IMG/VR virus record: IMGVR_UViG_2778261223_000007
Span: 1 to 64,000 of that record
Source of the DNA: a virus
Lineage: Duplodnaviria; Heunggongvirae; Uroviricota; Caudoviricetes
Reading direction: 5' to 3' (one strand)
DNA: 64,000 nucleotides
In this document: one piece after another, positions 1 to 64,000 of the stretch
Numbering within the stretch: position 1 is the first letter of the stretch
How the letters are laid out: each line of letters starts with the position of its first letter
The notes under the pieces: generated by a model
The model's database searches: none
Seen by the model: the letters and a program-made list of their open reading frames with translations, nothing else
What the model was told of the DNA's origin: nothing
Made by a program: the position numbers and the translations under genes

Positions 1-37
1 ATGCTTCCATCGGAAACGATGATCTGGCAGCCTGAGT

Positions 38-271
38 TCACAGATAAAACACTCTCCAGGAAACCCGGGGCGGTTCAATACAGTGAAGAATACCTGCCTT
101 ACATAACTGCTTGAGCGCTTTTGACTGGCTCAGGATGTCTTCTCCGTAATACTGAAAACAATCATCAACAACAGCGGGATAGCCTGCCGGGGGATTCAGG
201 CTGGTTGGTATAGCTGACGCGATCGCCAGCATTAAGCGATATTGTGTTTTTGATGGGTTAACGTGACTCAT
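38..271 (-). CDS. hypothetical protein (77 aa)
   Basis: ORF from six-frame track; no recognisable motif; at window edge. Confidence 0.25.
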   Translation of the reverse strand: MSHVNPSKTQYRLMLAIASAIPTSLNPPAGYPAVVDDCFQYYGEDILSQSKALKQLCKAGILHCIEPPRVSWRVFYL

Positions 272-287
272 TTTGTCCCTTGTTTAC

Positions 288-680
288 TCATTGTCGCCAT
301 GCATTTTTTAACTCAGGAATATCTGCCATTTCAATTAACTTGCGAAGTCCAGCACTGACTTTCCCATTACCAACCATAGCAAGCCAATCTCTTACTGCTT
401 TCGGCATGTAGAGCGTTGCTGTTACCGGCTCTTCAACCCTGGCAGGACATCCGCATACAGGCCATTTAATTGATTCCATAACTTCGGAGGCCGGAGTGAG
501 GGCGGGGGCATTGAGTATATCTCTACCAGAAAACTGGATAACGATCCGTTCAGCGAGCGAGAGTATCTCACTTTCGGCAAGAATTGATGCCAACTGCGCC
601 TCAACAAGAAAGCGACTTGTTGTGTTCAGAGAGTGGCTCTTAGCGCCATTTTTATACGAAACAAAGATTCGATACGCCAT
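288..680 (-). CDS. hypothetical protein (130 aa)
   Basis: ORF divergent from the head gene; no confident motif. Confidence 0.3.
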   Translation of the reverse strand: MAYRIFVSYKNGAKSHSLNTTSRFLVEAQLASILAESEILSLAERIVIQFSGRDILNAPALTPASEVMESIKWPVCGCPARVEEPVTATLYMPKAVRDWLAMVGNGKVSAGLRKLIEMADIPELKNAWRQ

Positions 681-838
681 AACTCTAATGATTTGTGTTA
701 GAAAACCAAAATTAAATCACATAACAACATGAGTGTTAATAGATTTTATTTTACTAAACCTATTGACTAAATCACAAAGTAGGTATTGTTAGCCCGTCAA
801 AAGAACCTTCACGCCGCGCCCGAATATAGGGCTTAACC

Positions 839-2536
839 GTGAATAAAAACATTCAGCCAGCTCGTGATCGCGAGCGCGAGATTATGAATCGGGCGGCAAG
901 CGTCATGGCTATGACCGTCGATCCGACCACCGATGCAGCAGGAAACATGATTGCTGACCAGGCAGTAATGATGGAAAACCTGGATAAAGCAATCCAGAAA
1001 GTGCCTATGTTTGAAGGCGTAAATCCAGAGGTCGCTCGTCAGATCACTGGTGGGTGGGCTATGTCTCTGCATGAGTATAAACGTCAACATGGTCATTACC
1101 CGGCAAGTGACATCCTGGCGAACGCACACATGGCTCTTGAACGCTTGATGACTGAATGTGCCAGTGATACCCATGAAGGCACGGGTAAGGCAATGTTTGA
1201 GTCTGTCGCGCAATCAATGCGTAGCTCTGACGGCGTAATGAAAGTTGCTCAATATGCTGCTCTAATTCTGCCTGCCTCTCTGGGCGCTGCTACCAGTGAT
1301 GCCTGTACTTTTGTTCCTTGTGATCGTGACGAGTCAAATATTTATGAACTGGTCAACGTAGCAGGCACAAAATTCGGCACCTTCAAACAAGGTGACGAAC
1401 TGAATATGCAGTCAGCTGGTGTTTATTCTCAAATGAAGCGCCTGTATACCCTTTCCACTAAAGGGGATGGCAGCACCAAAACCTTCCAGTTCGACATCCA
1501 AAATTTTGAGGGACAATCCTGCCCGCTTCGCGCTGGTTATAACAAACTGCTGATCAACCGCAAACCGTCCAAAGTTGACGACGGCGATGGCAACCTTTAT
1601 TTCAATGCTAAAGACAGCAAAGGTAATGCTTTCTCAGCGACTGCCAAAGTTGCCTATGACACTGGTGTCATTGACATTACATTTACCCAGGCTCCGCCAG
1701 AAGGTACTGAAATTGCTGTTCAGGTCGAAATTAACATCGAGCGCAATCCAAGCCTGATTCCGGTGATCAACCAGGCTATGCGTAAGTACGAAGTTCGTCC
1801 GTCCCAGTACGTAATTGCTTCCGAACACACGGTAATGTCCGCATCCGATTTAAGCCGTGAGCACGGCCTTGAATTAGCGGCACTTCAGTTCTCCGCGATG
1901 CGTAACTGGATCTCCCATGAAACCGACATCATGCGTCTGCGCACCCTGGTATTCCATACCGTTTATGGTCGTGAATTTGATGTGGCTCTGCCGGAAGCTC
2001 AAAACTATGAGTCCTGGGTCGGCCTCCTGCGTCACGTAGTAAACGCTCTGTCTCAAGAAATGGCAAATCGTACCCTGACAACGGGTATTCGTGGCGGCTT
2101 TGCTGGTGGTGACGCCGCGAACTTCCTGCGCTCTCTGCCTCCACAGCACTTCCAGATCGCACCAGGTTACGTTCAGTCGCCGTATGTACAGTACATCGGC
2201 ACCCTGTTTGGCACGATTCGTATTTACGAAGTGCCGCAACCTGTCTGTGAGCAATTCCAGGCACAGGGATATGACTTCGGGCTGGATGACATCTTCTTCT
2301 ATGGGCGTGGCGAAGGCATCGGTAAAGCCGGTCTGATTGCTGGTGATGCAGTCCCAGCAATCCCTTACGTGCACGAAACCAATCCGTCTCTCGTTAACCG
2401 TACCACTCTCTGGGGCAGTGCCATCAACGAAGTACATCCTCGCAACGGTGAAAACTACTTCACCCGCCTGCGTCTGACTCGTGCCAAAGAAGGTGCTATC
2501 GACATGCTGACAGGCAAGGTTAACGAAAAAAAGTGA
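839..2536 (+). CDS. large virion structural protein, likely major head protein precursor (P1 gp23-like by size and position)
   Basis: 565-aa ORF heading the structural block, followed by Ig-like and sheath genes; assignment from size and context only. Confidence 0.35.
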   Translation: MNKNIQPARDREREIMNRAASVMAMTVDPTTDAAGNMIADQAVMMENLDKAIQKVPMFEGVNPEVARQITGGWAMSLHEYKRQHGHYPASDILANAHMALERLMTECASDTHEGTGKAMFESVAQSMRSSDGVMKVAQYAALILPASLGAATSDACTFVPCDRDESNIYELVNVAGTKFGTFKQGDELNMQSAGVYSQMKRLYTLSTKGDGSTKTFQFDIQNFEGQSCPLRAGYNKLLINRKPSKVDDGDGNLYFNAKDSKGNAFSATAKVAYDTGVIDITFTQAPPEGTEIAVQVEINIERNPSLIPVINQAMRKYEVRPSQYVIASEHTVMSASDLSREHGLELAALQFSAMRNWISHETDIMRLRTLVFHTVYGREFDVALPEAQNYESWVGLLRHVVNALSQEMANRTLTTGIRGGFAGGDAANFLRSLPPQHFQIAPGYVQSPYVQYIGTLFGTIRIYEVPQPVCEQFQAQGYDFGLDDIFFYGRGEGIGKAGLIAGDAVPAIPYVHETNPSLVNRTTLWGSAINEVHPRNGENYFTRLRLTRAKEGAIDMLTGKVNEKK

Positions 2537-2683
2537 TGGTGGCGAACGTGTCGGTATCACCAACGTCACTTGACGTAGATGAAGGTGAAACTATCGCCGC
2601 GAACACTTCAAAGGCACAGAAAAAAACAAAGCAGAAGTAAGGCAAAAACACGCCCCTGAATAAGGGGCGTTCAGGAGAAAAGA

Positions 2684-2962
2684 ATGGCAAACATTCAAGT
2701 AACTATCACGCCATCTGACGCAACAGACAAATCTTTCACTGTTGAGTCAGATCACCCTGAAATTGTCCAGGTTGATGGCACTACATGTACCGCTCTTAAG
2801 GCCGGGCAGGCAGTGCTGACAATCAAAACAAATGACGGCAATAAAACCGCACAGTGCACAGTCACTGTTAGGGAGGCACCTAAAAGCGTAAGCGCCGTCA
2901 GTGTTGAACCAACTACGAAAGAAGTAACCGTAGGCGACAACTTCACGGTAAGCGAATCCTGA
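2684..2962 (+). CDS. Ig-like (Big_2-type) domain protein, possible head decoration/accessory protein
   Basis: 92-aa all-beta Ig-like sequence (..TVTVREAPKSVSAVSVEPTTKEVTVGDNFTV); a similar motif recurs inside the next ORF. Confidence 0.4.
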   Translation: MANIQVTITPSDATDKSFTVESDHPEIVQVDGTTCTALKAGQAVLTIKTNDGNKTAQCTVTVREAPKSVSAVSVEPTTKEVTVGDNFTVSES

Positions 2963-3029
2963 TCAGAGGCTGCCCATTAACCGTGGGTAGCCTTGCCTCG
3001 TTCTCTCGCTTTAGAGGATAAGAACCAGC

Positions 3030-4688
3030 ATGAATAAGATTAGTTTTTCGGTAGGGCAGGCAGCTGGCGTTGCTGTAATGTCAGTAAATGCTGACGCTAC
3101 CCTCACCAATACCAGCGGTGGCGCATCCGTCTTTGCTGGGCTTGTAATATCGCGTCGTGGCGCACCGGGTAAGGTACTGAAAGTTGACGATACGACTTAT
3201 CAAAGCGTATTAGGTTCACCGATTCACCCTCGCCAGGGCGCGGCATTTGAACCATATCGCCACGTGGAGCGTGCAGTAAAAGGCGGATCTGGATATGTCG
3301 TTCGAGTTTGCGCTAAAGACATGAAGGTGCCGGGTATTTCTGTTTCCGTTGTGGGCAAAGCAAAAGCGGCAAAGGCGAGCAAAGAACTTTCCGTTGAACC
3401 TACTGAAACCACAGTAAATCCAGGTGACACATTAAGCGTTGGTGTTGCTTCAACTGCAACGACTCAATCAGTGTCCTTCACACCCAAAGAGACGCCCCAG
3501 ATTAAAGGTGAAGAGAAGGCATTATTCTTCATCAAAGATGGTGATGCATCTCAAAATCGCACGTTATCACTAACTCGCGATGATGAAGAAAGCGAACTCT
3601 TTACGCTGACGCTGAAAGAAAAACAAACCGATGGGTCCATTGAGGTGCTGGAAAGCCACCAAGTGTCTTTCAATCCAGAAGGCACTAACGACATGGGCCA
3701 ACCAGCATGGATTCCGACACTGCTTGAAAGCCAGTCCACTCGCATTGGTGCCGTACTGGCAGATAATGCAGAAGCATCCGCTGCTCAACTCATTTTTGAG
3801 GATGTAGCTTTTGAAGGTGGTACTGATGGAGATCTGTCCGAAATTGACACTGAAGACTATCTGGAAGCATTAAAGGTTCTCGAAGCTTCAGAGGTTAATT
3901 ACACCGCATTGCTGTCACTGGGTTGTTATGACGCATCCGCCTTAGCCGCAATCAAAAAGCTGGCTGAAGATGTTCGCGTAGACATGTTCTATGACCTGAA
4001 GGGCAACCAGACACCTGAAAACGCTATTTCAGAAGCGAAAAGCCATAGTTTTGGCGGCTCACATCAACCAAGCCGTTACTACTTCCCGCTCTCCTGCCGA
4101 GATACTTTCACTGGAATGAATGTCGTCTATGGCATTAGCTGCGACGCATTCGTAGCGAAAGCAAAAGGAGTGGCGCTGGTACCGGATGTTGGTGGTTGGC
4201 ATTACGCACCGGCAGGTATATCACGCGCGATTATTGATCGACAGAACATTGCCCGAATTCCAAATATCGGTGCAGTTGATCGTGAAGCGTTCGTTCTTGC
4301 GCGCATTAATCCAGTTTCAGTTGCTGCTGACGGGTCCGTTTACATTGACGACTCTTTAACAACTTACAGCAAAAACAACTATCTGCGATTCCAGCATGTG
4401 TCTTCCTTGATGAACGCCATCGCCAGAGATTTCTATGAAGTAGCTCAGGCGATTAAGCACGAACCGGATGGCATTACCAAAGAAACGCTAATGAAAGCAA
4501 TGACTGAATTGCTTGACCGTTACGTTGCAGCCGGTGCGCTGGTTACTCCACGTGACAAGTCCCAGGGTGAAGATCCATATGTTGTTCAGGTTGTCCAAAA
4601 GGACATCGATCTGTGGGAAGTGTCCTGGTCTGTTTGTCCGACCGGTACAGCTCGCCGAATCGTCGGTAAGCCAATTCTGATGCGCTGA
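3030..4688 (+). CDS. contractile tail sheath protein
   Basis: 552 aa; C-terminal GWHYAPAGISRAI resembles the conserved sheath W-x-S-PAG motif (T4 gp18 / P2 FI); position upstream of tube-sized ORFs. Confidence 0.5.
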   Translation: MNKISFSVGQAAGVAVMSVNADATLTNTSGGASVFAGLVISRRGAPGKVLKVDDTTYQSVLGSPIHPRQGAAFEPYRHVERAVKGGSGYVVRVCAKDMKVPGISVSVVGKAKAAKASKELSVEPTETTVNPGDTLSVGVASTATTQSVSFTPKETPQIKGEEKALFFIKDGDASQNRTLSLTRDDEESELFTLTLKEKQTDGSIEVLESHQVSFNPEGTNDMGQPAWIPTLLESQSTRIGAVLADNAEASAAQLIFEDVAFEGGTDGDLSEIDTEDYLEALKVLEASEVNYTALLSLGCYDASALAAIKKLAEDVRVDMFYDLKGNQTPENAISEAKSHSFGGSHQPSRYYFPLSCRDTFTGMNVVYGISCDAFVAKAKGVALVPDVGGWHYAPAGISRAIIDRQNIARIPNIGAVDREAFVLARINPVSVAADGSVYIDDSLTTYSKNNYLRFQHVSSLMNAIARDFYEVAQAIKHEPDGITKETLMKAMTELLDRYVAAGALVTPRDKSQGEDPYVVQVVQKDIDLWEVSWSVCPTGTARRIVGKPILMR

Positions 4689-4725
4689 TTTATAACCCCC
4701 GCTAAATGATGCGGGGGAGAGAGGT

Positions 4726-5466
4726 TTGAATATGAAAAATTATACTGCTGATCCTTTTATGCGTGCGATTTTCGGTTCTGGCTGCTTTGAAAGCGGTGAT
4801 AAATCCACGCAGGACAATAATGATAACGCCATGCTGGAAAGCGCAGGACAGAAAGGAAAGGACACTCAACCAAAGCCCAAAGACGACATTGAAACCGCGA
4901 TGATGGAAGCGGTTGAATCCCGTGCACAAGGTGATATGCGCAGCCTGGCAGCTTCCATGCTTGCTGGTTGGGTTGAAGATGGTGATCCGGAGGCTGACTC
5001 ATTTGATGCATTAGCAATCACTATGGCTGGCCTGGCTGATATCGATGAAGACACCGATTTCACCGATGAGCAAATCGATGCTTATAACGATGCTCTCGCA
5101 GCTCTTGCTGATGCAGCTGTTGCGCTTGGCGCTGATCAGGACGATGTAACCGAAATGATCGACGATGAAGATGACTCAGCTGCCGAACGTGTTTATGACG
5201 CTCTTTCCGAAAGCGACACCGACATGATGGAAACAGCTATTGCCATTTACACCGTTGCTGGTGGTGATAGCGCAATGCTGGAAGCGGTACGTAAAAAAGT
5301 GGTTCGTGATGGCAAGGTTACCATCATCCGTAAACGCCCGCGTCCTCGCCGCATGACGTCATTGCAAAAACAGGCGCTGAAAAAAGCACGCCGCAAAGCA
5401 CATACATCCGTAGCGAATATCAACCGCAAAAAATCAATGCGCATTCGCAAAAAACGCGGTTTGTAA
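4726..5466 (+). CDS. hypothetical virion-associated protein (acidic N-terminus, basic C-terminus)
   Basis: 246 aa, D/E-rich core and K/R-rich tail; composition typical of scaffold or internal/DNA-associated proteins. Confidence 0.3.
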   Translation: MNMKNYTADPFMRAIFGSGCFESGDKSTQDNNDNAMLESAGQKGKDTQPKPKDDIETAMMEAVESRAQGDMRSLAASMLAGWVEDGDPEADSFDALAITMAGLADIDEDTDFTDEQIDAYNDALAALADAAVALGADQDDVTEMIDDEDDSAAERVYDALSESDTDMMETAIAIYTVAGGDSAMLEAVRKKVVRDGKVTIIRKRPRPRRMTSLQKQALKKARRKAHTSVANINRKKSMRIRKKRGL

Positions 5467-5515
5467 GTGACACAGGCCGCCTGCAAAGGTGGCCTCTACC
5501 TGGGAGAAATAGCGT

Positions 5516-6106
5516 TTGATTTGCGGCGCGATAATGCCTGACGGAATAAGTCCGTTAATGAAGGTTTATATCCTCTCTTCAGAGGATATGGTCGTCGGTT
5601 ATATCGGTGAAGGATCTACCGCAGAACTGTCATCAATGTGGCAATCACCATTTGAAAACCAGTCAGTAGGAGGTTTGCTTGGCGGTATTAGCGCTGCGGC
5701 TGGCTCTCTTGCAGATACGCTTCAGACCGCAACCGGCGTAACAACAAAAACCCTCTTCAACTCAATGCTTGTTTGGGAAGGTCAGCAACCGCCTGAATTT
5801 AATCTGGTAATTGATTTCATGGCGACAGTGAATGCGCAACTTGAAGTGAACGCAGCCATTACAGCATTGCTGAAGATGGAATCGCCGGAACTGAACAATG
5901 TAGCGCCATTCGGTCGTCGCCCGGAGACAGTAACGTTAAACATAGGTAGGAACATAGCCCTTACCGACGTTGTTATCAAAAGCGTGAGTTACCAACTGGA
6001 CGCCCCGCGCACACCGGAAGGCTATTTCACTCATAACACGGTAACCCTGCAATGCAGCGGTAACACATCGATCAACCGTAGCAATATCTCATCTGTTTTT
6101 GTGTAG
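5516..6106 (+). CDS. putative tail tube / structural protein
   Basis: 196-aa ORF directly after the sheath region in a myovirus-like order; no specific motif. Confidence 0.3.
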   Translation: MICGAIMPDGISPLMKVYILSSEDMVVGYIGEGSTAELSSMWQSPFENQSVGGLLGGISAAAGSLADTLQTATGVTTKTLFNSMLVWEGQQPPEFNLVIDFMATVNAQLEVNAAITALLKMESPELNNVAPFGRRPETVTLNIGRNIALTDVVIKSVSYQLDAPRTPEGYFTHNTVTLQCSGNTSINRSNISSVFV

Positions 6107-6114
6107 GAGTATTT

Positions 6115-6606
6115 ATGTCCGGTTTTGCAAATACAAAAGCCGATATGGCCTTTCTAAAATCCCGGTTTAATAAAAACCTGGCTGCAGGCGAAAAACTTAT
6201 TGGTTCTGAATATTGGATGACCATTAAGGGTTACGAACATCTGTCTGTACTAGTTCGTACAGCTCAGTTACCAGAAATGACACGTGAAGATGTGGAGGAT
6301 TACGCCCCTGGTGGCATGAAATTCAACCAGCACGGACCATTACGCAACTCTGGTGAATTTCAGGTCACATGCGCGGAAACTATCGAAGGCGCAGTTCTCG
6401 CCGCTGTAAAACAGATGGTATACGGAAAAGAATATCTGGAAATTACCTTACAGGCGGCGGCTGAATCGAATAGCGGTAACCATAAAGGTCTGATCCGCAC
6501 ATATTCTCATTGCAAAGTGTATTCCGACGCCGTGGACTTCTCATCCGAAGACGTAACGGCGGTCGTTAAACCTTCCCTGCGCATTGTTTACAACTGGGCG
6601 GAATAA
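6115..6606 (+). CDS. putative tail structural protein
   Basis: 163-aa ORF, tightly packed in the tail operon. Confidence 0.3.
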   Translation: MSGFANTKADMAFLKSRFNKNLAAGEKLIGSEYWMTIKGYEHLSVLVRTAQLPEMTREDVEDYAPGGMKFNQHGPLRNSGEFQVTCAETIEGAVLAAVKQMVYGKEYLEITLQAAAESNSGNHKGLIRTYSHCKVYSDAVDFSSEDVTAVVKPSLRIVYNWAE

Positions 6607-6660
6607 TCCCTATCCCGCCCTTGTGGCGGGAACATCCTTGTTATTGAGTTGTAGGCAACA

Positions 6661-7212
6661 ATGACACCAATTGAATTATTAGAAAGCGTTAAAGAGCGAT
6701 TTAATCCGCTGCTTGTGCGTGAAGAAGAAACGTTGAAAGCATTCCTGATCAAAGCTCTGACCACGTATCAGGACAGGGCAGGGGTAGTGAAAACGTTAAA
6801 ACTTGAAAGAGCTGGTGGTACTGCAATCCCGTTGCCAGAAGATTATCTCTCTCTGGTTCATGTTACCGACAACAACGGCCTGTTGGTCTATTCGGATGAA
6901 TTATCCGGCTTTATTGAATTAGAGCTAACAGGTTCAGAACGCTGGCCTTTTCGAATGCTGTATCTGGTTAATCTACGCGACAGAAAGCTGGATGAATGGC
7001 AAGTGCCTCCTGCAATCATTGGAATGCTGGAGGAATATCTGGAGGCGCTTATCAACGTAAGAAATGTCGCCCGGCAGCGTAGAGCATCCATCGACGGGAA
7101 ATTTGACTACTCCGATCTGCCCGATGAAGCCACGCTATATGCCCGCGTGCAGGAGATTGAGGAAAAAATGTCCTCAAACCGGGCCATTATTCCGGGGGCT
7201 ACCATTTTTTAA
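6661..7212 (+). CDS. hypothetical tail-module protein
   Basis: 183-aa ORF in structural operon. Confidence 0.3.
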   Translation: MTPIELLESVKERFNPLLVREEETLKAFLIKALTTYQDRAGVVKTLKLERAGGTAIPLPEDYLSLVHVTDNNGLLVYSDELSGFIELELTGSERWPFRMLYLVNLRDRKLDEWQVPPAIIGMLEEYLEALINVRNVARQRRASIDGKFDYSDLPDEATLYARVQEIEEKMSSNRAIIPGATIF

Positions 7213-7227
7213 CGCTGGAGGCGCAGA

Positions 7228-7935
7228 GTGAGTATTTTCAGCAGCGTTGGTAGAACGTTGACCACCGCATTGTCATTTAACACGAAATCATTCACCAGCA
7301 ACCTCATTAGCGACATTCTTGATAAAGCCATATCAGGCGGCGGGGTAAGCGGGAATTACAGTAGCGATATTGCCTACGGGAAAAATATTGTTGCTGCCGC
7401 TATGCGTATCCGTTACGCCCAGGGGTGGCAGTGGACCGTTGAAGTGGATGGTCTGAACGGCTTCGATATGTTCGTGAAGGATATCACCTACAGCAGTGGG
7501 AACATCGAGACAGAAAGCAAGGTGATCGGCAGCGTAGAATTCAGCAAGCCAACCTATGTTAGCGCCGGACCGGTCACTATGACCGTGAGGGATACCGAAG
7601 ATGGCAAGATCATGGACTGGTTCAAAGAGCGTCGTTCTCGTGTAACAAATCCTGATGGAACAATAAACCTTCCTCCGGAATATCTGATGAAAATCCGTGT
7701 CTACCGGGTAACTCAGGACGGCGGAAAAGAACTGGAAGAAGAAATGCGCGTATTTCCTACACAACTTGGGGAAATCACTCGCTCACGTGATCAGGTGTCA
7801 GAGTTCTTGTCATACCCAATCACTTTCCAGAAATACACATCCGCAGGCTCAGGTGTTTCTGCTTTGGTCAACGGTGCCGCAGGCATGGCTACAAGTGCGT
7901 TAAAGGGAGCTGTGAGTGGAGTGATTAAATTCTGA
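7228..7935 (+). CDS. hypothetical tail-module protein
   Basis: 235-aa ORF in structural operon, Gly/Ser-rich ends. Confidence 0.3.
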   Translation: MSIFSSVGRTLTTALSFNTKSFTSNLISDILDKAISGGGVSGNYSSDIAYGKNIVAAAMRIRYAQGWQWTVEVDGLNGFDMFVKDITYSSGNIETESKVIGSVEFSKPTYVSAGPVTMTVRDTEDGKIMDWFKERRSRVTNPDGTINLPPEYLMKIRVYRVTQDGGKELEEEMRVFPTQLGEITRSRDQVSEFLSYPITFQKYTSAGSGVSALVNGAAGMATSALKGAVSGVIKF

Positions 7936-8015
7936 AGCGCTTTAATTATGTGTGCTGGAGGGTTGCTCATTTCCCGTCAGCACCCACGCCCTCAACGATA
8001 GCGGGTAGGGAAGGT

Positions 8016-8320
8016 AGCGCAATTTTGAGGGCATTTTTTACATCATCAATTCATCTGTAATGAAGGCATTCTTTACACATTTCAATAATATCAATCAGTT
8101 AACACAGTGAATGATAATAAAAAAGCGCAATAAGAATGCACGATACGCACGATATTGGTTGAGGGTGATTTTTACATAACCCTTATATATCAATGCGTTA
8201 TATAAAAACACAACTTGCTAATAACAAGATACATGCAATTAAGATGTAAAAATTGCCCTCAATTGCCGATCGTTAAGGGCAAATTCTACACCTTGAGAAG
8301 GGTGTAAAAATTGCCCTTAA
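8016..8320. repeat. iteron cluster downstream of rep (incA-like copy-control iterons)
   Basis: ~19-bp iterons TGAGGG(C/T)(A/G)nTTTTACA(T/C)C at 8016-8034, 8160-8178, 8243-8261 (inverted), 8274-8292, 8301-8320 (inverted). Confidence 0.6.
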
Positions 8321-9072
8321 GATTGCTGATAGGTAAATTTTATCCTGGTAACTTTGCCGCCTTCCGTCACCTCTGAGAAGACTATTTTCATTTTTGTATT
8401 TTTTTCAATCTCTGCTACAGCCTTCGTTAAAAAACTTCTCTTAAATTCGGCATACCGCTGATAGCTTTTTGGTAACCCATAACGCTCCCGCATCCATTCG
8501 ACGCCAAGTATGGCAAAGCCGCTTCCATCATCCTTCCTGTACTGGCATAAGGACTCATAAAGCCGCATAGAATAAGGATTTGTAAGGCGAGATACTTCGG
8601 TAAAATTCAGCCTTGTGAATCTCTTATCAAGCAGAGTAAAAAACGGCATGAGATATGGATTAAGATGAATAATGTAAGTCCCGCGCCGTGGTGAATAGGC
8701 ATCCTTAATCATCCAAGGATAAGACTCATAACTGTCTTCTGATTCGGTCGATTCATCAGGGTTATATATCGTAACTTTCTTCTCGCTAAGACCTGAAATG
8801 GCCTTACGAATATCCTTGCTGGCTTCAGCAGAGGGCAAATTATACATCTCTGCATATTCGTTGACCGTCAACTCACAGGCACCTGAACCAAGAACGCCAT
8901 CCTTAGAAGCATAGCGAAGTCTTCCCACCACAATAAACAACAGTCGCTTTTGGTCGCGAGTCAGGTGATAAGCAGCCTCCGTGATCTCATTGGCTTGTGC
9001 CAAACTACGACTAATAGGTGTCGCTGACTCAATCAGGCTGACGGCTTTTGCTGTTAATTCCGCTCTGTTCAT
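8317..9072 (-). CDS. iteron-type plasmid replication initiator (RepA/Rep_3-like)
   Basis: Flanked on both sides by iterons; sequence has the feel of Rep_3 initiators (..NPYSMRLYESL..). Track ORF starts at TTG 9105 inside the first iteron; ATG at 9072 (MNRAELTAKA) is the more likely start. Confidence 0.6.
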   Translation of the reverse strand: MNRAELTAKAVSLIESATPISRSLAQANEITEAAYHLTRDQKRLLFIVVGRLRYASKDGVLGSGACELTVNEYAEMYNLPSAEASKDIRKAISGLSEKKVTIYNPDESTESEDSYESYPWMIKDAYSPRRGTYIIHLNPYLMPFFTLLDKRFTRLNFTEVSRLTNPYSMRLYESLCQYRKDDGSGFAILGVEWMRERYGLPKSYQRYAEFKRSFLTKAVAEIEKNTKMKIVFSEVTEGGKVTRIKFTYQQS

Positions 9073-9096
9073 AACCCTGTGTGATCCTTCAAATGG

Positions 9097-9355
9097 TGAG
9101 GGCAATTTTTACATCACTTTGAGGGCAATTACTACACCTTTTGAGGGCAAATCTTACACCTTTTGAGGGCAAATCTTACACCGATCGTATTTAATTGAGG
9201 GCAAATCTTACACCAGCCTCCTCTACAGCCCGCGCCACTACTGGCTCCAGCGACGCCTAAAAAGGATCTAAAAAGGATTAAAAATGGAAAAAGGTTTATA
9301 AAAATACTCTGTGGATATGTGAGTAGCGTCACTTAAGGTGTAAAAATCACCCTCA
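9097..9355. other. plasmid-type origin: 5 direct iterons at ~22-bp spacing, A-rich stretch, DnaA-box-like site, one inverted iteron
   Basis: Iterons TGAGGGCAA(A/T)T(C/T)TTACA(C/T)C at 9097, 9119, 9142, 9164, 9196; A-rich region 9250-9300; ATATCCACAG (DnaA-box-like, reverse strand) ~9308-9317; inverted iteron 9337-9355. Confidence 0.55.
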
Positions 9356-9460
9356 ATAATCGCTTCTCGACCGGCAAAGATCTTCATTCAATCCCCATCG
9401 CAAATCACACACTCCCTATCCTCTGGAAAATGAACAGATACCTGCTTTTCGGAGGAATAA

Positions 9461-10282
9461 TTGAACATTCCAAAATTCCCATTGCCTTCCCGTCCTGAGA
9501 CAGAAATTCAGTTCCACGCCCCTACCGTGAAGGATGCGCTGAAATATTCTGACCTGAACCCGGCAGAAGATGAGGCAACTACTACAGAGTACCTTAACTC
9601 TATGCAGGATGGTGAAATTAACGACAGTGCTAACTGGACAGTTCAGGATCGCAGAACTGCTCTTTGGTGGATATTTGTTAATTCGCGCCCCGATGCAGTA
9701 ATGACCTACTCCTATGAGTGCAGTCACTGCGGTAATACGCATCATGCAGATATTAACCTGAGCGACCTGGCCCAAACAGTAGAAATACTCACTGTACCTC
9801 CTTACGTGAAAACCAACGTACCAGTAAATGGAATACCAACTGACTGGATACTTAAACCATTAACCGGGAAAGGCGCGGAACTCCTTGAACGAATGCGAGC
9901 GTCACTTCCTGATATGAAAAGCCCCGAATACAGTGCTGGCGTGGCACGGATGCGAATTGCTGAACTCGCTTTATGCACGGCGCTTGAAGACGATCCGGAG
10001 GACTTCACGCAGGCCGCTAACCGACGCTTTGACATCATTGAAAGCATGGCGCTTGAAACCGAATTTACTCCGCTTGTGGCTCGCATACAGCTTATGCAAA
10101 AAGACCTACGCCACGGCCTGAAAATGTCTATTGAGAGAGGCACAAGCCGACTGATCCTGCCTCCGCAACATTGCAAAAACGCTAAGGAGGGTGCAGATGT
10201 GACAACCACACTGTACGTCCCCTTTCTCAATAGAGAGTTTATCCCATCAATTAGATCTGAATGGATGGCTAACCATTATTAA
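9461..10282 (+). CDS. hypothetical tail-associated protein
   Basis: 273-aa ORF immediately upstream of the tape-measure-like gene. Confidence 0.3.
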   Translation: MNIPKFPLPSRPETEIQFHAPTVKDALKYSDLNPAEDEATTTEYLNSMQDGEINDSANWTVQDRRTALWWIFVNSRPDAVMTYSYECSHCGNTHHADINLSDLAQTVEILTVPPYVKTNVPVNGIPTDWILKPLTGKGAELLERMRASLPDMKSPEYSAGVARMRIAELALCTALEDDPEDFTQAANRRFDIIESMALETEFTPLVARIQLMQKDLRHGLKMSIERGTSRLILPPQHCKNAKEGADVTTTLYVPFLNREFIPSIRSEWMANHY

Positions 10283-10296
10283 CAACCTGACTCTAT

Positions 10297-13200
10297 ATGG
10301 ATATCAGCCCGTTAGCGACGTTGAACAATTACCGCAATGGCGAGCACTCCATATGTCAAAAGCCCTGGAAGAAAAATACAAAGCTCAAGCCGGGAAACGT
10401 TGATCGCGCTGGTAAAAGAGAGGTTATTTTGAAAGAGAATAAAGACCGTATCGCAATAATTGACGCTATTCAGGAGGCGAGCACAAACGAACTTAAAGCT
10501 CTTGCTGAGGTAAAAGACGCCATTCTTTCTGGGGTAGGCACCATAACTCAACAGGACGAAAAGCAAGGCAGAGTTAGCAACAGACTATCACGCAGGCGTA
10601 AAGACTACGAGCAAAGTACATCTGATAGCGTTAGAGATGCCCAAACTAACCCATATAAAAAACGTCTCCCTGCTAAAAAGGAAAGGGCACCGATAAACCA
10701 AACCGTGGACCGCGCTATCGTTGCAACGAACACACCAGAAAGTGTTCGCTCCGTGCAATCACGTCAGACCATCCGAAAATCGGACGGTTTTATACCGGTA
10801 GCGGCTAATTCAGCCCCTCTTGAACCACAATCCCCCCAAAGTCTAAAAGGCCCGCTGCGGGATAGTAATGGACGTTTTGTATCCCAAAAAAGCAATGAGG
10901 ATATAGCCAGAAAAAAAGAATTGCAGAACGCACGTAAAGCCGACGCAAAATTACAAGCTGGCTTTCTCAGAAAGCTAGGTTCCATTATGGGGGTAGATGG
11001 CAATCAGTCTTCCAGTGAAGAGTCTTTAACAAATGCAGCTGGTGTCGGTGCTGGTGGGCCGTTATGGATGGCGGCTCGAGGCATGTACGACATAACTAAA
11101 GAGATCACAGGTAAAGCAGAATCTCTTAAAGAATGGGTAGAAAAGGGGAAAAAAGAAACATCAACCTCGAAAGCGATATCACCAGTAATTACTTATCCGG
11201 CGGCGGTGAATTCTCAAAAAGCAACATCTGCAAAAGCGTTCAATAACGCTGTTGAGACAAAATCCGCACAAGCAGTAGAAGAGCAAACCAAAATCCTTCA
11301 GACCAATGACAACAAAATAATTGATGGTCTGGAAAATGTTTCTGACGAGATAGTTAAGCTTCGGAAATCAGTGTCTTCTGGAAATAAGTTCGGCTTAAGT
11401 GATCTCTGGAAAAATCGAGCAAGCAGAAGAAATAAAATCAATATTGGTGATCAAACGGGAAAAAATAAACGGAATAAATCGAAAAGGAAAGGCCGCAATC
11501 TTGGGAAAAAAGCACTCTCCGTTGGCGAAAAAGTTGCTGCCGGTAGCGCTGCAGCTGGCACTGGTGTCGGAGCAGCAAAAGTAGTTAAAAATAAGATCAG
11601 CAAACCCAAAGATGTAAGCACTATCAGCGATACATCAAAGGGGATTGCAAAGGAAACAAAAAATACTGCTAAGGCCGTGAAGTCAGCTGGTGTTGTGGCT
11701 GAAGATGCCACCATTAAAACCGGCGAAGCCATTGCAAAGAAAAAAACTGAATCTGTAGCCCTCAAAAGTGCTGCAAAAATAGGAGTTAAATCAGCAGCAT
11801 CCACTGCGGCAAGAGCGGTCCCTATCATCGGTTCGCTGGCAATGGCTGGATATGACGCCATAGATGGTTACACAGATACAGAGGCGCAAAAGGCAGCCTT
11901 TGGTTTAAGTGACGATGATGCTGTATCCGAACAGCAAAAAACGGCTTACGCAACAGCTAATGTGCTCGATATGGGGGGCTTGGTGTCGGGCGCAACAAAC
12001 TTGATAGGGAAAGGAATTTCTGCGCTAGGATTTGAAAGAGCAGGTGAAAAACTTCAGAATTTTGATACCGGAGATATTGCTCGTGGTGTTAACGGCGCGG
12101 TAGATATCACAAAATCTGTTTTTGGTAGCCTTAAGGATACATTTTTATCCACTGACGAAAACACAAAACAAGTAAAAAAAGCTGTTGAAGACGGCACCAA
12201 AAAAACTGTCGATGCGATTCATTCTTTAGGTGAGCAGCTACAAGGCGGGCGTGATGGTGAAGATGGTGTTGGTGAGCACGGGTATACTTCCCCGGCTGAA
12301 TTTAATGCCCCTACCAGCAACACCATTGCAGCGGATCTGAATATTGGTGGCAGCAACGCCAAAAACCGCAATTACCGGAATAATAATCTCGGCAACCTTG
12401 TTTTCGCTAATCAGGAAGGGGCGACGCTGGAAGCACCAAATGCAAAAGGTGAACAACGTTTTGCGCGATTTAACACGCCTGAAGAAGGGATCAGGGCGCT
12501 GGCAAACCAGGTGTCAAGCTATTACAACGGCACCAGCGCCGCTGCTGGGTATCAGAAGCTACAGACGGTATCCAGTATTATTTCCAAATGGGCACCCCCA
12601 AAGGAGAACAATACTAATCAATATATTGATAACGTCAGCAAATATCTTGGCGTCTCGCCTAATGAAAAAATAGACGTCAGCAACCCAGAGGTTATGACGC
12701 AATTAGTTCGTGCAATAGCGACGAAAGAAGGTGGAAACCCGGCGGTTAACAATGAGTTCATAAAGAATGCTCTTGGGGCATTTAACACAAATACTGGTCG
12801 ATGGGAGGGACAATTCTCTGACGAAACATTGGCGCGGATTAATAAAATTCAGAAAGAAAATGGTGGTCAGCTAATTGCCCGCGATTCGCAATATAGTGTT
12901 GGTCGCAAGATAAAATATGTTAATGGAAAATCTCCAGCTCAACCAGTTTTGAATGCCGTTCCGACAGCAACACAACAGCCAATTGAGGTTGCACAACATG
13001 CCCAGGCAGTCAAAAAGCCACAAAAAACAGGCAATCAATCGCAACCGATTAATCCAGAGAACGTTGATGTTAATACTGGCTCTCCATCAAGTCTGCTTGA
13101 GAGATTAATCGCTATAAATGACAGCGGGGTAGGTAATTTATTTGGAGGTGCGGCTACCAGCCTTGCTGGTACAAGCCTTGGCCTGATTAAGGATTTTGCG

Positions 13201-14079
13201 TCGGCGACTTCGTTTGGTTCTATATCTTCGCTTTCCGAAAAAGCGAAAGGAATGGATCAGGCTCTTACTGAAAAGATATCCAGCTTAACCGGTAAATCTT
13301 TTGGATTTCAAAAAGCAAGCCAGGTAACTGATATAAGAGACGCTTTACAAAAAAGACCAAAAGCTGAACGCGATATGCCTTCAGTGGATCTTCTTTCCGG
13401 TGTTTCTTCGGCAAGTGAGAGTGAAAAAATCCCTGTAAACTCAAGGGGGATTCCAGTTTATGACAATGGATACAAGGTAATTGATGGTGAAGATAAGGGG
13501 GTGCTTGGCTCTTTGTTTGACTCGTCATTAACAGGTCTGAAACGTATTAGCTCTGCTGTGTTACCTGCAATTGGCGATAACGTTTCACGACTTATTGGTG
13601 GGGTAGATGGCACTGGCATTGTTAATGATTTGGTTTATCAGGCTACTGGGCAGAACTCAACAATTGCTAGGGCTATTAGCCCGCTTACCAGGAGCGCCGG
13701 TAGTTGGCTGAATAATGGTATTCAACAAACCGCAGATAGCATTAGAGGTATATCAAACGAAGCCAATAATGCCATATTTGGCTCTGCGTCAGCCGTGCAA
13801 GAACCTTTTCTTGCTATGCCACCACAGCTTCCTACTGTAACAGATCTCGCACGAAGCGGAATAAGACAACCATTAACTACTGACACTATAAATAACGATC
13901 CTGCTATGTTGAAGGCGCTGGATAACATCTGCTCTATCCTGAACGATCTTCTGAATGTGAACAAGAACAATACAAAAGGCGATCCGGATAAGGTTGTCAA
14001 AACATCGCAGCCGCAACCGCGACCACGTGCTAGCACAACTATTAATGACCCGTCGCTGGATGCTCTGCTTGAGGATTAA
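10297..14079 (+). CDS. tape-measure / Sit-like virion protein (1260 aa)
   Basis: Very long ORF with low-complexity Ala/Gly/Lys-rich segments and a central globular region, placed between tube-like and baseplate genes as P1 sit is. Confidence 0.55.
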   Translation: MDISPLATLNNYRNGEHSICQKPWKKNTKLKPGNVDRAGKREVILKENKDRIAIIDAIQEASTNELKALAEVKDAILSGVGTITQQDEKQGRVSNRLSRRRKDYEQSTSDSVRDAQTNPYKKRLPAKKERAPINQTVDRAIVATNTPESVRSVQSRQTIRKSDGFIPVAANSAPLEPQSPQSLKGPLRDSNGRFVSQKSNEDIARKKELQNARKADAKLQAGFLRKLGSIMGVDGNQSSSEESLTNAAGVGAGGPLWMAARGMYDITKEITGKAESLKEWVEKGKKETSTSKAISPVITYPAAVNSQKATSAKAFNNAVETKSAQAVEEQTKILQTNDNKIIDGLENVSDEIVKLRKSVSSGNKFGLSDLWKNRASRRNKINIGDQTGKNKRNKSKRKGRNLGKKALSVGEKVAAGSAAAGTGVGAAKVVKNKISKPKDVSTISDTSKGIAKETKNTAKAVKSAGVVAEDATIKTGEAIAKKKTESVALKSAAKIGVKSAASTAARAVPIIGSLAMAGYDAIDGYTDTEAQKAAFGLSDDDAVSEQQKTAYATANVLDMGGLVSGATNLIGKGISALGFERAGEKLQNFDTGDIARGVNGAVDITKSVFGSLKDTFLSTDENTKQVKKAVEDGTKKTVDAIHSLGEQLQGGRDGEDGVGEHGYTSPAEFNAPTSNTIAADLNIGGSNAKNRNYRNNNLGNLVFANQEGATLEAPNAKGEQRFARFNTPEEGIRALANQVSSYYNGTSAAAGYQKLQTVSSIISKWAPPKENNTNQYIDNVSKYLGVSPNEKIDVSNPEVMTQLVRAIATKEGGNPAVNNEFIKNALGAFNTNTGRWEGQFSDETLARINKIQKENGGQLIARDSQYSVGRKIKYVNGKSPAQPVLNAVPTATQQPIEVAQHAQAVKKPQKTGNQSQPINPENVDVNTGSPSSLLERLIAINDSGVGNLFGGAATSLAGTSLGLIKDFASATSFGSISSLSEKAKGMDQALTEKISSLTGKSFGFQKASQVTDIRDALQKRPKAERDMPSVDLLSGVSSASESEKIPVNSRGIPVYDNGYKVIDGEDKGVLGSLFDSSLTGLKRISSAVLPAIGDNVSRLIGGVDGTGIVNDLVYQATGQNSTIARAISPLTRSAGSWLNNGIQQTADSIRGISNEANNAIFGSASAVQEPFLAMPPQLPTVTDLARSGIRQPLTTDTINNDPAMLKALDNICSILNDLLNVNKNNTKGDPDKVVKTSQPQPRPRASTTINDPSLDALLED

Positions 14080-14084
14080 TAAAG

Positions 14085-14459
14085 ATGCTTTATGAAATAG
14101 ACGCAAGACTTCAAACGAATGAGAGCGGTGTCATTATTGCAGAAGGAAGTTCCGCAGCATGGATGGCCCGACTTGACGAGTGGCTACGAACCCCTGAAGG
14201 GAGTGTTTATGGTTTACCCTCTTGGGGGAATCCAATGGAAGAATTTAAGCATGAACCATTCGGCTCTGAAACTTCGCACATAGTTGAAGTGGCTATTGAA
14301 GGGAGAATGATGAAAAAACTACGACAAGACTTGCCAGGTTTGGATGTGCAGGGGATTCGTTGCACATCAATTTCTGAAGATTCTTTATTAATTAGTTTTT
14401 ATGCGAAAGGTGGGAGCATGGATATTGTTATGCAGAAATCAAGTGGGGTGGGCGCGTGA
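14085..14459 (+). CDS. putative baseplate protein (gpW/gp25-like size class)
   Basis: 124-aa ORF at the start of a W-J-I-like baseplate series; positional inference. Confidence 0.35.
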   Translation: MLYEIDARLQTNESGVIIAEGSSAAWMARLDEWLRTPEGSVYGLPSWGNPMEEFKHEPFGSETSHIVEVAIEGRMMKKLRQDLPGLDVQGIRCTSISEDSLLISFYAKGGSMDIVMQKSSGVGA

Positions 14460-15886
14460 CGATTACAGAATTACTGGACAAATTTAACGCCAAGTTAAAT
14501 GAAAACACATGGTGGTCACGATTTGTAAATAGTCAGTTTGTGCAGATGCACGCTATATTCGGATCACAGCTTATTTATATTGCCCGTACATTTGCAAGCC
14601 GCGGCCTCACTGAGGGACTTATTTCAACGGCTACGCGCCGCTCAAGTATTTTAGCGGTTGCTGAAGACCGTAGCTACGTAGGGCGATTTGTTAGTGCTTC
14701 ATACGGAACAACGTCTATAACCAATAAAACTGATCGGGATATTACGTTACCAGCCGGGGCTGAATTGCTTGCCAATGACCAAACACCTTTGGCAATTATT
14801 AACAGTGTTGTAATTCCTGCTGGAGGAACTGTTTCTGGCGTAGAAACTAAACAGCATGAAGCTGTTAGCGTTACATTTGATATTGAGAAGGAAACTTTAT
14901 TTCTGACATTGTTGCTTTCCAGAGAATTAACAAAAGAAGTCTCTAGCCTGGATGTTTATGTTATTACAGATGGCGTAGAAGAAAAATGGACATATAACCC
15001 ATTATTTAGAATGTCCAGAGACAAGAGTAAGCACTATTCATTGGCATATAAACCTACAGAACAACTTGGAGTCAAGTTTGGTGATGGTTCTATGGGTATG
15101 ATGCCTCCAGCAGGCTGTCAGGTTCGAATCGATGTTATGGCTAGCCTTGGCGACTATACTTTGGCTGAAGGACAAAAGTTAGAACCGGCTGGAAATATCG
15201 CTCAATATGTGGAGTCACTAGAGTTTAAAACTGATTCGATCATTACCGGTGGTAGTGGTATGGAAACTACAGAAGAAACTCGAAATCGTGCTCAGTATTA
15301 TGTTGCATACGATGAACAAGTGGTATGGGGCGGTGATTATCGCCAATTCATTCAGAATGTTGTTCATGGAACTTCATGGTTGAACGTTTGGGGCGAAGCG
15401 TTGCAAGAGAAAATAACTGGGTTTGACGTTCGAAACATCAACAAGATTTTCTTTTGCGGACATAAGCCAGGTGTAAGCCAGGCTCAGCTAAAATCAGAAA
15501 TACTGAAAGCTCTAGAGAATGTTCCAAATGAGTTGAACAAGCGGTTTGAGTATGTAGATACAAATGAACAACCATTTACTATAATATTTACAGGTATTGC
15601 ACGTAAAAATGTTCTGATAGACGACGCTCAAAATGCTATTAAAGCAGCGTTGGAAGAAAATTTTGGTCGTGATTCGTCATCATTCAGTTTATTACTACAG
15701 AGTGATGATGATTCTCAGCAATGTTATGCACAGGTAAAAGTTAAAGATATTTGGCGAGTAATAGAGTCGCTGGATATGTTTCTCTCTTATGACATAACAA
15801 TACAAAATATGAAAGATGCAGTTTACTTTAATGACTTCATTTATCTTGACGTGAAATCTTCAACGTTCAGCATTTCTTACCCGTAA
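14456..15886 (+). CDS. putative baseplate protein (gpJ-like)
   Basis: 476-aa ORF overlapping neighbours by 4 nt (translational coupling); position preceding the tail fibre. Confidence 0.4.
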   Translation: MTITELLDKFNAKLNENTWWSRFVNSQFVQMHAIFGSQLIYIARTFASRGLTEGLISTATRRSSILAVAEDRSYVGRFVSASYGTTSITNKTDRDITLPAGAELLANDQTPLAIINSVVIPAGGTVSGVETKQHEAVSVTFDIEKETLFLTLLLSRELTKEVSSLDVYVITDGVEEKWTYNPLFRMSRDKSKHYSLAYKPTEQLGVKFGDGSMGMMPPAGCQVRIDVMASLGDYTLAEGQKLEPAGNIAQYVESLEFKTDSIITGGSGMETTEETRNRAQYYVAYDEQVVWGGDYRQFIQNVVHGTSWLNVWGEALQEKITGFDVRNINKIFFCGHKPGVSQAQLKSEILKALENVPNELNKRFEYVDTNEQPFTIIFTGIARKNVLIDDAQNAIKAALEENFGRDSSSFSLLLQSDDDSQQCYAQVKVKDIWRVIESLDMFLSYDITIQNMKDAVYFNDFIYLDVKSSTFSISYP

Positions 15887-15896
15887 TGAGGTTAGC

Positions 15897-16742
15897 ATGA
15901 AAGATAATTGGCTTAAGGAACGATTAACTAAAGTAAAACAGGATTCACATCTCTGGAGTGCATTTATAGACGCTTTACAGGATGTCTGGAATGAGGCAGT
16001 AGAACCAATATTAACAAGAATAAGTAACAGAAAATCCTTCTTCACTATGGACAGTGAGGACATGGATGCCCGCATTGCTGAATACGGGCGTTTTTTCGTT
16101 ATCACTGAAAAAGATAAGGCTCGTAGGCCAATGCTGCTGGCACAACGTTTAGATGAAGTGCACTTTAAAGGCACTATCTTGCCAATTGAGCAGACATTCT
16201 GGCGTGAATTCGGTTGTATTCCTGTTAGTTGGGAACCGCTGTATGCACCTGTAAATATAGAAAAACACCCCTATGGTTCATATTTTGCGACCGAAATAGA
16301 AATACCTACGGCACAGGCTCAATTCGGTGAGTTCTTCCTGACATCAAGGGGGCTGGTCGTTGTTGATCAGAACAAGCTATATCGCTCATATGGAGAGCAG
16401 GATAAAGAAGCCGCTGTACAGAAATTGTTATCTGACTTCGAAACAGTAATAGCCCCTTTATTGCCATTGCATATTGTTTTTGATGGCGTCTCGTTTCGGC
16501 TTAGTGCTGTATTCCCTGAAGTGGCAGAAATACTAAATTGCTTGTCTACGGATGTTTCGGTAATTGAAGGTGTTTATGTTACTGAGAGTATGGCTGATAT
16601 GCTATCCCGTAGTGATACCTCCTGCCAGGTAGACAATATTTCTCTTAACGCCATACCGAACCGAACGGCAGAAAAGCAATTACATCTTGATGTAACCCCA
16701 CTCGATGCGTGGCCTTTGGATTACCACCTTCAACCTGTTTAA
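15897..16742 (+). CDS. putative baseplate/tail protein (gpI-like)
   Basis: 281-aa ORF in the baseplate series. Confidence 0.35.
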   Translation: MKDNWLKERLTKVKQDSHLWSAFIDALQDVWNEAVEPILTRISNRKSFFTMDSEDMDARIAEYGRFFVITEKDKARRPMLLAQRLDEVHFKGTILPIEQTFWREFGCIPVSWEPLYAPVNIEKHPYGSYFATEIEIPTAQAQFGEFFLTSRGLVVVDQNKLYRSYGEQDKEAAVQKLLSDFETVIAPLLPLHIVFDGVSFRLSAVFPEVAEILNCLSTDVSVIEGVYVTESMADMLSRSDTSCQVDNISLNAIPNRTAEKQLHLDVTPLDAWPLDYHLQPV

Positions 16743-16836
16743 TAATTCCTCCCCCGCATTTGGGGGAAGAACAACGGAAATCACAAACTGAGCATACTCT
16801 CCTTTGGTTCATTGCTTATGAAGGAGCTATGTTCGT

Positions 16837-17283
16837 ATGGCTGAAAATTTAAAGGCAAGAGATGGTAACCGCCTGTATAAGGCACAATTGCTTTCCTACT
16901 ATTATTCACGCCGCGCTGAGTCGGCGATCGGCAAAGGTGCGCGTTTTGTTATCTCTAAGGCGTATTGGTGCAAATCTAGTCTGGTAACTGCTAATGGTGC
17001 AGGAGGCTGGAATATAGCGGACATTCCACTCGATTTTAAATTGAGTGACGCTCAACAGTTTGCTGTGTCCGATCTGATATTGTCCAGCGTGGATGGGATT
17101 ATCACTATCAATGCAGCCTTCCCACAAGAAAGAATGCCGGATAACACGCCTTACGATTTTAACACGCTTGTGCTTGTTGATGCTGAGGAACGGGCTTTTG
17201 GTGTGCTTTGCACCCAGCAAGATACCCTCTATAAAGGTAAACGTTACAGTATTCTCATGACAATCGAGCAAGTTGAGGGTTGA
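16837..17283 (+). CDS. tail-fibre-associated protein (P1 R-like position)
   Basis: 148-aa ORF overlapping the start of the tail fibre gene by 4 nt. Confidence 0.4.
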   Translation: MAENLKARDGNRLYKAQLLSYYYSRRAESAIGKGARFVISKAYWCKSSLVTANGAGGWNIADIPLDFKLSDAQQFAVSDLILSSVDGIITINAAFPQERMPDNTPYDFNTLVLVDAEERAFGVLCTQQDTLYKGKRYSILMTIEQVEG

Positions 17284-20200
17284 TTATGGGGGCTGATAAA
17301 ACGAACAACATAATGACACTATCCTCTGGTGTCTCACAGCCTTTGCTTGCTGATGTTCAATATTTCGAACTCTATAGTAGTTCGGCTCTTAACAGAAAAC
17401 TTAAAAATATTGTTTTGCCTGGCTTTTACTGTGGATTTGAACCAGTTCCCGGCACAGGGTTGAGTGTTCGTATAACTTCTGAAAACTCAGAAGGTAAAGG
17501 GGCTGCTTCAGTAGATGTAAATAATGTTCAGATATCCGTTCAGCAAATAGAAGATGTGACTGTCTCGGTAAAGGCTGGGGCTACCAACATTATTGTGCTG
17601 GAAGCCAATTTTGAACATGGTGTAAAAACGACACAGGTAGATAGCGCATCTTCTGTCAGTGCTGCAAGAATTTACGCGCGTACGGACAATACTATTGGGC
17701 AGAATCAAATTGAATTATGTCGAGTTATCGTGCCTAACGGCGCAACGGCTGTGACTAAAGAAATGATTGTGCTTAAATACCGGGTTAACCGTGCTGTTGG
17801 TGTCGAATTCTCTAATGAAATAAGCAGTACAGAAGAAAGAAAAGCGGCTACACCTCTGGCTGTCAAAACTCTCCATGATTTGGTTGATACAAAAGCTCCG
17901 CTCGATAGTCCGCATCTGTCAGGTACGCCGACTTCGCCGACACCTGAACCCGGTACAAACAACACACAGATCGCAAATGCGGCCTTTGTCTATGCTGCTA
18001 TAAATGCGCTTATCAATGGTGCTCCGGGAACGATGGACACGCTGAAAGAAATAGCGGCTGCGATCAATAACGACCCGAATTTCAGCACAACTATCAACAA
18101 TGCCCTGGCTCTTAAAGCTCCTTTGGCAAGCCCGGCGTTCACAGGTACGCCGACAGCACCTACGGCCTCACAAGGCACAAATAGCACGCAGATTGCAAAT
18201 ACAGCCTTTGTTAAGGCAGCTATAACGGCACTTATCAACGGTGCGCCTGGCACACTGGATACGCTGAAAGAAATAGCGGCTGCGATCAATAACGACCCGA
18301 ATTTCAGCACAACTATCAACAATGCCCTGGCTCTCAAAGCGCCTTTGGCAAGCCCTGCATTAACGGGTGTCCCTACTGCGCCGACCGCCGCACAGGGCAC
18401 AAATAATACGCAGATTGCTACGACCGCTTATGTAAGAGCTGCCATATCCGCATTGGTTGGTTCATCACCAGAAGCTCTTGATACCCTGAATGAGCTTGCC
18501 GCAGCACTTGGCAATGACCCGAACTTTGCGACAACAATGACAAATGCGCTGGCAGGCAAACAGCCTCTGGATGCAACTTTAACCGCGCTCGCTGGCCTTG
18601 CGACTGGTGCAAACAAACTGCCTTATTTCACCGGTAAGGATACGGTAGCGCAGACTGATTTAACGTCAGTCGGTCGCGATATTCTGGCTAAAACAAGCAC
18701 ACTGGCCGTTATCCAATACCTTGGTTTAAGAGAACTCGGTACCAGTGGTGAAAAGATCCCCCTGTTGAGTACGGCTAACACATGGAGTGCGCGCCAGACT
18801 TTCAATGGCGGGATCACCGGGGCGCTGACAGGGAACGCCGACACCGCGACGAAATTGAAAACAGCCATAAACATTAATGGCGTCAGGTTCGATGGTTCGG
18901 CTGACATTAATATCAATACTCTGGTATCGCGTGGTCGCGTAACGGCTCTGGGGGCGAATGCACAGGGGACATCCGGGATTCAGCTGTATGAGGCATACAA
19001 CAATGGCTATCCTTCCCCCTATGGCAATGTGCTTCACCTTAAAGGTGCCACCGCTGCTGGCGAAGGTGAATTATTCATTGGCTGGAGTGGCTCGAGCGGT
19101 GACCATGCGCCCGTACATATCCGTTCGCGGCGTGATACTGATTCTGCCAACTGGTCTGAATGGGCACAGGTCTATACGTCAAAAGATTCAGTTCCCGGCG
19201 TTAATGCCAAAGGGAATCAGGATACCTCTGGTAATGCGGCTACAGCGACCAAATTGCAGACGGCGTGTACTATCAACGGTGTCTCGTTTGATGGTTCTAA
19301 AAACATTGAGCTAACGGCGGAAGATTTAAATCTTGAGCAAACCGTAGAATTAGCCGCAGGAGCATTGCAGAAAAACCAGAACGGTGCAGATATTCCGAAT
19401 AAAGATAAATTCATACAAAACACAGGGGCCTGTCGTGCATTTAGCGGTCAGACTGATATCGATGGTTCACAAGGTGAATGGTCGACAGTTGCATTTATCT
19501 CGTGGCTGGAGAATAACGGAGCTTTCCGACATCCATACTGGATGTGTAAAGGGTCATGGTCCTATGCCAGAAACAGGGTTATTACGGATACCGGTTGTGG
19601 AAATATCTGCCTTGCCGGAGCCGTGATTGAGGTTATGGGAACCCGCGGCGCAATGACCATACGCGTTACCACGCCGAGCACGTCCAGCGGTGGCGGAATC
19701 ACTAACGCTCAATTCACTTATATTAATCATGGTGATGCTTACGCTCCTGGCTGGCGACGAGACTACAACACGAAAAACCAGCAGCCTGCATTTGCTTTAG
19801 GGCAAACAGGACGCAGGGTCGCAAATGATAAAGCTGTTGGCTGGAACTGGAATAGCGGCGTTTATGATGCAGATATCAGTGGCGCATCGACATTAATCCT
19901 CCACTTTAATATGAATGCGGGGAGTTGCCCTGCTGTACAGTTCCGCGTGAATTACAGAAATGGCGGTATCTTTTATCGTTCAGCGCGTGATGGTTATGGC
20001 TTTGAAGCTAACTGGTCAGAGTTTTACACCACAACACGCAAACCCTCTGCGGGAGATGTTGGTGCATATACGCAGGCAGAATGTAACTCAAGGTTTATTA
20101 CAGGTATTCGCCTTGGCGGTCTGTCATCTGTTAAGACATGGAATGGTCCTGGCTGGTCTGACAGGTCAGGTTATGTCGTTACTGGTTCAGTTAACGGAAA

Positions 20201-20285
20201 CCGTGATGAATTAATTGATACAACTCAGGCAAGGCCAATTCAGTATTGCATTAATGGAACGTGGTATAACGCGGGGAGTATTTAA
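17280..20285 (+). CDS. S: tail fibre protein S (constant part Sc fused to variable part Sv in the current orientation)
   Basis: 1001 aa; three tandem ~73-aa fibre repeats (..APLASPAFTGTPTAPTA..QIANTAFV..); coding sequence crosses the crossover site at 18709-18734; the STANTWSARQTFNGGITGALTGNADTATKL segment recurs in the inverted cassette. Confidence 0.8.
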   Translation: MIMGADKTNNIMTLSSGVSQPLLADVQYFELYSSSALNRKLKNIVLPGFYCGFEPVPGTGLSVRITSENSEGKGAASVDVNNVQISVQQIEDVTVSVKAGATNIIVLEANFEHGVKTTQVDSASSVSAARIYARTDNTIGQNQIELCRVIVPNGATAVTKEMIVLKYRVNRAVGVEFSNEISSTEERKAATPLAVKTLHDLVDTKAPLDSPHLSGTPTSPTPEPGTNNTQIANAAFVYAAINALINGAPGTMDTLKEIAAAINNDPNFSTTINNALALKAPLASPAFTGTPTAPTASQGTNSTQIANTAFVKAAITALINGAPGTLDTLKEIAAAINNDPNFSTTINNALALKAPLASPALTGVPTAPTAAQGTNNTQIATTAYVRAAISALVGSSPEALDTLNELAAALGNDPNFATTMTNALAGKQPLDATLTALAGLATGANKLPYFTGKDTVAQTDLTSVGRDILAKTSTLAVIQYLGLRELGTSGEKIPLLSTANTWSARQTFNGGITGALTGNADTATKLKTAININGVRFDGSADININTLVSRGRVTALGANAQGTSGIQLYEAYNNGYPSPYGNVLHLKGATAAGEGELFIGWSGSSGDHAPVHIRSRRDTDSANWSEWAQVYTSKDSVPGVNAKGNQDTSGNAATATKLQTACTINGVSFDGSKNIELTAEDLNLEQTVELAAGALQKNQNGADIPNKDKFIQNTGACRAFSGQTDIDGSQGEWSTVAFISWLENNGAFRHPYWMCKGSWSYARNRVITDTGCGNICLAGAVIEVMGTRGAMTIRVTTPSTSSGGGITNAQFTYINHGDAYAPGWRRDYNTKNQQPAFALGQTGRRVANDKAVGWNWNSGVYDADISGASTLILHFNMNAGSCPAVQFRVNYRNGGIFYRSARDGYGFEANWSEFYTTTRKPSAGDVGAYTQAECNSRFITGIRLGGLSSVKTWNGPGWSDRSGYVVTGSVNGNRDELIDTTQARPIQYCINGTWYNAGSI
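18709..18734 (+). promoter_or_regulatory. left crossover site (cixL/gixL-like) of the invertible tail-fibre segment
   Basis: TTATCCAATACCTTGGTTTAAGAGAA, a close match to the 26-bp hix/gix/cix consensus as recalled; at the outer edge of the left inverted repeat. Confidence 0.7.
18716..18898. repeat. left inverted repeat of the invertible segment (~183 bp)
   Basis: Reverse-complement near-identical to 22810-22992. Confidence 0.8.
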
Positions 20286-20287
20286 TT

Positions 20288-20821
20288 ATGATGCACTTAA
20301 AAAATATTACTGCTGGCAACCCTAAAACAAAAGAGCAATACCAGCTAACAAAGCAATTTAACATCAAATGGCTTTATTCAGATGATGGAAAAAACTGGTA
20401 TGAGGAACAAAAGAATTTCCAGCCAGACACTTTGAAAATGGTCTATGACCATAACGGCGTTATTATTTGTATTGAAAAGGATGTTTCAGCAATTAATCCG
20501 GAAGGCGCAAGCGTCGTTGAATTACCTGATATTACAGCAAATCGCCGGGCTGATATTTCGGGTAAATGGATGTTCAAAGATGGCGTAGTGATAAAGCGAA
20601 CTTATACCGAGGAGGAACAGAGGCAGCAGGCAGAGAATGAAAAGCAAAGCCTGTTGCAACTTGTCAGGGATAAAACCCAGCTATGGGACTCACAGCTACG
20701 GCTGGGTATCATTTCCGACGAGAATAAACAAAAATTAACCGAGTGGATGCTCTATGCGCAGAAGGTCGAATCCACAGACACCTCCAGCCTGCCAGTAACG
20801 TTTCCAGAACAACCAGAATGA
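20288..20821 (+). CDS. U: tail fibre assembly protein U
   Basis: 177 aa; paralogous to the inverted ORF 20850-21380 ([22 protein letters not shown].. vs [23 protein letters not shown]..). Confidence 0.75.
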   Translation: MMHLKNITAGNPKTKEQYQLTKQFNIKWLYSDDGKNWYEEQKNFQPDTLKMVYDHNGVIICIEKDVSAINPEGASVVELPDITANRRADISGKWMFKDGVVIKRTYTEEEQRQQAENEKQSLLQLVRDKTQLWDSQLRLGIISDENKQKLTEWMLYAQKVESTDTSSLPVTFPEQPE

Positions 20822-20826
20822 AACAA

Positions 20827-20852
20827 GGCCCGCTATCGGGCCTTAATTTTTA
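20827..20852. terminator. bidirectional hairpin terminator between U and U'
   Basis: GGCCCGCTATCGGGCC stem followed by a T/A-rich run, between convergent genes. Confidence 0.5.
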
Positions 20853-21380
20853 TTCAGGCTTTTGTGGCCATTCAGGATTTGCCGTATCCACACGGCTGAC
20901 CAGAACACTATAGCGTTCCCATGACTCCAGTCGTGCGCGTTCCTCATCCGTCGCCATATTCAGCCTGACAGCGCGTTCCAGTGGCTGAATAACGTTTTCT
21001 GCTTCGGAAAGTAACGCGGCCTTTTGTGATTCGGCCTGTTGTTGTTGCTCGTCTGCCGTATAAATCCGTTTAACCACAGCTCCGTCCTTAAACATCCACT
21101 TCCCTGAATCATCGGCACGACGATTGGCTGTTATATCTGGAATCTCAACGACGCTAAAGCCTTCGGGATTAAGCGTTGAGGCATCTTTGGTTATGGCAAC
21201 AATAATATTATTTTCGTCGTATACAATCTTTATGGTGTCGTCCTGAAAGTTATTTACTTCTTCATACCAGTTTTTACCGTCTTCGGACCATAACCAGATA
21301 ACATCAAAATTCTTTGTTAGCTGATATTGTTCTTTCGTTTTAGGATTTCCAGACTTAATATTTTTTAAATGCTGCATCAT
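20850..21380 (-). CDS. alternate tail fibre assembly protein U'
   Basis: 176-aa paralogue of U on the opposite strand inside the invertible segment. Confidence 0.75.
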
Positions 21381-22943
21381 TTACACCTGTGCGACGTTAT
21401 ACCATGTGCCATTGATGTATTTTTGTATTGGCCTGAAGATGGCTTCATCATCGCCATCTACTTCACCAATGATTCTTAATCCGGTAATTGCGTGTCCGGC
21501 TTTTTCATAACGACCACCACGCGCCATCAATTGAACAACACGTGTGCCAAGTCGGACATCTCTCACATAGCGTGAGTCAAAATTGCCATAATTGCCGGGA
21601 ATAACTTGCGCACCACAAAGCCAGTTACCGTTATTATCCATGTACGCCTGACCATCGGTGCCATTGGCTGTCCTTGAGTTATTAATCATGTAGATGCCAA
21701 ATTGCTTGTTCCCCAGTCCACCTATCATGAACTTTCGGTCGGCGTGATTCTGGCGAAGTAACGCCTGAGCGCTATCAGTGTTAACTATATTTTTCCCAAA
21801 GATAGCGTTGTTATCGCGCATCTGAATCCACATACCATTACTGCTGTTAATAGCAAAACGGTCTGAAAGTGTCTCCCCTGAAACATTAAGACCACGTCCC
21901 ATCGAAACAGCGCCAGTAGCGTTATTAATCCATAATGGCCTTAATCCGTTATAAGTCCCCATGTTGTCACCGGAGTTTGTCAACATGAAGTATGTATTTG
22001 AACCATCATTACGAATAAAGAATCCGTAATTACCATAAGCAATACGTAGGCCGTTTGCTGATTTTGATATGACTTCGCCATTTACAATGGCATTGACAAG
22101 AACATACAAAGCATCCCATTTAAGATTCATCAGGTCTTTTGTTGTGGTACTTTGTTTGCTTCTCCATTTGAAATATTCATTGCCGTTGTCGCCTGTCTCA
22201 AACCACATGTATGAATCAGTATCGCTGTCGGCATCATTTTTAAAACCAATCTTCGCCCAGTCAGTATTCCGAATCCAGGCAAGGATTGAGTCGTTTTCAA
22301 AAGTAAGTCCACCGGACAAGGTATCGCCTGTCTTTTGAACCGCGTTATCAGCCTTGTTTACCGTTTCCTGTAGATTTAAATCTTCCGCCGTTAGCTCAAT
22401 ATTTTTAGAACCGTCAAACGAGACGCCGTTGATAGTACATGCTATCTGCAATTTGGTCGCTGTAGCCGCATTACCAGAGGTGTCCTGATTCCCTTTAGCA
22501 TTGACGCCGGGAACTGAATCTTTTGACGTATAGATCTGTGCCCACTCGGACCATGCCGCAGCAGTGCTATCTCTTTTGGATCGAATGAAAGCAGGTGCAT
22601 GAGCGCCATTTGTGCCACTCCAGCCAATGAATAACTCACCTTCGCCAGCAGCGGTGGCACCTTTAAGGTGAAGCACATTGCCATAGGGGGAAGGGTAGCC
22701 ATTGTTGTATGCCTCATACATCTGCAATCCAGTAGCAGCACCTTGCGTTGTACCGGTAAGCGCAGTAACGCGTCCTCTAGACGTAATTGTTGGTATCGAA
22801 ATGTTCGTAGAACCATCGAACCTGACGCCATTAATGTTTATGGCTGTTTTTAATTTCGTCGCGGTATCGGCGTTCCCTGTCAGCGCCCCGGTGATCCCGC
22901 CGTTGAAAGTCTGGCGTGCACTCCACGTGTTAGCCGTGCTCAA
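21381..22943 (-). CDS. alternate tail fibre variable segment Sv' (fused to Sc only after inversion)
   Basis: ORF begins with the shared STANTWSARQTFNGGITGALTGNADTATKL block, then diverges from Sv; lies between the inverted repeats on the opposite strand. Confidence 0.75.
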   Translation of the reverse strand: MSTANTWSARQTFNGGITGALTGNADTATKLKTAININGVRFDGSTNISIPTITSRGRVTALTGTTQGAATGLQMYEAYNNGYPSPYGNVLHLKGATAAGEGELFIGWSGTNGAHAPAFIRSKRDSTAAAWSEWAQIYTSKDSVPGVNAKGNQDTSGNAATATKLQIACTINGVSFDGSKNIELTAEDLNLQETVNKADNAVQKTGDTLSGGLTFENDSILAWIRNTDWAKIGFKNDADSDTDSYMWFETGDNGNEYFKWRSKQSTTTKDLMNLKWDALYVLVNAIVNGEVISKSANGLRIAYGNYGFFIRNDGSNTYFMLTNSGDNMGTYNGLRPLWINNATGAVSMGRGLNVSGETLSDRFAINSSNGMWIQMRDNNAIFGKNIVNTDSAQALLRQNHADRKFMIGGLGNKQFGIYMINNSRTANGTDGQAYMDNNGNWLCGAQVIPGNYGNFDSRYVRDVRLGTRVVQLMARGGRYEKAGHAITGLRIIGEVDGDDEAIFRPIQKYINGTWYNVAQV

Positions 22944-22992
22944 CAGGGGGATCTTTTCACCGCTGGTACCGAGTTCTCTTAAACCAAGGTTT
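22810..22992. repeat. right inverted repeat of the invertible segment
   Basis: Reverse complement of 18716-18898 with a few mismatches. Confidence 0.8.
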
Positions 22993-22999
22993 AGGATTG
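22974..22999 (-). promoter_or_regulatory. right crossover site (cixR-like)
   Basis: TTCTCTTAAACCAAGGTTTAGGATTG (plus strand); shares the AAACCAAGGTTT core with hixL as recalled; overlaps the 3' end of the invertase gene. Confidence 0.7.
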
Positions 23000-23551
23000 A
23001 AATGATGATGCCGGAAACTTCTTATAAAGCGTGGAAACAGCCACATCATAGATGATTGCAACCTGCTTACGAGGGATGCCCTTCTCCAGCAATCGCCGCA
23101 TTTGCTGCCATGTTTCTTCTTGGTATTTAGGCCGACGCCCACCTATACGACCTTCTGCGCGAGCTGCATCAAGTCCAGCGCGTGTACGTTCAATGATAAG
23201 CTCACGTTCCATTTCTGCCAGCGCACCCATTACGTGAAAGAAAAAGCGCCCCATTGGTGTACTGGTGTCGATGGAGTCAGTGAGACTCCGGAAGTTAATG
23301 CCTCTGTCACGCAGCTCTTCCACCAGCACAACCAAGTGACGCATGCTGCGCCCAAGGCGATCTAACTTCCATACGACCAGGGTGTCACCTCTGGAAAGAA
23401 TACGCAGAACCTTTTTTAACCCTGGGCGTTCAGCCTTTTTGCCGCTCGCCTTATCCTCAAAAATTAGCTCACATCCTGCGCTTTCAAGGGCGTTTCGTTG
23501 TAAAGCGGTGTTTTGGTCATTAGTTGATACGCGAATGTATCCAATAAGCAT
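22991..23551 (-). CDS. cin: serine DNA invertase (Cin/Gin/Hin/Pin family)
   Basis: 186 aa; N-terminal MLIGYIRVSTNDQNTALQRNAL with catalytic Ser, TLVVWKLDRLGRS, GRFFFHVMGALAEMERELIIERT, C-terminal HTH; directly abuts the invertible segment. Confidence 0.9.
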   Translation of the reverse strand: MLIGYIRVSTNDQNTALQRNALESAGCELIFEDKASGKKAERPGLKKVLRILSRGDTLVVWKLDRLGRSMRHLVVLVEELRDRGINFRSLTDSIDTSTPMGRFFFHVMGALAEMERELIIERTRAGLDAARAEGRIGGRRPKYQEETWQQMRRLLEKGIPRKQVAIIYDVAVSTLYKKFPASSFQS

Positions 23552-23656
23552 ATGTCCCCCCTTGTATGTTAAGGGGGGAGATTCTAGAAGATGTCCTGTA
23601 AGGAAATAACAAACTGACTAAGTTAGTGGCGCATTAGATGTTATTTCTGGAGGGGT

Positions 23657-23983
23657 ATGTTTGCAGATTATGAAAATCTGGCTGTAGTAGTCATAACATC
23701 CCTACTAAGTGGAACCGGCGTATTCCTTCTCGGAGTTAGAGACGGGCGCATTTCTGCGTCCCTGCTCAATCTTGCGAGTGAATTGTTTACTGCGGTAACA
23801 GCCGGGCTTGCGGGGTATGGGGTGGCGGTTAGCCAAGAATGGCCTGAAGGTATCATTTTCTGCGTTGTTCTGATTGCCAGTAACAACGGTAGTGAAATTT
23901 TACAGGGCTTGAAGTCCAGAGCTAGTAACGTCTTGAATCTCTTAAGCGTAATAGCGAATGGGGGAAAAGGTGGAGAGAAATAA
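23657..23983 (+). CDS. small membrane protein, holin-like (LydA-like position)
   Basis: 108 aa, hydrophobic helices and charged C-terminus (..GGKGGEK); first gene of the operon containing the DarA-like gene. Confidence 0.4.
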   Translation: MFADYENLAVVVITSLLSGTGVFLLGVRDGRISASLLNLASELFTAVTAGLAGYGVAVSQEWPEGIIFCVVLIASNNGSEILQGLKSRASNVLNLLSVIANGGKGGEK

Positions 23984-24429
23984 TGGGTAACTTTGGAAAT
24001 TATTTCATTTTTATCATGGCATTTGTTGCCATCATTGACCGTTTCATTTTTCGTCGCAAGAGTGTTGAGATTTTGAGTATTGGTGACGCTGTAGTGAAAG
24101 AATCCGCTATAGCATTTCCTGTTTCGCTACGTGTTAAGCGAAGCTGGGTGAGCAATGCTCAAATCGAATATTGGTTGCAAGACCTGAAAAATCCATCTGT
24201 GGTTATTTCAGGGAAAACGCGACCAGTTGACGCCTCAAAACGCGGTGAGAGAGAAGAGTATTTGCTCATCGATACGAAATATCTTGAGCCAACGAAGTGG
24301 GATCTGAAAGTCACATTGACTAACGGTAACTGCCGACTGAATCCGCTTTATCGCATTTTCCCTATCAATGACTGCATAGAGCGCCAATTTACGATCGAAA
24401 AGCGTGAAGGAGACTGGGATGTCAAATAA
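23983..24429 (+). CDS. membrane-anchored protein (LydB-like position)
   Basis: 148 aa with N-terminal TM helix; start overlaps the stop of the upstream gene. Confidence 0.3.
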   Translation: MGNFGNYFIFIMAFVAIIDRFIFRRKSVEILSIGDAVVKESAIAFPVSLRVKRSWVSNAQIEYWLQDLKNPSVVISGKTRPVDASKRGEREEYLLIDTKYLEPTKWDLKVTLTNGNCRLNPLYRIFPINDCIERQFTIEKREGDWDVK

Positions 24430-25039
24430 AAATAATTATGTTCTTCTTAATTATGATGAGTTAAACGAAAAGGGGCTGTCAAAACTCGTCAAAGAAATCA
24501 GCAAAGGTGGTTACAAGATAGCGAGGGTGATCCCTGCAAGTAATGGCAGGAAGAAAGATGGGATCATGACGCGCACGTTTACCCTTATTGGTATTGATGA
24601 ACAGACAATGGAAGTTCAGGTTAACGATACCGGTGATATATCTGGGATCAAACTGAATGGTAAAACAGTACCGTTCAAGCCAGTAAAAACAATGTCGGCT
24701 TTGGGGCAATCTCTTGCGGCTTTATTTAATCGTGGAGCAACTTCTTTCCAGAAGTCACTAGCTCGAAAACTTGCTCGTGCAGCAAAAAATATTGATGACG
24801 GAAATAAGAAGCGGCAGGGAGTTAAATCTAACGCTCAGAAATTAGCTGAAGCGAAAGAATCACGTGATGCACTCCGTGAAGATATCGCTAATGCTAACGA
24901 CAAACTGTCTAAACTCCAGAGCAAGTCAGACAAAGTAATGCAAGATACGGGTAATGTTAAAGCTGCCTTGTCTCAGGAAGTAGCTAAGACACGTGCTCTT
25001 AAAGAAGAAATCGCGCGCCTGGAGGATGAGCATGATTAA
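24419..25039 (+). CDS. hypothetical coiled-coil protein (Hdf-like?)
   Basis: ATG at 24419 preceded by AAGGAG; the track's GTG 24404 start is less likely; C-terminal heptad-rich region. Confidence 0.3.
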   Translation: MSNKNNYVLLNYDELNEKGLSKLVKEISKGGYKIARVIPASNGRKKDGIMTRTFTLIGIDEQTMEVQVNDTGDISGIKLNGKTVPFKPVKTMSALGQSLAALFNRGATSFQKSLARKLARAAKNIDDGNKKRQGVKSNAQKLAEAKESRDALREDIANANDKLSKLQSKSDKVMQDTGNVKAALSQEVAKTRALKEEIARLEDEHD

Positions 25040-26969
25040 CAATCCTTTACGAATTAATATTCAGTCTACTTTTGCTGATACGATCCCCGGCTATATGCCA
25101 AGTCGCTGGTCTTCAGAAGAATTAAGCGAAGATGACCTGATTTTTGAGGCGGCGACCTTAGAAGATATTGAGCTTGCCTATATGGGCAATGAAATTCTGG
25201 TTGTGTCTGACGAAGCTATGTTTGAGTCCATAACTACAACCAGAATTCGGTTAGCTCAAACAATGCGAGCTTTCGTCCGTGCGCTGAATCGTGGCCTGAA
25301 TGGTACGAATATTATGGCAGGGACTGATGAAGCTGGGACCGATGAAAATGGACGTAATTGTATTGGTGGTGCGATTATCGGTCGTGTACGTCGGGTAGCT
25401 AATATCCCCGTTTTGACCGCGCAGATACCGCTTACTGACGGGCAGAGTACAAGCATAATTTTCCACTCTCCAACAGCTGACGGGGCAAAAATAAAGAGTA
25501 ACGACGAGCTTGTTGCATTTCAGTTTTTACTTAATAAGCGTAACGTAACTCACGTTGTCGCCCCGATTGGTGGGAGAGATGTTTCTTTAAACCAGGTATG
25601 CCAGGCGCTATCTAATTTGATTGAGCGTAACAGCGAAAAATTTAAGAAAGCAAAAGAGCGCCAGGACAAAATGAAGGCAGATATTGAGAGTTATCTCAAT
25701 GAAGCAGATAAACTGGCAGAAGAACGGTCAATAATGATTGATCAGGTGGAAGTTGCGCAACGAGGGCTGACTGAAAAGCGTGCTGCTCTTACGGAGATGC
25801 AAAAAAAACTTGATTCCCAGAAAGCCATCAACGAGGAATTACAAGCAAAACGCGATAAATTGTTGTCTGCTAAAGGTGAAAAAACGAAAGAACGAGCGTT
25901 TAGTGACCAGCTGCGACATGTAAAACATAATCTTGCCATTGACGGAAAAACAGTGCTGGATAATGGCGCTGAAGTTAATTATGTCACGTCCGGCAGTGAT
26001 AATTTCGTTACGATAGTAGCACCTGAAGGTAAATTCAGTATTGATGCCAGTGCTGTCAAAGGAGGCAGTTTGGCAGATGCTGCAACCAAATTACTTAAAG
26101 CCTACCGAGAGCATAACGCAGATAAATATAAAGTTGATGTGTTACCAGGCCAGCAGGAAGACCCCGAACCACCACAGACAGACCCCGAGACGAACCCAGT
26201 ATCACAACCAGAGAGCCAGGATGTAGGTAAATACCACTATGCACTTCAATCTCGCCCGGCTGGTGTTGGTGCTGTGCCGGATGGAAATAAAGCCGTGCTT
26301 GATCGTCCTGACCAGGCTGATCAGTATTACGAATATGCTCGTCACGGTATCATTACGTATGACCGTAAACTGACAGATGAAGAAGTCAGCCAGTACGAGT
26401 TGCTCTATCTTCCTGATGAAGATGAGCTGAAAGATTTTGCAGGCCAATTGGTTGTGTCCAGCATGTCGAAACATATTGATGGCTATGTAGACCTGTTTGG
26501 CAGTGACCTGAAAACATTCAAGGCGCAAGTGAAAATTCTTTTCCGCAAAGCGTTTCCAAACGTGGCGTATCCACTTGGTGATGGGGAGAACCTTTTCATT
26601 ATGGACGTATATAACGCCCTTCAAAATCATTCAAACGAAGTAACGCCAGAGCCTGAATTAGCACCTGTAGTTGAGCCAGAATCACACCCACAAACAGCAC
26701 CAGAGCAACAGCCAACGCCGGAAGACGCTGAAGAAGCGGCAACTGAAGCTGATCAGGAAGCAGATAAAGCGTTGGAGTACCTTAAATCCGTCCCGGTGCA
26801 GTTTACATCTCGCGATCTGACGGTAATCAGTGCCGAACTTGACCATGTGCAGGAAGCTGCAAACGCTCTTATCAGTGCTGGTCGATACGACGAGAACGAA
26901 TCAACGGTTGGCGCAGCAGTTGACTACCTGATCAACATTCTGGCTGAAATTCAGCAGGGAGGTGCTTAA
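25032..26969 (+). CDS. DarA-like antirestriction / head-internal protein candidate
   Basis: ~645 aa with central coiled-coil and acidic Pro/Glu-rich linker; ATG 25032 has GGAGG 6 nt upstream; follows the lydA/lydB-like genes as in the P1 operon order recalled from memory; no sequence confirmation possible. Confidence 0.35.
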   Translation: MINNPLRINIQSTFADTIPGYMPSRWSSEELSEDDLIFEAATLEDIELAYMGNEILVVSDEAMFESITTTRIRLAQTMRAFVRALNRGLNGTNIMAGTDEAGTDENGRNCIGGAIIGRVRRVANIPVLTAQIPLTDGQSTSIIFHSPTADGAKIKSNDELVAFQFLLNKRNVTHVVAPIGGRDVSLNQVCQALSNLIERNSEKFKKAKERQDKMKADIESYLNEADKLAEERSIMIDQVEVAQRGLTEKRAALTEMQKKLDSQKAINEELQAKRDKLLSAKGEKTKERAFSDQLRHVKHNLAIDGKTVLDNGAEVNYVTSGSDNFVTIVAPEGKFSIDASAVKGGSLADAATKLLKAYREHNADKYKVDVLPGQQEDPEPPQTDPETNPVSQPESQDVGKYHYALQSRPAGVGAVPDGNKAVLDRPDQADQYYEYARHGIITYDRKLTDEEVSQYELLYLPDEDELKDFAGQLVVSSMSKHIDGYVDLFGSDLKTFKAQVKILFRKAFPNVAYPLGDGENLFIMDVYNALQNHSNEVTPEPELAPVVEPESHPQTAPEQQPTPEDAEEAATEADQEADKALEYLKSVPVQFTSRDLTVISAELDHVQEAANALISAGRYDENESTVGAAVDYLINILAEIQQGGA

Positions 26970-27343
26970 TGACTATCTCTGTTTTAGACCGTCTGAAATT
27001 GGGTAAAGAGCTATCAGATTTAATGCAGGCGCAGAAAACCGCGCCAGTATTACAACGCGTCGCCATTGGTAAGCAGATTGTCGATCTGATGCTTAAACTG
27101 GGGTTGGGTACTGCCGCTCAACCGATGTCGGAACCGCAACCACAACCACAGTCTGATCCTGTTGCAGATGAAGTTCCTAAGATAGTGACTGACTTCCTGG
27201 GCGGCGTGTTCACAAAGTCCACACAAATGGAATTTATTGATGCGCTGCGTGGGATCTCAAACTATGTTGGTGAGTTCCTTACGTTGGAGCAGGCTAAAGA
27301 GCAGACCATAAGCTGGGTGAAAGCCAACGGTTATGCCGGGTAA
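26969..27343 (+). CDS. hypothetical protein (DdrA-like position)
   Basis: 124-aa ORF translationally coupled to upstream gene (ATGA overlap). Confidence 0.3.
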   Translation: MTISVLDRLKLGKELSDLMQAQKTAPVLQRVAIGKQIVDLMLKLGLGTAAQPMSEPQPQPQSDPVADEVPKIVTDFLGGVFTKSTQMEFIDALRGISNYVGEFLTLEQAKEQTISWVKANGYAG

Positions 27344-27425
27344 TCAAAAGGGGGTGAAATGCCCCTTTCACTTCTCTGTTCTCACATAAATCACACTCTT
27401 TTTACACTCACAGCTTTCTCTATAG

Positions 27426-28802
27426 TTGGAGTGTATTTTGAACAAATCAGTTACTTCTGCGCTTTCCGAGGCCGCAGATATTAACAGCGTCATTGCTCTG
27501 GTTTCTTCATTAGAGAGGAAAGAAACACGCCTGGGGCGAAGTAGCTACGTAGTCACCAGCAAAGGTGCAGAGGTAAAGACGGCTTTTAAGGTCGTTGATG
27601 CCAGCAGTCTGATCATTTCGAACAACCTTGACGGTACGATTAACCCGGCCTTCCCGGAAGAACTCCAACCACGAGATCGTACCCGGCTATCCAGCAAACT
27701 CCAGGTTAACCGTATTGCCTCCGATTTACGCCCGGCACAATTAACGGATTCCGGTATGAGCAGCCACGGAGCGCCGATAGTTGGTCCGGACAACGTTGTT
27801 GAATCCGGCAACGGAAGGAGTATGGGTATCTGGCGTGCCTATGAGCAAGGACAGGCGGATGAGTATCGCCAGTACCTGATCGACCATGCGAAAGAGTTTG
27901 GTCTGAATCCTGACGAAATTTCGCAAATGTCTATGCCCGTACTGGTGCGAGAAAGACTCACAGATGTAGACCGCGCTCAATTTGCCCGCGATTCAAACAT
28001 TAGCGATCTGCAAGAGATGGCAGCAAGTGAAAAAGCGTATGCGGATGCGCAATTTCTCACTGAGAGCGTCATGGCGCTATTTAATCCTTCAGATGATGGA
28101 AATCTGCTGGCGCGGTCCAATGATGCGTTTATTCGTGCGTTTTTGCGCGAAATTGGCGATACAGCGACGGCAGGCTTGCTTACTGCCGATGGGCGTCCCA
28201 CGAAACAGCTTATCGATCGCATCCAGAATGCAATTTTTGCCAAAGCGTACAAGGATGAAAGGCTTGTTCGGCTGGTGTCGGAAGAGCCAGATCCGGAAAT
28301 GCGTAATATCCTGATCGCATTAAATACGGCAGCCAGCGATTTTGCGCAAATGCAGTCGCTGTCTGGCGATGTTCACCATGACACGGTAACCGGACTGGTA
28401 GACGGTATAGAGCAATTGAATGGTCTGGATAAACAGGCTATTGCAGCGCTACAGGAAGCAATTAACCTTGTTCGTGAAGCAAAAGATAACGGTCAGGCAG
28501 TAGAAGAGGTGATCGCACAGCGTGGATTGTTTGGAGATAGCACTCCGGAAGCAGAAGCGCTTGCTCTGTTTATTGTTGCCAACAACCGAAGCGCTAAGCG
28601 AATGGGGGCCGCTTTCAAGAAACTGGCGCAAAAAATTAACGATGAACTTATTCACCAACAACAAGCGTTAGGCGATATGTTCGGCGGCGGAGATGTCGAT
28701 CTGCGTAGCATTTTATCTGCCGTTTCTGATGAAATTGAGACTGAGTTTGGCGAAGGTAAAGGGTTAATTTTTTCTATGTTTGAGCCAACCTCTGTTGGGT
28801 AA
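27426..28802 (+). CDS. hypothetical protein (DdrB-like position)
   Basis: 458-aa ORF; start codon uncertain (TTG in track). Confidence 0.3.
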   Translation: MECILNKSVTSALSEAADINSVIALVSSLERKETRLGRSSYVVTSKGAEVKTAFKVVDASSLIISNNLDGTINPAFPEELQPRDRTRLSSKLQVNRIASDLRPAQLTDSGMSSHGAPIVGPDNVVESGNGRSMGIWRAYEQGQADEYRQYLIDHAKEFGLNPDEISQMSMPVLVRERLTDVDRAQFARDSNISDLQEMAASEKAYADAQFLTESVMALFNPSDDGNLLARSNDAFIRAFLREIGDTATAGLLTADGRPTKQLIDRIQNAIFAKAYKDERLVRLVSEEPDPEMRNILIALNTAASDFAQMQSLSGDVHHDTVTGLVDGIEQLNGLDKQAIAALQEAINLVREAKDNGQAVEEVIAQRGLFGDSTPEAEALALFIVANNRSAKRMGAAFKKLAQKINDELIHQQQALGDMFGGGDVDLRSILSAVSDEIETEFGEGKGLIFSMFEPTSVG

Positions 28803-28927
28803 CATCAATGTAACTTAATGCTCTTTCTGTGCGTTCATCACATATCTGAAGATGGGCGCATAATTCATTTTTGTTCCTGTTTAATAATATGTAAACTAGC
28901 TGAAAATATAATGAATGAGGATAACCG

Positions 28928-29485
28928 ATGTCATCATTTACAGATTTGGTTTCAGCTCTTGCATGGCCATTGGTGTTTGTGTGGTTTGTTAATAAGTATG
29001 GGGTTGATATTAAGGAGTTAATAGTACGTCTGAGTAGATTCAAGATTGGAGTAGCTGAAGCTGAGTTTAATGCGGGACTAACCGCAGCAGAAGTATTAGC
29101 AACAGATGCATCAGTTGGGAATAGAAATATTAACAATGGTAATAATAACTCTGAATATATAAATAAAATCGCACAATTAGAGAGAATTGCTGATTTTTCA
29201 CCTAGAGCTGCTATTATGGAGTCATGGTTGATGGTAGAGGAGGCTGCCGGGCGCTCTGGTTTTATACAGGGAGGGTTAAAGCCGAAACGGAATCCAGAAC
29301 TATTCATTGACTGGTTGATTCAAGAAGGAAAACTTGAAGATTCCGCTGCTTTGCTGTTAAAACGGCTTCGCTCGCTAAGAAATGAAGCCGCGCACTTTCT
29401 GGATTTTGAAATCACCAGAAATGAAGCTGAACGCTATATAAGACTTGCAGCGAAGGTTTCACAACTTATTGTTGATCCAGATTAG
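28928..29485 (+). CDS. membrane-anchored protein with C-terminal HEPN-like (Rx4H) domain
   Basis: 185 aa; N-terminal hydrophobic helix (LVSALAWPLVFVWFV); C-terminal ..LKRLRSLRNEAAHFLDFE.. carries an R-x4-H motif; gene lies in a visibly AT-rich island. Confidence 0.4.
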   Translation: MSSFTDLVSALAWPLVFVWFVNKYGVDIKELIVRLSRFKIGVAEAEFNAGLTAAEVLATDASVGNRNINNGNNNSEYINKIAQLERIADFSPRAAIMESWLMVEEAAGRSGFIQGGLKPKRNPELFIDWLIQEGKLEDSAALLLKRLRSLRNEAAHFLDFEITRNEAERYIRLAAKVSQLIVDPD

Positions 29486-29529
29486 TTTTACTTACTTAGC
29501 TTTGATAATTTATAACATGGAGTATAGTT

Positions 29530-29862
29530 ATGAGAAATATAATCCTGGTTTGTGCTTTATTAGCTTCTGCATCAGTTTGTGCTGCGCCCTATAAGATAAA
29601 AATCCCTTCTGATCCAAAAGCTACTTATACAGTGCTGGATATTGGTCGTGAAGGTGAATATAAAACTATCATTACAAAAAGGGAAGGCCCATCTGGGACA
29701 GCATATTCGAAGAGAATATATAATTGCATGACAAATGAAGTGAAGTATCTTGGTTCTGGGGAGACGCTTGAACAGATGAAAAATTCAAAACCTGATCCCA
29801 AAATGGGGGGGATTGTAAGTGGTTCCATCGCTGACTATGTGGGCAGGGAAGCGTGTAAGTAA
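29530..29862 (+). CDS. small secreted/periplasmic protein
   Basis: 110 aa with signal-peptide-like N-terminus (MRNIILVCALLASASVCAAP); AT-rich codon usage like its neighbour. Confidence 0.4.
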   Translation: MRNIILVCALLASASVCAAPYKIKIPSDPKATYTVLDIGREGEYKTIITKREGPSGTAYSKRIYNCMTNEVKYLGSGETLEQMKNSKPDPKMGGIVSGSIADYVGREACK

Positions 29863-29946
29863 TCATTAACAGCACCAATAAAACTCTCCTATCAAATCAC
29901 ATACTGATTATGCTGCCGCAAAACTGGAAACAATTTGCGGTGATTC

Positions 29947-31629
29947 ATGGCAACGAAAGACAAAAACAAAGGCTTTCTGTCAGCATTGAAGAAAGCCTTC
30001 AACGGTGGTGATGTTACGCCCGCCGATCCGGTCGTTTTTACGAGCGGGCATAGTGTCGTTGCTCGTTCCGGCCTGTCTGCTTTACGTCCAGGTATACTGG
30101 GGAGCAACAGCGATGGCATGACGAGTGCAGCAGATTCAATTTCTTTATCCGCTGAACTGCCCGGCGAGCGCCTGCAAAAGTACAACATCCTGGAAACGAT
30201 GGCTAAAAGCCCGACTATCTCGACGGCTTTAAACATTCACATTGCACATGCGCTTGCGCCTTCAAAAAAAACCGGACAAGCATTCATCCTTTCGCCAAAG
30301 GATGGTTCCGATGCTGAGGCAGTAAGTAGATGTGAAGAGTTAACCGCTGATTTGGGGGCGATGATTAATGACGGACTTCCTTCATGGGCCATGATTATGG
30401 CTATCTTTGGGGTGTCTTATGTCCGACCTTATGCTGAACAGGGCAGGGGGATAACAGGCATTGAGTCCAGTTATTACACTCTGCCACACTTCGTCCAGGA
30501 GTTTTATCGTGGTAGCCAGCTGGTAGGTTTCAGTGGTGATTACATTCTGGATACGCATAGTTTGCGCAGAGTAATAACCGAACCGTGGAATCTGGTTTCC
30601 ATGAAAAATCCCTATTGGACGCCACAGCATAAAGTTATTCCGGTTAGCTACGGCACAAAAGGGTACTCACTGTTAAGTGATCAGGCTGATAAGCCGTTAA
30701 TGGAGACGCAGAATTACGGAACTTCATTCCTGGAATACAGCTATGAACCTTACCTTAATTTATGTGCTTCGCTCGCCGCGCTGAAATCAACGCGAAATAA
30801 TGCAGCCAAAATTGACCGCCTGATTGCTCTTACGACGAACACACTGGACCCGGTTAATGCGGCGAACTATACGCGTGGCGTCAGCCAGGCATTGAAGCGT
30901 CATAGTGACCTGGTGGCGCAAAGGTCGATTAATGCCAACGCTATTCCGACTGTGCTTAACCATCTGATACCTGTTATGGGAGACGGGAAGAACGGCATCA
31001 CCATTGATACGCAATCCATACCCGCAGATATCAGTGGTATCGAAGACGTTATGTTTCACCTCCGGCAGCTTGCTGCAAGCCTCGGCATTGACGCAACAAT
31101 GCTTGGCTGGGCTGATCAGATGAGCGGAGGGCTTGGAGAAGGCGGCTGGCAGCAAACTGCTATCCAGGCTGCATTGCGTGCGAACTGGATCAGACAGGCC
31201 GCCCAGCGAACTATTTATCGGCTTCTGGACATTCACCTCGCTTATAAATACGGCAAGGTTTACACCGAAACAAACCGCCCTTATGACGTGCAATTCAACT
31301 CAATGAACACTGCTATCCAGGAAGAGGAAAACCGAGAACTGGATGCACGCGCCAACTTTGTTGCTGTCATCTCCCAAATTATGGACCAGATCCAGAACAA
31401 CCCGAAACTGGCTGGTAGCGACGCGTTTATGCGTTATCTGTTCACTGAGCAGTTGCACATCGACGATGACACTCTCAACACCATGATCAAAGAGTTTAAG
31501 GCGAATGAATCAGAGCAAAACAACGAGCATGGTATGTACGAATCCGCGCCGTTGTCGTCCGGTGACGATCCGGAAAACTGGACGCCAGAACAGTTAATAA
31601 ACTTTGCAAAATTTGTGATGAGCAATTAA
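29947..31629 (+). CDS. portal protein candidate
   Basis: 560-aa ORF followed directly by a protease/scaffold-like gene, the canonical head-module order; size fits portal proteins. Confidence 0.45.
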   Translation: MATKDKNKGFLSALKKAFNGGDVTPADPVVFTSGHSVVARSGLSALRPGILGSNSDGMTSAADSISLSAELPGERLQKYNILETMAKSPTISTALNIHIAHALAPSKKTGQAFILSPKDGSDAEAVSRCEELTADLGAMINDGLPSWAMIMAIFGVSYVRPYAEQGRGITGIESSYYTLPHFVQEFYRGSQLVGFSGDYILDTHSLRRVITEPWNLVSMKNPYWTPQHKVIPVSYGTKGYSLLSDQADKPLMETQNYGTSFLEYSYEPYLNLCASLAALKSTRNNAAKIDRLIALTTNTLDPVNAANYTRGVSQALKRHSDLVAQRSINANAIPTVLNHLIPVMGDGKNGITIDTQSIPADISGIEDVMFHLRQLAASLGIDATMLGWADQMSGGLGEGGWQQTAIQAALRANWIRQAAQRTIYRLLDIHLAYKYGKVYTETNRPYDVQFNSMNTAIQEEENRELDARANFVAVISQIMDQIQNNPKLAGSDAFMRYLFTEQLHIDDDTLNTMIKEFKANESEQNNEHGMYESAPLSSGDDPENWTPEQLINFAKFVMSN

Positions 31630-31642
31630 CCGGAGGGAAATA

Positions 31643-32641
31643 ATGCAATCACTGAATACTGTTACGGATCGCTTCTCCCTGGTAGAGAAAATCCGCAAAC
31701 ACACACCGCAGAACAACCGAAATTACGTCATTCAGTCGGTACGAGACACATTCAACTCGCCAGAAACAAAAGAGCGTATCGCGCTGGGTGAGATGTATGG
31801 TTATTACGGTCATGGTCGCCGGGCGATGCACTATAACAAAACGAAAAGCCTGAACTTGCCGGAAGTCTCTGTTGTGATGGTAGATGGGAAGCCTGTTGTA
31901 TTGGAGAACGTGCCGTCAAACAGGACTATCGACATTTCGATTGACGACAACGGCATTGTTACGCATACGCAGGAAATACTGGATACAGACACCGGGCGTA
32001 TTGTTCAGGGCATGATTAATTCTGGTGCTGGTGGTTGGTCGTGGGCTACATCTGGTCCAGATTCATCGGTATCCCTGGTAAAGTCTTTCCACGGCTTTGA
32101 TTACGTAACTGTGCCTAACTATATCAGCCTCGACAAGAAAAGCCTGATGCTTGAATCAGCAGAAGAGCGCGATGCGGCTATTCATGCAGCACTTATCGAA
32201 CAAGGTTTTACCGATAACGCTGCTACGGATCTGGTTCACCACTTTTCAGCAATGAAAAATCAGCAAGCCATGCTCGAATCTGCACATCGTGAAGCCCTGG
32301 AATCAGAATTGATGCTCCTTGAAGTGGAAAACATACAGCTTCGAGATAAGCTGCGCGCTCAAACAGCGATGATGGAAAGCCAGGGGGAAAATGCAAAGCA
32401 ATGCCGCCGGATTTTGCGTGACGCTATCCAGGAAATGCCTGTTTTTATCAGCGCAGAACAGCGCCGGGCGCTTTGCCGTATGCAGTCTGAAGATGATGCC
32501 CGCATAGTGGCTGCGATGCTTGAATCTCTTGGGGCAAATGCTACTTATGGCTTACCGGTATCAGGCAAGAAAGAACCAGAGTTATCACCGAAGGAGAACA
32601 AAAACACCACCCCGTTACTCTTCGTTTCTAGAAGGGGGTGA
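31643..32641 (+). CDS. prohead protease / scaffold fusion candidate
   Basis: 332 aa; globular N-terminal half with His/Ser candidates, coiled-coil C-terminal half; positional inference. Confidence 0.4.
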   Translation: MQSLNTVTDRFSLVEKIRKHTPQNNRNYVIQSVRDTFNSPETKERIALGEMYGYYGHGRRAMHYNKTKSLNLPEVSVVMVDGKPVVLENVPSNRTIDISIDDNGIVTHTQEILDTDTGRIVQGMINSGAGGWSWATSGPDSSVSLVKSFHGFDYVTVPNYISLDKKSLMLESAEERDAAIHAALIEQGFTDNAATDLVHHFSAMKNQQAMLESAHREALESELMLLEVENIQLRDKLRAQTAMMESQGENAKQCRRILRDAIQEMPVFISAEQRRALCRMQSEDDARIVAAMLESLGANATYGLPVSGKKEPELSPKENKNTTPLLFVSRRG

Positions 32642-32654
32642 TTGCCTTGTTAAG

Positions 32655-32670
32655 TTAAATTTCTAACATA
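32655..32670 (+). promoter_or_regulatory. operator-like motif (C1-type operator candidate)
   Basis: TTAAATTTCTAACATA upstream of the RepL-like gene; one of eight related sites. Confidence 0.45.
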
Positions 32671-32841
32671 GTGTATTTATATACACTGTTGATCCTGGTG
32701 GATGGGATCGAGTAGGATCGCGGTCACTGCTCCGGTAGCGACTGCCAAAAAAGCAAAAGCCGCTGAGAAGCGGCTTTTTGGGTGTATAAATCCACTGCCA
32801 TAGATTTATACGGTAGATAGATTTTTTCACGGAACTATCTG

Positions 32842-33804
32842 GTGAGTATTTTAAATTCAGTTTCAGTAACTTTCAACACTTCTGAGTATAAAAACAACAC
32901 TGAATACCACAAAAAAATCAAAGGTCATCAGTTGAGTTTTTTTGCTCGTCATAGCGGTCTTCTTTCCCCTTCACATAGCGCCATTATTGCCGAGTTCGCC
33001 AACCTGGCAGGGTCTACCGATGAATACATGATCCGTCGCTCATATGCTGATATGTCCGAGATTACAGGACGCAGTATTTCTACTGTGCGCCGGGCATTTG
33101 CTGAAGCGACGAAGTGCGGAATGCTTGTTAAGCAACATCAGGTAGCGAATAACAATGCCCAGGTGTGTAACGTATATCGGTTTACGACACAATTTCTCCA
33201 CTTCATTCATGTAGCAATGGAGATAGGGGGTAAGCAGGGCATCAAATTTGCCAACGCCACAAAACTGGTTAAGCAGTTGATTTCAAAGGTTCGTTATTTT
33301 TTTGAAACTGGGAACCCCCTGTTCAAATTGAACAAGTCCCCCCATGTTCAAAATGAACAGCCAATAGAAAATAAGAGTCACTCTATAGCCAAAAGAAGAG
33401 AAAGATCATACGCGGTTCAGCCAAAGGCTTCACCAGCAGATAGTTCTCAAACGGATAACGGTGTACTGGATAAAAAACCAGTAATCAGGGAAGAACATAC
33501 CAACCACTGCCTGGCGGCGGCAAAAGCGAGAGCTGCAAAGCGTCGTTCAGACGAGGGGCACGCAAAACGGCAGGCTCTGTATCGTACCGCTGAAAAGCTG
33601 GCAAAAAAATTTGCATGGATACGTAGTGCCGCTACCGCAGTGAATAAGCCTAAACAATCCAATGCCCTGGATTTCTCAATGGATTATTCTGGCTCCCAGG
33701 GGTGTGCAACCATTGGTGAAGCCTTTGACCTGATGAAACAGCGTGGCTATCGGTCTGAATTTGACCGGGAGGATTGGTCAATCCCTGCGGGATTTAGGGG
33801 ATGA
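32842..33804 (+). CDS. RepL-like lytic replication initiator candidate (or KilA-like)
   Basis: 320 aa with N-terminal HTH (..MSEITGRSISTVRRAFAEATKCGMLV..); operator-like motif upstream, echoing the C1-controlled kilA-repL arrangement of P1. Confidence 0.35.
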   Translation: MSILNSVSVTFNTSEYKNNTEYHKKIKGHQLSFFARHSGLLSPSHSAIIAEFANLAGSTDEYMIRRSYADMSEITGRSISTVRRAFAEATKCGMLVKQHQVANNNAQVCNVYRFTTQFLHFIHVAMEIGGKQGIKFANATKLVKQLISKVRYFFETGNPLFKLNKSPHVQNEQPIENKSHSIAKRRERSYAVQPKASPADSSQTDNGVLDKKPVIREEHTNHCLAAAKARAAKRRSDEGHAKRQALYRTAEKLAKKFAWIRSAATAVNKPKQSNALDFSMDYSGSQGCATIGEAFDLMKQRGYRSEFDREDWSIPAGFRG

Positions 33805-33856
33805 CCTGTGTGTCTACAAAGCATCCCAATGATCGGAAAATGCCCGCTCGATGATT

Positions 33857-33875
33857 TATGTTAGAAAATTAATTT
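33857..33875 (-). promoter_or_regulatory. operator-like motif upstream of the immI-like locus
   Basis: Reverse complement AAATTAATTTTCTAACATA. Confidence 0.45.
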
Positions 33876-34093
33876 GCTGTTTCTAAATCGGAATGTATGA
33901 TCTGCATCATCGACTGAAGTCATCCATTGCTGAAATTTTTAGTTGATCTTCCATGTTTTCAGGCTTATATTCATGCCGTCGTAGCAAATTCTGCGACCAG
34001 GTTTGACAGCCTGAATGTTAGTGCGGACAACCGCAGATTTCCGATATTGCGGTATTTTTGTGTCCGTAAACCGCGTTACGCCCGAATTATGGT

Positions 34094-34168
34094 GGGGCGT
34101 GATGGGGAGGCTTCGGCCTGCTGGTTTCACTAACGCCAGTCTGTCAACCCTGTCACGTCCTGCCACCT
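34094..34168 (+). ncRNA. c4-like antisense regulatory RNA candidate
   Basis: Structured segment with GGTGG...CCACC closing stem; contains CACTAAC (34128-34134) and CTGTCAA (34141-34147), complementary to the repeated GTTAGTG and TTGACAG target elements flanking it; ends are approximate. Confidence 0.45.
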
Positions 34169-34217
34169 GTTTGACAGCGGGTAGCAGGTTGTTAAACCTG
34201 TTAGTGAGGCCGTAACT

Positions 34218-34442
34218 ATGGTTAATGCCAATCCTTGCTCACGTCCAGAATTCATCTGGCGTTTCCACTCCCTGCAAAAACACTGCGATCACTTCGCAAT
34301 TGCCGCAACCGAAAAAGAAGCCCGTTCTCTGATCCCTGATCAGCATGGTGTTCTTACTGGTCGTTTCTCTACTTCCCCACAACCAAACACTAATCCCTGG
34401 TATCGCAATATTACCAATCCCGGCATTGCGGAGGCACACTGA
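34218..34442 (+). CDS. small protein in icd-like position
   Basis: 74-aa ORF whose ribosome-binding region overlaps the downstream target repeat (GTTAGTGAGG..ATG); ATGA-coupled to the antirepressor gene. Confidence 0.35.
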   Translation: MVNANPCSRPEFIWRFHSLQKHCDHFAIAATEKEARSLIPDQHGVLTGRFSTSPQPNTNPWYRNITNPGIAEAH

Positions 34443-35149
34443 TGGATATCTGCATTCTTGAAAAGCCATCAATGACCAGCATTGAGATCGCGGAGCTGGT
34501 GGGAAAACGTCATGACAATGTGAAGCGTACCATTGAAACATTAGCCGAATCCGGCGTTATTGTTCGTCCTCAAATTGAGGATGAACCAAAAATAGATGTA
34601 ATGGGGCGTTCTCGATTAATTCAGGTGTTCCGATTTAGCGACGAGCAAGGCAAACGAGACAGCATCATTGTAGTCGCACAGCTTTGTCCTGAGTTTACTG
34701 CCCGGCTGGTGGACCGCTGGCGCGAACTGGAAGAACAAGTACGCCAGCCGTTGACCGAAATAGAGATGATCGCCGCAATGGCTGCAAATGCAGTTCAGCA
34801 GCAAAAGCGGCTTCATGCTGTTGAGTCAAAGGTTAGCCAGGTCGCTGAAACCGTCGAGCAAATCAAGAAGGGCAATATGCCAGATGGCTACATTGGCTAC
34901 CGCCAGCTGGCGGCGAAATGTGGCCTGACCGAAGCCAAATGCCGTAACCTGGTTAACGCTTACCGGATTCCCACCGATACACATGAGTTTTTAACTCCAG
35001 AGGGGGTATTGTCGCGTCGTTCCATCGTGGCCTTATCTCCCTTCATGAATGCTTTTAACCGGATGATGTCGGAGGCTGAACACCGAGGAAAACGCTGGTA
35101 TCACCCCAAAATGGGGCAATTCCAGGTGATCGGTTGGGGAGGTGAGTGA
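34442..35149 (+). CDS. antirepressor-like protein (Rha/ORF6N-type N-terminal domain)
   Basis: N-terminal ..MTSIEIAELVGKRHDNVKRTIETLAESGVI.. typical of phage Rha/antirepressor N-domains; downstream of the c4/icd-like elements. Confidence 0.5.
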   Translation: MDICILEKPSMTSIEIAELVGKRHDNVKRTIETLAESGVIVRPQIEDEPKIDVMGRSRLIQVFRFSDEQGKRDSIIVVAQLCPEFTARLVDRWRELEEQVRQPLTEIEMIAAMAANAVQQQKRLHAVESKVSQVAETVEQIKKGNMPDGYIGYRQLAAKCGLTEAKCRNLVNAYRIPTDTHEFLTPEGVLSRRSIVALSPFMNAFNRMMSEAEHRGKRWYHPKMGQFQVIGWGGE

Positions 35150-35346
35150 TGGACATCATGCAGGCGGTAAAAAAAATCAGGGAAGGACAGGCTGAAGTGT
35201 GCCGCCGTAAAGCATGGAGTGTTGGTGTATGGGCCTGGCCTGATAATTACTCTACTACCGGATGGTTTTGTATTAATGGACTCCAGATCCGGGAAGTTGA
35301 TTTATCGACGGCTGATATAGTCGGTAATGATTGGATCGTGACTTGA
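35146..35346 (+). CDS. hypothetical protein (66 aa)
   Basis: Short ORF overlapping the antirepressor stop by 4 nt. Confidence 0.3.
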   Translation: MMDIMQAVKKIREGQAEVCRRKAWSVGVWAWPDNYSTTGWFCINGLQIREVDLSTADIVGNDWIVT

Positions 35347-35354
35347 AGCGTGAT

Positions 35355-35380
35355 GCCCCGGCCTGGCCGGGGCTTTTTTC
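35355..35380. terminator. bidirectional intrinsic terminator
   Basis: GCCCCGGCCTGGCCGGGGC hairpin followed by TTTTTTC; between convergent genes. Confidence 0.6.
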
Positions 35381-35864
35381 ATGCCTCATTAGTTGAGGTT
35401 GCTGCGTCTCCGACTGGTAACAGAGCGGTATTGCGTGGTTCGCCAGCAGGCCAGCGATAGCCAGACACTCTTGATGTTGGGAATGCGCGAATATTAACCG
35501 CATCCCCCTGGTTCCCACCCAGGACAAGCAGATCGCCATTGGCGCGGCGTCCGACAACGAAGCCTACGTGCCCACCGCCTACACGGGTAAATACAACGAT
35601 ACATCCGTATGCCGGTGTATCTAATTTCTCGCCCCAATCCAGATAGGATTTTGCCGACTCAAATCTTGTTGAGCGGATGCCTACACGTTCCAGCATTGCA
35701 CCGACAAATGCTGCGCACCACGGCGTTTCATCGTCTTTAATTCCGCCGCGCTTGATGTCGCGCCAGAACTGAACGATTTCAGGGTTGTGTTTAGCGCCTT
35801 TTATTTCAGTCAGGCCAATGTGCTTACGGGCTTCAATTAGCCAGCGAGGTTCAATGTTTGCCAT
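35379..35864 (-). CDS. putative cysteine-peptidase-type cell-wall hydrolase (CHAP/NlpC-P60-like)
   Basis: 161 aa; ..DETPWCAAFVGAML.. (Cys) and ..GGGHVGFVVG.. (His) arranged as in CHAP/NlpC-P60 folds; motif-level inference only. Confidence 0.4.
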   Translation of the reverse strand: MANIEPRWLIEARKHIGLTEIKGAKHNPEIVQFWRDIKRGGIKDDETPWCAAFVGAMLERVGIRSTRFESAKSYLDWGEKLDTPAYGCIVVFTRVGGGHVGFVVGRRANGDLLVLGGNQGDAVNIRAFPTSRVSGYRWPAGEPRNTALLPVGDAATSTNEA

Positions 35865-36015
35865 ATTTTTCTCCCGGTCATGGGTTAATAAGTAGGCAAA
35901 CTATGGGGAGTATGTGATTTTGACGGTAGTATCGTCCCCCTGAAAATAACATTCTCCATACCCTCTCAACCGTACCGCATAGCGGAATTTTTTACGGTTT
36001 AGAGGGGGAAATCCT

Positions 36016-39000
36016 TTGGACAAACTACTTCATTCAATCAGTGAAGCCTCCAGCTTAGGCGAACTGATTGAAATTGTTAGTCGGTTGCATAAATTACGTG
36101 CTGTTGCGACCTTTGGCGTCAGGAAAGCCGATGGCGTCAGTATTCAGAAAACACGCCGGGCAGCAAATAATGCCGCAGTAAATCTTCTTAATTCCCTTCC
36201 GCCCGGCTTCGATGGGGCGAAATTAACTGACGAACAACGTCAGATTCTTGCCGGGTATACCGGTGAAGGCGGCCTGACAGATGGTGAGGGCAGCCAATAC
36301 GAATACTACACGCCACAGTTTATGGCTGAAGGTATATGGGATCTGTTTGCTGACTACGGTATTGATGGCGGGCACGTACTGGAACCATCAGCGGGCACAG
36401 GTATTTTCCAGGAGACAAAACGGCAGGGCATGATAATGACCAGCGCGGAACTGTCTCCGATTTCTGGTCGAATAAACCAGCTTTTGCACCCGGAAGACGA
36501 TGTGAATATCGGGGCGTTTGAGGCGCTGGCGGCGAAAGATGCAATGTATGACCACGCTGTTGGTAACGTACCGTTTGGTGAAGGGCGTTCCGGCGTTGCC
36601 GGGCTTGATCCGGCATATGCAAACGAGAAGAACGTTGGCAATTACTTTGTGCTGCGCACGATCGACAAGGTTAAGCCTGGTGGGCTTATCGTATTGGTGG
36701 TGCCAAATGGCATGACCGATGGTACGAAATATAAAAAATTGCGCGATAAAGTCAGCCGTAAAGCGGAATTTTTGGGCGCACATCGTATGCCTTCCGGTAC
36801 GTTCAGCGAATCCGGTACAGATACCGTGGTGGACGTATGGGTATTGCGTAAACACCCGGAAACCTTCCTGGAGATGATCCCCGACACGGATGATTCAACA
36901 CTCAAATCGGCAAACGTCCTTTGGGATACCTTCCTCAAAGGAAAATGGTTTACAACCGAAGGGAAGCGATTTGTTTACGGCGACATGGAACGTGCCAGCT
37001 TCCGCAATACCCTGGTGGTGAAAAAAGACGGTCGTGTATCCAATGAGTCGATGAAAACCGCGCTATCTCGTCGCTTTGATAGTCGCATCAATTGGGATTT
37101 GCTCGGCGTAACTACTCAGGCATGGCAGGGCGCGAAAGTGGGCGATAAACGCCTTGTAGGCGGTATCTGGCATGAGTTTGATGGTCTGAAATGGGTTAAG
37201 GACACGACAACCAAATCCTCCGCGCTTGATGTAAGTCGATATGGTGTTTCGACGTTTGGCGATCTGCAGATCGCGTTCCAGTCAACAAACGGGATTCTGG
37301 CTTTGTCATGGGACCAGATATCGGCGATCGCGTCCGACTATCCATCGGTTGTCAGTGATGAAGTGGCAGCAATGATTCGCTTTGCTGGCAAGCAGCGAGA
37401 AAAAGATAGAGAGCGCGTTATGCGCGGTGCGCTGATAGGGCAGTTGATCAACAAGGCACTTGATTTGCGTAACCTGGGGGTGAACGTTGATGACAAACTG
37501 GCAGATGCATCCCGCCTGGCGGCAGCAGAAGTTGCGAAGTATGGACCACCACACGCCATTAAGCTGAATGGGCTTGCTGAAGCTGGCGCTAAAAACTGGA
37601 TGACGTTCACTGGCAATGTGAAACAGGATGGTTCCACTTCTGACCTTCTGGCAGGGCGACTTGATGTAACGGATGGTGCTGCCGGTATTGACTTTACACG
37701 TCCTGAACAAGTGATAGCACATCTTTTCAGTGATGTAGCCCTTAATCCTATAACGCTGGGAGACTTTCGTGAGGCGTTTGCTGGTGAACTGCCAGAGGAC
37801 GACGACGCGGCCCTTGAATACCTGGCGAAATTTGATGATATCGCTATTGATGGGTATGGCTGTCTGCTGCCGATGGACCGCGCCACCAGCGGCGATGTTG
37901 CAACCAAAACAGCACTGCTGGTGGGCTGGCGTGATGCGTCAACAGGTGAGCAGAAAGCGAACTTTGAGCGTCAGTTGGCGAAAATCGAAGAGAAACGCAT
38001 TTTCACGCCACTAAATAAAGTCACCGTTAATCTGAATGCCCGCTGGCTGGATCGCCGCTTGATAAAAGAGTTCTTGGCAGAGCAGGGCTATGACGAGTTT
38101 AAGTACACTGAACCTGATCTGAAGGTCGTCGATGGCATTCTGGTATCTCCGGACGATTACGAAGGTAAGGACGGGGTATTTACCGGCTATCAGCTACGAA
38201 CCGTAAACGGCAAAAACGGGAATGAGTTCAAGAAGGCCAACAATAAAGACGGCTTCCTGAACCAGTTAGAAAACTACCTGAACGGTGTTAAACCGCGTGG
38301 GCAGAACGCTAACGAGTACCTGGATAAAATTGCTCAACTGGAAGTTAGCTTTAACGACTGGTTACGCACCCACCCGCAGGCGGATCAGATAGCCCGTGAC
38401 TATAACGACGCATTCAATGGTTTCATTCCGTTCACACATTCTGACGCACCGCTTGGCCTGGAAGGGATTAGTGGAAAGCGCATTCCTCTGACTTATCAGA
38501 ATGAAGAAGTTCGGCGCTTGTCAGAAGATGGGCGTGGCATCATGGGATTTGGTACCGGGCTGGGTAAAACCACGACCGCGCTTGCGCTTGAGGCGTATAA
38601 CTTCGAAACAGGTCGCACTAAACGCACGTGTATTGTTGTTCCGAAGGCGGTTTATCAGAACTGGTATCACGAGGCACAGAGTTTCTACAGTGCTGATGCC
38701 TTCGCCAATATGATGTTTATCGGTTTGGATGAAGTTCGTGATGACAGCGGAAATATTCTGACCGCGCCGGTGCTTGATGAAAATGGCGAACCACGCCTCG
38801 ACAGTAACGGGCAGCCTCTTACCAGAAATGTTGTGAAAGAGTCCTCCAGCGCCGTTATCGTTCAGCGTATGAACATGATCCCGTCGTCAAATTGGCGAAC
38901 GGTCATCATGACAAAAGAACAATTCGCGTCTATCCCGCTACGAGAAAAAACCATCGAGGAGAACTCACAGCAAGCTGTCTTTAATGCTGTGGAAATGGGG

Positions 39001-42000
39001 CGTCTTGACCTGGCGTCCGGTAAACACCGTGATGCGCAGAAGAAGAACAAGATTAAGGATCAGGCCGCGAATACCGGTACAACGAAGAAGCAAAATATCC
39101 CGTACTTTGAGGATATGAACTTCGATAGCGTGATTGCCGACGAGGGGCATAACTACCGCAACTCCTTTAATGCCGGGCGTGAAGCGGGACAACTGGCATA
39201 TTTGCCTAACCCGGCAGTATCCAAGATGGCCCGCGACATGGCTGTAAAAGCTGCGTACATGATGAAACGCAACAACGGGCGTGGTGTAGTCATGCTGACG
39301 GCAACACCGCTGGTGAACAGTCCGATTGATGCCTTCAACATGCTGTCTACTGTCATTCCGCAGGAAGAGTGGATGCGTATGGGCATCATTACGCCTGATG
39401 ATTTCGTTCGTGTGTTTGGCAAAACAGCCACAGTTCAGGTCCAGAAAATTTCCGGGGAAGTGGAAGAGAAGCAGGGGCTGGTGGGCTTCCAGAACCTTGA
39501 CGGCCTGCGTGGTATTTTCCATCGTTGGGCCACTCTGAAGACTGCTGCAGATGTCGGAGCGACGGTTAAAATTCCCGACATCATCGAGAACACCTTGCAG
39601 ATCCCGATGACAGGGGAGCAGGAGACTGCTTATGAAGAGCTTCGTAAGCGTGCTCAGGAGTTAAGTCGCAATGATGAGCTGACAGTCGATGAAAACGGGC
39701 ATATCACTAACGACAAACCGGATGATTTCATCTTCTCCATCATCCGTGACATGGATAAGGTTGCTATAGACCCGGATCTGTATGCCAGTGCGATTACATT
39801 CCAGTTCCCCGTTGAGCTTGCAGACCAGGTAAAAGCTATTGCTGATGCCTTGCCAAAAGTAGCTGGCGGTAAAGTGGCAGATGATGTTGATGAGGCCGAG
39901 GAAGACGGCGCTGGCGGGCTGGTCAGTACGCGTACCAGCAAGGTAGTGAAGACCGCTTTTAGTGAACATCCGACGCATGTTGAAATACGTGCCAGCATTG
40001 AACTGGAAGCTGAAATACTGAAGGCCATTGCGGCTGCCGGCATTGATATGCAGCAGGTATCGCACCCCATCCCGCCGAAGTATGCCGCGCTGATCGAAAA
40101 TCTTCGTGAAGGTCTGAAGAACGGTAAGCAGATCGTCTTTATTGATGAAAAAGCCCAGCACCAGAAGCTGCGCCGTATTATCGCCAGTGCACTGCAAATG
40201 CCGGAGCAGGAGATTGGCATTATCAATGCGACGACAGTTAGCCAGGCTGGTGGCATCAAACTGAAGAAGGTGAATAAGCCGACCGAACCTACTCCAAACA
40301 AAAACGGTGAATACAAAGAAGGGGCATGGGAAACCTACTACAGCAAACTTGCCCAATATGAGGATTATCTCTCCGCTAAAAATGATGCTGGCCTTGAGGG
40401 CATGGAAGGTATTGCCGCCGACTATAACGAAGGTCGCACGCGCATCATAATCTGTAACAAGAAGGCTGAAGTAGGTATTAACCTGCACATCGGGACAACC
40501 GATATCCACCACCTGACACTACCCTGGACACCAGCCAGTATCGACCAACGAAATGGGCGCGGTGCGCGCGTAGGTTCACCGCAAGAAAAGGTCAATGTTC
40601 ACTACTATTGTGGCAAAGGCACATTCGATGACTTCCGTCTGGATACGCTTAAACGTAAGAAAGACTGGATCAAGATGGTGATGACCTCCGACATGTCAGA
40701 GATCGCCAATGGTGATGCGGATGATGCTGATGAACGCGCCATTATGCTGGCGGCAAACCCGGAAGAACGCCGCGCAATCATGGCTCGCCAGGCGCAAGAG
40801 CGTGAAGAACGTCTGAAACTGAAAGCACAGCGCGAGGCCAACAATGCTCTCGATATCTACCTGAAAGCGGCAAACGCCGCCGGAAAAGATATCGGCATGA
40901 TGGAGACAGAACTGAAAAGCGCGATGGAACAGATAGAGTATTACCAGCGAAATCTTGACGACCTGATAAAAGCGGGTACGAACAGGAATGGGCAAAAATA
41001 CGCGCTTGAGCAGTTGAGTAGCTACAGAAAACGTGCGCGGGTGCTGCGGTTTGCGATCACCAGGGCAAAAGACGCGGATACCATAATGAAACGCTCTCGT
41101 GGTGATGTGGAGCGCGCTATTAAGTCTGGTGTGCTGGATATCAGTATCGATGTTATTCAGAACCCACAGGAATATATGCGCACTGACAAGAATATCCTGT
41201 TGCATAAAGGTAGTTATTACCGTGCAGTCATTGATGATCGCGAAACAACAGCGATTGTCCGGGTGGAAAAAATTGACGGTGAAAAAGCACAATACCTCTG
41301 CCGTATCGCCTGGCTGGATAGAGCAAGTCGTTACGCTCGAGCACCGGGGTCAATCGTTACATTGCCGTTTGACTCTGTGATTGAAGCGGTAACTTTTGAA
41401 GAGGGGGTAGCTGAATCGCGCGCAACGGCTGCGCGAGGTGTTCAGTGCCACCAGCTATCAACAATACTTACTCGCGATCAGTTCTATGATGCTATTCGCA
41501 ATGGGGTAATGAATGTTATTGCTGGTAAACCTGGTAATGCATGGGGCGGTGGGTCAGCTATTAAATACTGGGCATATCGCACAGATGATGGTCAGATCGC
41601 GCTGTCATCGGCCTATGATGGCGTGATAGGCCAAAAAATCGGGCGAGCATCGGATATAGCACCTGAGCGATGGATATATCCTGATGGCAACGACGAGGCG
41701 CTGAAGCGTGAAGTGGCAAAAATACAAGCCAGTGATAACCCGCTGAATATCGTGGACGGCGAGGGATTCCTCCAGGCATTGTATGGGTATGATTACATCC
41801 AGGGAATGCAGGCATGGGGCGCACAGGCAACGATGGATGATGTTGCCCAGGAGTTCGAAAACTGGATGGCTGGGCGTGGTCTGTCAGGTCGTTCGCTTAA
41901 TAAAGTCACTTCTGAAGATATTCTTAGCTTGTTCCGCAAACCGTCCGGAGAAGGTCTGGAATCATTCTGGAGGACCGTGCTGGCATACCGTTTATTCCAG

Positions 42001-42852
42001 GGCAGGATGAAAGCCTTTAGCAATATCGATGATATTGAACGGATGTTTAATCAGGTCAAGATCGCGAAAATTAAGGCGAAGATCGAAAAAACACGTTCTG
42101 CGCTGGTGGCCTGGCGCGATGCATTGTTTGAGCAATATAAATCACTCAGTGATGCAGATGGATGGGCGGCATTGGAACAGCTGGCGAATAATGGGGTAGA
42201 TGGAGCGAAACTCGCCATTGTTCAGGCTGATAACCCCCTGGAATCACCGGCAGCACAGTGGATTAAGGTGGGGGCTGTCATCAATGCATTTGATGAAAAA
42301 CACATTAGTAAGGACGATTTTGCTGATGCTGTTTCTGTTAATCGCCTGGTAGAAATGGCTACCCGCCGCGCCCGTGAGTTGAAAGACGGCGACTATGTGA
42401 ATGAGTTGCCGGATACGCTCAAATCGGCAACGTGGCAGGACTATGTATCGCTGAAAAACGGCGGGGCCACTGAATCAGAGATCGCGGAAAGGCTTGAGCA
42501 GGCTGAAAGCAAAAGAGAAGAGCAGGCGGCAGTGGCTGAAGCCAGAGCTGATGAAGCGGCGAATGATGACTATATCATTGTGGTTAATGATAAGCCGATT
42601 CGCGCTAAGGCGCGTGTTCGCGGGCGCTGGTGGAGCGTCAGCGAGGACGTTGGCGCGGTTTATCTCATTGCCGACCAACCAGGTTCCTCGACAATACGGA
42701 ACGCCAAAGACGCGATTAAGAAGATTGGCGGGCGTTTCTGGAATTTTGAAGCAAACCCGGTTGCTGATGTGAACTTTGACCGTCCTGCATGGATGGTATC
42801 TACGCGTTACTCGGTAGATGAACTGCGTAAAATAATCGCCGATGCGGCCTAA
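36016..42852 (+). CDS. darB: DarB-like antirestriction protein: N6-adenine methyltransferase domain fused to SF2 helicase domain
   Basis: 2278 aa; SAM-binding LEPSAGTGIF and NVPF (motif IV-like) near the N-terminus; helicase Walker A GFGTGLGKTTTALAL and DEGH box VIADEGHNY; size and architecture match P1 DarB as recalled. Confidence 0.75.
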   Translation: MDKLLHSISEASSLGELIEIVSRLHKLRAVATFGVRKADGVSIQKTRRAANNAAVNLLNSLPPGFDGAKLTDEQRQILAGYTGEGGLTDGEGSQYEYYTPQFMAEGIWDLFADYGIDGGHVLEPSAGTGIFQETKRQGMIMTSAELSPISGRINQLLHPEDDVNIGAFEALAAKDAMYDHAVGNVPFGEGRSGVAGLDPAYANEKNVGNYFVLRTIDKVKPGGLIVLVVPNGMTDGTKYKKLRDKVSRKAEFLGAHRMPSGTFSESGTDTVVDVWVLRKHPETFLEMIPDTDDSTLKSANVLWDTFLKGKWFTTEGKRFVYGDMERASFRNTLVVKKDGRVSNESMKTALSRRFDSRINWDLLGVTTQAWQGAKVGDKRLVGGIWHEFDGLKWVKDTTTKSSALDVSRYGVSTFGDLQIAFQSTNGILALSWDQISAIASDYPSVVSDEVAAMIRFAGKQREKDRERVMRGALIGQLINKALDLRNLGVNVDDKLADASRLAAAEVAKYGPPHAIKLNGLAEAGAKNWMTFTGNVKQDGSTSDLLAGRLDVTDGAAGIDFTRPEQVIAHLFSDVALNPITLGDFREAFAGELPEDDDAALEYLAKFDDIAIDGYGCLLPMDRATSGDVATKTALLVGWRDASTGEQKANFERQLAKIEEKRIFTPLNKVTVNLNARWLDRRLIKEFLAEQGYDEFKYTEPDLKVVDGILVSPDDYEGKDGVFTGYQLRTVNGKNGNEFKKANNKDGFLNQLENYLNGVKPRGQNANEYLDKIAQLEVSFNDWLRTHPQADQIARDYNDAFNGFIPFTHSDAPLGLEGISGKRIPLTYQNEEVRRLSEDGRGIMGFGTGLGKTTTALALEAYNFETGRTKRTCIVVPKAVYQNWYHEAQSFYSADAFANMMFIGLDEVRDDSGNILTAPVLDENGEPRLDSNGQPLTRNVVKESSSAVIVQRMNMIPSSNWRTVIMTKEQFASIPLREKTIEENSQQAVFNAVEMGRLDLASGKHRDAQKKNKIKDQAANTGTTKKQNIPYFEDMNFDSVIADEGHNYRNSFNAGREAGQLAYLPNPAVSKMARDMAVKAAYMMKRNNGRGVVMLTATPLVNSPIDAFNMLSTVIPQEEWMRMGIITPDDFVRVFGKTATVQVQKISGEVEEKQGLVGFQNLDGLRGIFHRWATLKTAADVGATVKIPDIIENTLQIPMTGEQETAYEELRKRAQELSRNDELTVDENGHITNDKPDDFIFSIIRDMDKVAIDPDLYASAITFQFPVELADQVKAIADALPKVAGGKVADDVDEAEEDGAGGLVSTRTSKVVKTAFSEHPTHVEIRASIELEAEILKAIAAAGIDMQQVSHPIPPKYAALIENLREGLKNGKQIVFIDEKAQHQKLRRIIASALQMPEQEIGIINATTVSQAGGIKLKKVNKPTEPTPNKNGEYKEGAWETYYSKLAQYEDYLSAKNDAGLEGMEGIAADYNEGRTRIIICNKKAEVGINLHIGTTDIHHLTLPWTPASIDQRNGRGARVGSPQEKVNVHYYCGKGTFDDFRLDTLKRKKDWIKMVMTSDMSEIANGDADDADERAIMLAANPEERRAIMARQAQEREERLKLKAQREANNALDIYLKAANAAGKDIGMMETELKSAMEQIEYYQRNLDDLIKAGTNRNGQKYALEQLSSYRKRARVLRFAITRAKDADTIMKRSRGDVERAIKSGVLDISIDVIQNPQEYMRTDKNILLHKGSYYRAVIDDRETTAIVRVEKIDGEKAQYLCRIAWLDRASRYARAPGSIVTLPFDSVIEAVTFEEGVAESRATAARGVQCHQLSTILTRDQFYDAIRNGVMNVIAGKPGNAWGGGSAIKYWAYRTDDGQIALSSAYDGVIGQKIGRASDIAPERWIYPDGNDEALKREVAKIQASDNPLNIVDGEGFLQALYGYDYIQGMQAWGAQATMDDVAQEFENWMAGRGLSGRSLNKVTSEDILSLFRKPSGEGLESFWRTVLAYRLFQGRMKAFSNIDDIERMFNQVKIAKIKAKIEKTRSALVAWRDALFEQYKSLSDADGWAALEQLANNGVDGAKLAIVQADNPLESPAAQWIKVGAVINAFDEKHISKDDFADAVSVNRLVEMATRRARELKDGDYVNELPDTLKSATWQDYVSLKNGGATESEIAERLEQAESKREEQAAVAEARADEAANDDYIIVVNDKPIRAKARVRGRWWSVSEDVGAVYLIADQPGSSTIRNAKDAIKKIGGRFWNFEANPVADVNFDRPAWMVSTRYSVDELRKIIADAA

Positions 42853-42888
42853 CAGATAAGGAGCGGCCCCAACTGGGGCCGAATTTGA

Positions 42889-43323
42889 ATGACGACATTA
42901 ATTGACACTGTAAAACCGACGGAATCCTACCTTGAGGACATTTTGCCGCAGGCGCTCAATGGCAGGAGTGAAGAGGCGTTTCTGGATGCATATCTGAATG
43001 GCATGGTGGAAAGGCTGAAACGAGATCCACAGCTTTATCACCTTTATGGGCCGTGGTGGCCTGCGCTTAAAACGTTATTGCTGGAGCGCGGCGACATATC
43101 ATTTGGACAAGTGGTAGATAGTGATGTGGCAGAGATCTACAAAATGAGTCGCCCGGCGCTTACGGTTTTGGCTGGGCATCTGTATTCGAGCGATCGCCTG
43201 GAAAATGACGCGGTATACAATCCTGTTCATGCTCTGGAAGTCGCACCTTATGCCGATGATACAGAGCCATACGTGTACACAAGTTACGACGAGTCTATAG
43301 AGAAATATCGAATTATGGGGTAG
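42889..43323 (+). CDS. hypothetical protein co-transcribed with darB-like gene
   Basis: 144-aa ORF 37 bp downstream of darB, no terminator between. Confidence 0.4.
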   Translation: MTTLIDTVKPTESYLEDILPQALNGRSEEAFLDAYLNGMVERLKRDPQLYHLYGPWWPALKTLLLERGDISFGQVVDSDVAEIYKMSRPALTVLAGHLYSSDRLENDAVYNPVHALEVAPYADDTEPYVYTSYDESIEKYRIMG

Positions 43324-43325
43324 CC

Positions 43326-43586
43326 ATGCGAAAGAATCGTAGGTTTACGGTCGAAGACCTAAAGGAATATTCCATATCGAAGGGGTATATCCTTGAGTTC
43401 CACCGATACAAGAAGGTTTTTACGCTGCGAAAAGCAGAAAACCCTGCGAACTGGAGCTGGATATACTTTCCTCACACCGATGATAAGTTGGTAGAACTTG
43501 TTGATGATTTAACCTATGAAGGTTGGTTGATCGCAATCGACAAGACAATCAAAGAATTATCCGAACAGGATAAAATAACCCTTTAA
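43326..43586 (+). CDS. hypothetical protein (86 aa)
   Basis: Tightly linked (3-bp gap) to upstream ORF. Confidence 0.35.
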   Translation: MRKNRRFTVEDLKEYSISKGYILEFHRYKKVFTLRKAENPANWSWIYFPHTDDKLVELVDDLTYEGWLIAIDKTIKELSEQDKITL

Positions 43587-43722
43587 AAATAACAGGTTGG
43601 GTAAATGCCATGCGATTTACCCTCCTTGTTGATTAAGGTCGCTCTTTACTCTAAAAGCAAATCCGACCTGTTGCATATAGACCATCCTTGAGTAGTATCT
43701 CTCTTGTTTTACAAATCTAACG

Positions 43723-44217
43723 TTGTTGTTATTATTTCGCATATTTACTATCAATTGGTGTGTTAGAAAAATAGCGCGAAAGAGAAGGCGTCGCAGTGAA
43801 TATTCTGAAACATCCCCACATGCCGCAGCTCTTAGAGAACTGGAGAAAAACCCAGATCTAATCAAAAGGAACCATGAGCATTACGAGCAGGTTCGCGTCC
43901 TGGACTGGATGTATCGCAATATGCGTTATGTGTATGAGCATACTCACGCCACTCCAAACGGTGGCCTGCGAGGCATAAGGACGGCAATAAAAATGGTGGC
44001 AGAGGGCCAAAAGAAGGGATATCCCGATCTTTCTATAGACCTTGCTTGTGGGGGATACCACGGAATGCGCATTGAGATGAAACATGGGAGAAATCGCCTG
44101 ACTCCCGAACAACTCGTCTGGATGACTCGCCTCACAGAAGCCGGTTACTACTGCTTTGAGGCGCGCAGTGCCGCTGAAGCCATAAAAGCTATCACGGAGT
44201 ATGTTTGTCTTGATTAA
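43723..44217 (+). CDS. VRR-NUC domain nuclease candidate (start uncertain)
   Basis: C-terminal ~100 aa show the VRR-NUC pattern (..KKGYPDLSIDL...IEMKHGRNRLTPEQLVWMTRL..); true start probably downstream of the operator-like site at 43758 (GTG 43797 or a later ATG). Confidence 0.45.
   Translation: MLLLFRIFTINWCVRKIARKRRRRSEYSETSPHAAALRELEKNPDLIKRNHEHYEQVRVLDWMYRNMRYVYEHTHATPNGGLRGIRTAIKMVAEGQKKGYPDLSIDLACGGYHGMRIEMKHGRNRLTPEQLVWMTRLTEAGYYCFEARSAAEAIKAITEYVCLD
43758..43773 (-). promoter_or_regulatory. operator-like motif
   Basis: Reverse complement TATTTTTCTAACACAC, upstream of the VRR-NUC coding region. Confidence 0.4.
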
Positions 44218-44231
44218 ACGGAGAAATCGTT

Positions 44232-44432
44232 TTGCGTTTACATAACGTGGCAGAACTTATCCCTGCAGGAACTAATGCTATCGCTCGTCGTCGCTCATGG
44301 CAGCAGGCTCTATGTATTGAGATCTCGAAACGTATCAATGGAAGTTTTGAAGCTCGCAATATTGTTACTGGCGATAAGGTTCACATAACCCCGGAAAGTG
44401 CAAGCGCTGATGATTGGGAGTTTGTACATTGA
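44232..44432 (+). CDS. hypothetical protein (66 aa)
   Basis: ORF only. Confidence 0.3.
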   Translation: MRLHNVAELIPAGTNAIARRRSWQQALCIEISKRINGSFEARNIVTGDKVHITPESASADDWEFVH

Positions 44433-44728
44433 GCAAAAAATATTATGTGAGTCTGGCGTTCGCTGACGATGCGGGGAGGACGCGGAGTATCACGTTGAGC
44501 ACACCGGTTCAGGCTGTGACAGCGCCGTTAATCCGTGAAGCTCTCAGAGAGCTGGAATTGGGTGAAAACTCGGCACTGTTGTCGGTTAGTTGGTTAGGGA
44601 AAATGTCAGAGAAACAATACGTGGATGGAGTTACCCCAATAACAGTAATGAGGCTACTTTCATTGCTGCAATGGGCCATCGTACCTGTATTTATCGCGTA
44701 TCTTATTTATCAGGCTGCAACACAGTAA
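44414..44728 (+). CDS. hypothetical membrane protein (104 aa)
   Basis: C-terminal hydrophobic helix (LLSLLQWAIVPVFIAYLIY); followed by a terminator. Confidence 0.35.
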   Translation: MGVCTLSKKYYVSLAFADDAGRTRSITLSTPVQAVTAPLIREALRELELGENSALLSVSWLGKMSEKQYVDGVTPITVMRLLSLLQWAIVPVFIAYLIYQAATQ

Positions 44729-44734
44729 TTGCAT

Positions 44735-44761
44735 AAAAACCCGCCAATTAGCGGGTTTTTT
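44735..44761 (+). terminator. intrinsic terminator
   Basis: AAAAACCCGCCAATTAGCGGGTTTTTTG. Confidence 0.65.
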
Positions 44762-44801
44762 GTTTATTGCATCTTCCGATACCGTCATCAAACTAATAAA
44801 A

Positions 44802-44822
44802 TATGTTAGAAAACTAATTTAA
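44802..44822 (-). promoter_or_regulatory. operator-like motif
   Basis: Reverse complement TTAAATTAGTTTTCTAACATA immediately upstream of the 44842 gene. Confidence 0.45.
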
Positions 44823-44841
44823 CAAAGTGACGGGAACAGCA

Positions 44842-46050
44842 ATGAGTCAACACACTGATACTTCTAATCTGGAAATTATCTCGACAGCAATTGAAACGCT
44901 GCGCACACAAATCGCTCTTATACAGAAACGGAATCCTGGTGATGACCTGTCAAAGCGACTGCACGAGAGTGTCATTGCCACTACAGATAACCTGGTGGCG
45001 GAAATCAACAAGCTGCTTGATGATGGGGCAGTTGATTACAATAAGCTGGTGGATCAGTTTGAGGAATACCAACAAGCCGTTAATGATGGCTTGATCCGTT
45101 TTTCACAAGTCACAGGCGTATCAGCGACAGTTGAAAGCCTGGGTGATGCAGTTAATCAATTTGCCACGAATATGCGTAATGAGATCGGCAATCTGGAAGC
45201 GCGTCTTGAACAGGCAAATACACTGCGTAAATCTGCTGAAGCCGATTTGAACCGTTACAAAAAAGACTATCCGCCCACCCTGACAAAGCGGCTGGATGTT
45301 GCGGAGAAGGATAACCGCACGCTGAAAAGAGAGCGCCGGGAACTAAAAGAGCGTTTAACCAAGCTCAATCAGCAATGCATTGATTATCAAGGCGAAGGCG
45401 TCACACTGCGTAAAAAGTTGGCTACAGCGCAGAGCATTATCGAAACATTAAAGCGAGAGTGCTCACAGCTTGGTCACGATCTGAACCGTGCTTGTGGCAT
45501 GGGACAAAGACCAGAGACATTTCCACTTATGTATGACGGAAGGGATGCCATTGCCTACATCCATGAGTATCCGCACGGCCTGGTTGCGGAAACTGGGCAG
45601 CGTGGCGAAGCACTGCTGACGGCTAATTACCATCAACAAATCAGAACCAATCGCCTGTTAACGATGGATGTGATCCCATCGGTATGGGGAACGCCGCTTT
45701 ACTATCGCCTGCCGGGCTTCGAAAAGGACTGGAATACCGACATAGACGAATGTCTCGCAGATAAAATTATGGCGTACCTGGAGACGGATTTTCCGCGCTT
45801 ATATCGCCGGATTATGGACTCAAAGGATGCGCCAATCGATGAATTAAAAATGCGTCCGGAGACGCTGGAGGCAATCAAGCAGACGGAGTTTGATACTGTA
45901 TTCAGTGTGGCCTGCATTCCAAGCTGTTTCCATGAAAGCATTCCGTTCATGCAAGGAGATCGTCGTCAGGAAATCATTGACGCTTGCCGGGTATGGGCGA
46001 ACGAATGGGATAAGAAGAATGGGGGTGTAGAAGATCTTTACGGGAAGTAA
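44842..46050 (+). CDS. hypothetical coiled-coil protein, operator-flanked
   Basis: ~402 aa from ATG 44842 (track uses GTG 44827); N-terminal coiled-coil; operator-like motifs at both ends of the gene. Confidence 0.45.
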   Translation: MSQHTDTSNLEIISTAIETLRTQIALIQKRNPGDDLSKRLHESVIATTDNLVAEINKLLDDGAVDYNKLVDQFEEYQQAVNDGLIRFSQVTGVSATVESLGDAVNQFATNMRNEIGNLEARLEQANTLRKSAEADLNRYKKDYPPTLTKRLDVAEKDNRTLKRERRELKERLTKLNQQCIDYQGEGVTLRKKLATAQSIIETLKRECSQLGHDLNRACGMGQRPETFPLMYDGRDAIAYIHEYPHGLVAETGQRGEALLTANYHQQIRTNRLLTMDVIPSVWGTPLYYRLPGFEKDWNTDIDECLADKIMAYLETDFPRLYRRIMDSKDAPIDELKMRPETLEAIKQTEFDTVFSVACIPSCFHESIPFMQGDRRQEIIDACRVWANEWDKKNGGVEDLYGK

Positions 46051-46068
46051 TGTGTTAGAAATCTAAAA
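46050..46068 (-). promoter_or_regulatory. operator-like motif
   Basis: Reverse complement TTTTAGATTTCTAACACAT overlapping the stop codon of the upstream gene. Confidence 0.4.
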
Positions 46069-46800
46069 TCACAATTCGAATGTGTTGATTGTGAAGGTAA
46101 CTTAACATAGAATTTTCCTTGCTGGTGGGCGGTACCCACGTTTCGCTTGCTGGGCTTGATAGTCACTTATTGGTTATTGTTCGCCCACCAGCATTTAACA
46201 AATTAAAGCGTTAGAAAAGTATAGTAACGCAAGAGCACGCTTTGGCACTGTGCAGGCAAAAGTTCAGCAGGTTTAGTGCGGAAAGTGGTTTCAGAGAGAG
46301 CACTTTGCGGAGTAAACGACAATACATGTTGAGCCACGGAAGGTCTTTTTAAGGTGTTCATTGATGATGGTCCGGCAGAGAGTAACGGTACATGCTGCAT
46401 CTAATCATCAATGCACATCTTCAACATTAAGGAGGCATAGGGATTTTTGTGGCGGTTACCTTTTGCCCTGAGTCTCCTTAATGTTGCAGTAATGCACCTA
46501 TGCGGATGTGGCCTTGCATTGTGTCTTGAAAGAATGGGGTAAGGCCGGGGATATCCCCAGGGGGAGGCACTCCCGCTGCAACGAACAGCCACAGACGGCA
46601 GTCGAGTGATGGGAACGTGAAAAGACTTTAAACCTCGTTATGGCTGGCGTGGCAAACGCGACAACCGAGACAGAGCGGTGACGGGCGGAGAGAGTGCCGC
46701 ATCAAGAAAGAAGCCGACTTGTGATCCCTTTCAGCGGGCATTTGAAAGTGAATCCAACTCAGGCAGTCGGCTTCTTTCTTGTGTGAGATGTAGCGTATTT

Positions 46801-46824
46801 GCCCATCTTCGGGTGGGCTTTTTT
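46801..46824 (+). terminator. intrinsic terminator within the noncoding region
   Basis: GCCCATCTTCGGGTGGGC hairpin followed by TTTTTT; preceded by a 15-bp perfect-stem hairpin (46705-46779). Confidence 0.55.
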
Positions 46825-47284
46825 AGGGTTTTCGTCATGGTTAGCGACTTTGCGGCGGTTTAGAAACCGACCATTAAAGTAAATGCAAACGATGATCTGA
46901 TGATGGTAGCGGCCTAAGAAGCCAGACGCCACGGGGTATGAGTCGTCCCCCGTCAAAAAATCGACCGCAGAGTGTCCCCGTCTGTGTATTAGGGAACGGG
47001 GAGGCATAACAGGCAAGGGCGCTGGTGTGATTAACCAGATGAATGAGAAGGGTCAGGTCTTTCTGGTCAGCGCCCTTACCTGTTACGTCCCTCCCGCGTA
47101 ACAGCCATTGCTTAATGGCATCCTGGGGGAATTTCTTGTAACGGGTATATCCCGTCATGCTGAAGGCGCTAATCACGCTGGAAGCCAGGGTTGTGCATCC
47201 CCTGTTACCGAATTGCAGCCAGGGCGCGGTGCGCCGAAAAGCATACGGAGGTGGAAGCCCTCGCCGGAGACGTACCCGGCAAGT

Positions 47285-47360
47285 GATGGTGTAGCTCAGC
47301 GGTTAGAGCGGTTGACTGTTAATCAACGGGTCGATGGTTCAAATCCATCCACCATCGCCA
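47285..47360 (+). tRNA. tRNA-Asn (anticodon GTT)
   Basis: Cloverleaf read by hand: acceptor GATGGTG/CACCATC, D-stem GCTC/GAGC, anticodon loop CTGTTAA, T-loop TTCAAAT, discriminator G + CCA encoded. Confidence 0.85.
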
Positions 47361-47362
47361 AT

Positions 47363-47438
47363 GCCGGTTTAGCTCAGTTGGTAGAGCGCCTGCCTTGTAA
47401 GCAGGATGTCAGCGGTTCGAGTCCGTTAATCGGCACCA
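47363..47438 (+). tRNA. tRNA-Thr (anticodon TGT)
   Basis: Acceptor GCCGGTT, D-arm GCTCAGTTGGTAGAGC, anticodon loop CTTGTAA, T-loop TTCGAGT, CCA encoded; close to E. coli tRNA-Thr as recalled. Confidence 0.85.
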
Positions 47439-47903
47439 GCACAACAGGTAAGGGTATTTTGCGACGTCGGAGATCGCCGAGCTTGGCAGAGGGTTCGAAT
47501 CCCTACGAAGTACCCTTACCGTTGTGATGAAGTGCAGCTCTTTGAAGCAACCAGAAGATAAGCATCTGGCTTCACAACATAAACCGCAGGAACGACCAAT
47601 AAACGGTAGTCCGTACGGAGAACACCCCGTTGAGGAAGAGGCCTGGCCGGAACCGTAACCGGCACTACAACGTTGAGAACACTGGCGTAACGGGGTCATA
47701 TCCCAATCTACGAATAAATGTTGCGTTGCAGCGTGACAACCAGTGTTCTCAACGTTGTGGTGGATTCGCAGGCTGATGCGATAGCTTTCTTGGATGTTAG
47801 GGAAATGCGGCCGCAAATCTTCCCTTTCGCGAGCGGTGATCGTCCGTAGTCCTAATTGGCTGCACCGTATGCCGGAGATTCAGTACCGGCCACCACAACG
47901 GCC

Positions 47904-47990
47904 GGAGAGTAGGGCGCATGGTGCTCAAGCGGTCTTGAAAACCGTCCCATTGCGCAAGCGATGATGGTTCGATTCCATTACTCTCCGCCA
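47904..47990 (+). tRNA. class II tRNA-like element, anticodon TGA (Ser-like), non-canonical D-arm
   Basis: Acceptor GGAGAGT/ACTCTCC + G + CCA; anticodon stem-loop GCGGT-CTTGAAA-ACCGT like tRNA-Ser(UGA); T-loop TTCGATT; long variable arm; D-arm does not fold cleanly, so possibly a pseudo-tRNA. Confidence 0.4.
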
Positions 47991-48257
47991 GCGCAACGTT
48001 AAGAGTATTTGGCTAATTAAGCGAATGCCGGAAGCAGAACCGGATCACCAAATGCGTACAGGCGTCATCGCCGCCCAGCCAGCCAAGTGCTCTTACCATT
48101 GCGGTGAATGCGGCTAAGCGCACGCGGAACAGTTAAAACAATCCTCCTTAGTGGTTAAGTCAAAAATCCCGGCGTTAATTGTTAACTGGTTAACGTCACC
48201 TGGAGGCACCAGGCACCGCAACCTAATAAATACGTCATGTTTATTGAGGGATAACCA

Positions 48258-48692
48258 ATGTTCGGTAAATTTTTCGGTAAGAAAGTCGCTTCAGCAAAAG
48301 TAGAGCTGAAAAGGGTTGAGAATCGCGATCTGATGGAGGCCATTATCGGTGGCTGTTTGTTGGTGTCTGCCGCAGATGGTGAAATCGAAAAGGAAGAAAC
48401 AGCGAAACTTGATCAGCTTGTCCGCTCTAATCCTCGCTTAAGTCATTTTGGCAACGAAATTACCGCAACAATCACCCGTTTTACTGAGCAACTGGAAGCT
48501 GGTTTCCGTGTTGGTCGCATGAATATCCTTCGCGAAATTGAAGATATCAAAAATGATCCAAAAGAAGCGGAAGAAGTATTCGTTAACATGCTGACGATTG
48601 CAGAAGCGGACGGTGAAATCGAGCCAGCAGAACACAAAGTACTGGAAGAAGTAGGCCGTCGTTTGGGCCTTCGTGTGGAAGATTATCTGTAA
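48258..48692 (+). CDS. TerB-like protein (tciA-like)
   Basis: 144 aa with two ..AADGEIE..E.. / ..EADGEIE..E.. TerB-type repeats; sits between tRNA genes as the tci genes do in P1 (recalled). Confidence 0.55.
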   Translation: MFGKFFGKKVASAKVELKRVENRDLMEAIIGGCLLVSAADGEIEKEETAKLDQLVRSNPRLSHFGNEITATITRFTEQLEAGFRVGRMNILREIEDIKNDPKEAEEVFVNMLTIAEADGEIEPAEHKVLEEVGRRLGLRVEDYL

Positions 48693-48856
48693 TGATTGGC
48701 AAGGCGCGTATTGCGTGCGCCATTGGTTTTCTCGTTTTGTCCGTGCTGGTGGATTTCACCAGCAAAGTGATGTCGGTGTTGGCTGATGGGGCACTGGTTT
48801 CAGTAGCTGTGGTATTGCTATTGCCGATTATTAAAGCTGCGTTCAGGAACTCATGA
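48692..48856 (+). CDS. small membrane protein (tciB-like position)
   Basis: 54-aa hydrophobic ORF (MIGKARIACAIGFLVLSVLVDF..) starting at a TAATG overlap with the TerB-like gene; not in the supplied track (below size cutoff). Confidence 0.4.
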   Translation: MIGKARIACAIGFLVLSVLVDFTSKVMSVLADGALVSVAVVLLLPIIKAAFRNS

Positions 48857-48966
48857 TGGATTTTTGGACGTATATTGATAAGAACCCTGGATGGTCTTTG
48901 CTATTTCTGCTTGTGATCGTATACGGAGTAGAACAAGTAGCGAAGAATCTCAGGCGTCGAAAATAA
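48853..48966 (+). CDS. small membrane protein (tciC-like position)
   Basis: 37-aa ORF MMDFWTYIDKNPGWSLLFLLVIVYGVEQVAKNLRRRK, overlapping the previous stop; hand-translated. Confidence 0.35.
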   Translation: MMDFWTYIDKNPGWSLLFLLVIVYGVEQVAKNLRRRK

Positions 48967-48975
48967 AAACTAATT

Positions 48976-49051
48976 GGCCCCTTAGCTCAGTGGTTAGAGC
49001 TGGCGACTCATAATCGCACGGTCACCGGTTCAAGTCCGGTAGGGGCCACCA
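48976..49051 (+). tRNA. tRNA-Ile2 (anticodon CAT, ileX-like)
   Basis: GGCCCCTTAGCTCAGTGGTTAGAGC...CTCATAA...GGTTCAAGTCC...AGGGGCCACCA; near-identical in outline to E. coli ileX as recalled; CAT anticodon could also read Met. Confidence 0.8.
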
Positions 49052-49505
49052 TATTTGGTTGTAACACGGCGTCTGGCACATGCGTCGTTAGCGGTCTGGT
49101 GACGTTAAAGGGGTTACCTTTTCCCCTAGCTCAGGCAACAAACCAGGTAGCCGGAATGTGCAAGCCCCGTTCATATCGTCGGACCGAGGATTCACCATCC
49201 TGGCGATTCGGTGTGACAGCCGGAAGAGCACGGCGCACAACAGGAAAAGGCGTTTAATTAGCGTGAGCGCCGTTTCCGTTGTGGTAATTGCGGCTATGCG
49301 CTCGTGACGAAGCCATTTTCATTCACTACGTTCTGATAAGTGACGTCGCCAGGAGTGGCTAACCTGGCAGGTGGAGGCACCACCGCCACAACTCCTTTCA
49401 ATTCATCATATAGCCGCTCAGGCTGTACCCCTTAATTAATACGAAGTTACGACATCACTACCGGCACTTCCGGGGGATAGTCGCGCGTGTAAAAAAGGAG
49501 ACGTT

Positions 49506-50081
49506 ATGTTAATGGCGAACGATAACGCATATGCAGAAGAAGATCTCATTTTGAGTGACTTCATAGGGAAGCGTGAACGCTGGACCCAAAAGCGAGAGGA
49601 ACTTTACGCCTCATTAGTTCGCAAAGGCGTCAATATCGAAACCGCACAGAGCGGCGATATGACAGTGGTAAGCGTTGGATTGCACGGTGTAAGCGTGTCA
49701 GCAATCAATCATGAGCCATACGTTGCGTTATCCGAGTCAATGGTAAGGTTAGTTAAGTTCCTGAAGTACACAGAAGCGAATAATGTAATCATTGGCAAAA
49801 AGAATATCCCTTTTTCCTCGGCTTTTTACTGGATGATGAAAGGGCTTGATGCCCGGCGGACATCATGGCCTAAAGGGAGCTATATATCGATGTTCCGTGG
49901 CAGCATTGGCAGCAAAGAAAAGCTCTTCGAATTCTTGCCGGAAGAGGCATTCGATATTGTGGAAGGGTGCGATGTGATGGTGATGCCTCGCCTGGTAATG
50001 ATGAATGGTGATTTACAGGCGCAGACAGACTGGTTTGCAACTGGTGTGGATATTATCGCGACTGACTGGGAGGCTTTCTGA
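49506..50081 (+). CDS. hypothetical protein with C-terminal DUF2829-like region
   Basis: 191 aa; ..PFSSAFYWMMKGLDARRTSWPKGSYISMF.. resembles the DUF2829 signature; weaker than ORF 57728. Confidence 0.35.
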   Translation: MLMANDNAYAEEDLILSDFIGKRERWTQKREELYASLVRKGVNIETAQSGDMTVVSVGLHGVSVSAINHEPYVALSESMVRLVKFLKYTEANNVIIGKKNIPFSSAFYWMMKGLDARRTSWPKGSYISMFRGSIGSKEKLFEFLPEEAFDIVEGCDVMVMPRLVMMNGDLQAQTDWFATGVDIIATDWEAF

Positions 50082-50473
50082 TGTACGGGACTACCAAATT
50101 AAGCACTCAACAGGCCACCAATATTGAGTGGTCTATCGCTAACTGTAAGATCGTGTCATGCAATGCCACGCGTACTGATGTGGGCCATAAAAGCACTATA
50201 ACAGGCTATCTAGTAATGACCACCAGGGGGATGAGGGTTAGATTTCGTTGGAAAGCAGAGCAAGTAACGCCATTCAGAGAGCCATCAATGCCGCTGCAGG
50301 TTGAGCAGGATTATCTATGTTTACCAGAAATAGATGGCGGAATGCTGGTGGAGTCTGATGGTAGTAAGGCTGATTTTGAAGCCAATTTGAAGCTGGCACA
50401 GGCCGTAATCAATAGTTATCGCGGACAGTGGATCGCAAAAGTGAAACATGTTGTTCGTTTGTCTCGCTGGTAG
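50081..50473 (+). CDS. hypothetical protein (130 aa)
   Basis: ATGA-coupled to upstream ORF. Confidence 0.35.
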   Translation: MYGTTKLSTQQATNIEWSIANCKIVSCNATRTDVGHKSTITGYLVMTTRGMRVRFRWKAEQVTPFREPSMPLQVEQDYLCLPEIDGGMLVESDGSKADFEANLKLAQAVINSYRGQWIAKVKHVVRLSRW

Positions 50474-50491
50474 TATTAGATATTTGGTATT

Positions 50492-50506
50492 AATTTTCTA
50501 ATACAA
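50492..50506 (+). promoter_or_regulatory. operator-like motif (variant)
   Basis: TTAATTTTCTAATACA upstream of the gene preceding pacA. Confidence 0.35.
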
Positions 50507-50581
50507 TCATCTTTTTGCCAGTCTATACAGTTTTAACATTCTCATTATCATCCCCTCGGTCATTTCCTGCCCGGGGGATTA

Positions 50582-50974
50582 ATGGAACAAATCAGCAGCG
50601 CAGAAATTGCGGATATCATGATCAGGGCTGACTGCTATCTGACAGTCACTGAAATTACCACTCTCGCCAAAGAAAAATACCCTCATCTCCATGTTTCACG
50701 AGTAAGTGTAACTAACATCATTCGTCATTTTGTTCGTTCAAGCAGGGCAATCTGTGAGCTTGATGATCGTGTGTATCCACGAAAATACTGGTTGCATGGC
50801 CTGAACGGATATCAGTTCAAGGTGCGTGGGCGAACCCCGGAATACGGCAGTTTACTGGTTAAAAACTGTAGCAGGAAATCAGTCGAACAGGCGCGAAAAG
50901 AGCAACGAGAGCTGGTGGACATGGCGAATAAGCTGTGGAATGCCGCCGTTAAAAAGCGTGGTGTTGCTTTATGA
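50582..50974 (+). CDS. hypothetical protein in lpa-like position (possible late regulator)
   Basis: 130-aa basic protein immediately upstream of and overlapping pacA-like gene; positional inference only. Confidence 0.3.
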   Translation: MEQISSAEIADIMIRADCYLTVTEITTLAKEKYPHLHVSRVSVTNIIRHFVRSSRAICELDDRVYPRKYWLHGLNGYQFKVRGRTPEYGSLLVKNCSRKSVEQARKEQRELVDMANKLWNAAVKKRGVAL

Positions 50975-52335
50975 GTCTGGTTAATTGGGAGGAGCACCGC
51001 GCCCGCTTTATGGCGTTGCGTGAAGAAAAAGGGATCACTGTAAAGGAATACTGTGAGGAGCATGGCCTTAGCTTCAATACAGCCAGAAAGCATCTCAATA
51101 TGAAAAAAAATGAGGTGCGGTCGCAGGTAAAGACAACAAAAAAAAGCACCAAATCACCTGAAAAAAAACGGGCGGGAAGAGCAACAAAAAAGCTGGAAGA
51201 GGGTGCAGAAAAAACAAAATTTACAGAAATTGACAATTCGCAGGGCGCAGGTTCTTTCCGAAGTATGCCGAGAAAGAAAACTTCGGATCATGAAAATAAT
51301 TCAAATAATAACAATGAGATAAAAGAATCCGTCAGGAGATCATTGCGCGAAAAAATGGCGAAAATGATCCCCGAAGAAGATAAAAGCGCCCCAAAAATTG
51401 AGGGATCTTCTGCAATGATCCCTGACGGTGCTGTGCAGCGTGCCACATTGCCAACTACGAATGTGGCTCGCGATATGATGAAGAACGGCGCAGAAGAACA
51501 CCTGCGGTTAGCAATTCAAATGGCGCAAGAGCGCGCACTTCAGTATCAAAGCATTGTTGATCAGGAGGCCGAACGTCTACAGGCGGAAATAGACGCCTTG
51601 GGCGATAAAGAGCCAGAAGGAATGCACCCTGGGCAGCGCCTTCTCGGTCTAATCAGTGACGCGGCCTACTACATGAATGATTTTATCAGTAGGTTGGCAG
51701 CTATATATCAGTCCGAACAAAAGCTGCGACAGGGGGATGAAAAGCTTCGTCAGAGCGCTCGCCAGCAAGCATTCAAAGAGGCTGAGGCCAGAGAAAAACT
51801 CGAATTAGCACGCCTACAGGCCGAACAGCGTGGCAAAGAGATTGAATATCGCATTGGCGCTGACGCACGCGCAGCCAGAGTTATCGCCGCCGCTATACGT
51901 ATGCGTGAGCGCGAGGAACTGGATGATATCGGTGTTGCTGAATACATCGAGCGCCAGGGTGTCAGCGTCCCGGCTATCCTCGCGGCGCGCGCGGCGAAAG
52001 CTATCACTCTTCTCGAACCACCTGTTTCTGACGTCAATGATGTTGATGATGAACAGCTGGACAAAGAGGCAAGGGAGTTTGCAACGCTTCAGGCTAACCA
52101 TCCGCAATGGCTGGCAGAGCGCCGGGCGGATGTGGCAACCATTGTTGAAGAATTGGGGTGCGGAGATTACGACCGCAATGGCGAGCGTAAAGCAGGAGAA
52201 TTCGAGGCCAACGACGAAGAGCTGGATATTGACCCTTCGGCAACGGCTGAAATTTACGGTGATTATGATGCATCTGATGCAGGGTATGACGCCGGAGATG
52301 ATGATATCGCGATAGAACCGCCGGAGGATGATTAA
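50971..52335 (+). CDS. terminase small subunit candidate (PacA-like)
   Basis: 454 aa; N-terminal HTH-like region, Lys-rich linker, acidic C-terminus; contains a GATC cluster (51286-51420); overlaps the large-subunit gene start. Confidence 0.5.
   Translation: MSLVNWEEHRARFMALREEKGITVKEYCEEHGLSFNTARKHLNMKKNEVRSQVKTTKKSTKSPEKKRAGRATKKLEEGAEKTKFTEIDNSQGAGSFRSMPRKKTSDHENNSNNNNEIKESVRRSLREKMAKMIPEEDKSAPKIEGSSAMIPDGAVQRATLPTTNVARDMMKNGAEEHLRLAIQMAQERALQYQSIVDQEAERLQAEIDALGDKEPEGMHPGQRLLGLISDAAYYMNDFISRLAAIYQSEQKLRQGDEKLRQSARQQAFKEAEAREKLELARLQAEQRGKEIEYRIGADARAARVIAAAIRMREREELDDIGVAEYIERQGVSVPAILAARAAKAITLLEPPVSDVNDVDDEQLDKEAREFATLQANHPQWLAERRADVATIVEELGCGDYDRNGERKAGEFEANDEELDIDPSATAEIYGDYDASDAGYDAGDDDIAIEPPEDD
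51286..51420 (+). other. candidate pac site (GATC / TGATC(A/C) cluster)
   Basis: Five GATC within 135 bp (51286, 51338, 51366, 51404, 51417), several as (T/G)GATC(A/C), inside the small-terminase gene. Confidence 0.4.
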
Positions 52336-53843
52336 TGGCTGGAGGGCGCAAGATTAAATGCGTCACCAGCGATCCACGCTGGCGCGATATGGTAATCAAA
52401 TACCGCTACAACTTTACCCAAGCTGTTGTCGATATTTTTGGGATGTTCCCCTCCCACCAGCAGCAGCAGATCATTCAGTCCGTGCAGGAAACGGGGAGTA
52501 GGACGACCGTCACGTCCGGACACGGAACGGGGAAGTCGTCCCTTACCGCGATGTTGCTGTTGATTTTCATGATCCTGTTCCCCGATGCCCGTGTCATCAT
52601 TGTTGCTAACAAGATAGGCCAGGTAAAAACAGGCGTATTCAAATACGTTAAACAGTATTGGGCGAATGCAGTTAAGCGTCATGGGTGGTTGCAGACCTAT
52701 TTTGTCCTCTCTGACACCATGTTTTATGAGCGCTCCCGTAAGGGGATTTGGGAAGTTCTCTGCAAAGGTTATCGACTCGGCAACGAAGAAGCGCTGGCGG
52801 GGGAACACGCGGCACATTTGCTTCTAATTCTGGATGAAGCATCTGGTATATCTGATAAGGCGATCGGCGTAATGACCGGTGCTCTTACTGAAGAAGATAA
52901 CCGGATGTTGATGCTATCCCAGCCAACAAGGCCAAGTGGTTATTTCTACGATTCGCACCATTCTCAAGCAAAAACCCCAGACAACCCGAAAGGGATCTGG
53001 ACAGCAATTGTTCTTAACTCGGAAGAATCACCGTTCGTCACACCACAATTCATCAAGCAGAAGCTTCTGGAATATGGCGGGCGCGATTCTATTGAGTACA
53101 TGGTCAAGGTGCTTGGTCAGTTCCCACGAGAAATTAACGGCTATTTGCTTGGTCGTGATGAATGCGATCGCGCTGCTCGCCGCAAGGTGTTGTTGGAGAA
53201 AAACTGGGGATGGGTGGCAACGGCTGACGTTGGTAATGGGCGAGATAAGTCGGTCCTCAACATCTGCAAGGTATCAGGTCACAGGGATAAGCGGCGCGTT
53301 GTTAACTTTAAGGTAATGGAGATGCCTGGCACTATGGACCCATTGGCCTTTGCTGACTTCATATATAACGAATGTACGCCGGAAAAATACCCGAATATAA
53401 CAATCGCGGTTGATGCTGATGGTTTTGGTTCTGATACGTGTGCGCAGTTGGTGCGTCGTGGTGCGAACCCGGTACGTATTCGGTGGGGAAAACCCATGTT
53501 TGCGAACAAAGACAGGGAGCGATTTGTTAATCAGCGTGCCTACGCAAATATTATGGCGCGTGATGCCATAAAGTCAGGGCGTATGCGGATAGACAGTGAC
53601 CCTAAAACGGCAGAGCAAGCGTCAAAAATCCCCTTTTTACTGAATGAAGAAGGGAAAATGGCGATGATGCGCAAAGAGCACATGCGGCAAAAGCTAAACA
53701 TCAAATCGCCTGACCGATGGGATACCTACTGCTTCACTATGCTGGTGGACTATGTGCCTGCTAATGAAGATATTGGTGCCGAAATGGCAACTTTCCGAGA
53801 TCAGGTTCTGGCGGATATCGAAATGCCGGATCTGGATATATAA
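52335..53843 (+). CDS. terminase large subunit (PacB-like)
   Basis: 502 aa; Walker A VTSGHGTGKSS and Walker B LLLILDEASG; C-terminal nuclease-like region. Confidence 0.6.
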   Translation: MAGGRKIKCVTSDPRWRDMVIKYRYNFTQAVVDIFGMFPSHQQQQIIQSVQETGSRTTVTSGHGTGKSSLTAMLLLIFMILFPDARVIIVANKIGQVKTGVFKYVKQYWANAVKRHGWLQTYFVLSDTMFYERSRKGIWEVLCKGYRLGNEEALAGEHAAHLLLILDEASGISDKAIGVMTGALTEEDNRMLMLSQPTRPSGYFYDSHHSQAKTPDNPKGIWTAIVLNSEESPFVTPQFIKQKLLEYGGRDSIEYMVKVLGQFPREINGYLLGRDECDRAARRKVLLEKNWGWVATADVGNGRDKSVLNICKVSGHRDKRRVVNFKVMEMPGTMDPLAFADFIYNECTPEKYPNITIAVDADGFGSDTCAQLVRRGANPVRIRWGKPMFANKDRERFVNQRAYANIMARDAIKSGRMRIDSDPKTAEQASKIPFLLNEEGKMAMMRKEHMRQKLNIKSPDRWDTYCFTMLVDYVPANEDIGAEMATFRDQVLADIEMPDLDI

Positions 53844-53844
53844 A

Positions 53845-53861
53845 GCCCCGCGATGCGGGGC
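53845..53861. terminator. hairpin between convergent genes (putative terminator)
   Basis: GCCCCGCGATGCGGGGC perfect hairpin between convergent genes; weak T-run. Confidence 0.35.
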
Positions 53862-53870
53862 CGGTTGTGA

Positions 53871-54908
53871 TTACCAGAGCTTCGCGGCGTACTGCGTTTG
53901 GGGGAATGTGTATCCGTAACGTTCTTCGATTGCTTTGCCGTATTTTTTACGAGCTTCATTCAGTTTAATGCCGGTCAGGTCGTCTCCAGAGGCCATCATT
54001 ACGTCTAACAATTCCAGATCCATTTTATCCAGCCTTGCCATTGCTTCACGTGATGTACGTATCTTACGCTCAATGATATGGCGAATAGCCGGATCGGCAT
54101 CCTCCAGCATCTTAGCGGATTTCTGCTTAAGGCTTTCATTGCGAATATCGATGTTCCTTAAGATGTACGACTTCGCAACGTAGCTTGGCTGGTGTTTTTC
54201 CAGGTCACGAACACGATATAAGTTAAAATCGCCGAGAAGGCTGCAAGGTACCGATTCGACGCCAGAATAAATTGTAATGCTCCGGCGTTCACCAACATTA
54301 TTGACAACGGGGATCGTTGTCTTCGGTTGTCTTGCGAAAACCAATGCGCCATGTGCGCCAACTCTAAAGCGAGAAAGGGCATTGCTGCCTTCGATGTTTG
54401 TTGTCAGCACAACATCTGTATATGCCTCTTTACGCGCCCGGTAGATCTCGCCTTCAGGCTCAGCTTCAAAGAAGCGCTGTTCTTCTTCAAGAGCACCTAC
54501 GATTTGAGAAAAAACCCTATTTTTCAGGCTTTTCTTTATGATTTTGTCGTATTTTTTTAGCAATTGTTCACGTGTAAATGTACGTGTTGTTGTAGCGCTT
54601 TGCACAACGACATGCGTGCTTTGATTGGTGTCCTCAATGATGAATGGGATCGGAGAATATACAGACTCAACAATGTTCGACGCTTTGCCGTCGGCATCGC
54701 GGCACATGTCAACGAAGGCTTTCCATTCAGCAAGACATTTTTCAGCTTCTTCTAATATGTTTTGGTCATGCGTTAATGCAACATGGCGGAATTCCTCGCC
54801 AGCATAACTGGTATCATGGAAAACAGAGTTTGCGACCACCAGCTCTTTCCACCGTTCAGCGGTTTGCAGGAACCGTTTGTACTCTTTCTCGATCGACTTC
54901 TTACTCAT
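53871..54908 (-). CDS. hypothetical protein at the c1-like position (candidate regulator)
   Basis: 345-aa ORF between terminase genes and the lox-like site, with an operator-like motif 15 bp upstream of its start; function not supported by any motif. Confidence 0.35.
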   Translation of the reverse strand: MSKKSIEKEYKRFLQTAERWKELVVANSVFHDTSYAGEEFRHVALTHDQNILEEAEKCLAEWKAFVDMCRDADGKASNIVESVYSPIPFIIEDTNQSTHVVVQSATTTRTFTREQLLKKYDKIIKKSLKNRVFSQIVGALEEEQRFFEAEPEGEIYRARKEAYTDVVLTTNIEGSNALSRFRVGAHGALVFARQPKTTIPVVNNVGERRSITIYSGVESVPCSLLGDFNLYRVRDLEKHQPSYVAKSYILRNIDIRNESLKQKSAKMLEDADPAIRHIIERKIRTSREAMARLDKMDLELLDVMMASGDDLTGIKLNEARKKYGKAIEERYGYTFPQTQYAAKLW

Positions 54909-54922
54909 TATTCCTACTCGAT

Positions 54923-54937
54923 TTAGTTTTCTAACAT
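54923..54937 (+). promoter_or_regulatory. operator-like motif
   Basis: TTTAGTTTTCTAACATA in the promoter region of the minus-strand gene starting at 54908. Confidence 0.45.
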
Positions 54938-55117
54938 AAAATTACTATGACAAATTTATGTCGAATAACAGAGTGAGTAAAGGATCGAACTGTGATTTTT
55001 TGTCATCAATTTTAGAAAACCAACCGTAGAAACCACACTTCGCTAATTAAAGACCATGAAGGCAACGTGTTACTGGTCATCATCAATCTATGATGGATTA
55101 AAAAAAATCGGCATTTT

Positions 55118-55151
55118 ATAACTTTAAATAATTGGCATTATTTAAAGTTAG
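55118..55151 (+). promoter_or_regulatory. lox-family recombination site (rox-like): 13/14-bp inverted arms around a short spacer
   Basis: ATAACTTTAAATA-ATTGGCAT-TATTTAAAGTTAG; core TAACTTTAAATAAT-TGGC-ATTATTTAAAGTTA equals the rox site of phage D6 Dre (reverse orientation) as recalled; 150 bp upstream of the Cre-like gene. Confidence 0.8.
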
Positions 55152-55302
55152 GCTATAATCATGTGTAGATGAACAGTATTGACATCACTGAAAATACGTG
55201 CATCCAATCAAAGGCTTGTATTTTGAAAATTAACTTATAGCTACCCTGTCATTTTTATATTTTTCGCGTAGCTTCATCTGTATATAGAGGTGAAATGGTT
55301 TC

Positions 55303-56331
55303 ATGAGTGAATTAATTATCTCTGGCAGTTCCGGTGGTTTTCTGCGCAACATTGGCAAAGAGTACCAGGAAGCCGCAGAAAACTTTATGCGGTTCATGAA
55401 TGATCAGGGTGCTTATGCGCCGAATACTCTGCGCGACCTCCGGTTGGTGTTTCATTCCTGGGCGCGCTGGTGTCACGCTCGCCAGCTTGCCTGGTTTCCG
55501 ATCTCACCAGAAATGGCCCGCGAGTATTTTCTTCAGTTGCATGATGCCGATCTGGCTTCGACCACCATTGATAAGCACTACGCCATGCTTAACATGCTGC
55601 TTTCTCATTGTGGCCTTCCGCCACTTTCGGATGATAAAAGTGTTTCTCTGGCTATGCGGCGTATCCGGCGCGAAGCGGCAACGGAAAAAGGCGAACGAAC
55701 AGGCCAGGCTATACCGCTGCGATGGGACGACCTGAAACTGCTCGACGTCCTGTTGTCCAGGTCAGAACGGCTGGTGGACCTGCGCAACCGGGCTTTTCTC
55801 TTTGTTGCATACAATACGCTGATGCGTATGTCGGAAATCTCGCGTATTCGTGTAGGAGATCTGGACCAAACAGGTGACACTGTCACGCTACATATTTCAC
55901 ACACGAAGACAATAACGACCGCCGCCGGGCTTGATAAGGTGCTTTCCCGTCGCACTACTGCTGTGCTGAATGACTGGCTGGATGTTTCCGGGCTTCGTGA
56001 ACATCCTGACGCGGTGCTGTTCCCGCCGATACACCGTAGCAATAAGGCCAGGATTACGACAACGCCCCTTACTGCACCTGCAATGGAGAAAATATTCAGC
56101 GACGCCTGGGTGTTGCTGAATAAAAGGGATGCCACGCCAAACAAAGGGAGATACCGGACGTGGACCGGGCATAGTGCTCGTGTCGGGGCCGCTATCGATA
56201 TGGCTGAAAAGCAGGTGTCTATGGTGGAGATTATGCAGGAAGGAACCTGGAAGAAACCGGAAACACTTATGCGGTATCTGCGCCGTGGCGGTGTGTCTGT
56301 GGGGGCTAATAGCCGCTTGATGGATTCATAA
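55303..56331 (+). CDS. dre: Cre-family tyrosine recombinase (Dre-like)
   Basis: 342 aa; aligns along its length with P1 Cre from memory at roughly 40-45% identity (..VSLAMRRIRRE.., ..LRNRAFLFVAYNTLMRMSEISRIRV.., ..WTGHSARVGAAIDMA.., ..WKKPETLMRYLRRG with catalytic Tyr). Confidence 0.85.
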   Translation: MSELIISGSSGGFLRNIGKEYQEAAENFMRFMNDQGAYAPNTLRDLRLVFHSWARWCHARQLAWFPISPEMAREYFLQLHDADLASTTIDKHYAMLNMLLSHCGLPPLSDDKSVSLAMRRIRREAATEKGERTGQAIPLRWDDLKLLDVLLSRSERLVDLRNRAFLFVAYNTLMRMSEISRIRVGDLDQTGDTVTLHISHTKTITTAAGLDKVLSRRTTAVLNDWLDVSGLREHPDAVLFPPIHRSNKARITTTPLTAPAMEKIFSDAWVLLNKRDATPNKGRYRTWTGHSARVGAAIDMAEKQVSMVEIMQEGTWKKPETLMRYLRRGGVSVGANSRLMDS

Positions 56332-56332
56332 A

Positions 56333-56348
56333 TTAAATTTCTAACACA
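56333..56348 (+). promoter_or_regulatory. operator-like motif
   Basis: TTAAATTTCTAACACA two bp after the recombinase stop codon. Confidence 0.45.
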
Positions 56349-56392
56349 TCTTTTTAGATTGATATCTTTGCTGTAAAGTACCCTCGCCTATT

Positions 56393-56749
56393 TTGGAGGG
56401 TGCTTTGCAGAGTCAAATCACGGAATCAAGACGCTTCACGGTGGATGGTTACACCGTAACCTTCGCCGCTGGTGTTAAGAACAGTCATGCTGTCGTTGTA
56501 TTCGGCATCATGACCGGGCTTGAGGCCGTCCCTGTGTTTACCCTCGAAAAAAACTGGCGAAATCTGGAGGAAGCAGAAAGCTACGTCCGGAAAGTAACCA
56601 TCATTGCCGCCGAAAAACTCCTGGCCCACTATCAGGAAAATTATCGCACTATGGTCGAGAAGATTAATCTCGCTTTCACTCGCCCCACTACCGGCTTTAT
56701 TGCACCGGATACTAATGCAGGTCGATATCCGGCAAGGGGGCGTCGGTGA
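56393..56749 (+). CDS. hypothetical protein (118 aa; start uncertain)
   Basis: ORF only. Confidence 0.3.
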   Translation: MEGALQSQITESRRFTVDGYTVTFAAGVKNSHAVVVFGIMTGLEAVPVFTLEKNWRNLEEAESYVRKVTIIAAEKLLAHYQENYRTMVEKINLAFTRPTTGFIAPDTNAGRYPARGRR

Positions 56750-57222
56750 AAACTTATTACCCATCTCTGAATTGTTACCCGTCTTCCTATCCAGGATTGT
56801 CCGGGAAGCTGTTAGCTCTATTAGCTAAAGCACCTACGGAATGGTTTAAGCCAGTCGTTATCAATCCACACTTCCTGGATTACGGATCTGTTCGCACTCG
56901 TAACGAACTCAAAAACCTACTGGCGCATGGATTCATTCGACACCGTGCCGGTAAAGGCTATCAGTTATCGATTGCGCCAGAAGAGGCCGTGCGGCTATTC
57001 GCATATCGTGACAGCCAGACAAAAGCTCGGGTAATAGCTCAAATACTTCATAACGGCAGCACCTATGCCCGCCAGTTTGGCGGCGACACGTCGCAGTTCT
57101 TGCGGGCGGTGCGATCGCTGGAGGAGCAAGGAGTTATTGAAAGTTCCTGTCTTCCTGTTCCAACCGTTCCACATATCAAACGTCGGGTTTACACCTTCAC
57201 GCAGAGAGCTAAAAAACAATGA
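56746..57222 (+). CDS. hypothetical protein with winged-helix-like segments
   Basis: 158 aa; two wHTH-like stretches (..SVRTRNELKNLLAHGFIRHRAGKGYQLS.., ..FLRAVRSLEEQGVIE..). Confidence 0.35.
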   Translation: MKTYYPSLNCYPSSYPGLSGKLLALLAKAPTEWFKPVVINPHFLDYGSVRTRNELKNLLAHGFIRHRAGKGYQLSIAPEEAVRLFAYRDSQTKARVIAQILHNGSTYARQFGGDTSQFLRAVRSLEEQGVIESSCLPVPTVPHIKRRVYTFTQRAKKQ

Positions 57223-57713
57223 TTTACGTAAAAGTGAAACGCCTACATCCGGCAGCAAAACTTCCAGCTTATGCCACCTCCGGATCGGCGGCGATGGATT
57301 TTGAGGCTGTTGAAATAAAACCATGTGTCGATAGCAATGGTGCAATTTCCTCAAGCTGGTGGGTGTACACCGGATTGGCTATGGAGATCCCGCCCGGCTG
57401 GTGTCTGAAACTCTATCCGCGATCCGGATTGGGCTGCAAAAAACATACTCGCCTGGCTAACTGCGTAGGAATTATCGACTCCGATTATCGCGGCGAAATC
57501 ATGGCAAAACTGATTACTGATCCCGGCGGGGAAGGCGTTTGTCTCAAGCCTGGAATGGCTGTCATGCAAGGAATTTTTGAGCGTGTTGAACAAGTCTCAC
57601 TAGTCGAGGTTGAGGAACTCAACGAAACGGAACGTGGTGATGGTGGCTTTGGTAGCACATCGGAAGGCCACTTTGAAATTAAGCGTTCACCGCTTCAGTA
57701 CGAAAAGTTATAA
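57219..57713 (+). CDS. dut: dUTPase
   Basis: 164 aa; conserved dUTPase motifs AMDFEA, YPRSGLG, GIIDSDYRGEIM. Confidence 0.7.
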   Translation: MIYVKVKRLHPAAKLPAYATSGSAAMDFEAVEIKPCVDSNGAISSSWWVYTGLAMEIPPGWCLKLYPRSGLGCKKHTRLANCVGIIDSDYRGEIMAKLITDPGGEGVCLKPGMAVMQGIFERVEQVSLVEVEELNETERGDGGFGSTSEGHFEIKRSPLQYEKL

Positions 57714-57727
57714 GCAGAGAAAAGACT

Positions 57728-58168
57728 ATGAATAACATGGCAACGAAAGAGCTTTTTAAGTTCCTTCCAAAATACAAAGCTCACAAAAAAAATGGAACCA
57801 CGGTCATCATTACGGATGACAACGGCGTGATGATTAATCTTACCGGGAGCGTAACTATTTCTGCTGGTGGCATCACCACCCAGCAAGAAGAAATCGACCT
57901 TGAAGCAGCCGACTTTTCTGACGCGCTGATGTGGCTGAAGGATGGCAAGAAAGTTGCTCGACGCGGGTGGAACGGCGAAAACCAATTCTGCTGGCTGGTT
58001 CCTGAAGGACAGTACCCGGCACGAATGGAAGCCATTAAGGGATATTTCCCCGGCGACCTCGTTCCGTATGGTGCTTATTTCGCCTTAAAAAATGCACAAG
58101 GTGTAGTTGTTCCGTGGGTTCCTTCTGTAGGCGACTTACTGGCATGTGACTGGTTTGTGGTGGAGTGA
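57728..58168 (+). CDS. DUF2829-domain protein (Tad2-like fold family)
   Basis: 146 aa; ..FSDALMWLKDGKKVARRGWNGENQFCWLV.. matches the DUF2829 signature as recalled. Confidence 0.5.
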   Translation: MNNMATKELFKFLPKYKAHKKNGTTVIITDDNGVMINLTGSVTISAGGITTQQEEIDLEAADFSDALMWLKDGKKVARRGWNGENQFCWLVPEGQYPARMEAIKGYFPGDLVPYGAYFALKNAQGVVVPWVPSVGDLLACDWFVVE

Positions 58169-58174
58169 TTTAAC

Positions 58175-58951
58175 GTGGAAAATACTAAAGCAATTCAATA
58201 CCGCTTGCGTAATGGCCTGCTGGTGGCTGTTAACGCCGACATGTCACTGCCGTTTGACACGATTGAACGCACTATCATGACATATCTCGGCTTTAATGAA
58301 GAACTGAATGAAGAGCATGGCGTAGCTATATGGAGCGATGCAGAAAGCGGCGTTCATCGTTACATCACCGCCAGGGGCAAAGACTACTCTCTGGAAGAAC
58401 TGTTTACCCTTGCACAGTCTTTCGAATGTGTAGCATTAGACATGTTTAATGATCCTGCTATAGCGCAACGACTTATACGCGAGCTTGGGCTATCCGTTAC
58501 ACCAATTATCTTTAAGAATGGCAGCCTGACTGGCACATGGCGCGTAGAACGCATCTCAAACTACCTTCCATATAACCGACAGTTAAATGGAGTAATCTCC
58601 GGCGTTAATCAGCCCGTAGCGTGTGAAAATGTAAACCTGGTTGTCGCTGTTTTGGCAACCGCATGTCGTGTTATCGGTTTGGCTAAACAGGCATTTATTC
58701 ATTTCCCAAATGGTGCAGAAGGTAGCGCAGAGATTATCGCGTGTGATTTCGAATTTACCTGGATGCTACGCGAATATCTGGACCAAACAGTATTCCGTGC
58801 CGAAGAACTGGATATGTATATCACGTCAACGATTCCAGACGATGTGCGAGCAGAAGCAATCGCTACAGCCAGGGCGAAATGCCGTGCGGCGATTGCAGAA
58901 CGGGCCAAAGAAGAACAGTCCAATGATACAGCGGCAGAAGAGGTGGAATAA
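58175..58951 (+). CDS. hypothetical protein (258 aa)
   Basis: ORF followed by a strong bidirectional terminator. Confidence 0.4.
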   Translation: MENTKAIQYRLRNGLLVAVNADMSLPFDTIERTIMTYLGFNEELNEEHGVAIWSDAESGVHRYITARGKDYSLEELFTLAQSFECVALDMFNDPAIAQRLIRELGLSVTPIIFKNGSLTGTWRVERISNYLPYNRQLNGVISGVNQPVACENVNLVVAVLATACRVIGLAKQAFIHFPNGAEGSAEIIACDFEFTWMLREYLDQTVFRAEELDMYITSTIPDDVRAEAIATARAKCRAAIAERAKEEQSNDTAAEEVE

Positions 58952-58985
58952 CAAAAAGCCCGCTTGGTATGGCGGGCTTCTTTTC
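58952..58985. terminator. bidirectional intrinsic terminator
   Basis: AAAAAGCCCGCTTGGTATGGCGGGCTTCTTTTC between convergent transcription units. Confidence 0.65.
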
Positions 58986-59202
58986 AAATACTGGAAGCAC
59001 TTTGTCTGCTACCAAGCATTCTCTGTTTAAGCACAACCATTTCCTGACGGCATAACACAGCAATAGCGGTCCTGGCACCAATTTGCTTACCAACCAGGTA
59101 TTGCTTTACCTCGCGGCGACTCACGCCATCAAGAAGCATCTTTAACGCTTCACGGGACAACTTGTTGTATTTACGTGCCATTAATCTACTCCGCAGAACC
59201 AT
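58984..59202 (-). CDS. small hypothetical protein downstream of doc (possible HTH)
   Basis: 72-aa ORF overlapping the doc stop; basic, helix-rich. Confidence 0.25.
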
Positions 59203-59566
59203 ACAATCTACGTAACGTGTCGGCGACAGAAGATACAGATATCTCGCCAGTCGCAGCGCCTACAGTAAGGTCTGCCAGTTCAGGTGAATCAAATACCTGA
59301 ACCCCGTTACGGCGTAGAAATAGCAGCGCACTGTTTAGCGCGGTACGCTTATTGGCATCATTGAATATATGCCCTCTCGCTGTAGCCACCAGGTAGGTGG
59401 CGGAGACTTCGAAAAGGTCGCTGATCTCTTCGTAGGCAACTCTGGCCTGAACTCTCCCGATAATGGCCTCTGCCCTACCCGGATCTGACATTCCCGGCAG
59501 GCCACCGTAGCGGCTTATATTCGCATCATGAAGCGCAATAAGTTCTTCCGGTGATATATGCCTCAT
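59186..59566 (-). CDS. doc: Doc toxin (Fic-fold kinase)
   Basis: 126 aa, [22 protein letters not shown]...[19 protein letters not shown]...; recalled as essentially the P1 Doc sequence, including the Fic-type motif. Confidence 0.95.
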
Positions 59567-59787
59567 TATCGGTTAACCAGTTCCTTGTTGGTGGAGTCCA
59601 GGGTGTCAAACAGGGATGCAAATTCGGCATCCAGCGCCGCTTTTTTGTAGGCTTCAAAAGTAGCCTTGCTAACAATTACTGCTGGCTCACGGCCTCTGCG
59701 GGTGATTTCAACCTCTTCCCCGGCTTCAACATTGTTGAGCACTTCAGAAAGGTTGCCGCGCGCGGTACGGAAGTTAATGGATTGCAT
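59566..59787 (-). CDS. phd: Phd antitoxin
   Basis: 73 aa from [56 protein letters not shown].. (track ORF starts 2 codons earlier); stop overlaps doc start by 1 nt. Confidence 0.95.
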
Positions 59788-59895
59788 AAACACCTCGTGT
59801 GCTCGTTATGTGTACGCAATTATAGGTTTTAATGATGCTGAATACCACTTCTTGGTGCCTTAAATCCTCGAGATGCAGTCTTGCAATTGCTGGGA

Positions 59896-60318
59896 TTAAG
59901 CAGAATAAGTGGTTGGAATTCTGAGCAGTAATCCAATCTTGGCTATGTGCTCATATGGCAGCTCTCCGGTTTTACCGTCATGTATCGAGGCTATCAGATT
60001 CAATTCTTGCGCCGCTTTACGAATTTCAGTTTCTGATGGAACAAGGCGAAAACCGATGTGTAACATTTTGATATAGAAAGGTAATAGTTCGTACTTCACC
60101 CGTAACTGTGCTGCCGCATCTTTCAAATCATGGATGATTTCTTGTTTTAAGTCAGAGCGGGGATTCGATAGCTTTGCTTGGTTAGACAATAACAGATGCG
60201 ATATTTCCCCCAACTGTTCCTTGAATGAAATGTAAGACTCAACCCCCTTGATGATGAGTCGACCTAGGACAAAAACGCTTACTCCAGTGACAACAGTGAC
60301 AAAAGCAGACGAACTCAT
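59896..60318 (-). CDS. hypothetical membrane-anchored protein (140 aa)
   Basis: N-terminal TM helix (AFVTVVTGVSVFVLGRLII); AT-rich gene between phd and humD. Confidence 0.4.
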   Translation of the reverse strand: MSSSAFVTVVTGVSVFVLGRLIIKGVESYISFKEQLGEISHLLLSNQAKLSNPRSDLKQEIIHDLKDAAAQLRVKYELLPFYIKMLHIGFRLVPSETEIRKAAQELNLIASIHDGKTGELPYEHIAKIGLLLRIPTTYSA

Positions 60319-60452
60319 TCGCGTACCTAAAAAGAGAATTATAACCTCATCTTATCTTCAAGTGAGTAACCGCGTCTAATGGGAGGAATCATTTAAATGG
60401 CCAGGGCGATATAGATCCAGTCATGCCTCTCTATGGTTTCTCTGAAAACAAA

Positions 60453-60842
60453 TCATATAGCAGGACTATCATCAAATTCACCGCCCCTGGCGTCATTGAT
60501 AATGTGGGTGATCACACCAAAAACAGCATTACTACCCGTGTAACCATCGTCATCTACTGGTAACGCCTCTTTCTTCCCGGTGCTTAAATCCTCCAGGTGC
60601 TGGCGCGGATACTTCCGGTATCTTTTTACGCGATATTCCCCCTCCATAGCGCATATAAGCAGTGAGCCATCAACCGGAGTAAGTGAGGAATCAACCACCA
60701 GCAAAGCACCCTGCAATATTCCCTCACGGTGATGGCTATCAGCTGCCCGCATGAAGTAGGTTGCTGATGGATGTCTAATTAGTTGCTGATCAAGAGAAAT
60801 TCGGCTTTCAACATAATCCGCCGCAGGAGAAGGGAAGCCCAT
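60453..60842 (-). CDS. humD: HumD (UmuD'-like SOS mutagenesis protein)
   Basis: 129 aa starting MGFPSPAADYVESRISLDQQLIRHPSATYF, collinear with E. coli UmuD' (post-cleavage form) as recalled; LexA box upstream. Confidence 0.8.
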   Translation of the reverse strand: MGFPSPAADYVESRISLDQQLIRHPSATYFMRAADSHHREGILQGALLVVDSSLTPVDGSLLICAMEGEYRVKRYRKYPRQHLEDLSTGKKEALPVDDDGYTGSNAVFGVITHIINDARGGEFDDSPAI

Positions 60843-60860
60843 AGCGTTTTACCTCAATGA

Positions 60861-60880
60861 TACTGTTTATTCATACAGTA
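60861..60880. promoter_or_regulatory. LexA (SOS) box
   Basis: TACTGTTTATTCATACAGTA, perfect CTGT-N8-ACAG palindrome ~20 bp upstream of humD start. Confidence 0.75.
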
Positions 60881-61032
60881 TACATTGAAAAGGCATAGTT
60901 TGTGAAAGCGGGGTTTGTAAGCAACGCCGCTGGCGGCAAGGTCTACGTTCACCTTGTCTCGCTCTTCCTGGCTTTTAGCTGCTATATTTCGATCTGACAC
61001 AAGAAACCTCCAGGAGTTAGTGGATCAGGCAC

Positions 61033-61383
61033 ATGCACAATAACGTTCTCAATGTTAGCCGTTCAATTCAGACAATCAGAGACTGCACCAGTGTGGTGGC
61101 ATCAATCCCATTGCGAAACAGCATAGACGAACTGCAAATTCGTGTATTGAATCTGAATCAGGCTAATAAGCAATTGCGCTTTATTTTGACGCTGAAAAGT
61201 GAAACAGAGGGGATAAAGCACAGCGTAAAAGTGTTTTCTGAGGCCATTCTGCTTAATGGGAAGCTCCGGCATCTAGTAAGGCCAGAACGTCAATATCCTG
61301 ACGTCCTGGCGCGTGAAAAAGACCTTCTTTCTGAAGTTCAGGATAGGGTGATCGATTTCGTCAAATGCTATCCCCTGCATTGA
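61033..61383 (+). CDS. hypothetical protein (116 aa)
   Basis: ORF divergent from humD. Confidence 0.35.
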   Translation: MHNNVLNVSRSIQTIRDCTSVVASIPLRNSIDELQIRVLNLNQANKQLRFILTLKSETEGIKHSVKVFSEAILLNGKLRHLVRPERQYPDVLAREKDLLSEVQDRVIDFVKCYPLH

Positions 61384-61625
61384 GGGCAGGTGTTCCCTTC
61401 CGCAAAGTAGGGAAAACTGCTATCAAGTTCATCACACCATCTGCGATGGTCGTAGCACCAAAACGCCTCCCACGGTGCACGGAAATACTTCATCCACCAG
61501 GACACTCGATCAGGTATATCTGCTGGTGGCAGTTCTTCTGGCAATAATTTGCCTGATAATCCCGCGACAGCATTTTTTTGAGGCTCGCGTTCTCTTTTTC
61601 AAGCTCATCTACGCGCACCTGTAAT

Positions 61626-62708
61626 TCAGCTTTCGTTGGCATGGTCCGCCTCATGCTTTTCAGCCACCAGCGGCAATAAAGCCCTGGCCATCTTATGAAC
61701 CAATAGTGCATCAATAATGCCAAGCGTATGCCCCGGCTTAATGTTTAATGCCGCCTCAAGGTGACACCTTTCCAAGCCACTTTTCTCGGCTTGTTTATGA
61801 TGATCTGGTGTAATAACGTCGCCCAAAACACGGCTAATTCTTTCTCGTAATTGCTGGGTGCCCGCACTCTTGATCGCTGTATCGTGGAGACGGTTAACCA
61901 GTTCGCGATAAACATGCGGCTTAATTCGGATACGTTCACCGGTGACGCCCTTTCCTGGCGCTGGCACCGAACTATCCGGAATATCCGGATAGTTGCCAGC
62001 CAGTCTACGCAAAACGGCCTTAACAGCCTCAATACGGTCATCATCGCAATTTTCCAGCGTATCTATGCGATCGAGCATGATGATGGCGTTATCAATATCA
62101 GGATTGCCGGTCCACTCATTACCGCGATTGGATTCGGCAGCCTGGTTGCCGCGTACTGGTTGATTATCGGCTTTACCCAGTCTGTCGTTGCTGCATGAAT
62201 GCCCTTCCAGCCAGGCCAATGCTTGTCGCATGAAATACGCAATATGTTTGCCGTGGTAATCGTCTTCATCGATGTGAAAAGCGATACTGCGGATGTATTC
62301 AATTGCGTTTTCAATGGCCTCCGGCGTTATCGGCGCTGACATATTTTGATTTTGGAGTGCCAAGACGCGGCTGGCATCCTCAACACCTTTAACGGCATCT
62401 GCGCAGTAGTTATAGCGATTGCATTCCACTAACTTCTGCTTGAGATTTTCAATTGCTTGCGCGACATCAGCCTGCAATTCCCGAACTGGCGGAGTAGCAT
62501 ATAACGGCACCCACTTTGGTGCTTTATCCCCGACCGAACGCTGATACCAGTCACCCGGTTTGTATTCATAAAACTCACCAACAGGCTCTGCTTCCAGCGA
62601 TGCCAGCGCAATTTCATAAGCACGGCGCTCAATATTGTCTCGAACGTCCAGACTGCCTATGCGCTCTTTGATTTCTTTAATCAGTTCTTTGTCGGTTAAA
62701 ACGGTCAT
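61626..62708 (-). CDS. hypothetical protein (360 aa)
   Basis: Long ORF, no recognisable motif. Confidence 0.4.
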   Translation of the reverse strand: MTVLTDKELIKEIKERIGSLDVRDNIERRAYEIALASLEAEPVGEFYEYKPGDWYQRSVGDKAPKWVPLYATPPVRELQADVAQAIENLKQKLVECNRYNYCADAVKGVEDASRVLALQNQNMSAPITPEAIENAIEYIRSIAFHIDEDDYHGKHIAYFMRQALAWLEGHSCSNDRLGKADNQPVRGNQAAESNRGNEWTGNPDIDNAIIMLDRIDTLENCDDDRIEAVKAVLRRLAGNYPDIPDSSVPAPGKGVTGERIRIKPHVYRELVNRLHDTAIKSAGTQQLRERISRVLGDVITPDHHKQAEKSGLERCHLEAALNIKPGHTLGIIDALLVHKMARALLPLVAEKHEADHANES

Positions 62709-62718
62709 AATTTATGCC

Positions 62719-63174
62719 TCAGTTGTAGCCAATCGGATTAACAGCAACAAGAACGCCGTCGGCGAATAAGTCTTTAATGAGGTGTTCGCTCGGCTTGCCT
62801 TTTTCGTACTCTTCAATAAGGTAAGTGTCGCCATTTTCATTGATATAAACAGGAAGGATGGAGCCGTTGATAAAGTAGGTTCCGTTATTGTCGAGGATTT
62901 TTGCCTCGGCGATTTGTTTTTTGGTAAAACTCTCTTCTTTTGTCAAAGTTGCCATATCAGTTTCCTTGTATGGGTTAATTTTATTGTGTAGTGCCCCGAA
63001 TGGTTTACACACTATATCGATATACAGGTCAACTAACGGTTCAAATGCTTTCCCCACTAGAACAGTCACTAATATTGAGGATATCGGTATCAGCAGCACG
63101 ATAAACAGAATGAGAAACAAGAGTTCTATAGCCCTGCTTCTTCGCGGATATTCTTTTCTGAATAATGTCGGCAC
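62719..63174 (-). CDS. hypothetical protein (start uncertain)
   Basis: 151-aa ORF with N-terminal hydrophobic stretch; an internal Met (MATLTKEE..) is an alternative start. Confidence 0.3.
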   Translation of the reverse strand: MPTLFRKEYPRRSRAIELLFLILFIVLLIPISSILVTVLVGKAFEPLVDLYIDIVCKPFGALHNKINPYKETDMATLTKEESFTKKQIAEAKILDNNGTYFINGSILPVYINENGDTYLIEEYEKGKPSEHLIKDLFADGVLVAVNPIGYN

Positions 63175-63175
63175 A

Positions 63176-63499
63176 TCACTCTCCTTTGTTGATCCTCAAA
63201 ATTTTATGACCTGGCGCAAAAGCACGCGTTTTGTCGGCGCTTATTCGCCAGCCATCCTTACGCGCCTCTTTTGCACAGCCAGCCCATGACGTACCGATAT
63301 ACTCACCGAAGTCTGGCGTTTGATATTTACCATTTGTACACTGGCGACAATCACAGTAGAGATGCATGGTGTAACTTGCGGCAATAGCCATATCAGTCTC
63401 CTTTAGTGCGCAGGTGGTTTTTCCAGCGGTTTTGCGCCGCGCTGCCCTTATCTCGGACTCCCTCTCTGGCAATTCCAGAAAATGAAAACAACACCACAC
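63176..63499 (-). CDS. hypothetical Cys-rich small protein
   Basis: 107-aa ORF; ..HLYCDCRQC.. cluster. Confidence 0.3.
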   Translation of the reverse strand: MWCCFHFLELPERESEIRAARRKTAGKTTCALKETDMAIAASYTMHLYCDCRQCTNGKYQTPDFGEYIGTSWAGCAKEARKDGWRISADKTRAFAPGHKILRINKGE

Positions 63500-63570
63500 G
63501 ACGATTGCTAACTCTCAACCACTGGCTGGGATAGCAAAGTCTGTATACACGGGAGATAAGCATCTTAGCT

Positions 63571-64000
63571 TTACGGTTTTTCATCGTTTTGCTCTCCTGC
63601 GTCTCCTTTGATGCAAATGCCAGCGACGCGTGGCACATTAACTTCCACGATGCGCACTGTTGGTTTGTACATCTCAATCGCTGTCAGCCAGTCAGCGCCA
63701 GTCATGCGCTTTTCTGCATCGCCATTAGTCCACTTAACCGGTACACCAATAGCCTTCATCGCGATTTCTATTTCCCCGGCGATGGCGCTTTTTCCGCAAC
63801 CAGTAAAACCAGAAACAACGACAAGAACTTCACCTTTGGCTGGTTTTATTTCCCGTGCTTCCAGTTCTGCTATGCGCTTTTCTGATGCTTCAAGTAACGC
63901 CTGCTTATCGCGTAGCGCTTCTTCCAGTTCAGCAACATGGCATTCACTATCAATAAGGTTGTTCTCTGCTGCTTCCAGCTCAACACGCAGCTTCCCTACC
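63571..64000 (-). CDS. P-loop protein, partial (N-terminus beyond window end)
   Basis: Reading frame continues open to the window edge; Walker A-like VVVSGFTGCGKSAIAGE preceded by coiled-coil sequence. Confidence 0.35.
   Translation of the reverse strand, partial: VGKLRVELEAAENNLIDSECHVAELEEALRDKQALLEASEKRIAELEAREIKPAKGEVLVVVSGFTGCGKSAIAGEIEIAMKAIGVPVKWTNGDAEKRMTGADWLTAIEMYKPTVRIVEVNVPRVAGICIKGDAGEQNDEKP

Follow-up and report, generated by a model that had tools for sequence, protein, structure and literature searches.

A mini-F-type iteron replicon as the probable plasmid-prophage maintenance replicon of Escherichia phage D6

The window, that is, the whole 64-kb stretch of DNA analysed here, is 99.9% identical to Escherichia phage D6, a temperate phage-plasmid with a P1-like plasmid prophage, and its segment 8026–9355 very probably represents the plasmid-prophage maintenance replicon of D6, an iteron-controlled theta replicon of the mini-F (ori2/repE/incC) type. 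This assignment is based on homology, layout, the statistical enrichment of the iterons, and the selective conservation of each element, all of which were observed in the present analysis. The sole plasmid initiator annotated in D6 is orf42 (YP_009914719), which corresponds to the minus-strand gene at 8317–9072 and is described in the D6 record as "putative plasmid replication initiation"; apart from orf42, lytic repL is the only gene for replication. A preliminary description of this DNA had recognised an iteron-type plasmid replicon among tail genes, with rep placed between the origin and copy-control iterons. This core reading was borne out by homology, statistics, and phylogenetic footprinting, the copy-control role being assigned by analogy, and each of the elements listed was found where it had been placed or within a few bases of it. 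The D6 replicon was known already and is ordinary in mechanism, the exchange of cassettes and the conserved iteron within rep being small additions. Iterons beside the rep gene of pYU39_89 have been noted before (PMC6799933), and the location of replication genes apart from partition genes in the D6 subgroup has been published (PMC7969092). No experiment on the autonomous replication of a D6 fragment or on Rep–iteron binding was found in the accessible literature.

The features of the segment and its edges are listed below in window coordinates; mismatches refer to the iteron pattern TGAGGGCAAWTHTTACAYC, and invariance to a footprinting set of five relatives, whose replicon segment has 84–90% DNA identity to D6 or is near-identical to such an element.

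7948–7987, no strand assigned: apparent relic pair of inverted P1 (IncY)-type RepA iterons, ATGTGTGCTGGAGGG on the plus strand at 7948–7962 and GTGGGTGCTGACGGG on the minus strand at 7973–7987
8026–8044, plus strand: downstream (incC-like) iteron TGAGGGCATTTTTTACATC, 1 mismatch, 14/19 columns invariant versus 12–29% in the flanking spacers
8061–8079, plus strand: degenerate iteron-like site TGAAGGCATTCTTTACACA, 4 mismatches
8160–8178, plus strand: downstream iteron TGAGGGTGATTTTTACATA, with the "TCACCCTCA" variant as in F, 16/19 invariant
8243–8261, minus strand: downstream iteron in the opposite orientation, 0 mismatches, 16/19 invariant, a 19/19 reverse complement of origin iteron 1
8274–8319, no strand assigned: inverted pair of full-length iterons, 8274–8292 (plus) and 8301–8319 (minus), 8 bp apart
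8317–9072, minus strand: rep (D6 orf42), encoding a 251-aa RepE-like Rep_3 initiator with WH1 and WH2 domains
8830–8848, plus strand: intragenic iteron-like site AGAGGGCAAATTATACATC, 2 mismatches, in the rep sense GATGTATAATTTGCCCTCT, codons M-Y-N-L-P-S
9097–9214, plus strand: origin array of five direct 19-bp iterons starting at 9097, 9120, 9142, 9164, and 9196, in the rep sense GGTGTAAGATTTGCCCTCA
9215–9254, no strand assigned: G+C-rich spacer that separates the iterons from the A/T-rich region, 33% A+T, 57% invariant, with a comparable spacer in F
9255–9308, no strand assigned: A/T-rich region with phased A5 tracts, presumed DNA-unwinding element, 76% A+T
9310–9318, minus strand: DnaA box ATATCCACA, 8/9 match to TTATCCACA, aligned with the proximal F ori2 DnaA box
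9337–9355, minus strand: outlying inverted iteron beyond the DnaA box, 2 mismatches, outer edge of the cassette
9402–9422, plus strand: D6-type late-promoter-like motif AAATCACACACTCCCTATCCT upstream of pmgB, 21/21 invariant, right edge of the replicon slot, outside the replicon itself

The minus-strand Rep gene reported previously was confirmed; it starts with an ATG at 9072, ends with a stop codon at 8317–8319, and is intact in every element examined. Both winged-helix domains of its product score above the Pfam gathering thresholds of the Rep_3 family (PF01051 and PF21205), with values of 2.9e-29 and 102.7 bits for Rep3_N (cut-off 22.4) and 9e-16 and 58.3 bits for Rep3_C (cut-off 21.1). The RepE structures 1REP, 2Z9O, and 7UXY in the PDB match Rep at E ~1e-73, and the RepE protein of F is 50% identical to it over 228 aligned residues (E 2e-86), so that the comparison with Rep_3 families suggested earlier gave a clear similarity to initiators. 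In PLSDB, the best Rep matches after those in D6-like plasmids are annotated repE genes with about 50% identity, and a graded series of relatives with 78, 71, 63, 60, and 57% identity leads to this RepE cluster. R6K pi and pPS10 RepA, members of the same Pfam family that follow the same iteron/handcuffing paradigm, produce weak matches (E 2e-6 and 6e-4, respectively); they are much farther from D6 Rep than RepE is, and their iterons and origin layouts are not alignable with those of D6.

Upstream of rep, the five direct 19-bp iterons with a phasing of about 22 bp were found as described, with start-to-start distances of 23, 22, 22, and 32 bp. Three of the five have exactly the sequence TGAGGGCAAATCTTACACC, and each is invariant among the relatives at 18–19 of 19 positions, while the two variable spacers are invariant at 23–33%. 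The A-rich region likewise claimed for this side contains five A5 tracts at 9259, 9270, 9280, 9288, and 9300, i.e., about 10–11 bp apart, and aligns with its counterpart in F ori2, including TATTTTTATAA and TTTTTAGATC. Only one conserved GATC occurs in the origin, at 9265 within the A/T-rich region, and one other, at 9183, lies in a variable spacer. DnaA boxes are not significantly enriched in the window (10 sites with up to one mismatch versus 15 expected); the proposed DnaA-box-like site is supported by its invariance in five diverged relatives and by its positional homology with the F ori2 boxes, not by count.

A canonical sigma-70 promoter scan of 7800–9600 revealed nothing in the iteron region. 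With a looser scan, the best candidate for the rep promoter was a weak extended −10 element, TGTAAAAAT, inside iteron 1, and the rep promoter probably lies within iterons 1–2, as this weak motif hints. Iteron 1 is separated from the rep ATG by 24 bp, in which no inverted-repeat operator was detected. An Rfam scan of 7800–9600 for antisense or regulatory RNA returned no match at E up to 1.

The iteron pattern, allowing up to 3 mismatches, has 12 matches in the 64-kb window, all of them within the 1.33 kb from 8026 to 9355, versus 0.22 expected from shuffles, although the pattern was built from the same iterons and this enrichment count is therefore partly circular. The comparison of the five relatives showed that the invariance of the origin iterons is 95–100%, that of the A/T-rich region 91%, and that of the downstream iterons 74–89%, while the DnaA box and the outlying iteron are completely conserved (9/9 and 19/19, respectively) and the spacers are invariant at 12–33%.

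The array downstream of rep occupies about 300 bp and includes six conserved iterons or iteron-like sites in mixed orientation, for which a copy-control role may be suggested by analogy. The five mixed-orientation iterons noted previously were recovered at 8026 (plus), 8160 (plus), 8243 (minus), 8274 (plus), and 8301 (minus), and a degenerate sixth can be added, since the interval 8062–8080 is invariant at 16 of 19 positions in variable surroundings. The iterons at 8160–8178 and 9337–9355 are exact reverse complements over 18 nt. The members of the inverted pair at 8274–8319, with 14/19 and 17/19 invariant columns, overlap the rep stop codon, and whichever strand is transcribed, the RNA could fold into a 22-bp hairpin (RNA fold of −33.8 kcal/mol, z = −6.7). 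This hairpin was rejected as a canonical terminator because no U tract follows it, and neither the stretch from tub to the first iteron nor the sequence following the inverted pair contains a canonical terminator.

An additional iteron-like site at 8830–8848, inside rep, was absent from the preliminary list. It is invariant at 18 of 19 positions in the five D6-like relatives, and its 17-nt core ATGTATAATTTGCCCTC occurs without a single base change in Rep genes whose products are only 71% and 57% identical to D6 Rep. The same core is missing from the relative with 78% identity and from F.

The closest known system is F ori2/RepE/incC (IncFIA), and not P1 oriR. The homologous F RepE has the same length of 251 aa and both winged-helix domains, and the parts follow the same order in F and D6: DnaA box, A/T-rich region, direct 19-bp iterons, rep, and a downstream iteron array. 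The two origins can be aligned at the DNA level over the DnaA box, the A/T-rich region, and the iterons, which number four in F and are spaced at 21, 33, and 22 bp, so that both systems combine a spacing of about 22 bp with one interval of 32–33 bp. The D6 and F iterons have 13–15 of 19 positions in common, including the AAATTGCCCTCA block, and the TCACCCTCA variant occurs in both. The other half of the iteron, a putative WH2-side half-site, is GGTGTAAGA or GATGTAAAA in D6 versus TGTGACA in F. In view of this difference, and since the window contains no match to an F-type iteron even when 3 mismatches are allowed, the specificity and incompatibility of the D6 replicon are probably distinct from those of F. 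Further differences concern regulation and context. F has an inverted-repeat operator (L005 4403–4432), made of half-iterons that overlap the rep promoter and serve autorepression by Rep dimers; D6 lacks it, the only close inverted pair of D6 being at the 3' end of rep, and the five downstream iterons of F are uniform in orientation, whereas those of D6 are mixed and include the inverted pair over the stop codon. Two D6 sites are additional to those of F, the outlying iteron on the far side of the DnaA box and the conserved iteron within rep. The D6 replicon is located in a phage tail-gene region, where it is flanked by tub and pmgB and has neither sopABC nor ccd beside it.

From the homology to F RepE and to further replicons of the Rep_3 family, a working scheme can be proposed for how Rep binds, how the origin fires, and how autorepression and handcuffing would operate. 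From right to left in the window, which is the direction of rep, the cassette comprises the outlying inverted iteron, the DnaA box, the phased A/T-rich region, the G+C-rich spacer, five direct iterons at about two helical turns, rep with its internal iteron, and the downstream six-site array. Rep monomers bound to the five origin iterons would act with box-bound host DnaA to open the neighbouring A/T-rich region, allowing DnaB and the host replisome to load. Rep bound to iterons 1–2 would overlap the probable rep promoter and could thus repress its own synthesis. The copy number may be kept low by the downstream iterons, perhaps with the help of the intragenic one, through titration of Rep and pairing with the origin iterons ("handcuffing").

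The cassette is inserted between tub and pmgB, two genes that are only 14 bp apart in P1. The location in the tail module, previously considered unusual, is so relative to P1; however, it is standard in D6-like phage-plasmids, since 124 PLSDB records contain D6-like tub and/or pmgB sequence and 111 PLSDB records carry the D6 replicon. A motif of the form AAATCACA-N7-YATNNT, derived from D6 intergenic regions, has 5 matches in the window against 0.03 expected, 4 of them upstream of late genes in the correct orientation. The P1 late-promoter consensus AARTKACTW-N4-TANAAT (from annotated LPs, LPsit, and LP23) has no match in the window at up to 1 mismatch and is not enriched at up to 3, which implies that the D6 late promoters differ. 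Homology among plasmids with differing replicons resumes at the motif at 9402–9422. Judging from these motifs, the cassette lies between two late transcription units, one ending with tub and the second starting at the late-promoter-like motif before pmgB. Rep is indeed a minus-strand gene among tail genes, as stated in the preliminary description, but instead of interrupting a single plus-strand structural operon it appears to lie between two units, the motif at 9402–9422 marking a separate pmgB unit. The statement that no par genes are adjacent was correct; ParM/StbA-like and ParA-like genes of D6 are found at 57140–59656 of the record, about 10.5 kb away and just past the left edge of the window.

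The tub–pmgB slot also carries traces of another replicon. The inverted pair at 7948–7987 includes one exact 15-mer match to the P1 iteron core and a second copy with 2 mismatches; it is absent from two of the five relatives and bears substitutions in the rest. P1-type iterons, GATGTGTGCTGGAGGGAAA in the incC and incA arrays of P1, are represented in D6 by this decayed pair only. Its junction with the tub stop codon and its spacer are homologous to the incA-like array of an IncY-type replicon occupying the same slot in NZ_CP066033.1, whose RepA is 84% identical to P1 RepA. On the strength of this homology, both a chance match and a terminator hairpin were rejected as explanations of the pair, the local fold being not unusual (z = −1.7). 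In CP042620.1, the slot contains a p0111-type replicon (RepB 85% identical) and has kept three RepE-type iterons. Judged by homology, the RepE-like cassette replaced an earlier P1/IncY-type replicon in this slot, and the relic is a remnant of a P1-type incA array outside the working replicon. The p0111 replicon, represented by RepB of pO111_2, resembles that of D6 as an interchangeable maintenance replicon of P1-like phage-plasmids found in the same slot, while RepB, with 41% identity to RepA, falls in the lineage of P1 RepA and not in that of RepE, and the p0111-type iterons (core ~ATAGTCAACATT) and GATC-rich origin differ from those of D6. AP010962.1 was represented in these comparisons by its RefSeq twin, NC_013370.1. 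Separately, P1-type and RepE-type iterons were seen to be interleaved in the 179-bp repeats of L016.

One could go further and propose that the tub–pmgB gap is a replicon "landing pad", which exchanges at least three iteron cassettes (RepE-like, IncY RepA, and p0111 RepB) by recombination at shared flanks, that leftover heterologous iterons (the P1-type pair of D6, the three RepE-type iterons of CP042620.1, and those of L016) are retained as incompatibility weapons titrating the initiators of rival phage-plasmids, and that the intragenic iteron is a new autoregulatory or handcuffing site peculiar to a RepE sub-clade. Taken as a whole, this combined proposal seems to us unlikely.

Three explanations other than a mini-F-type maintenance replicon were considered. 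The preliminary description compared the segment with P1 oriR, and a replicon of the P1 oriR/RepA (IncY) type, with a RepA-family initiator and regulated like P1 incC/incA, would account for several likenesses: P1 oriR/RepA/incA also ensures low-copy maintenance of a P1-like plasmid prophage, it likewise has a DnaA box, five origin iterons within which the promoter of rep probably lies, and a control array on the downstream side, and two P1-type iterons do occur in D6. The logic of the origin/rep/copy-control layout stands as a point of resemblance, but the family is that of F RepE. No significant similarity or meaningful alignment between Rep and P1 RepA was obtained with BLASTP (E 0.057), and the iteron sequence does differ from that of P1, as had been stated, since only 6–8 of 19 positions agree between the P1 iteron and the working iterons of D6; membership in the RepA family is thereby refuted. 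P1 is annotated with a cluster of five GATC heptamers next to tandem DnaA boxes, whereas D6 has no such cluster and a single conserved GATC, and the P1 replicon adjoins parAB/parS between gene 23 and upfA and not between tub and pmgB. Moreover, no RepA gene accompanies the P1-type iterons of D6, which are decayed and not found in all relatives, and the true P1-type replicons that other plasmids carry in this slot have a clearly different appearance, which leaves a P1-type replicon scarcely credible.

It is also highly unlikely that D6 is kept by an unrecognised replicon, such as low-level repL or an initiator encoded by a hypothetical gene, with the cassette persisting as a remnant that is redundant or has no function. 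D6 does have many hypothetical genes, and replicon relics do persist in the slot, as illustrated by the P1-type iterons of D6 and the RepE-type iterons of CP042620.1; against this, the rep frame has remained intact, every functional element is conserved amid freely varying spacers, and no other plasmid initiator has been annotated or typed. In addition, D6-like plasmids without this replicon carry another complete iteron replicon in exactly the same slot, which is the pattern to be expected of a slot that houses the essential maintenance replicon. The half-site common to the D6 and F iterons, the heterologous iterons kept beside the replicon, and the late transcription past tub that would converge on rep could instead point to an element that is mainly lytic, or to an incompatibility or exclusion device, made of iterons and Rep, against F-like plasmids or rival phage-plasmids. 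However, D6 has its own repL homologue for lytic replication, no full F-type iteron exists in the window even with 3 mismatches, and the full origin set of DnaA box, unwinding region, and phased iterons aligns with a bona fide plasmid origin, so that we regard such a role as extremely unlikely. A maintenance replicon of the mini-F type thus remains the preferred reading of the segment.

The 111 PLSDB plasmids with the D6 replicon are mostly 75–95 kb in size and nearly all non-mobilizable. One apparent natural mini-replicon, the 36-kb NZ_CP027382.1 with an identical Rep, was rejected as such, being an incomplete linear fragment of a D6-like element. For the D6-like plasmids checked, the only replicon type assigned by MOB-suite was rep_cluster_1704, and not IncFIA.

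The replicon type decides which plasmids and phage-plasmids coexist in one cell, and D6-like elements occur widely in E. coli and Salmonella of human and food-animal origin. Recognition of the D6 replicon as a diverged F/RepE-type, and not IncY or p0111, is helpful for replicon typing, given that MOB-suite provides an anonymous cluster only. From its sequence, the replicon type would predict compatibility with P1-like elements and probably also with F. The understanding of iteron replicons is unchanged by these findings. Replicon switching had been reported before for the P1 subgroup, and the occurrence of three replicons in one tail-gene slot widens this observation to the D6 subgroup.

A megablast search showed that positions 7900-9500 of the window correspond, with 99.9% identity over the full query, to Escherichia phage D6 (NC_050154 / MF356679), a P1-like circular plasmid prophage of 91,159 bp, in whose record the plus strand of the window appears as the reverse complement. 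The rep gene is already annotated in this sequenced phage as orf42, 'replication initiation protein; similar to P1 gene repA?; pfam01051; putative plasmid replication initiation', and is surrounded by a long series of plus-strand head, tail and baseplate genes; the feature is known and its paradigm well understood. A repB gene 'associated with iteron sequences' was mentioned for the D6-like plasmid pYU39_89 (PMC6799933).

Features of the D6 replicon and its flanks (window coordinates)
7228-7935: tub (orf43), flanking rep, D6 annotation
8026 (+), 8160 (+), 8243 (-), 8274 (+), 8301 (-): downstream iterons
8061-8079: thirteenth site, more degenerate, revealed by comparative alignment
8317-9072, minus strand: rep (orf42)
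8830-8848: twelfth iteron match, within the rep coding sequence
9097, 9120, 9142, 9164, 9196 (starts): five direct 19-bp origin iterons, spaced by 23, 22, 22 and 32 bp
9255-9308: A-rich block (76% A+T), its five A5 tracts recurring roughly once per helical turn
9310-9318, minus strand: DnaA-box-like site ATATCCACA
9337-9355: sixth upstream iteron, inverted
9461-10282: pmgB (orf41), flanking rep, D6 annotation

Comparison of D6 Rep with known Rep_3 initiators, as proposed in the preliminary description, revealed clear similarity. The protein matched both Pfam Rep3_N and Rep3_C far above the cut-offs, and the F initiator RepE (1REP, 2Z9O, 7UXY and others) was found in PDB with E ~1e-73, R6K pi and pPS10 RepA trailing far behind. 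In BLASTP, D6 Rep and F RepE, both of 251 aa, share 50% identity over 228 aligned residues (E 2e-86), and no significant similarity to P1 RepA was detected (E 0.057). The PLSDB ranking comprised about 108 D6-like copies with at least 95% identity, then annotated repE genes at about 50%, and below them IncR-type or unnamed replication initiation proteins at about 31%; relatives with 78, 71, 63, 60 and 57% identity in a large protein database link D6 Rep to the ~50% RepE cluster.

All previously listed elements, namely iterons on both sides of rep, an A-rich region and a DnaA-box-like site, were found to be present. Three of the five origin iterons are exactly TGAGGGCAAATCTTACACC, and a degenerate pattern built on these sites and allowing up to three mismatches gave 12 matches in the 64-kb window, all inside 8026-9355, versus 0.22 expected from shuffles, a count that is partly circular because the pattern was drawn from the same sites. 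A spacer with 33% A+T separates the A-rich block from the origin iterons. The window shows no excess of near-consensus DnaA boxes (10 found versus 15 expected), and the assignment of the DnaA box therefore relies on conservation and on the alignment with F ori2. An inverted pair of full-length downstream iterons spans the rep stop codon and is predicted to form a 22-bp hairpin (-33.8 kcal/mol, z = -6.7) without a U tract.

F ori2 consists of tandem DnaA boxes, an A/T-rich stretch and four direct iterons TGTGACAAATTGCCCTYA with spacings of 21, 33 and 22, followed by an inverted-repeat operator, repE and five oppositely oriented iterons (incC). In a pairwise alignment with D6, the DnaA boxes (TTATCCAC / ATATCCAC), the A/T-rich regions (TATTTTTATAA ... 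TTTTTAGATC) and the iterons coincide. In the direction of rep, D6 iterons have the sequence GGTGTAAGATTTGCCCTCA or GATGTAAAAATTGCCCTCA; 13-15 of their 19 positions, including an identical AAATTGCCCTCA block, are common to F, whose TCACCCTCA variant also occurs in D6, whereas the P1 iteron GATGTGTGCTGGAGGGAAA matches at only 6-8 of 19 positions. The likeness of Rep, iterons and origin to those of F argues that the D6 replicon belongs, in diverged form, to the mini-F (ori2/RepE/incC) type. Thus, the parallel initially drawn with P1 oriR holds for the general logic of an iteron replicon and fails for the family, given the RepA and iteron comparisons, while the suspicion that the iteron differs from that of P1 was justified.

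Several differences from F were observed. D6 lacks the inverted-repeat operator that precedes repE, and just 24 bp lie between iteron 1 and the rep ATG, so the rep promoter is probably embedded in the iterons, where the P1 record annotates PrepA. A standard promoter scan found none for rep; the best candidate would be a weak extended -10 TGTAAAAAT within iteron 1. The downstream iterons, uniform in F, are of mixed orientation in D6, including the pair across the stop codon, and D6 carries an additional iteron past the DnaA box. The window contains no F-type iteron at up to three mismatches, and the half-site distal to TTGCCCTCA, which we take to be the half contacted by the C-terminal domain of RepE in its complex with the iteron, differs in D6; these two observations argue for an incompatibility specificity that is likely distinct from that of F. 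F is typed as IncFIA, and D6-like plasmids as rep_cluster_1704 (MOB-suite).

The replicon segment was found in 111 PLSDB plasmids of Escherichia, Salmonella and Shigella, mostly 75-95 kb in size and nearly all non-mobilizable. Invariant columns were counted per feature in an alignment of D6 with four relatives, three being the most diverged among the matches listed (84-90% DNA identity to D6) and the fourth nearly identical to one of them. The origin iterons have 18-19 invariant columns of 19 each, versus 23-33% in the two variable spacers among them; the DnaA box (9/9) and the outlying inverted iteron (19/19) are fully invariant, as are 91% of the columns in the A/T-rich block, and the downstream iterons retain 74-89%, against 12-29% in the spacers of their array. 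This classical phylogenetic footprint provides the strongest in silico evidence of selection on the repeats, the DnaA box and the A/T-rich region and, together with the Rep family and the F ori2 alignment, supports the original reading of an iteron-type plasmid replicon.

The site within rep reads GATGTATAATTTGCCCTCT in the sense of the gene (codons M-Y-N-L-P-S) and is invariant at 18 of 19 positions across five D6-like elements. Two more distant rep genes share its 17-nt core ATGTATAATTTGCCCTC to the nucleotide, synonymous codons included, namely those of the metagenomic P1-like contig L018 (71% protein identity to D6 Rep) and of the Nissabacter sp. SGAir0207 plasmid CP028040.1 (L020, 6001-8472; 57%); the core is absent in another such contig, L016 (Rep 78% identical), and in F repE. 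Since the core and its synonymous codons are kept while neighbouring codons differ, DNA-level constraint is suggested in part of the sub-clade; the site could act, for example, as a roadblock or in titration or handcuffing. CP028040.1 is an ordinary 73-kb plasmid, in which a 294-aa gene with a weak Rep3_N match adjoins rep.

In P1, 14 bp separate tub from pmgB within the LPsit operon, and oriR-repA-incA-parAB-parS is located between gene 23 and upfA, a placement shared by the replicon of the p0111-type plasmid pO111_2, whereas in D6 these two genes have 1,525 bp between them. A search of the window for the late-promoter consensus of P1 found no match. However, the motif AAATCACA-N7-YATNNT, built on the three copies that precede the major capsid gene, pmgB and R and then recovered independently at two other places, occurs five times versus 0.03 expected (769-789, 9402-9422, 16778-16798 and 29894-29914 on the plus strand, 35900-35920 on the minus strand). 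One copy falls within the annotated portal gene, about 170 nt in, and the lysozyme-like orf16 is preceded by a copy, as are the major capsid gene, pmgB and R; the copy at 9402-9422 is invariant in relatives at 21 of 21 positions. The motif looks like the D6 counterpart of the Lpa-dependent late promoters of P1. Its presence before pmgB would place the cassette between two late units, one ending at tub and the other starting before pmgB; rep does lie within the tail-gene block, as described previously, but does not appear to interrupt a single operon. Transcription of rep converges with the late unit ending at tub, and silencing of rep by late read-through is a speculation. Partition genes are indeed not adjacent: ParM/StbA-like and ParA-like genes lie about 10.5 kb away (record 57140-59656), just past the left edge of the window and beyond upfC. 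That replication and partition genes lie apart in the D6 subgroup has been published (PMC7969092). The P1 oriR-repA-par position, between gene 23 and upfB, is occupied in D6 by four small hypothetical genes, orf52-55 (window 288-833 region; D6 record 54233-55706).

The D6 replicon is present in 111 of the 124 PLSDB records in which D6-like tub and/or pmgB sequence occurs; others have a different replicon in the slot between these genes, in the same orientation. NZ_CP066033.1 (L015, 1209-2657; rep_cluster_2221) contains a true P1-type replicon, with RepA 84% identical to that of P1. Five P1-type iterons, a DnaA box and a region rich in GATC lie toward pmgB, and the tub stop codon is directly followed by an incA-like array. 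CP042620.1 (L007, 5987-7821; rep_cluster_2164) contains a p0111-like replicon with its own iterons and a Rep 85% identical to pO111_2 RepB and 41% to P1 RepA and, of the RepE-type iterons in the D6 layout, retains the leftmost three. In both, homology to D6 picks up again near the late-promoter motif. CP057047.1 (L014) was grouped with the D6-like phage-plasmids carrying an alternative complete iteron replicon in this slot. Extra DNA in or beside the slot was seen in NZ_CP095127.1, NZ_CP116996.1, CP055626.1 and NZ_CP122809.1, two of them with IS200/IS605 tnpA/tnpB and two with a Rha-family regulator and an Icd-like cassette. In the P1 subgroup, IncY and p0111 replicases take each other's place at a single position (Pfeifer et al., PMC7969092), and 17 switches between IncY and p0111 were inferred in a 2024 survey of Salmonella.

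In D6, which has no RepA gene, the stretch from the tub stop codon to the first RepE-type iteron contains an inverted pair of P1 (IncY)-type iterons (7948-7987), comprising the exact 15-mer ATGTGTGCTGGAGGG and a copy with two mismatches. The tub junction of this pair (GCTTTAATTATGTGTGCTGG) is homologous to the IncY-type incA-like array of NZ_CP066033.1, as is the inter-iteron spacer in a better preserved E. fergusonii copy; the pair is absent in two of five relatives and mutated in the rest. Because junction and spacer are homologous to an array in the same slot, replacement of a P1-type replicon by a RepE-like cassette, with a decaying remnant left behind, is the simplest reading. Rep genes 71-78% identical to that of D6, with very similar iterons, occupy different positions in other P1-like metagenomic elements. 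In L018 (5869-5976 and 6228-6246), a RepE-like replicon with five iterons GGTGTAAGATTTGCCC and the intragenic iteron seen in D6 is located upstream of genes size-matching P1 genes 23, 22 and 21, in a relative orientation opposite to that of the P1 replicon. In L016, three ~179-bp repeats downstream of the RepE-like rep (6760-7290) each combine RepE-type iterons in both orientations with an inverted P1-type pair (GGTGTGCGCTGGAGGGAA / TTCCCTCCAGCACACAC), so both iteron types are amplified together in this element.

These additions to published knowledge of D6 are modest, but the accessible literature possibly does not state the relationship to F, the exchange of three cassettes in the tail-gene slot, the IncY relic, the iteron within rep or the D6-type late-promoter motif. 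Judging from sequence comparison, the D6 cassette is best described as a diverged mini-F/RepE-type replicon that would serve as the maintenance origin of the prophage and is very likely capable of autonomous replication.

Follow-up and report, generated by a model that had tools for sequence, protein, structure and literature searches.

The window, by which we mean the whole 64,000-nt stretch of DNA that was analysed, carries a tail-fibre locus with an invertible segment of 4.27 kb between two cix crossover sites. Two convergent cassettes lie within the segment, each consisting of a fibre C-terminus and a chaperone. The features of the locus are the following:

16837-17283, plus strand: gene R, the tail-fibre gene directly upstream of S (148 aa); an open reading frame; the D6 gene at the collinear position bears the annotation 'similar to P1 gene R'
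17286-18721, plus strand: Sc, the constant N-terminal part of S (aa 1 to ~479), outside the invertible segment, with a Phage_fiber_2 repeat
18709-18734, plus strand: Sc-side crossover site, equal to P1 cixR; TTATCCAATACC-TT-GGTTTAAGAGAA, central TT at 18721-18722
18709-19346, no strand: left inverted-repeat arm, 198 nt at 93% plus 366 nt at 86%
18722-20285, plus strand: Sv' homologue (S' fibre), the variable part joined to Sc, 521 aa
20288-20821, plus strand: U' homologue, tail-fibre assembly chaperone, 177 aa (Caudo_TAP, E = 6e-37)
20824-20845, no strand: G+C-rich hairpin with stems of 8-9 bp and T runs on both strands
20850-21380, minus strand: U homologue, silent chaperone gene, 176 aa (Caudo_TAP, E = 2e-37)
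21381-22986, minus strand: Sv homologue, silent variable fibre part, 535 aa (open reading frame with a Gp34_trimer domain)
22359-22999, no strand: right inverted-repeat arm, the partner of the left arm, ~640 bp
22974-22999, minus strand: cin-side crossover site, equal to P1 cixL; CAATCCTAAACC-TT-GGTTTAAGAGAA on the minus strand, core at 22987-22986
22991-23551, minus strand: cin, serine DNA invertase, 186 aa, intact, overlapping the right-hand cix site
23462-23533, minus strand: putative recombinational enhancer (sis) in the 5' part of cin, by homology

The S reading frame lies in an open reading frame spanning 17280-20285, and its ATG at 17286 agrees with the start of S in Escherichia phage D6 (MF356679, a record in which cixL and cixR are annotated by homology to P1). 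Sc holds three tandem units of 222 bp (74 aa), and no Pfam match was found for the product of gene R. As the first-pass annotation had described, mirrored cassettes are present, with a fibre 3' part and a Caudo_TAP chaperone on each strand, and the in-frame fusion of Sc to the plus-strand cassette was borne out by a fusion protein of 999 aa. The labels Sv/U and Sv'/U' that it had given to the cassettes have to be exchanged: by homology, the plus-strand cassette is the Sv'/U' cassette of P1 and D6. The variable part on this strand shows 99.2% amino acid identity to D6 S' and 89.8% to the Sv' region of P1, and the chaperone following it agrees with U' of D6 at 99.4% and with that of P1 at 95.5%. 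On the minus strand, the chaperone is the same as U of D6 (100%) and 96% identical to that of P1, and the variable part is 93.3% identical to P1 Sv. The minus-strand Sv frame, which lacks a start of its own, stays open as far as the crossover site. Between the convergent cassettes, the hairpin at 20824-20845 forms a bidirectional terminator-like site.

Since the plus-strand cassette fused to Sc is Sv'/U' by homology, the window is assigned to the C(-) state of P1, in which Sc is joined to Sv'/U' and Sv/U is silent. This call of the orientation reads one static sequence, and the present switching of this copy and its rate lie outside its reach.

Both crossover sites are 26 bp long, and they are inverted relative to each other. 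Their outer ends coincide exactly with the span of 18709-22999 that had been proposed for the segment, and the hix/gix/cix-type sites suspected at the repeat ends turned out to be identical to P1 cixL and cixR: the Sc-side 26-mer is the same in the window, P1 and D6, and so is the cin-side 26-mer. Read inward, both sites have the structure 12-TT-12 with the same central TT, and the stop codon of cin (22993-22991) lies inside the outer half of the cin-side site. When the 64 kb were searched with the 19-mer shared by the sites, allowing up to three mismatches, these two sites alone were matched (in 100 shuffled sequences, the mean was 0.02 sites, and none of the 100 reached two). Additional or quasi-cix sites, as in a multi-site shufflon like p15B Min, were not found in the 64 kb; Min has six crossover sites, whereas there are two here.

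The outer block of the inverted repeats (18716-18898 versus 22810-22992) is identical at 175 of 183 positions (95.6%). Within the left arm, a diverged patch with a 3-nt indel covers approximately 18899-18980, and the repeat picks up again at 18981-19346 and 22359-22724 (366 nt at 86%). Near-perfect repeats of about 183 bp had been reported in the first-pass annotation; this block exists where it had been placed, but the repeats as a whole are longer, with arms of ~640 bp as in P1. The left arm codes for the first ~210 residues of the variable part, which are common to both cassettes, and the variable proteins are 84% identical across their first ~218 residues. The strong divergence that had been proposed to follow the shared block is present, but it does not set in directly after the 183 bp: the fibre sequences truly diverge only beyond ~19346. 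Past the shared block, the variable parts have no detectable similarity except in ~70 C-terminal residues, which are 37% identical.

A Cin-family invertase adjoins the segment, as had been anticipated. The protein of 186 aa contains a Resolvase domain (residues 3-135, E = 5e-51) and an HTH_7 domain (residues 138-181, E = 3e-18), and its identity is 100% with the invertase of D6 and 97.8% with Cin of P1. Its N-terminus, MLIGYIRVS, places the catalytic serine at position 9, and the protein matches the Mu Gin structures 3UJ3 and 4M6F (E = 4e-89). In the 5' part of cin, 68 of the 72 nt at 23462-23533 match the P1 feature 'enhancer of Cin-mediated C-segment inversion'; with this sequence identity of 94%, Fis binding and enhancer function of sis may be retained.

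Compared with its flanks, the stretch 18711-22997 aligns to the other strand of D6 and P1. Inverting the segment in silico at the core yields an in-frame Sc-Sv fibre of 1013 aa (87.8% identity to D6 S), and the start of U comes directly after the inverted fusion, in an overlapping TAAATG. The frame is kept in both orientations (999 aa now, 1013 aa inverted), with a chaperone gene directly next in each. After the in-silico inversion, the window is collinear with D6 from 18400 to 25997 and at least 99.6% identical to it. The window and D6 carry reciprocal junctions, and by genome comparison the segment has thus been seen in both orientations. A mosaic boundary at the cix sites, with the segment 99.7% and the flanks 97% identical to D6, was considered and rejected on account of the identity of at least 99.6% found over this range; the apparent value of 97% for the flanks arose because non-equivalent repeat arms had been aligned, together with the Sc repeat region.

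When the window is compared to D6, polymorphisms in the repeat arms place the exchange somewhere in 18718-18745, where the cix core is located. The arm-distinguishing polymorphisms from 18746 inward all move with the segment, and the outer half-sites stay with the flanks. This location bears on the alternative that the segment inverts via RecA-dependent homologous recombination between the 640-bp repeats, with cix and Cin being irrelevant or vestigial. Arms that are long (~640 bp) and 86-96% identical are a substrate for such recombination in principle, but a homologous crossover could land anywhere in the 640 bp, whereas the exchange is confined to 28 bp at the outermost edge of the repeat. 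In addition, Cin is intact and does not differ from the D6 invertase, and the sites do not differ from the P1 cix sites that were defined by experiment. We consider inversion by RecA to be extremely unlikely.

Both orientations were also found in a pair of sibling E. coli plasmids, CP057047 and CP057059. One farm sample yielded both plasmids, each with a length of 93,415 bp. Over the 14 kb compared, they are ~99.9% identical, and in essence the only difference is that the block between the same two cix sequences is inverted. Crossover mapping in this pair found no informative polymorphism, the repeat arms being identical near the sites. Inverted junctions, on whose existence the first-pass annotation had made its proposal depend, thus occur as reciprocal junctions in D6 (~99% identical) and in one of the sibling plasmids. 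An orientation ratio drawn from 468 plasmid matches and 1958 E. coli records was rejected: many relatives carry different cassettes, and partial coverage therefore fails to separate inversion from cassette replacement.

The orientation in the window could also be one that an assembler chose arbitrarily, or by majority, when it resolved a mixed population across the 640-bp repeats. Assemblers routinely give a single, arbitrary orientation to invertible segments whose flanking repeats exceed the read length, and P1 lysogen populations are known to be mixed (10.1101/2022.07.24.501295). However, the junctions are precisely the reciprocal ones that Cin recombination would give, with the arm-specific polymorphisms in phase, which fits a real molecule and not a chimeric join inside the repeat. 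We judge an assembler's choice to be an unlikely source of the orientation, and it would weaken only the statement that the genome is in C(-), leaving the identity of the element unchanged.

A further alternative is a frozen relic, in which the P1-like architecture is ancestral and this copy no longer switches, the enhancer being impaired or cin unexpressed, for example, so that the fibre is permanently S'. Some P1-like plasmids have been reported with degenerate or truncated cin/C-segment loci (PMC6906374). In the window, the enhancer differs from that of P1 by four substitutions in 72 nt, and the sequence upstream of cin could not be aligned with the P1 region containing the cin promoters P1cin and P2cin. 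Against a loss of function, cin retains its full length, every domain and Ser9, the two crossover sites agree with those of P1 at each position and share the same core, and both cassettes are open and in frame. D6 is ~99% identical to the window, its cin is the same at 561 of 561 nt, enhancer included, and identity is 100% in the bins spanning cin and adjoining sequence, yet D6 has the opposite orientation. Because D6 carries an identical cin in the opposite orientation, exactly this cin and enhancer allele has flipped recently. A copy locked in its present state is very unlikely.

We conclude that the region is almost certainly the Cin-driven C segment of a D6/P1-type phage-plasmid, which is flipped between inverted cix sites and would thereby exchange the tail-fibre tip and, with it, the host range. 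None of the findings speaks against this reading. The C-segment system of the window is real, intact and already known: the P1 and D6 inversion regions have been described (PMC6906374; PMC6799933), as have the mechanism, the host range of S' and the difference between the P1 S and S' fibres in their O-antigen requirement (10.1101/2022.07.24.501295). In the window, Cin would flip the 4.27-kb segment by conservative site-specific recombination between the two inverted 26-bp cix sites. By analogy to work on P1, Mu and Hin, a 2-bp staggered cut would be made at the central TT, and the reaction probably depends on Fis and on the enhancer within cin. The promoter, gene R and Sc, being located outside the segment, would stay fixed. 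Inside it, two promoterless cassettes would converge on a bidirectional terminator, each pairing a variable 3' part of the fibre with a chaperone of its own. The crossover site would join the cassette facing Sc to the Sc reading frame, and this cassette would be expressed, chaperone included; the one facing away, without a start, would be silent. The present state would make the S' fibre, and one inversion from it would lead to Sc-Sv plus U. The two fibres may recognise different receptors, as extrapolated from P1, whose Sv' is only ~90% identical.

The records of P1, P7 and D6 annotate exactly the same architecture. D6 is the closest of the systems compared, with the same gene order, identical cin and cix sites, a segment that is 99.7% identical over 4287 nt and ~99% identity in the rest of the window. 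It differs from the window in three respects: the segment is opposite relative to the flanks, the D6 record having Sc-Sv and the window Sc-Sv'; Sc of the window has one extra repeat unit of 222 bp (74 aa); and identity upstream of ~18350 is only ~97%.

P1 (AF234172) likewise has the order cin, cixL, Sv', U', U, Sv, cixR, Sc, R. Its inverted repeats are also ~0.6 kb long and its segment measures 4.26 kb compared to 4.27 kb here, but the segment is ~91% identical at the nucleotide level, and the reference record of P1 shows the segment in C(+), whereas the window is in C(-). The regions of the LPs promoter and of the cin promoters are not conserved in the window. Similarity and motif searches directly upstream of R gave no match to a P1 LPs-type late promoter. 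For the P1 late-promoter motif (-22 box AAGTTACTT plus -10 element), a degenerate pattern gave two matches in the window versus 0.9 expected, neither of them sensibly placed. With regard to the cin promoters, a general sigma-70 scan gave fewer sites in the region than in shuffled sequences and is uninformative.

The G segments of Mu and D108 (Gin, gix) follow the same logic of a serine invertase, 26-bp sites and alternate S/U cassettes, and Salmonella Hin/hix, the Pin/P segment of e14 and p15B Min are grouped with them. Across the cassette interior (19362-22372 of the window), identity to the G segments of both phages is 92-93%. The homology with Mu leaves out the outer ~640-bp repeats, the match starting at query position 2083, and the Sc part and the phage backbone of the window are unrelated to Mu. 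The inverted repeats of Mu are short (34 bp).

As a discovery the locus carries little weight, the Cin/cix C segment being a textbook case of programmed inversion and this copy being nearly the same as that of D6. For annotation, the fibre gene in the window codes for the S' (Sc-Sv') form, and in P1 the S' form needs O-antigen-bearing hosts. Because the window encodes S', taking over the reference orientation of P1 and D6 would pick the wrong fibre for host-range prediction. An annotation should treat the start-less open reading frame 21381-22986 as an alternative 3' part of the S gene and not as a separate gene or pseudogene, and C-segment inversion should not be counted as a structural difference between P1/D6-like plasmids.

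The S region of the window differs from that of D6 in two ways, by the flipped C segment and by the extra 74-aa unit. These two differences leave room for the doubtful idea of a second, recombination-driven axis of fibre variation beside Cin inversion in D6/P1-like phage-plasmids, in which 222-bp units of Sc are gained and lost. If such gain and loss were frequent, fibre length would vary, and the element would sample four or more fibre forms instead of two.

The tail-fibre region of the window contains two mirrored cassettes, as the first-pass annotation had proposed: each comprises a variable fibre part and its chaperone, the open reading frames lie on both strands, and both chaperones belong to the Caudo_TAP family of tail-fibre assembly proteins. 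Sc designates the constant N-terminal part of the fibre gene S located outside the invertible segment, Sv and Sv' the alternate variable parts, U and U' their chaperones, and cin the serine invertase gene.

Features of the tail-fibre region (coordinates, strand, description)
16837-17283, plus: 148-aa ORF (R)
17280-20285, plus: ORF of the long fibre gene; the ATG at 17286, which is the start in phage D6, gives 999 aa
18709-18734, plus: Sc-side 26-bp site, TTATCCAATACC-TT-GGTTTAAGAGAA
20288-20821, plus: 177-aa chaperone gene, Caudo_TAP (Pfam, E = 6e-37)
20850-21380, minus: 176-aa chaperone gene, Caudo_TAP (Pfam, E = 2e-37)
Right-hand site to 21381, minus: silent fibre frame, open throughout, without its own start; Gp34_trimer domain (Pfam)
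22999-22974, read on minus: cin-side 26-bp site, CAATCCTAAACC-TT-GGTTTAAGAGAA
22991-23551, minus: 186-aa invertase gene (cin), Resolvase and HTH_7 (Pfam)
18711-18908 / 22800-22997: inverted-repeat pair, 198 nt, 93%
18981-19346 / 22359-22724: inverted-repeat pair, 366 nt, 86%
20284-20634 / 21031-21381: inverted-repeat pair, 351 nt, 70%

The segment limits assigned earlier, 18709-22999, are the exact outer ends of the two 26-mers, which are identical to P1 cixR on the Sc side and to P1 cixL on the cin side. A 19-mer common to both sites occurs only twice in the 64-kb window with up to three mismatches; shuffled sequence averages 0.02 matches, and 0 of 100 shuffles reached two. The repeat finder detected three nested inverted-repeat pairs sharing one central axis. 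The inverted repeats described previously are real, with arms (18716-18898 and 22810-22992) identical at 175 of 183 positions and the cix 26-mers at their outer ends; their length of about 183 bp, however, covers the outer block only. After a diverged patch at about 18899-18980, which includes a 3-nt indel, the similarity picks up again and extends to 19346, and each arm measures about 640 bp, with the 183-198-bp block as its outer portion.

The invertase next to the segment was correctly assigned to the Cin family, being 97.8% identical to P1 Cin and matching structures of the Mu invertase Gin (3UJ3 and 4M6F, E = 4e-89). Its N-terminus reads MLIGYIRVS, so that the nucleophilic serine is at position 9, and the stop codon of cin falls within the right-hand 26-mer. 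Positions 23462-23533, in the 5' part of cin, agree at 68 of 72 nt with the P1 'enhancer of Cin-mediated C-segment inversion'. The parts of a switch are present: the two cix sites are inverted and share their core, Cin is intact, and the enhancer sequence is conserved. The region upstream of cin (23552-23700) did not align with the P1 promoters P1cin and P2cin.

Megablast against phage records matched P1, P7, RCS47 and D6 (MF356679); in all of these the region is annotated as a C segment inverted by Cin, comprising S, U, U', Sv', cin and cix sites; in the D6 record cixL and cixR are annotated 'by homology with phage P1'. D6 is a very near relative of the window: their C segments share 99.7% identity over 4287 nt, cin is nucleotide-identical (561/561), and window positions 26000-50000 are 99.1% identical to D6 over their full length. 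Every testable defining feature of the family was found. Sequence comparison identifies the element as a P1-type C segment, an allele already deposited and annotated for D6; the assignment holds but is not new. Earlier discussions of the inversion regions of D6 and P1 are available (PMC6799933; PMC6906374). The Mu G segment differs from the window by the latter's long inverted repeats and backbone, although the cassette interiors of Mu and D108 are 92-93% identical to those of the window, and p15B Min differs in that the window has only two sites.

Sc is indeed fused to the plus-strand cassette; the Sv/U label given to this cassette was swapped with the Sv'/U' label of the minus-strand one, since the plus-strand cassette is homologous to Sv'/U' of P1 and D6. 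The plus-strand chaperone, in the fused and expressed cassette, is 99.4% identical to D6 U' and 95.5% to P1 U', and the variable fibre part 99.2% to D6 S' and 89.8% to P1 Sv'. On the minus strand, the silent chaperone is 100% identical to D6 U and 96% to P1 U, and the silent variable part 93.3% to P1 Sv. These similarities indicate that the window is in the state called C(-) in P1, with Sc joined to Sv'/U'. The two variable parts are strongly diverged only beyond about residue 218: they are 84% identical across the first 218 or so residues, the repeat-encoded stretch, and not diverged directly after the 183-bp block as had been stated. Further on, detectable similarity is lost except in about 70 C-terminal residues (37%).

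Four lines of evidence indicate that the segment inverts. Inversion in silico at the central dinucleotides regenerated both sites and joined Sc in frame to Sv, giving a 1013-aa protein with 87.8% identity to D6 S; U directly follows via an overlapping TAAATG. Secondly, compared with the records of D6 and P1, the segment is flipped with respect to its neighbours (16, R and Sc to its left; cin, lydA and darA to its right). These neighbouring stretches align to the minus strand of the D6 locus and 18711-22997 to its plus strand; once the segment is inverted in silico, window 18400-25997 becomes collinear with D6, at an identity of at least 99.6%. The intact cin gene and sites argue against a frozen relic that no longer switches, and so does D6, where cin and the enhancer inside it are identical and the adjacent sequence nearly so, yet the segment has the other orientation. 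The captured orientation may be the assembler's pick from a mixed population, but the nature of the element is the same either way.

The third line comes from the junctions. The outer half of the Sc-side site is joined in the window to the arm variant that has T at 18746 and is further distinguished by GAGT, ACAT, GCGC and CAAT; in D6 the same half-site joins the other variant, and the cin side is reciprocal. This places the exchange point between 18717 and 18746, an interval of 28 bp of the 640-bp repeat. RecA could also invert the segment across the long inverted repeats, but these 28 bp contain the cix core, a position predicted by Cin-mediated recombination, unlike that of a randomly placed homologous crossover. 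Lastly, the P1-like plasmids CP057047.1 and CP057059.1 (93,415 bp each) come from E. coli isolated from a single pooled sample of cattle faeces. Across the 14 kb compared (positions 75000-89000 of each) they share about 99.9% identity, and they differ by an inverted 4.5-kb block between the same two 26-mers as in the window. Judged by sequence, the pair captures the two states of the switch in nature, and the opposite-orientation junctions expected of an inverting segment were found in D6 and in one of these siblings. Many further P1-like plasmids in plasmid and E. coli collections include both arrangements; an orientation ratio from these hits was rejected, because coverage alone confounds inversion with cassette replacement.

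By analogy with what is established for Cin, Gin and Hin, Cin dimers on both sites would form an invertasome with the Fis-bound enhancer, and Cin would cut at the central TT with a 2-bp stagger, followed by 180-degree rotation and religation. Both of the alternate promoterless cassettes fuse in frame with the fixed Sc, and a probable terminator separates them. Exactly between the convergent genes U' and U, at 20824-20845, lies a hairpin rich in G+C, AAGGCCCGCTATCGGGCCTT, which has runs of T on either strand and is likely a bidirectional terminator sparing the silent cassette antisense transcription from the expressed one. Upstream of R (16743-16836), no late promoter of the P1 LPs type (-22 box AAGTTACTT and -10 element) was found; this stretch contains only the hairpin-like CCCCCGCATTTGGGGG. 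As in P1, the two fibres would confer different host ranges. The receptor of P1(S) phage is the LPS core, with O-antigen as a hindrance (10.1101/2022.07.24.501295); the exact receptor of the window Sv' may differ, because it is only about 90% identical to P1 Sv'.

Sc contains three tandem 222-bp (74-aa) units at 17892-18557, units 1 and 2 being 80% identical and unit 3 more diverged; equivalent elements are annotated 'b1/b2' in P1. D6 has exactly one unit less (222-nt alignment offset; Sc-Sv form 939 aa compared with 1013 aa). This longer Sc and the captured C(-) state are only mildly noteworthy. Identity to D6 is about 97% in 15489-18348 (baseplate gene, gene 16, R and start of Sc) and at least 99% starting at the end of Sc (18400-50000), a modest mosaic boundary in the Sc repeat region, away from the cix sites.

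Elsewhere in the window, Rfam detected the antisense RNA C4 together with its target a1b1 (33965-34017 and 34085-34170), both components of the P1-type ImmI immunity region. Four tRNA genes are clustered at 47285-49051 (Asn-GTT, Thr-TGT, Ser-TGA and one with a CAT anticodon), where matching P1-family records annotate tRNA-Asn, tRNA-Thr and tRNA-Met. Anti-restriction genes adjoin the switch (24993-26969 and 36016-42852); DarA contains DarA_N and DarA_C domains, and a DarB-like protein of 2278 aa contains SNF2, helicase and N6-methylase domains.

Follow-up and report, generated by a model that had tools for sequence, protein, structure and literature searches.

HEPN proteins were defined by Anantharaman et al. 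(2013, Biol Direct 8:15; PMC3710099) as metal-independent RNases, usually dimers with a composite active site, in which an R-x4-6-H motif ends helix 3, the R is followed by N, D or H, and helix 2 contains a conserved acidic residue. The same study distinguished three 'membrane-associated HEPN' groups. [quoted passage not shown] This group, exemplified by a Vibrio cholerae protein (gi 153825856), was described computationally only, and in the literature that we searched there was no experiment on any member of the membrane-anchored DUF4145 HEPN subfamily.

Validated single-protein defences of the DUF4145 or HEPN type include RAZR, BxaP, Ishtar and HepS. RAZR (PD-T7-4; PMC13017515) is a zinc-finger and DUF4145 HEPN RNase, which acts by abortive infection and requires its catalytic R and H residues for defence. 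It is a soluble protein with an N-terminal zinc ribbon, and is activated by assembly around phage ring proteins. HepS, encoded by the Salmonella prophage Gifsy-1 (PMC13043305), is a single HEPN abortive-infection protein, soluble and tetrameric, which senses a siphovirus tail-tip protein. Membrane tethering is a feature of SNIPE (PMC13190303), a membrane-bound nuclease of the GIY-YIG type, which cuts phage DNA while it is being injected. The tether of SNIPE limits self-toxicity and positions the enzyme at the entry site. HK97 gp15 (PMC3594210) is an inner-membrane superinfection-exclusion moron, whose gene follows those of the tail chaperones and precedes the tape-measure gene.

The locus analysed here is a 1.1-kb insert of a phage-plasmid with two genes, orf24 and orf23. 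The first is an already annotated gene of the described membrane-anchored family, and it stands beside an unrelated cargo gene.

A horizontally acquired insert within a D6-like sub-lineage

The window (the whole 64,000-nucleotide stretch that was analysed) is derived from Escherichia phage D6 (NC_050154.1 / MF356679.1), of which it represents the reverse complement with 99.9% identity over the window. D6 is a P1-like phage, kept as a plasmid. The insert and its flanks have the following positions:

27426..28802, + strand: left flank, ddrB-like gene (Pfam ddrB-ParB, E=3.4e-42; D6 annotation)
28784..29893, no strand: accessory insert, 1110 bp, with the ddrB-like gene on its left and prt on its right (blastn against empty-site plasmids)
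29947..31629, + strand: right flank, portal gene prt (phrog_1497 portal, E=6.5e-230; D6 annotation)

A first-pass annotation had described a low-GC block at 28803-29890, flanked by a dar-like operon and the portal gene. Computation bore this out. The GC content of the block is 0.384, compared with 0.472 in the whole window and 0.461 and 0.476 in the 5-kb flanks, and the block falls at the 0.6th percentile of equal-length windows (sd 0.0315). Third codon positions deviate likewise: GC3 is 0.31 in orf24 and 0.32 in orf23, compared with 0.47-0.52 in ddrB, prt and pro. The sole other patch of the window that is equally GC-poor lies at 14651-16688. The flanks were also as described, with DarA_N/DarA_C, DdrA-like and ddrB-ParB matches and the portal and pro genes.

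In blastn comparisons with the plasmids NZ_CP020051 and CP057742, homology with the window stopped at 28783 and restarted at 29894. The empty D6-like site has 51 bp in place of the 1110-bp insert. The low-GC block matches this presence/absence polymorphism almost exactly, and the last ~6 codons of the ddrB-like gene fall within the variable segment. The insert was carried by 14 of 119 D6-like plasmids, the others having a clean empty site. It was present in 9 of 5426 complete E. coli genomes, each time on a plasmid of ~90 kb. In CP057742 the same slot is occupied by an IS200/IS605 element. No convincing boundary repeats or recombination scars were found at the ends of the insert. As the first-pass annotation had implied by the word moron, and as the polymorphism and the deviating GC and GC3 values show, the 1.1-kb insert was acquired horizontally; it is present in one sub-lineage of D6-like phage-plasmids.

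A moron in the strict sense (Juhala/Hendrix; PMC3594210) has its own promoter and terminator, and is expressed from the repressed prophage. Two moron characters, deviating composition and presence or absence among close relatives, were observed for the insert. Simple consensus scans of the insert detected five promoter-like sites (sigma-70; 4.8 expected) and no terminator (1.4 expected). Shine-Dalgarno-like sequences precede both genes. The sequence ACTAG-N7-TATAAT, located upstream of orf24 at 28895-28912, occurs in a single copy in the window. As a candidate P1-type late promoter it is doubtful; it does not resemble the palindrome upstream of lydA (ACTAAGTTAGT). There is no good copy of this Lpa-box-like palindrome in the insert (8 matches overall, 10.6 expected). 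The insert genes are co-directional and lie between late operons; they could be late-expressed only.

orf24, a membrane-anchored HEPN protein

The features of orf24 are as follows:

28928..29485, + strand: orf24 (D6 gp103, YP_009914701.1), 185 aa; matches phrog_18019 over its full length, and Pfam DUF4145 and HEPN_RiboL-PSP
28937..28993, + strand: predicted single membrane-spanning helix, residues ~4-22 (W13-P14, hydropathy, charge bias)
29147..29473, + strand: HEPN domain over residues 74-182, made of helices 74-90, 92-109, 138-156 and 164-182, with an insert after the second
29378..29395, + strand: catalytic-type motif R151-N152-E-A-A-H156 (R-x4-H), closing HEPN helix 3

The 185-aa reading frame and its LRSLRNEAAHF motif, both reported in the first pass, are present, with R151 to H156 encoded by nt 29378-29395. 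R151 is invariant, and N152 and H156 are kept in at least 90% of 34 relatives. The R-x4-H motif closes the helix 138-156, and the polar N152 stands right after the arginine. The invariant E98 and E104 are located in helix 92-109, where the HEPN definition places the acidic residue of helix 2; E-x3-[KR], the common form of the helix-2 motif, is absent from orf24. The protein has all four of the features, in sequence and structure, by which the HEPN superfamily was defined. Pfam models DUF4145 and HEPN_RiboL-PSP were matched with E=8e-4 and E=0.011, respectively. The DUF4145 (PF13643) match covers model positions 4-85 of 88, and scores 19.9 bits against a gathering threshold of 23.1. A precomputed PF13643 match, marked weak in several loci, exists for most relatives with ~55-59% identity, and the RefSeq name of D6 orf24 is 'DUF4145 domain-containing protein'. 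The suggestion that orf24 is HEPN-like agrees with the modelled helices and the conserved motif.

The N-terminal hydrophobic segment (FTDLVSALAWPLVFVWF) has a marginal Kyte-Doolittle maximum of 1.63 over 19 residues. In the family the segment is clearly hydrophobic (median 1.9), and the D6 copy is at its weak end. W13 and P14 are invariant in the alignment of 34 sequences, down to 25% identity. The N-terminal membrane helix named in the first pass is supported by these family data, although the D6 value itself is marginal. The family has 0.24 K/R before the helix and 3.5 K/R in the next 15 residues. The positive-inside rule strongly favours the predicted topology, with the N-terminus out (~3-6 residues in the periplasm) and the C-terminal HEPN domain in the cytoplasm. 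In orf24, an N-terminal membrane anchor precedes a HEPN fold whose R-x4-H motif is intact.

The first-pass annotation could not place the pairing in any named system. For the membrane-HEPN architecture this did not hold: orf24 belongs to the first membrane-associated HEPN group of PMC3710099. The W-P helix plus DUF4145 HEPN architecture of the group is identical to that of orf24, and the D6 protein differs in being a phage-plasmid-borne copy with a weak-end hydrophobic helix. We found 103 full-length relatives. A profile search returned 672 clusters at E<=1e-30, almost all of 180-210 aa among the matches listed, and 7333 clusters at E<=1e-3. The orf24-type family comprises thousands of 50%-identity clusters from many bacterial phyla.

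Like RAZR, orf24 is the product of a single gene and has a HEPN domain of the DUF4145 clade. The two differ at the N-terminus, where orf24 has a membrane helix and RAZR the zinc ribbon, and orf24 is characterised by its R-x4-H spacing. The orf24 profile had no significant sequence match among solved structures, RAZR included. The best match around the motif was to HepS, a non-significant one (E=0.15), and HepS, unlike orf24, functions without a membrane anchor. SNIPE shares the logic of the predicted orf24 topology: N-terminus out, one membrane helix, cytoplasmic nuclease. Because SNIPE functions in this way, such an arrangement is a workable defence design. The SNIPE nuclease is an unrelated GIY-YIG DNase with DUF4041, which has no homology to orf24, and the comparison is one of analogy, not of membership. 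Neither orf24 nor orf23 had a match in PADLOC-DB v2.0.0 at E<=1.

Relatives of orf24 are mostly chromosomal. They were found in integrase-AlpA-primase satellite-like islands of Klebsiella and Raoultella, in a Cronobacter island together with TIR, AbiTii and ApeA-HEPN genes, next to CBASS cyclase, NACHT and Vsr genes, within arrays bearing attC-like repeats, and at prophage ends. No conserved neighbour was detected within +-3 ORFs in ~70 loci, the largest ORF cluster being shared by 3 loci. The 134 immediate neighbours that were compared with Pfam and PADLOC were heterogeneous, and most were not recognisable defence genes.

orf23, an exported prophage cargo protein

The second gene of the insert has these features:

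29530..29862, + strand: orf23 (D6 gp104, YP_009914700.1), 110 aa, exported, Protein E-like fold
29530..29583, + strand: Sec-type signal peptide, residues 1-18 (read directly from the sequence)
29725..29856, + strand: C66-C109 span, where a predicted disulfide links the C-terminal helix with the end of strand 4

The 110-aa frame and the signal peptide proposed for it were both recovered. The leader, MRNIILVCALLASASVCA|AP, is a typical Sec signal peptide, likely to be cleaved after VCA. The relatives retain a hydrophobic N-terminus, which in a few distant ones has a lipobox instead. Lacking a lipobox, the D6 protein is probably soluble in the periplasm and not exposed at the surface.

The confident model of orf23 is an antiparallel beta-sheet with a C-terminal helix and a predicted disulfide, as in the Protein E fold; strand 56-65 and helix 100-108 are among its elements. 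The two cysteines, C66 and C109, show no variation among 30 relatives. The sheet, the C-terminal helix and the strand-4 disulfide are shared with Protein E, a surface adhesin lipoprotein of Haemophilus influenzae (PDB 3zh5), in which the Cys99-Cys148 disulfide (PMC6652776) has the same arrangement. At ~10% identity, orf23 is ~30 residues shorter than Protein E, and has a leader of the signal-peptidase-I type, not a lipobox. None of the 30 family members, D6 orf23 included, matched the Pfam Protein E family models, and orf23 had no significant match among PDB sequences. The likeness of the fold to an adhesin points equally to a host-interaction role.

Another assignment was discarded. The name DUF2511/YebY, given in one database, had no Pfam support in any of the 30 members and no PDB sequence match. 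The sole low E-value, that of a match to 6xi1, was due to a 20-residue repeat motif.

Viral contigs contained 118 relatives of orf23. The next gene downstream on the same strand was the tape-measure gene in 44 of 82 orf23-relative loci, and in 9 loci the relative followed a CI-like repressor gene. The relatives are prophage cargo genes, which most often stand immediately upstream of the tape-measure gene. This is the slot of HK97 gp15, and both proteins are small envelope-targeted cargo. They are related neither in sequence nor in fold: gp15 is a YebO-like protein of the inner membrane, and orf23 is exported and has a beta-sheet fold. Unlike HK97 gp15, D6 orf23 adjoins the portal gene, not the tape-measure gene.

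For orf23, a role at the envelope of the lysogen may be envisaged, with superinfection exclusion as the leading guess. A lysogenic-conversion factor for adhesion to the animal host or for serum resistance, like Protein E, Bor or Lom, and having nothing to do with phage exclusion, is possible but on the evidence doubtful. The fold and the disulfide match those of Protein E, which binds vitronectin, and carriers of the insert are animal and human isolates of E. coli and Salmonella. Against this, relatives of orf23 are common in Pseudomonas, Xanthomonas and Thiobacillus, bacteria of soil and plants, the D6 protein is probably soluble in the periplasm, and the Protein E family is not matched at the sequence level.

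Possible roles of the insert genes

The first-pass annotation had treated the two genes as a pair. Co-occurrence was assessed at 195 loci, using tblastn for orf23 relatives beside orf24 relatives and the reverse. Relatives of both were found together only in D6-like elements (L001, L104/L116 and L087, among 108 orf24-relative and 89 orf23-relative loci), all of which bear the same cassette. The pairing did not survive this comparison, and a two-gene defence system was rejected, there being no co-occurrence across unrelated genomes. Because they co-occur solely in D6-like elements, the adjacency of orf24 and orf23 is incidental: these are two unrelated cargo genes that move independently.

On balance we favour the reading that the insert is acquired cargo, in which orf24 would be a stand-alone membrane HEPN protein of abortive infection or exclusion, and orf23 would serve the lysogen at the level of the envelope. 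By prediction, orf24 begins outside with a short N-terminus; a single W-P helix then crosses the inner membrane and leads, through a long stalk of helices and a flexible linker rich in Asn, to the HEPN domain in the cytoplasm, with its complete R-N-x3-H site. As is usual for HEPN proteins, orf24 would be a metal-independent RNase, held inactive at the membrane. What activates it would be an event at or close to the inner membrane, most likely one that belongs to infection by another phage, and the active enzyme would cut cellular or phage RNA. The RNase activity, the trigger, the expression in the lysogen and the defence role are what we infer for orf24. A role of the insert genes in defence or exclusion is plausible from the genomic contexts and by analogy with the validated DUF4145 and HEPN relatives.

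orf24 could instead be a membrane RNase of the housekeeping or stress-responsive kind, which adjusts the stability of RNA to signals from the envelope and is no anti-phage device. This was the reading first offered for the family in PMC3710099, where the same W-P helix was also found fused to receiver domains, an observation that counts in its favour. The very wide spread of the family (7333 clusters at E<=1e-3) and the many ordinary genes among the neighbours of orf24 relatives fit it as well. We nevertheless regard it as unlikely. Within species the distribution is patchy, the genes lie in satellites, prophage ends, integron-like arrays and defence islands and not at fixed chromosomal positions, and orf24 itself is optional cargo of a phage-plasmid.

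As D6 is kept as a plasmid, orf24 might also be a toxin for addiction or post-segregational killing, or an anti-plasmid weapon like Ishtar. HEPN proteins are the toxins of HEPN-MNT toxin-antitoxin pairs, and the Ishtar HEPN proteins (DUF4145 or DUF3644) cause loss of plasmid RP4. The insert offers no antitoxin candidate, however: an MNT gene is absent, and orf23 is exported. About 100 of the 119 D6-like plasmids persist without the cassette, and the relatives of orf24 are mostly on chromosomes. We consider this role very improbable.

A two-component system, in which periplasmic orf23 senses an envelope event and signals through the orf24 helix to switch on the HEPN domain, has still less to recommend it. 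The genes are direct neighbours on one strand with 44 bp between them, share their odd GC3, and are always carried together in D6-like plasmids; a periplasmic protein next to a membrane-anchored one is also a geometry compatible with signalling. Yet the shared loci are limited to D6-like elements, orf24 relatives have no conserved neighbour, and orf23 relatives are found in tail operons or beside repressors without a HEPN gene. The ~3-6 predicted periplasmic residues of orf24 leave almost nothing to contact. It is scarcely credible that the insert works for the neighbouring module of Dar anti-restriction or head assembly and supplies, for instance, one more protein that is internal to the head or injected. 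The insert does lie directly 3' of hdf-darA-ddrA-ddrB and 5' of prt/pro, on one strand and with no terminator detected, but it is missing from most D6-like plasmids, and its slot can be filled by an IS element. Neither a membrane anchor nor a Sec signal peptide is compatible with a protein packaged in the capsid, and relatives of both genes are found without dar genes.

Cargo genes with separate roles, orf24 in abortive infection or exclusion and orf23 at the envelope, remain the reading that we prefer. A bolder version of it, which we put forward as speculation and think quite unlikely, concerns the W-P HEPN family as a whole. Its members, orf24 included, might be stand-alone sensor-effectors, in which the minimal helix detects the inner-membrane disturbance caused by phage injection or a holin, the stalk oligomerises, and RNA is cut at the entry site. 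In D6, orf23, a separate acquisition, might then add a second block, in the envelope, of tape-measure-mediated entry.

The family of membrane-anchored DUF4145 HEPN proteins was predicted in 2013 and is large. D6 is a convenient natural experiment for its study, because near-identical phage-plasmids differ by the presence of the 1.1-kb insert. The orf23 family often fills the position in the tail operon that is known from the HK97 gp15 exclusion moron, and is a candidate for entry-blocking periplasmic proteins. If triggering of a HEPN RNase on a nearly bare membrane helix were shown, it would be a further sensing principle among single-protein HEPN defences such as HepS, RAZR and ApeA; and if the sensor-effector reading were true, the W-P HEPN family would be the RNA-targeting counterpart of SNIPE.

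The insert between the ddrB-like gene and the portal gene

The window is 99.9% identical, in reverse-complement orientation, to Escherichia phage D6 (NC_050154.1), a P1-like plasmid prophage. The gene order in the D6 annotation is hdf-darA-ddrA-ddrB-like, orf24, orf23, prt (portal), pro, and Pfam and PHROG scans identified the flanking genes as DarA_N/DarA_C, DdrA-like, ddrB-ParB and portal. The features of interest are:

28784-29893, insert (cassette) of 1110 bp between the ddrB-like gene and prt
28928-29485, + strand, orf24, encoding a 185-aa membrane-HEPN protein
29530-29862, + strand, orf23, encoding a 110-aa exported protein

Both ORFs are present as described in the first-pass annotation, and calculation of the GC content bore out its claim of a low-GC block of about 1.1 kb: the value for 28803-29890 is 0.384 compared to 0.472 for the whole window, which corresponds to the 0.6th percentile among all windows of equal length. 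The 5-kb flanks have GC contents of 0.461 and 0.476. GC3 is 0.31 and 0.32 in the two insert ORFs, whereas it is 0.47-0.52 in the neighbouring genes.

Window 27900-30900, used as a query against 72,556 plasmids, matched 119 D6-like records. The whole query was covered in 14 of them, whereas approximately 100 matched the two flanks only, with a record span about 1.06 kb shorter. In the alignment with NZ_CP020051 homology extends to window position 28783 and resumes at 29894; this plasmid has 51 bp where D6 has 1110 bp. The 1110-bp unit is carried, in one piece each time, by 14 E. coli and Salmonella plasmids. Of 5426 complete E. coli genomes, 9 contain it at no less than 99% identity; in each of these it is on a plasmid of about 90 kb, never in the chromosome. 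Because the unit is present in some D6-like plasmids and absent from others, and is always whole, the insert is optional cargo acquired once by one D6 sub-lineage. By composition and by presence/absence it is a candidate moron. Boundary repeats were not seen at the ends of the insert, and promoter-like or terminator-like sites within it did not exceed chance.

Another D6-like plasmid (CP057742.1, 2385-4253) carries an IS200/IS605 element (tnpA and tnpB) exactly at the slot 28784-29893, therefore the ddrB-prt junction is a recurrent insertion slot. The last six or so codons of the ddrB-like gene (28784-28802) fall inside the variable segment, so that the predicted DdrB C-termini differ between D6 and its cassette-less relatives. 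Identity between D6 and these relatives is 90-97% in the left flank, the more diverged of the two, and 99.9-100% in the right.

The cassette has 89-95% identity in two Salmonella plasmids from a single study (NZ_MK356557.1, 1501-4416, and NZ_MK356558.1), where it is fragmented into short ORFs with odd product names, for example 'poly(3-hydroxybutyrate) depolymerase'. An error-rich assembly, rather than real divergence, seems to be the cause. GC is equally low in only one other part of the window, 14651-16688, which contains no cargo but conserved tail and baseplate genes resembling P1 gene 16 and bplA. Just before lydA, 6 nt upstream of TTAGAT, there is a perfect palindrome-like box, ACTAAGTTAGT (23617-23627). 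In D6 it probably corresponds to the Lpa box, the late-promoter element of the P1 dar/lyd operon. No second copy of equal quality was found elsewhere in the window.

orf24 and the WP-helix HEPN family

The LRSLRNEAAHF motif and the hydrophobic N-terminus reported for orf24 are both there, the latter being marginal in D6 (Kyte-Doolittle 1.63) and clear in the family (median 1.9). Homology search yielded 103 relatives, nearly all full-length (180-200 aa) and most of them already labelled DUF4145. The Pfam matches of orf24 itself were below threshold: DUF4145 with E=8e-4 (19.9 bits, cut-off 23.1) and HEPN_RiboL-PSP with E=0.011. When 34 relatives with identities as low as 25% were aligned, W13, P14, S91-P92-R93-A94-A95, E98, W100, E104 and R151 proved invariant, and N152 and H156 nearly so. 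The AlphaFold2 model (pLDDT 80.5) has a long helix (2-60), an Asn-rich linker of low confidence and a C-terminal domain consisting of helices 74-90 and 92-109, an insert, and helices 138-156 and 164-182.

The HEPN fold was defined as an up-down bundle of four helices, the second and third separated by an insert, with an R-x4-6-H motif ending helix 3, a polar residue after the R and an acidic residue in helix 2 (PMC3710099). All four features were found in orf24 in the alignment and the model, and the HEPN call of the first-pass annotation was right. The same paper described a DUF4145-overlapping HEPN family with a single N-terminal transmembrane helix bearing a strictly conserved WP signature; its authors predicted a cytoplasmic HEPN domain and suggested that the family links stimuli at the surface to the degradation of RNA (PMC3710099). 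The first-pass annotation could not place the pairing in any named system, but the architecture of orf24 is exactly that of this family, of which it is a member. Our analysis shows a complete HEPN active-site motif behind the W-P membrane helix.

Across the family there are 3.5 basic residues on the C-terminal side of the helix and 0.24 before it, a strong bias that predicts N-out/C-in topology. A profile search of 1.84 billion cluster representatives yielded 7333 clusters at E<=1e-3, of which 672 reached E<=1e-30, with lengths of 180-210 aa for almost all matches listed; judged from these sequences, the family is large and uniform in architecture. PADLOC has no model for orf24, and the literature searched contained no experiment on any member of the membrane-anchored DUF4145 HEPN subfamily. 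In summary, orf24 is a new phage-plasmid-borne representative of a family that was first described, by computation, in 2013, and already carries the label DUF4145 in RefSeq.

Genomic contexts and proposed role of orf24

In 80 genome loci no conserved neighbour of the orf24 relatives was found within three ORFs on either side. The relatives occur as single genes, and the loci around them vary and are often mobile or rich in defence genes:

Salmonella: next to an integrase remnant, where a P22-like gtrABC region ends
Klebsiella and Raoultella (loci L095-L100, 860-7600): directly after a D5-type primase gene, in small integrase-AlpA-HicB-primase islands
Cronobacter (loci L101-L103, 3999-11258): within a defence-type island
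Pseudoalteromonas, Photobacterium and Vibrio (L038, 5333-6671; L054; L069): in arrays of short same-strand cassettes with repeats between them

The Klebsiella and Raoultella islands look like phage satellites. In L098-L100 a lambda-like prophage apparently has the satellite-like island inserted among its head genes, with the portal gene on one side and the protease-capsid genes on the other. The Cronobacter island also encodes a CAP12/PCTIR TIR protein, AbiTii, ApeA_NTD1-HEPN_Apea and two resolvases. At other loci, two CBASS cyclases, two NACHT, two Vsr and four GIY-YIG proteins and two IS200 transposases are among the products encoded directly beside a relative, together with many unrelated ones. 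The arrays suggest integron gene cassettes; repeats resembling attC sites (TAACAAGC...GGCGTTATG) were read in the Pseudoalteromonas locus L038 alone. In this locus a 174-aa multi-pass membrane ORF lies upstream of the HEPN gene in the same inter-repeat interval. Twelve viral contigs have an orf24 relative.

From genomic context and analogy we infer a defence role. orf24 would be a latent RNase tethered at the cytoplasmic face of the inner membrane; an infection-linked event would activate it, and the activated enzyme may then shield the population of lysogens through abortive infection or exclusion. This reading draws on validated single-protein relatives and one working analogue. The relatives are RAZR, a HEPN RNase of the DUF4145 type that phage ring proteins activate (PMC13017515), BxaP (PMC10799925), Ishtar (bioRxiv 10.64898/2026.07.06.735840) and the prophage-borne HepS (PMC13043305). 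The analogue is SNIPE, whose N-out anchor holds a cytoplasmic nuclease where the phage enters and also keeps the toxicity of this nuclease in check (PMC13190303).

orf23 and its association with orf24

The signal peptide described for orf23 is present. Its 108 relatives (about 110 aa) come from Enterobacterales, Pseudomonas, Xanthomonas and others; no Pfam family was found for orf23. C66 and C109 are invariant. The model, of very high confidence (pLDDT 91 overall, about 98 in the mature part), consists of five strands plus a C-terminal helix. In Haemophilus Protein E the antiparallel sheet has six strands, and Cys99-Cys148 ties the C-terminal helix to the end of strand 4 (PMC6652776). orf23 is arranged alike: C66 closes strand 4, and C109 directly follows the C-terminal helix.

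Viral contigs hold 118 orf23 relatives. Of 82 loci analysed (L117-L195; L089, 6001-8762; L093, 6001-9067), 44 have the tape-measure gene, identified as TMP_3 in some, one or two genes downstream on the same strand. HK97 carries its gp15 moron, whose product is an exclusion protein of the inner membrane, in this position just upstream of the tape-measure gene (PMC3594210). Two conserved large ORFs, which to judge from their sequence look like baseplate or tail-fibre genes, precede the orf23 relative in 17 of the 82 loci, and a CI-like S24 repressor is just upstream in nine. orf23 belongs to a common though unnamed family of prophage cargo proteins; it is exported and resembles Protein E. Its relatives recur beside the tape-measure gene or the repressor, which suggests a function in the envelope, expressed in the lysogen. 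Our leading guess is that orf23 excludes incoming phages; an adhesin or serum-resistance factor like Protein E is a serious alternative.

The two genes had been proposed to form an uncharacterised two-gene system. Among 195 loci, with an orf24 relative in 108 and an orf23 relative in 89, both occurred together only in three D6-like elements, which does not support the proposal:

D6 itself
one IMG/VR contig, 99-100% identity
one lower-identity Salmonella D6-like plasmid

Three to six orf24 residues are predicted to face the periplasm, leaving little surface for a periplasmic partner. The pairing of these two unrelated genes is incidental. D6-like plasmids with and without the insert offer a convenient natural comparison for testing a very widespread membrane-HEPN family.
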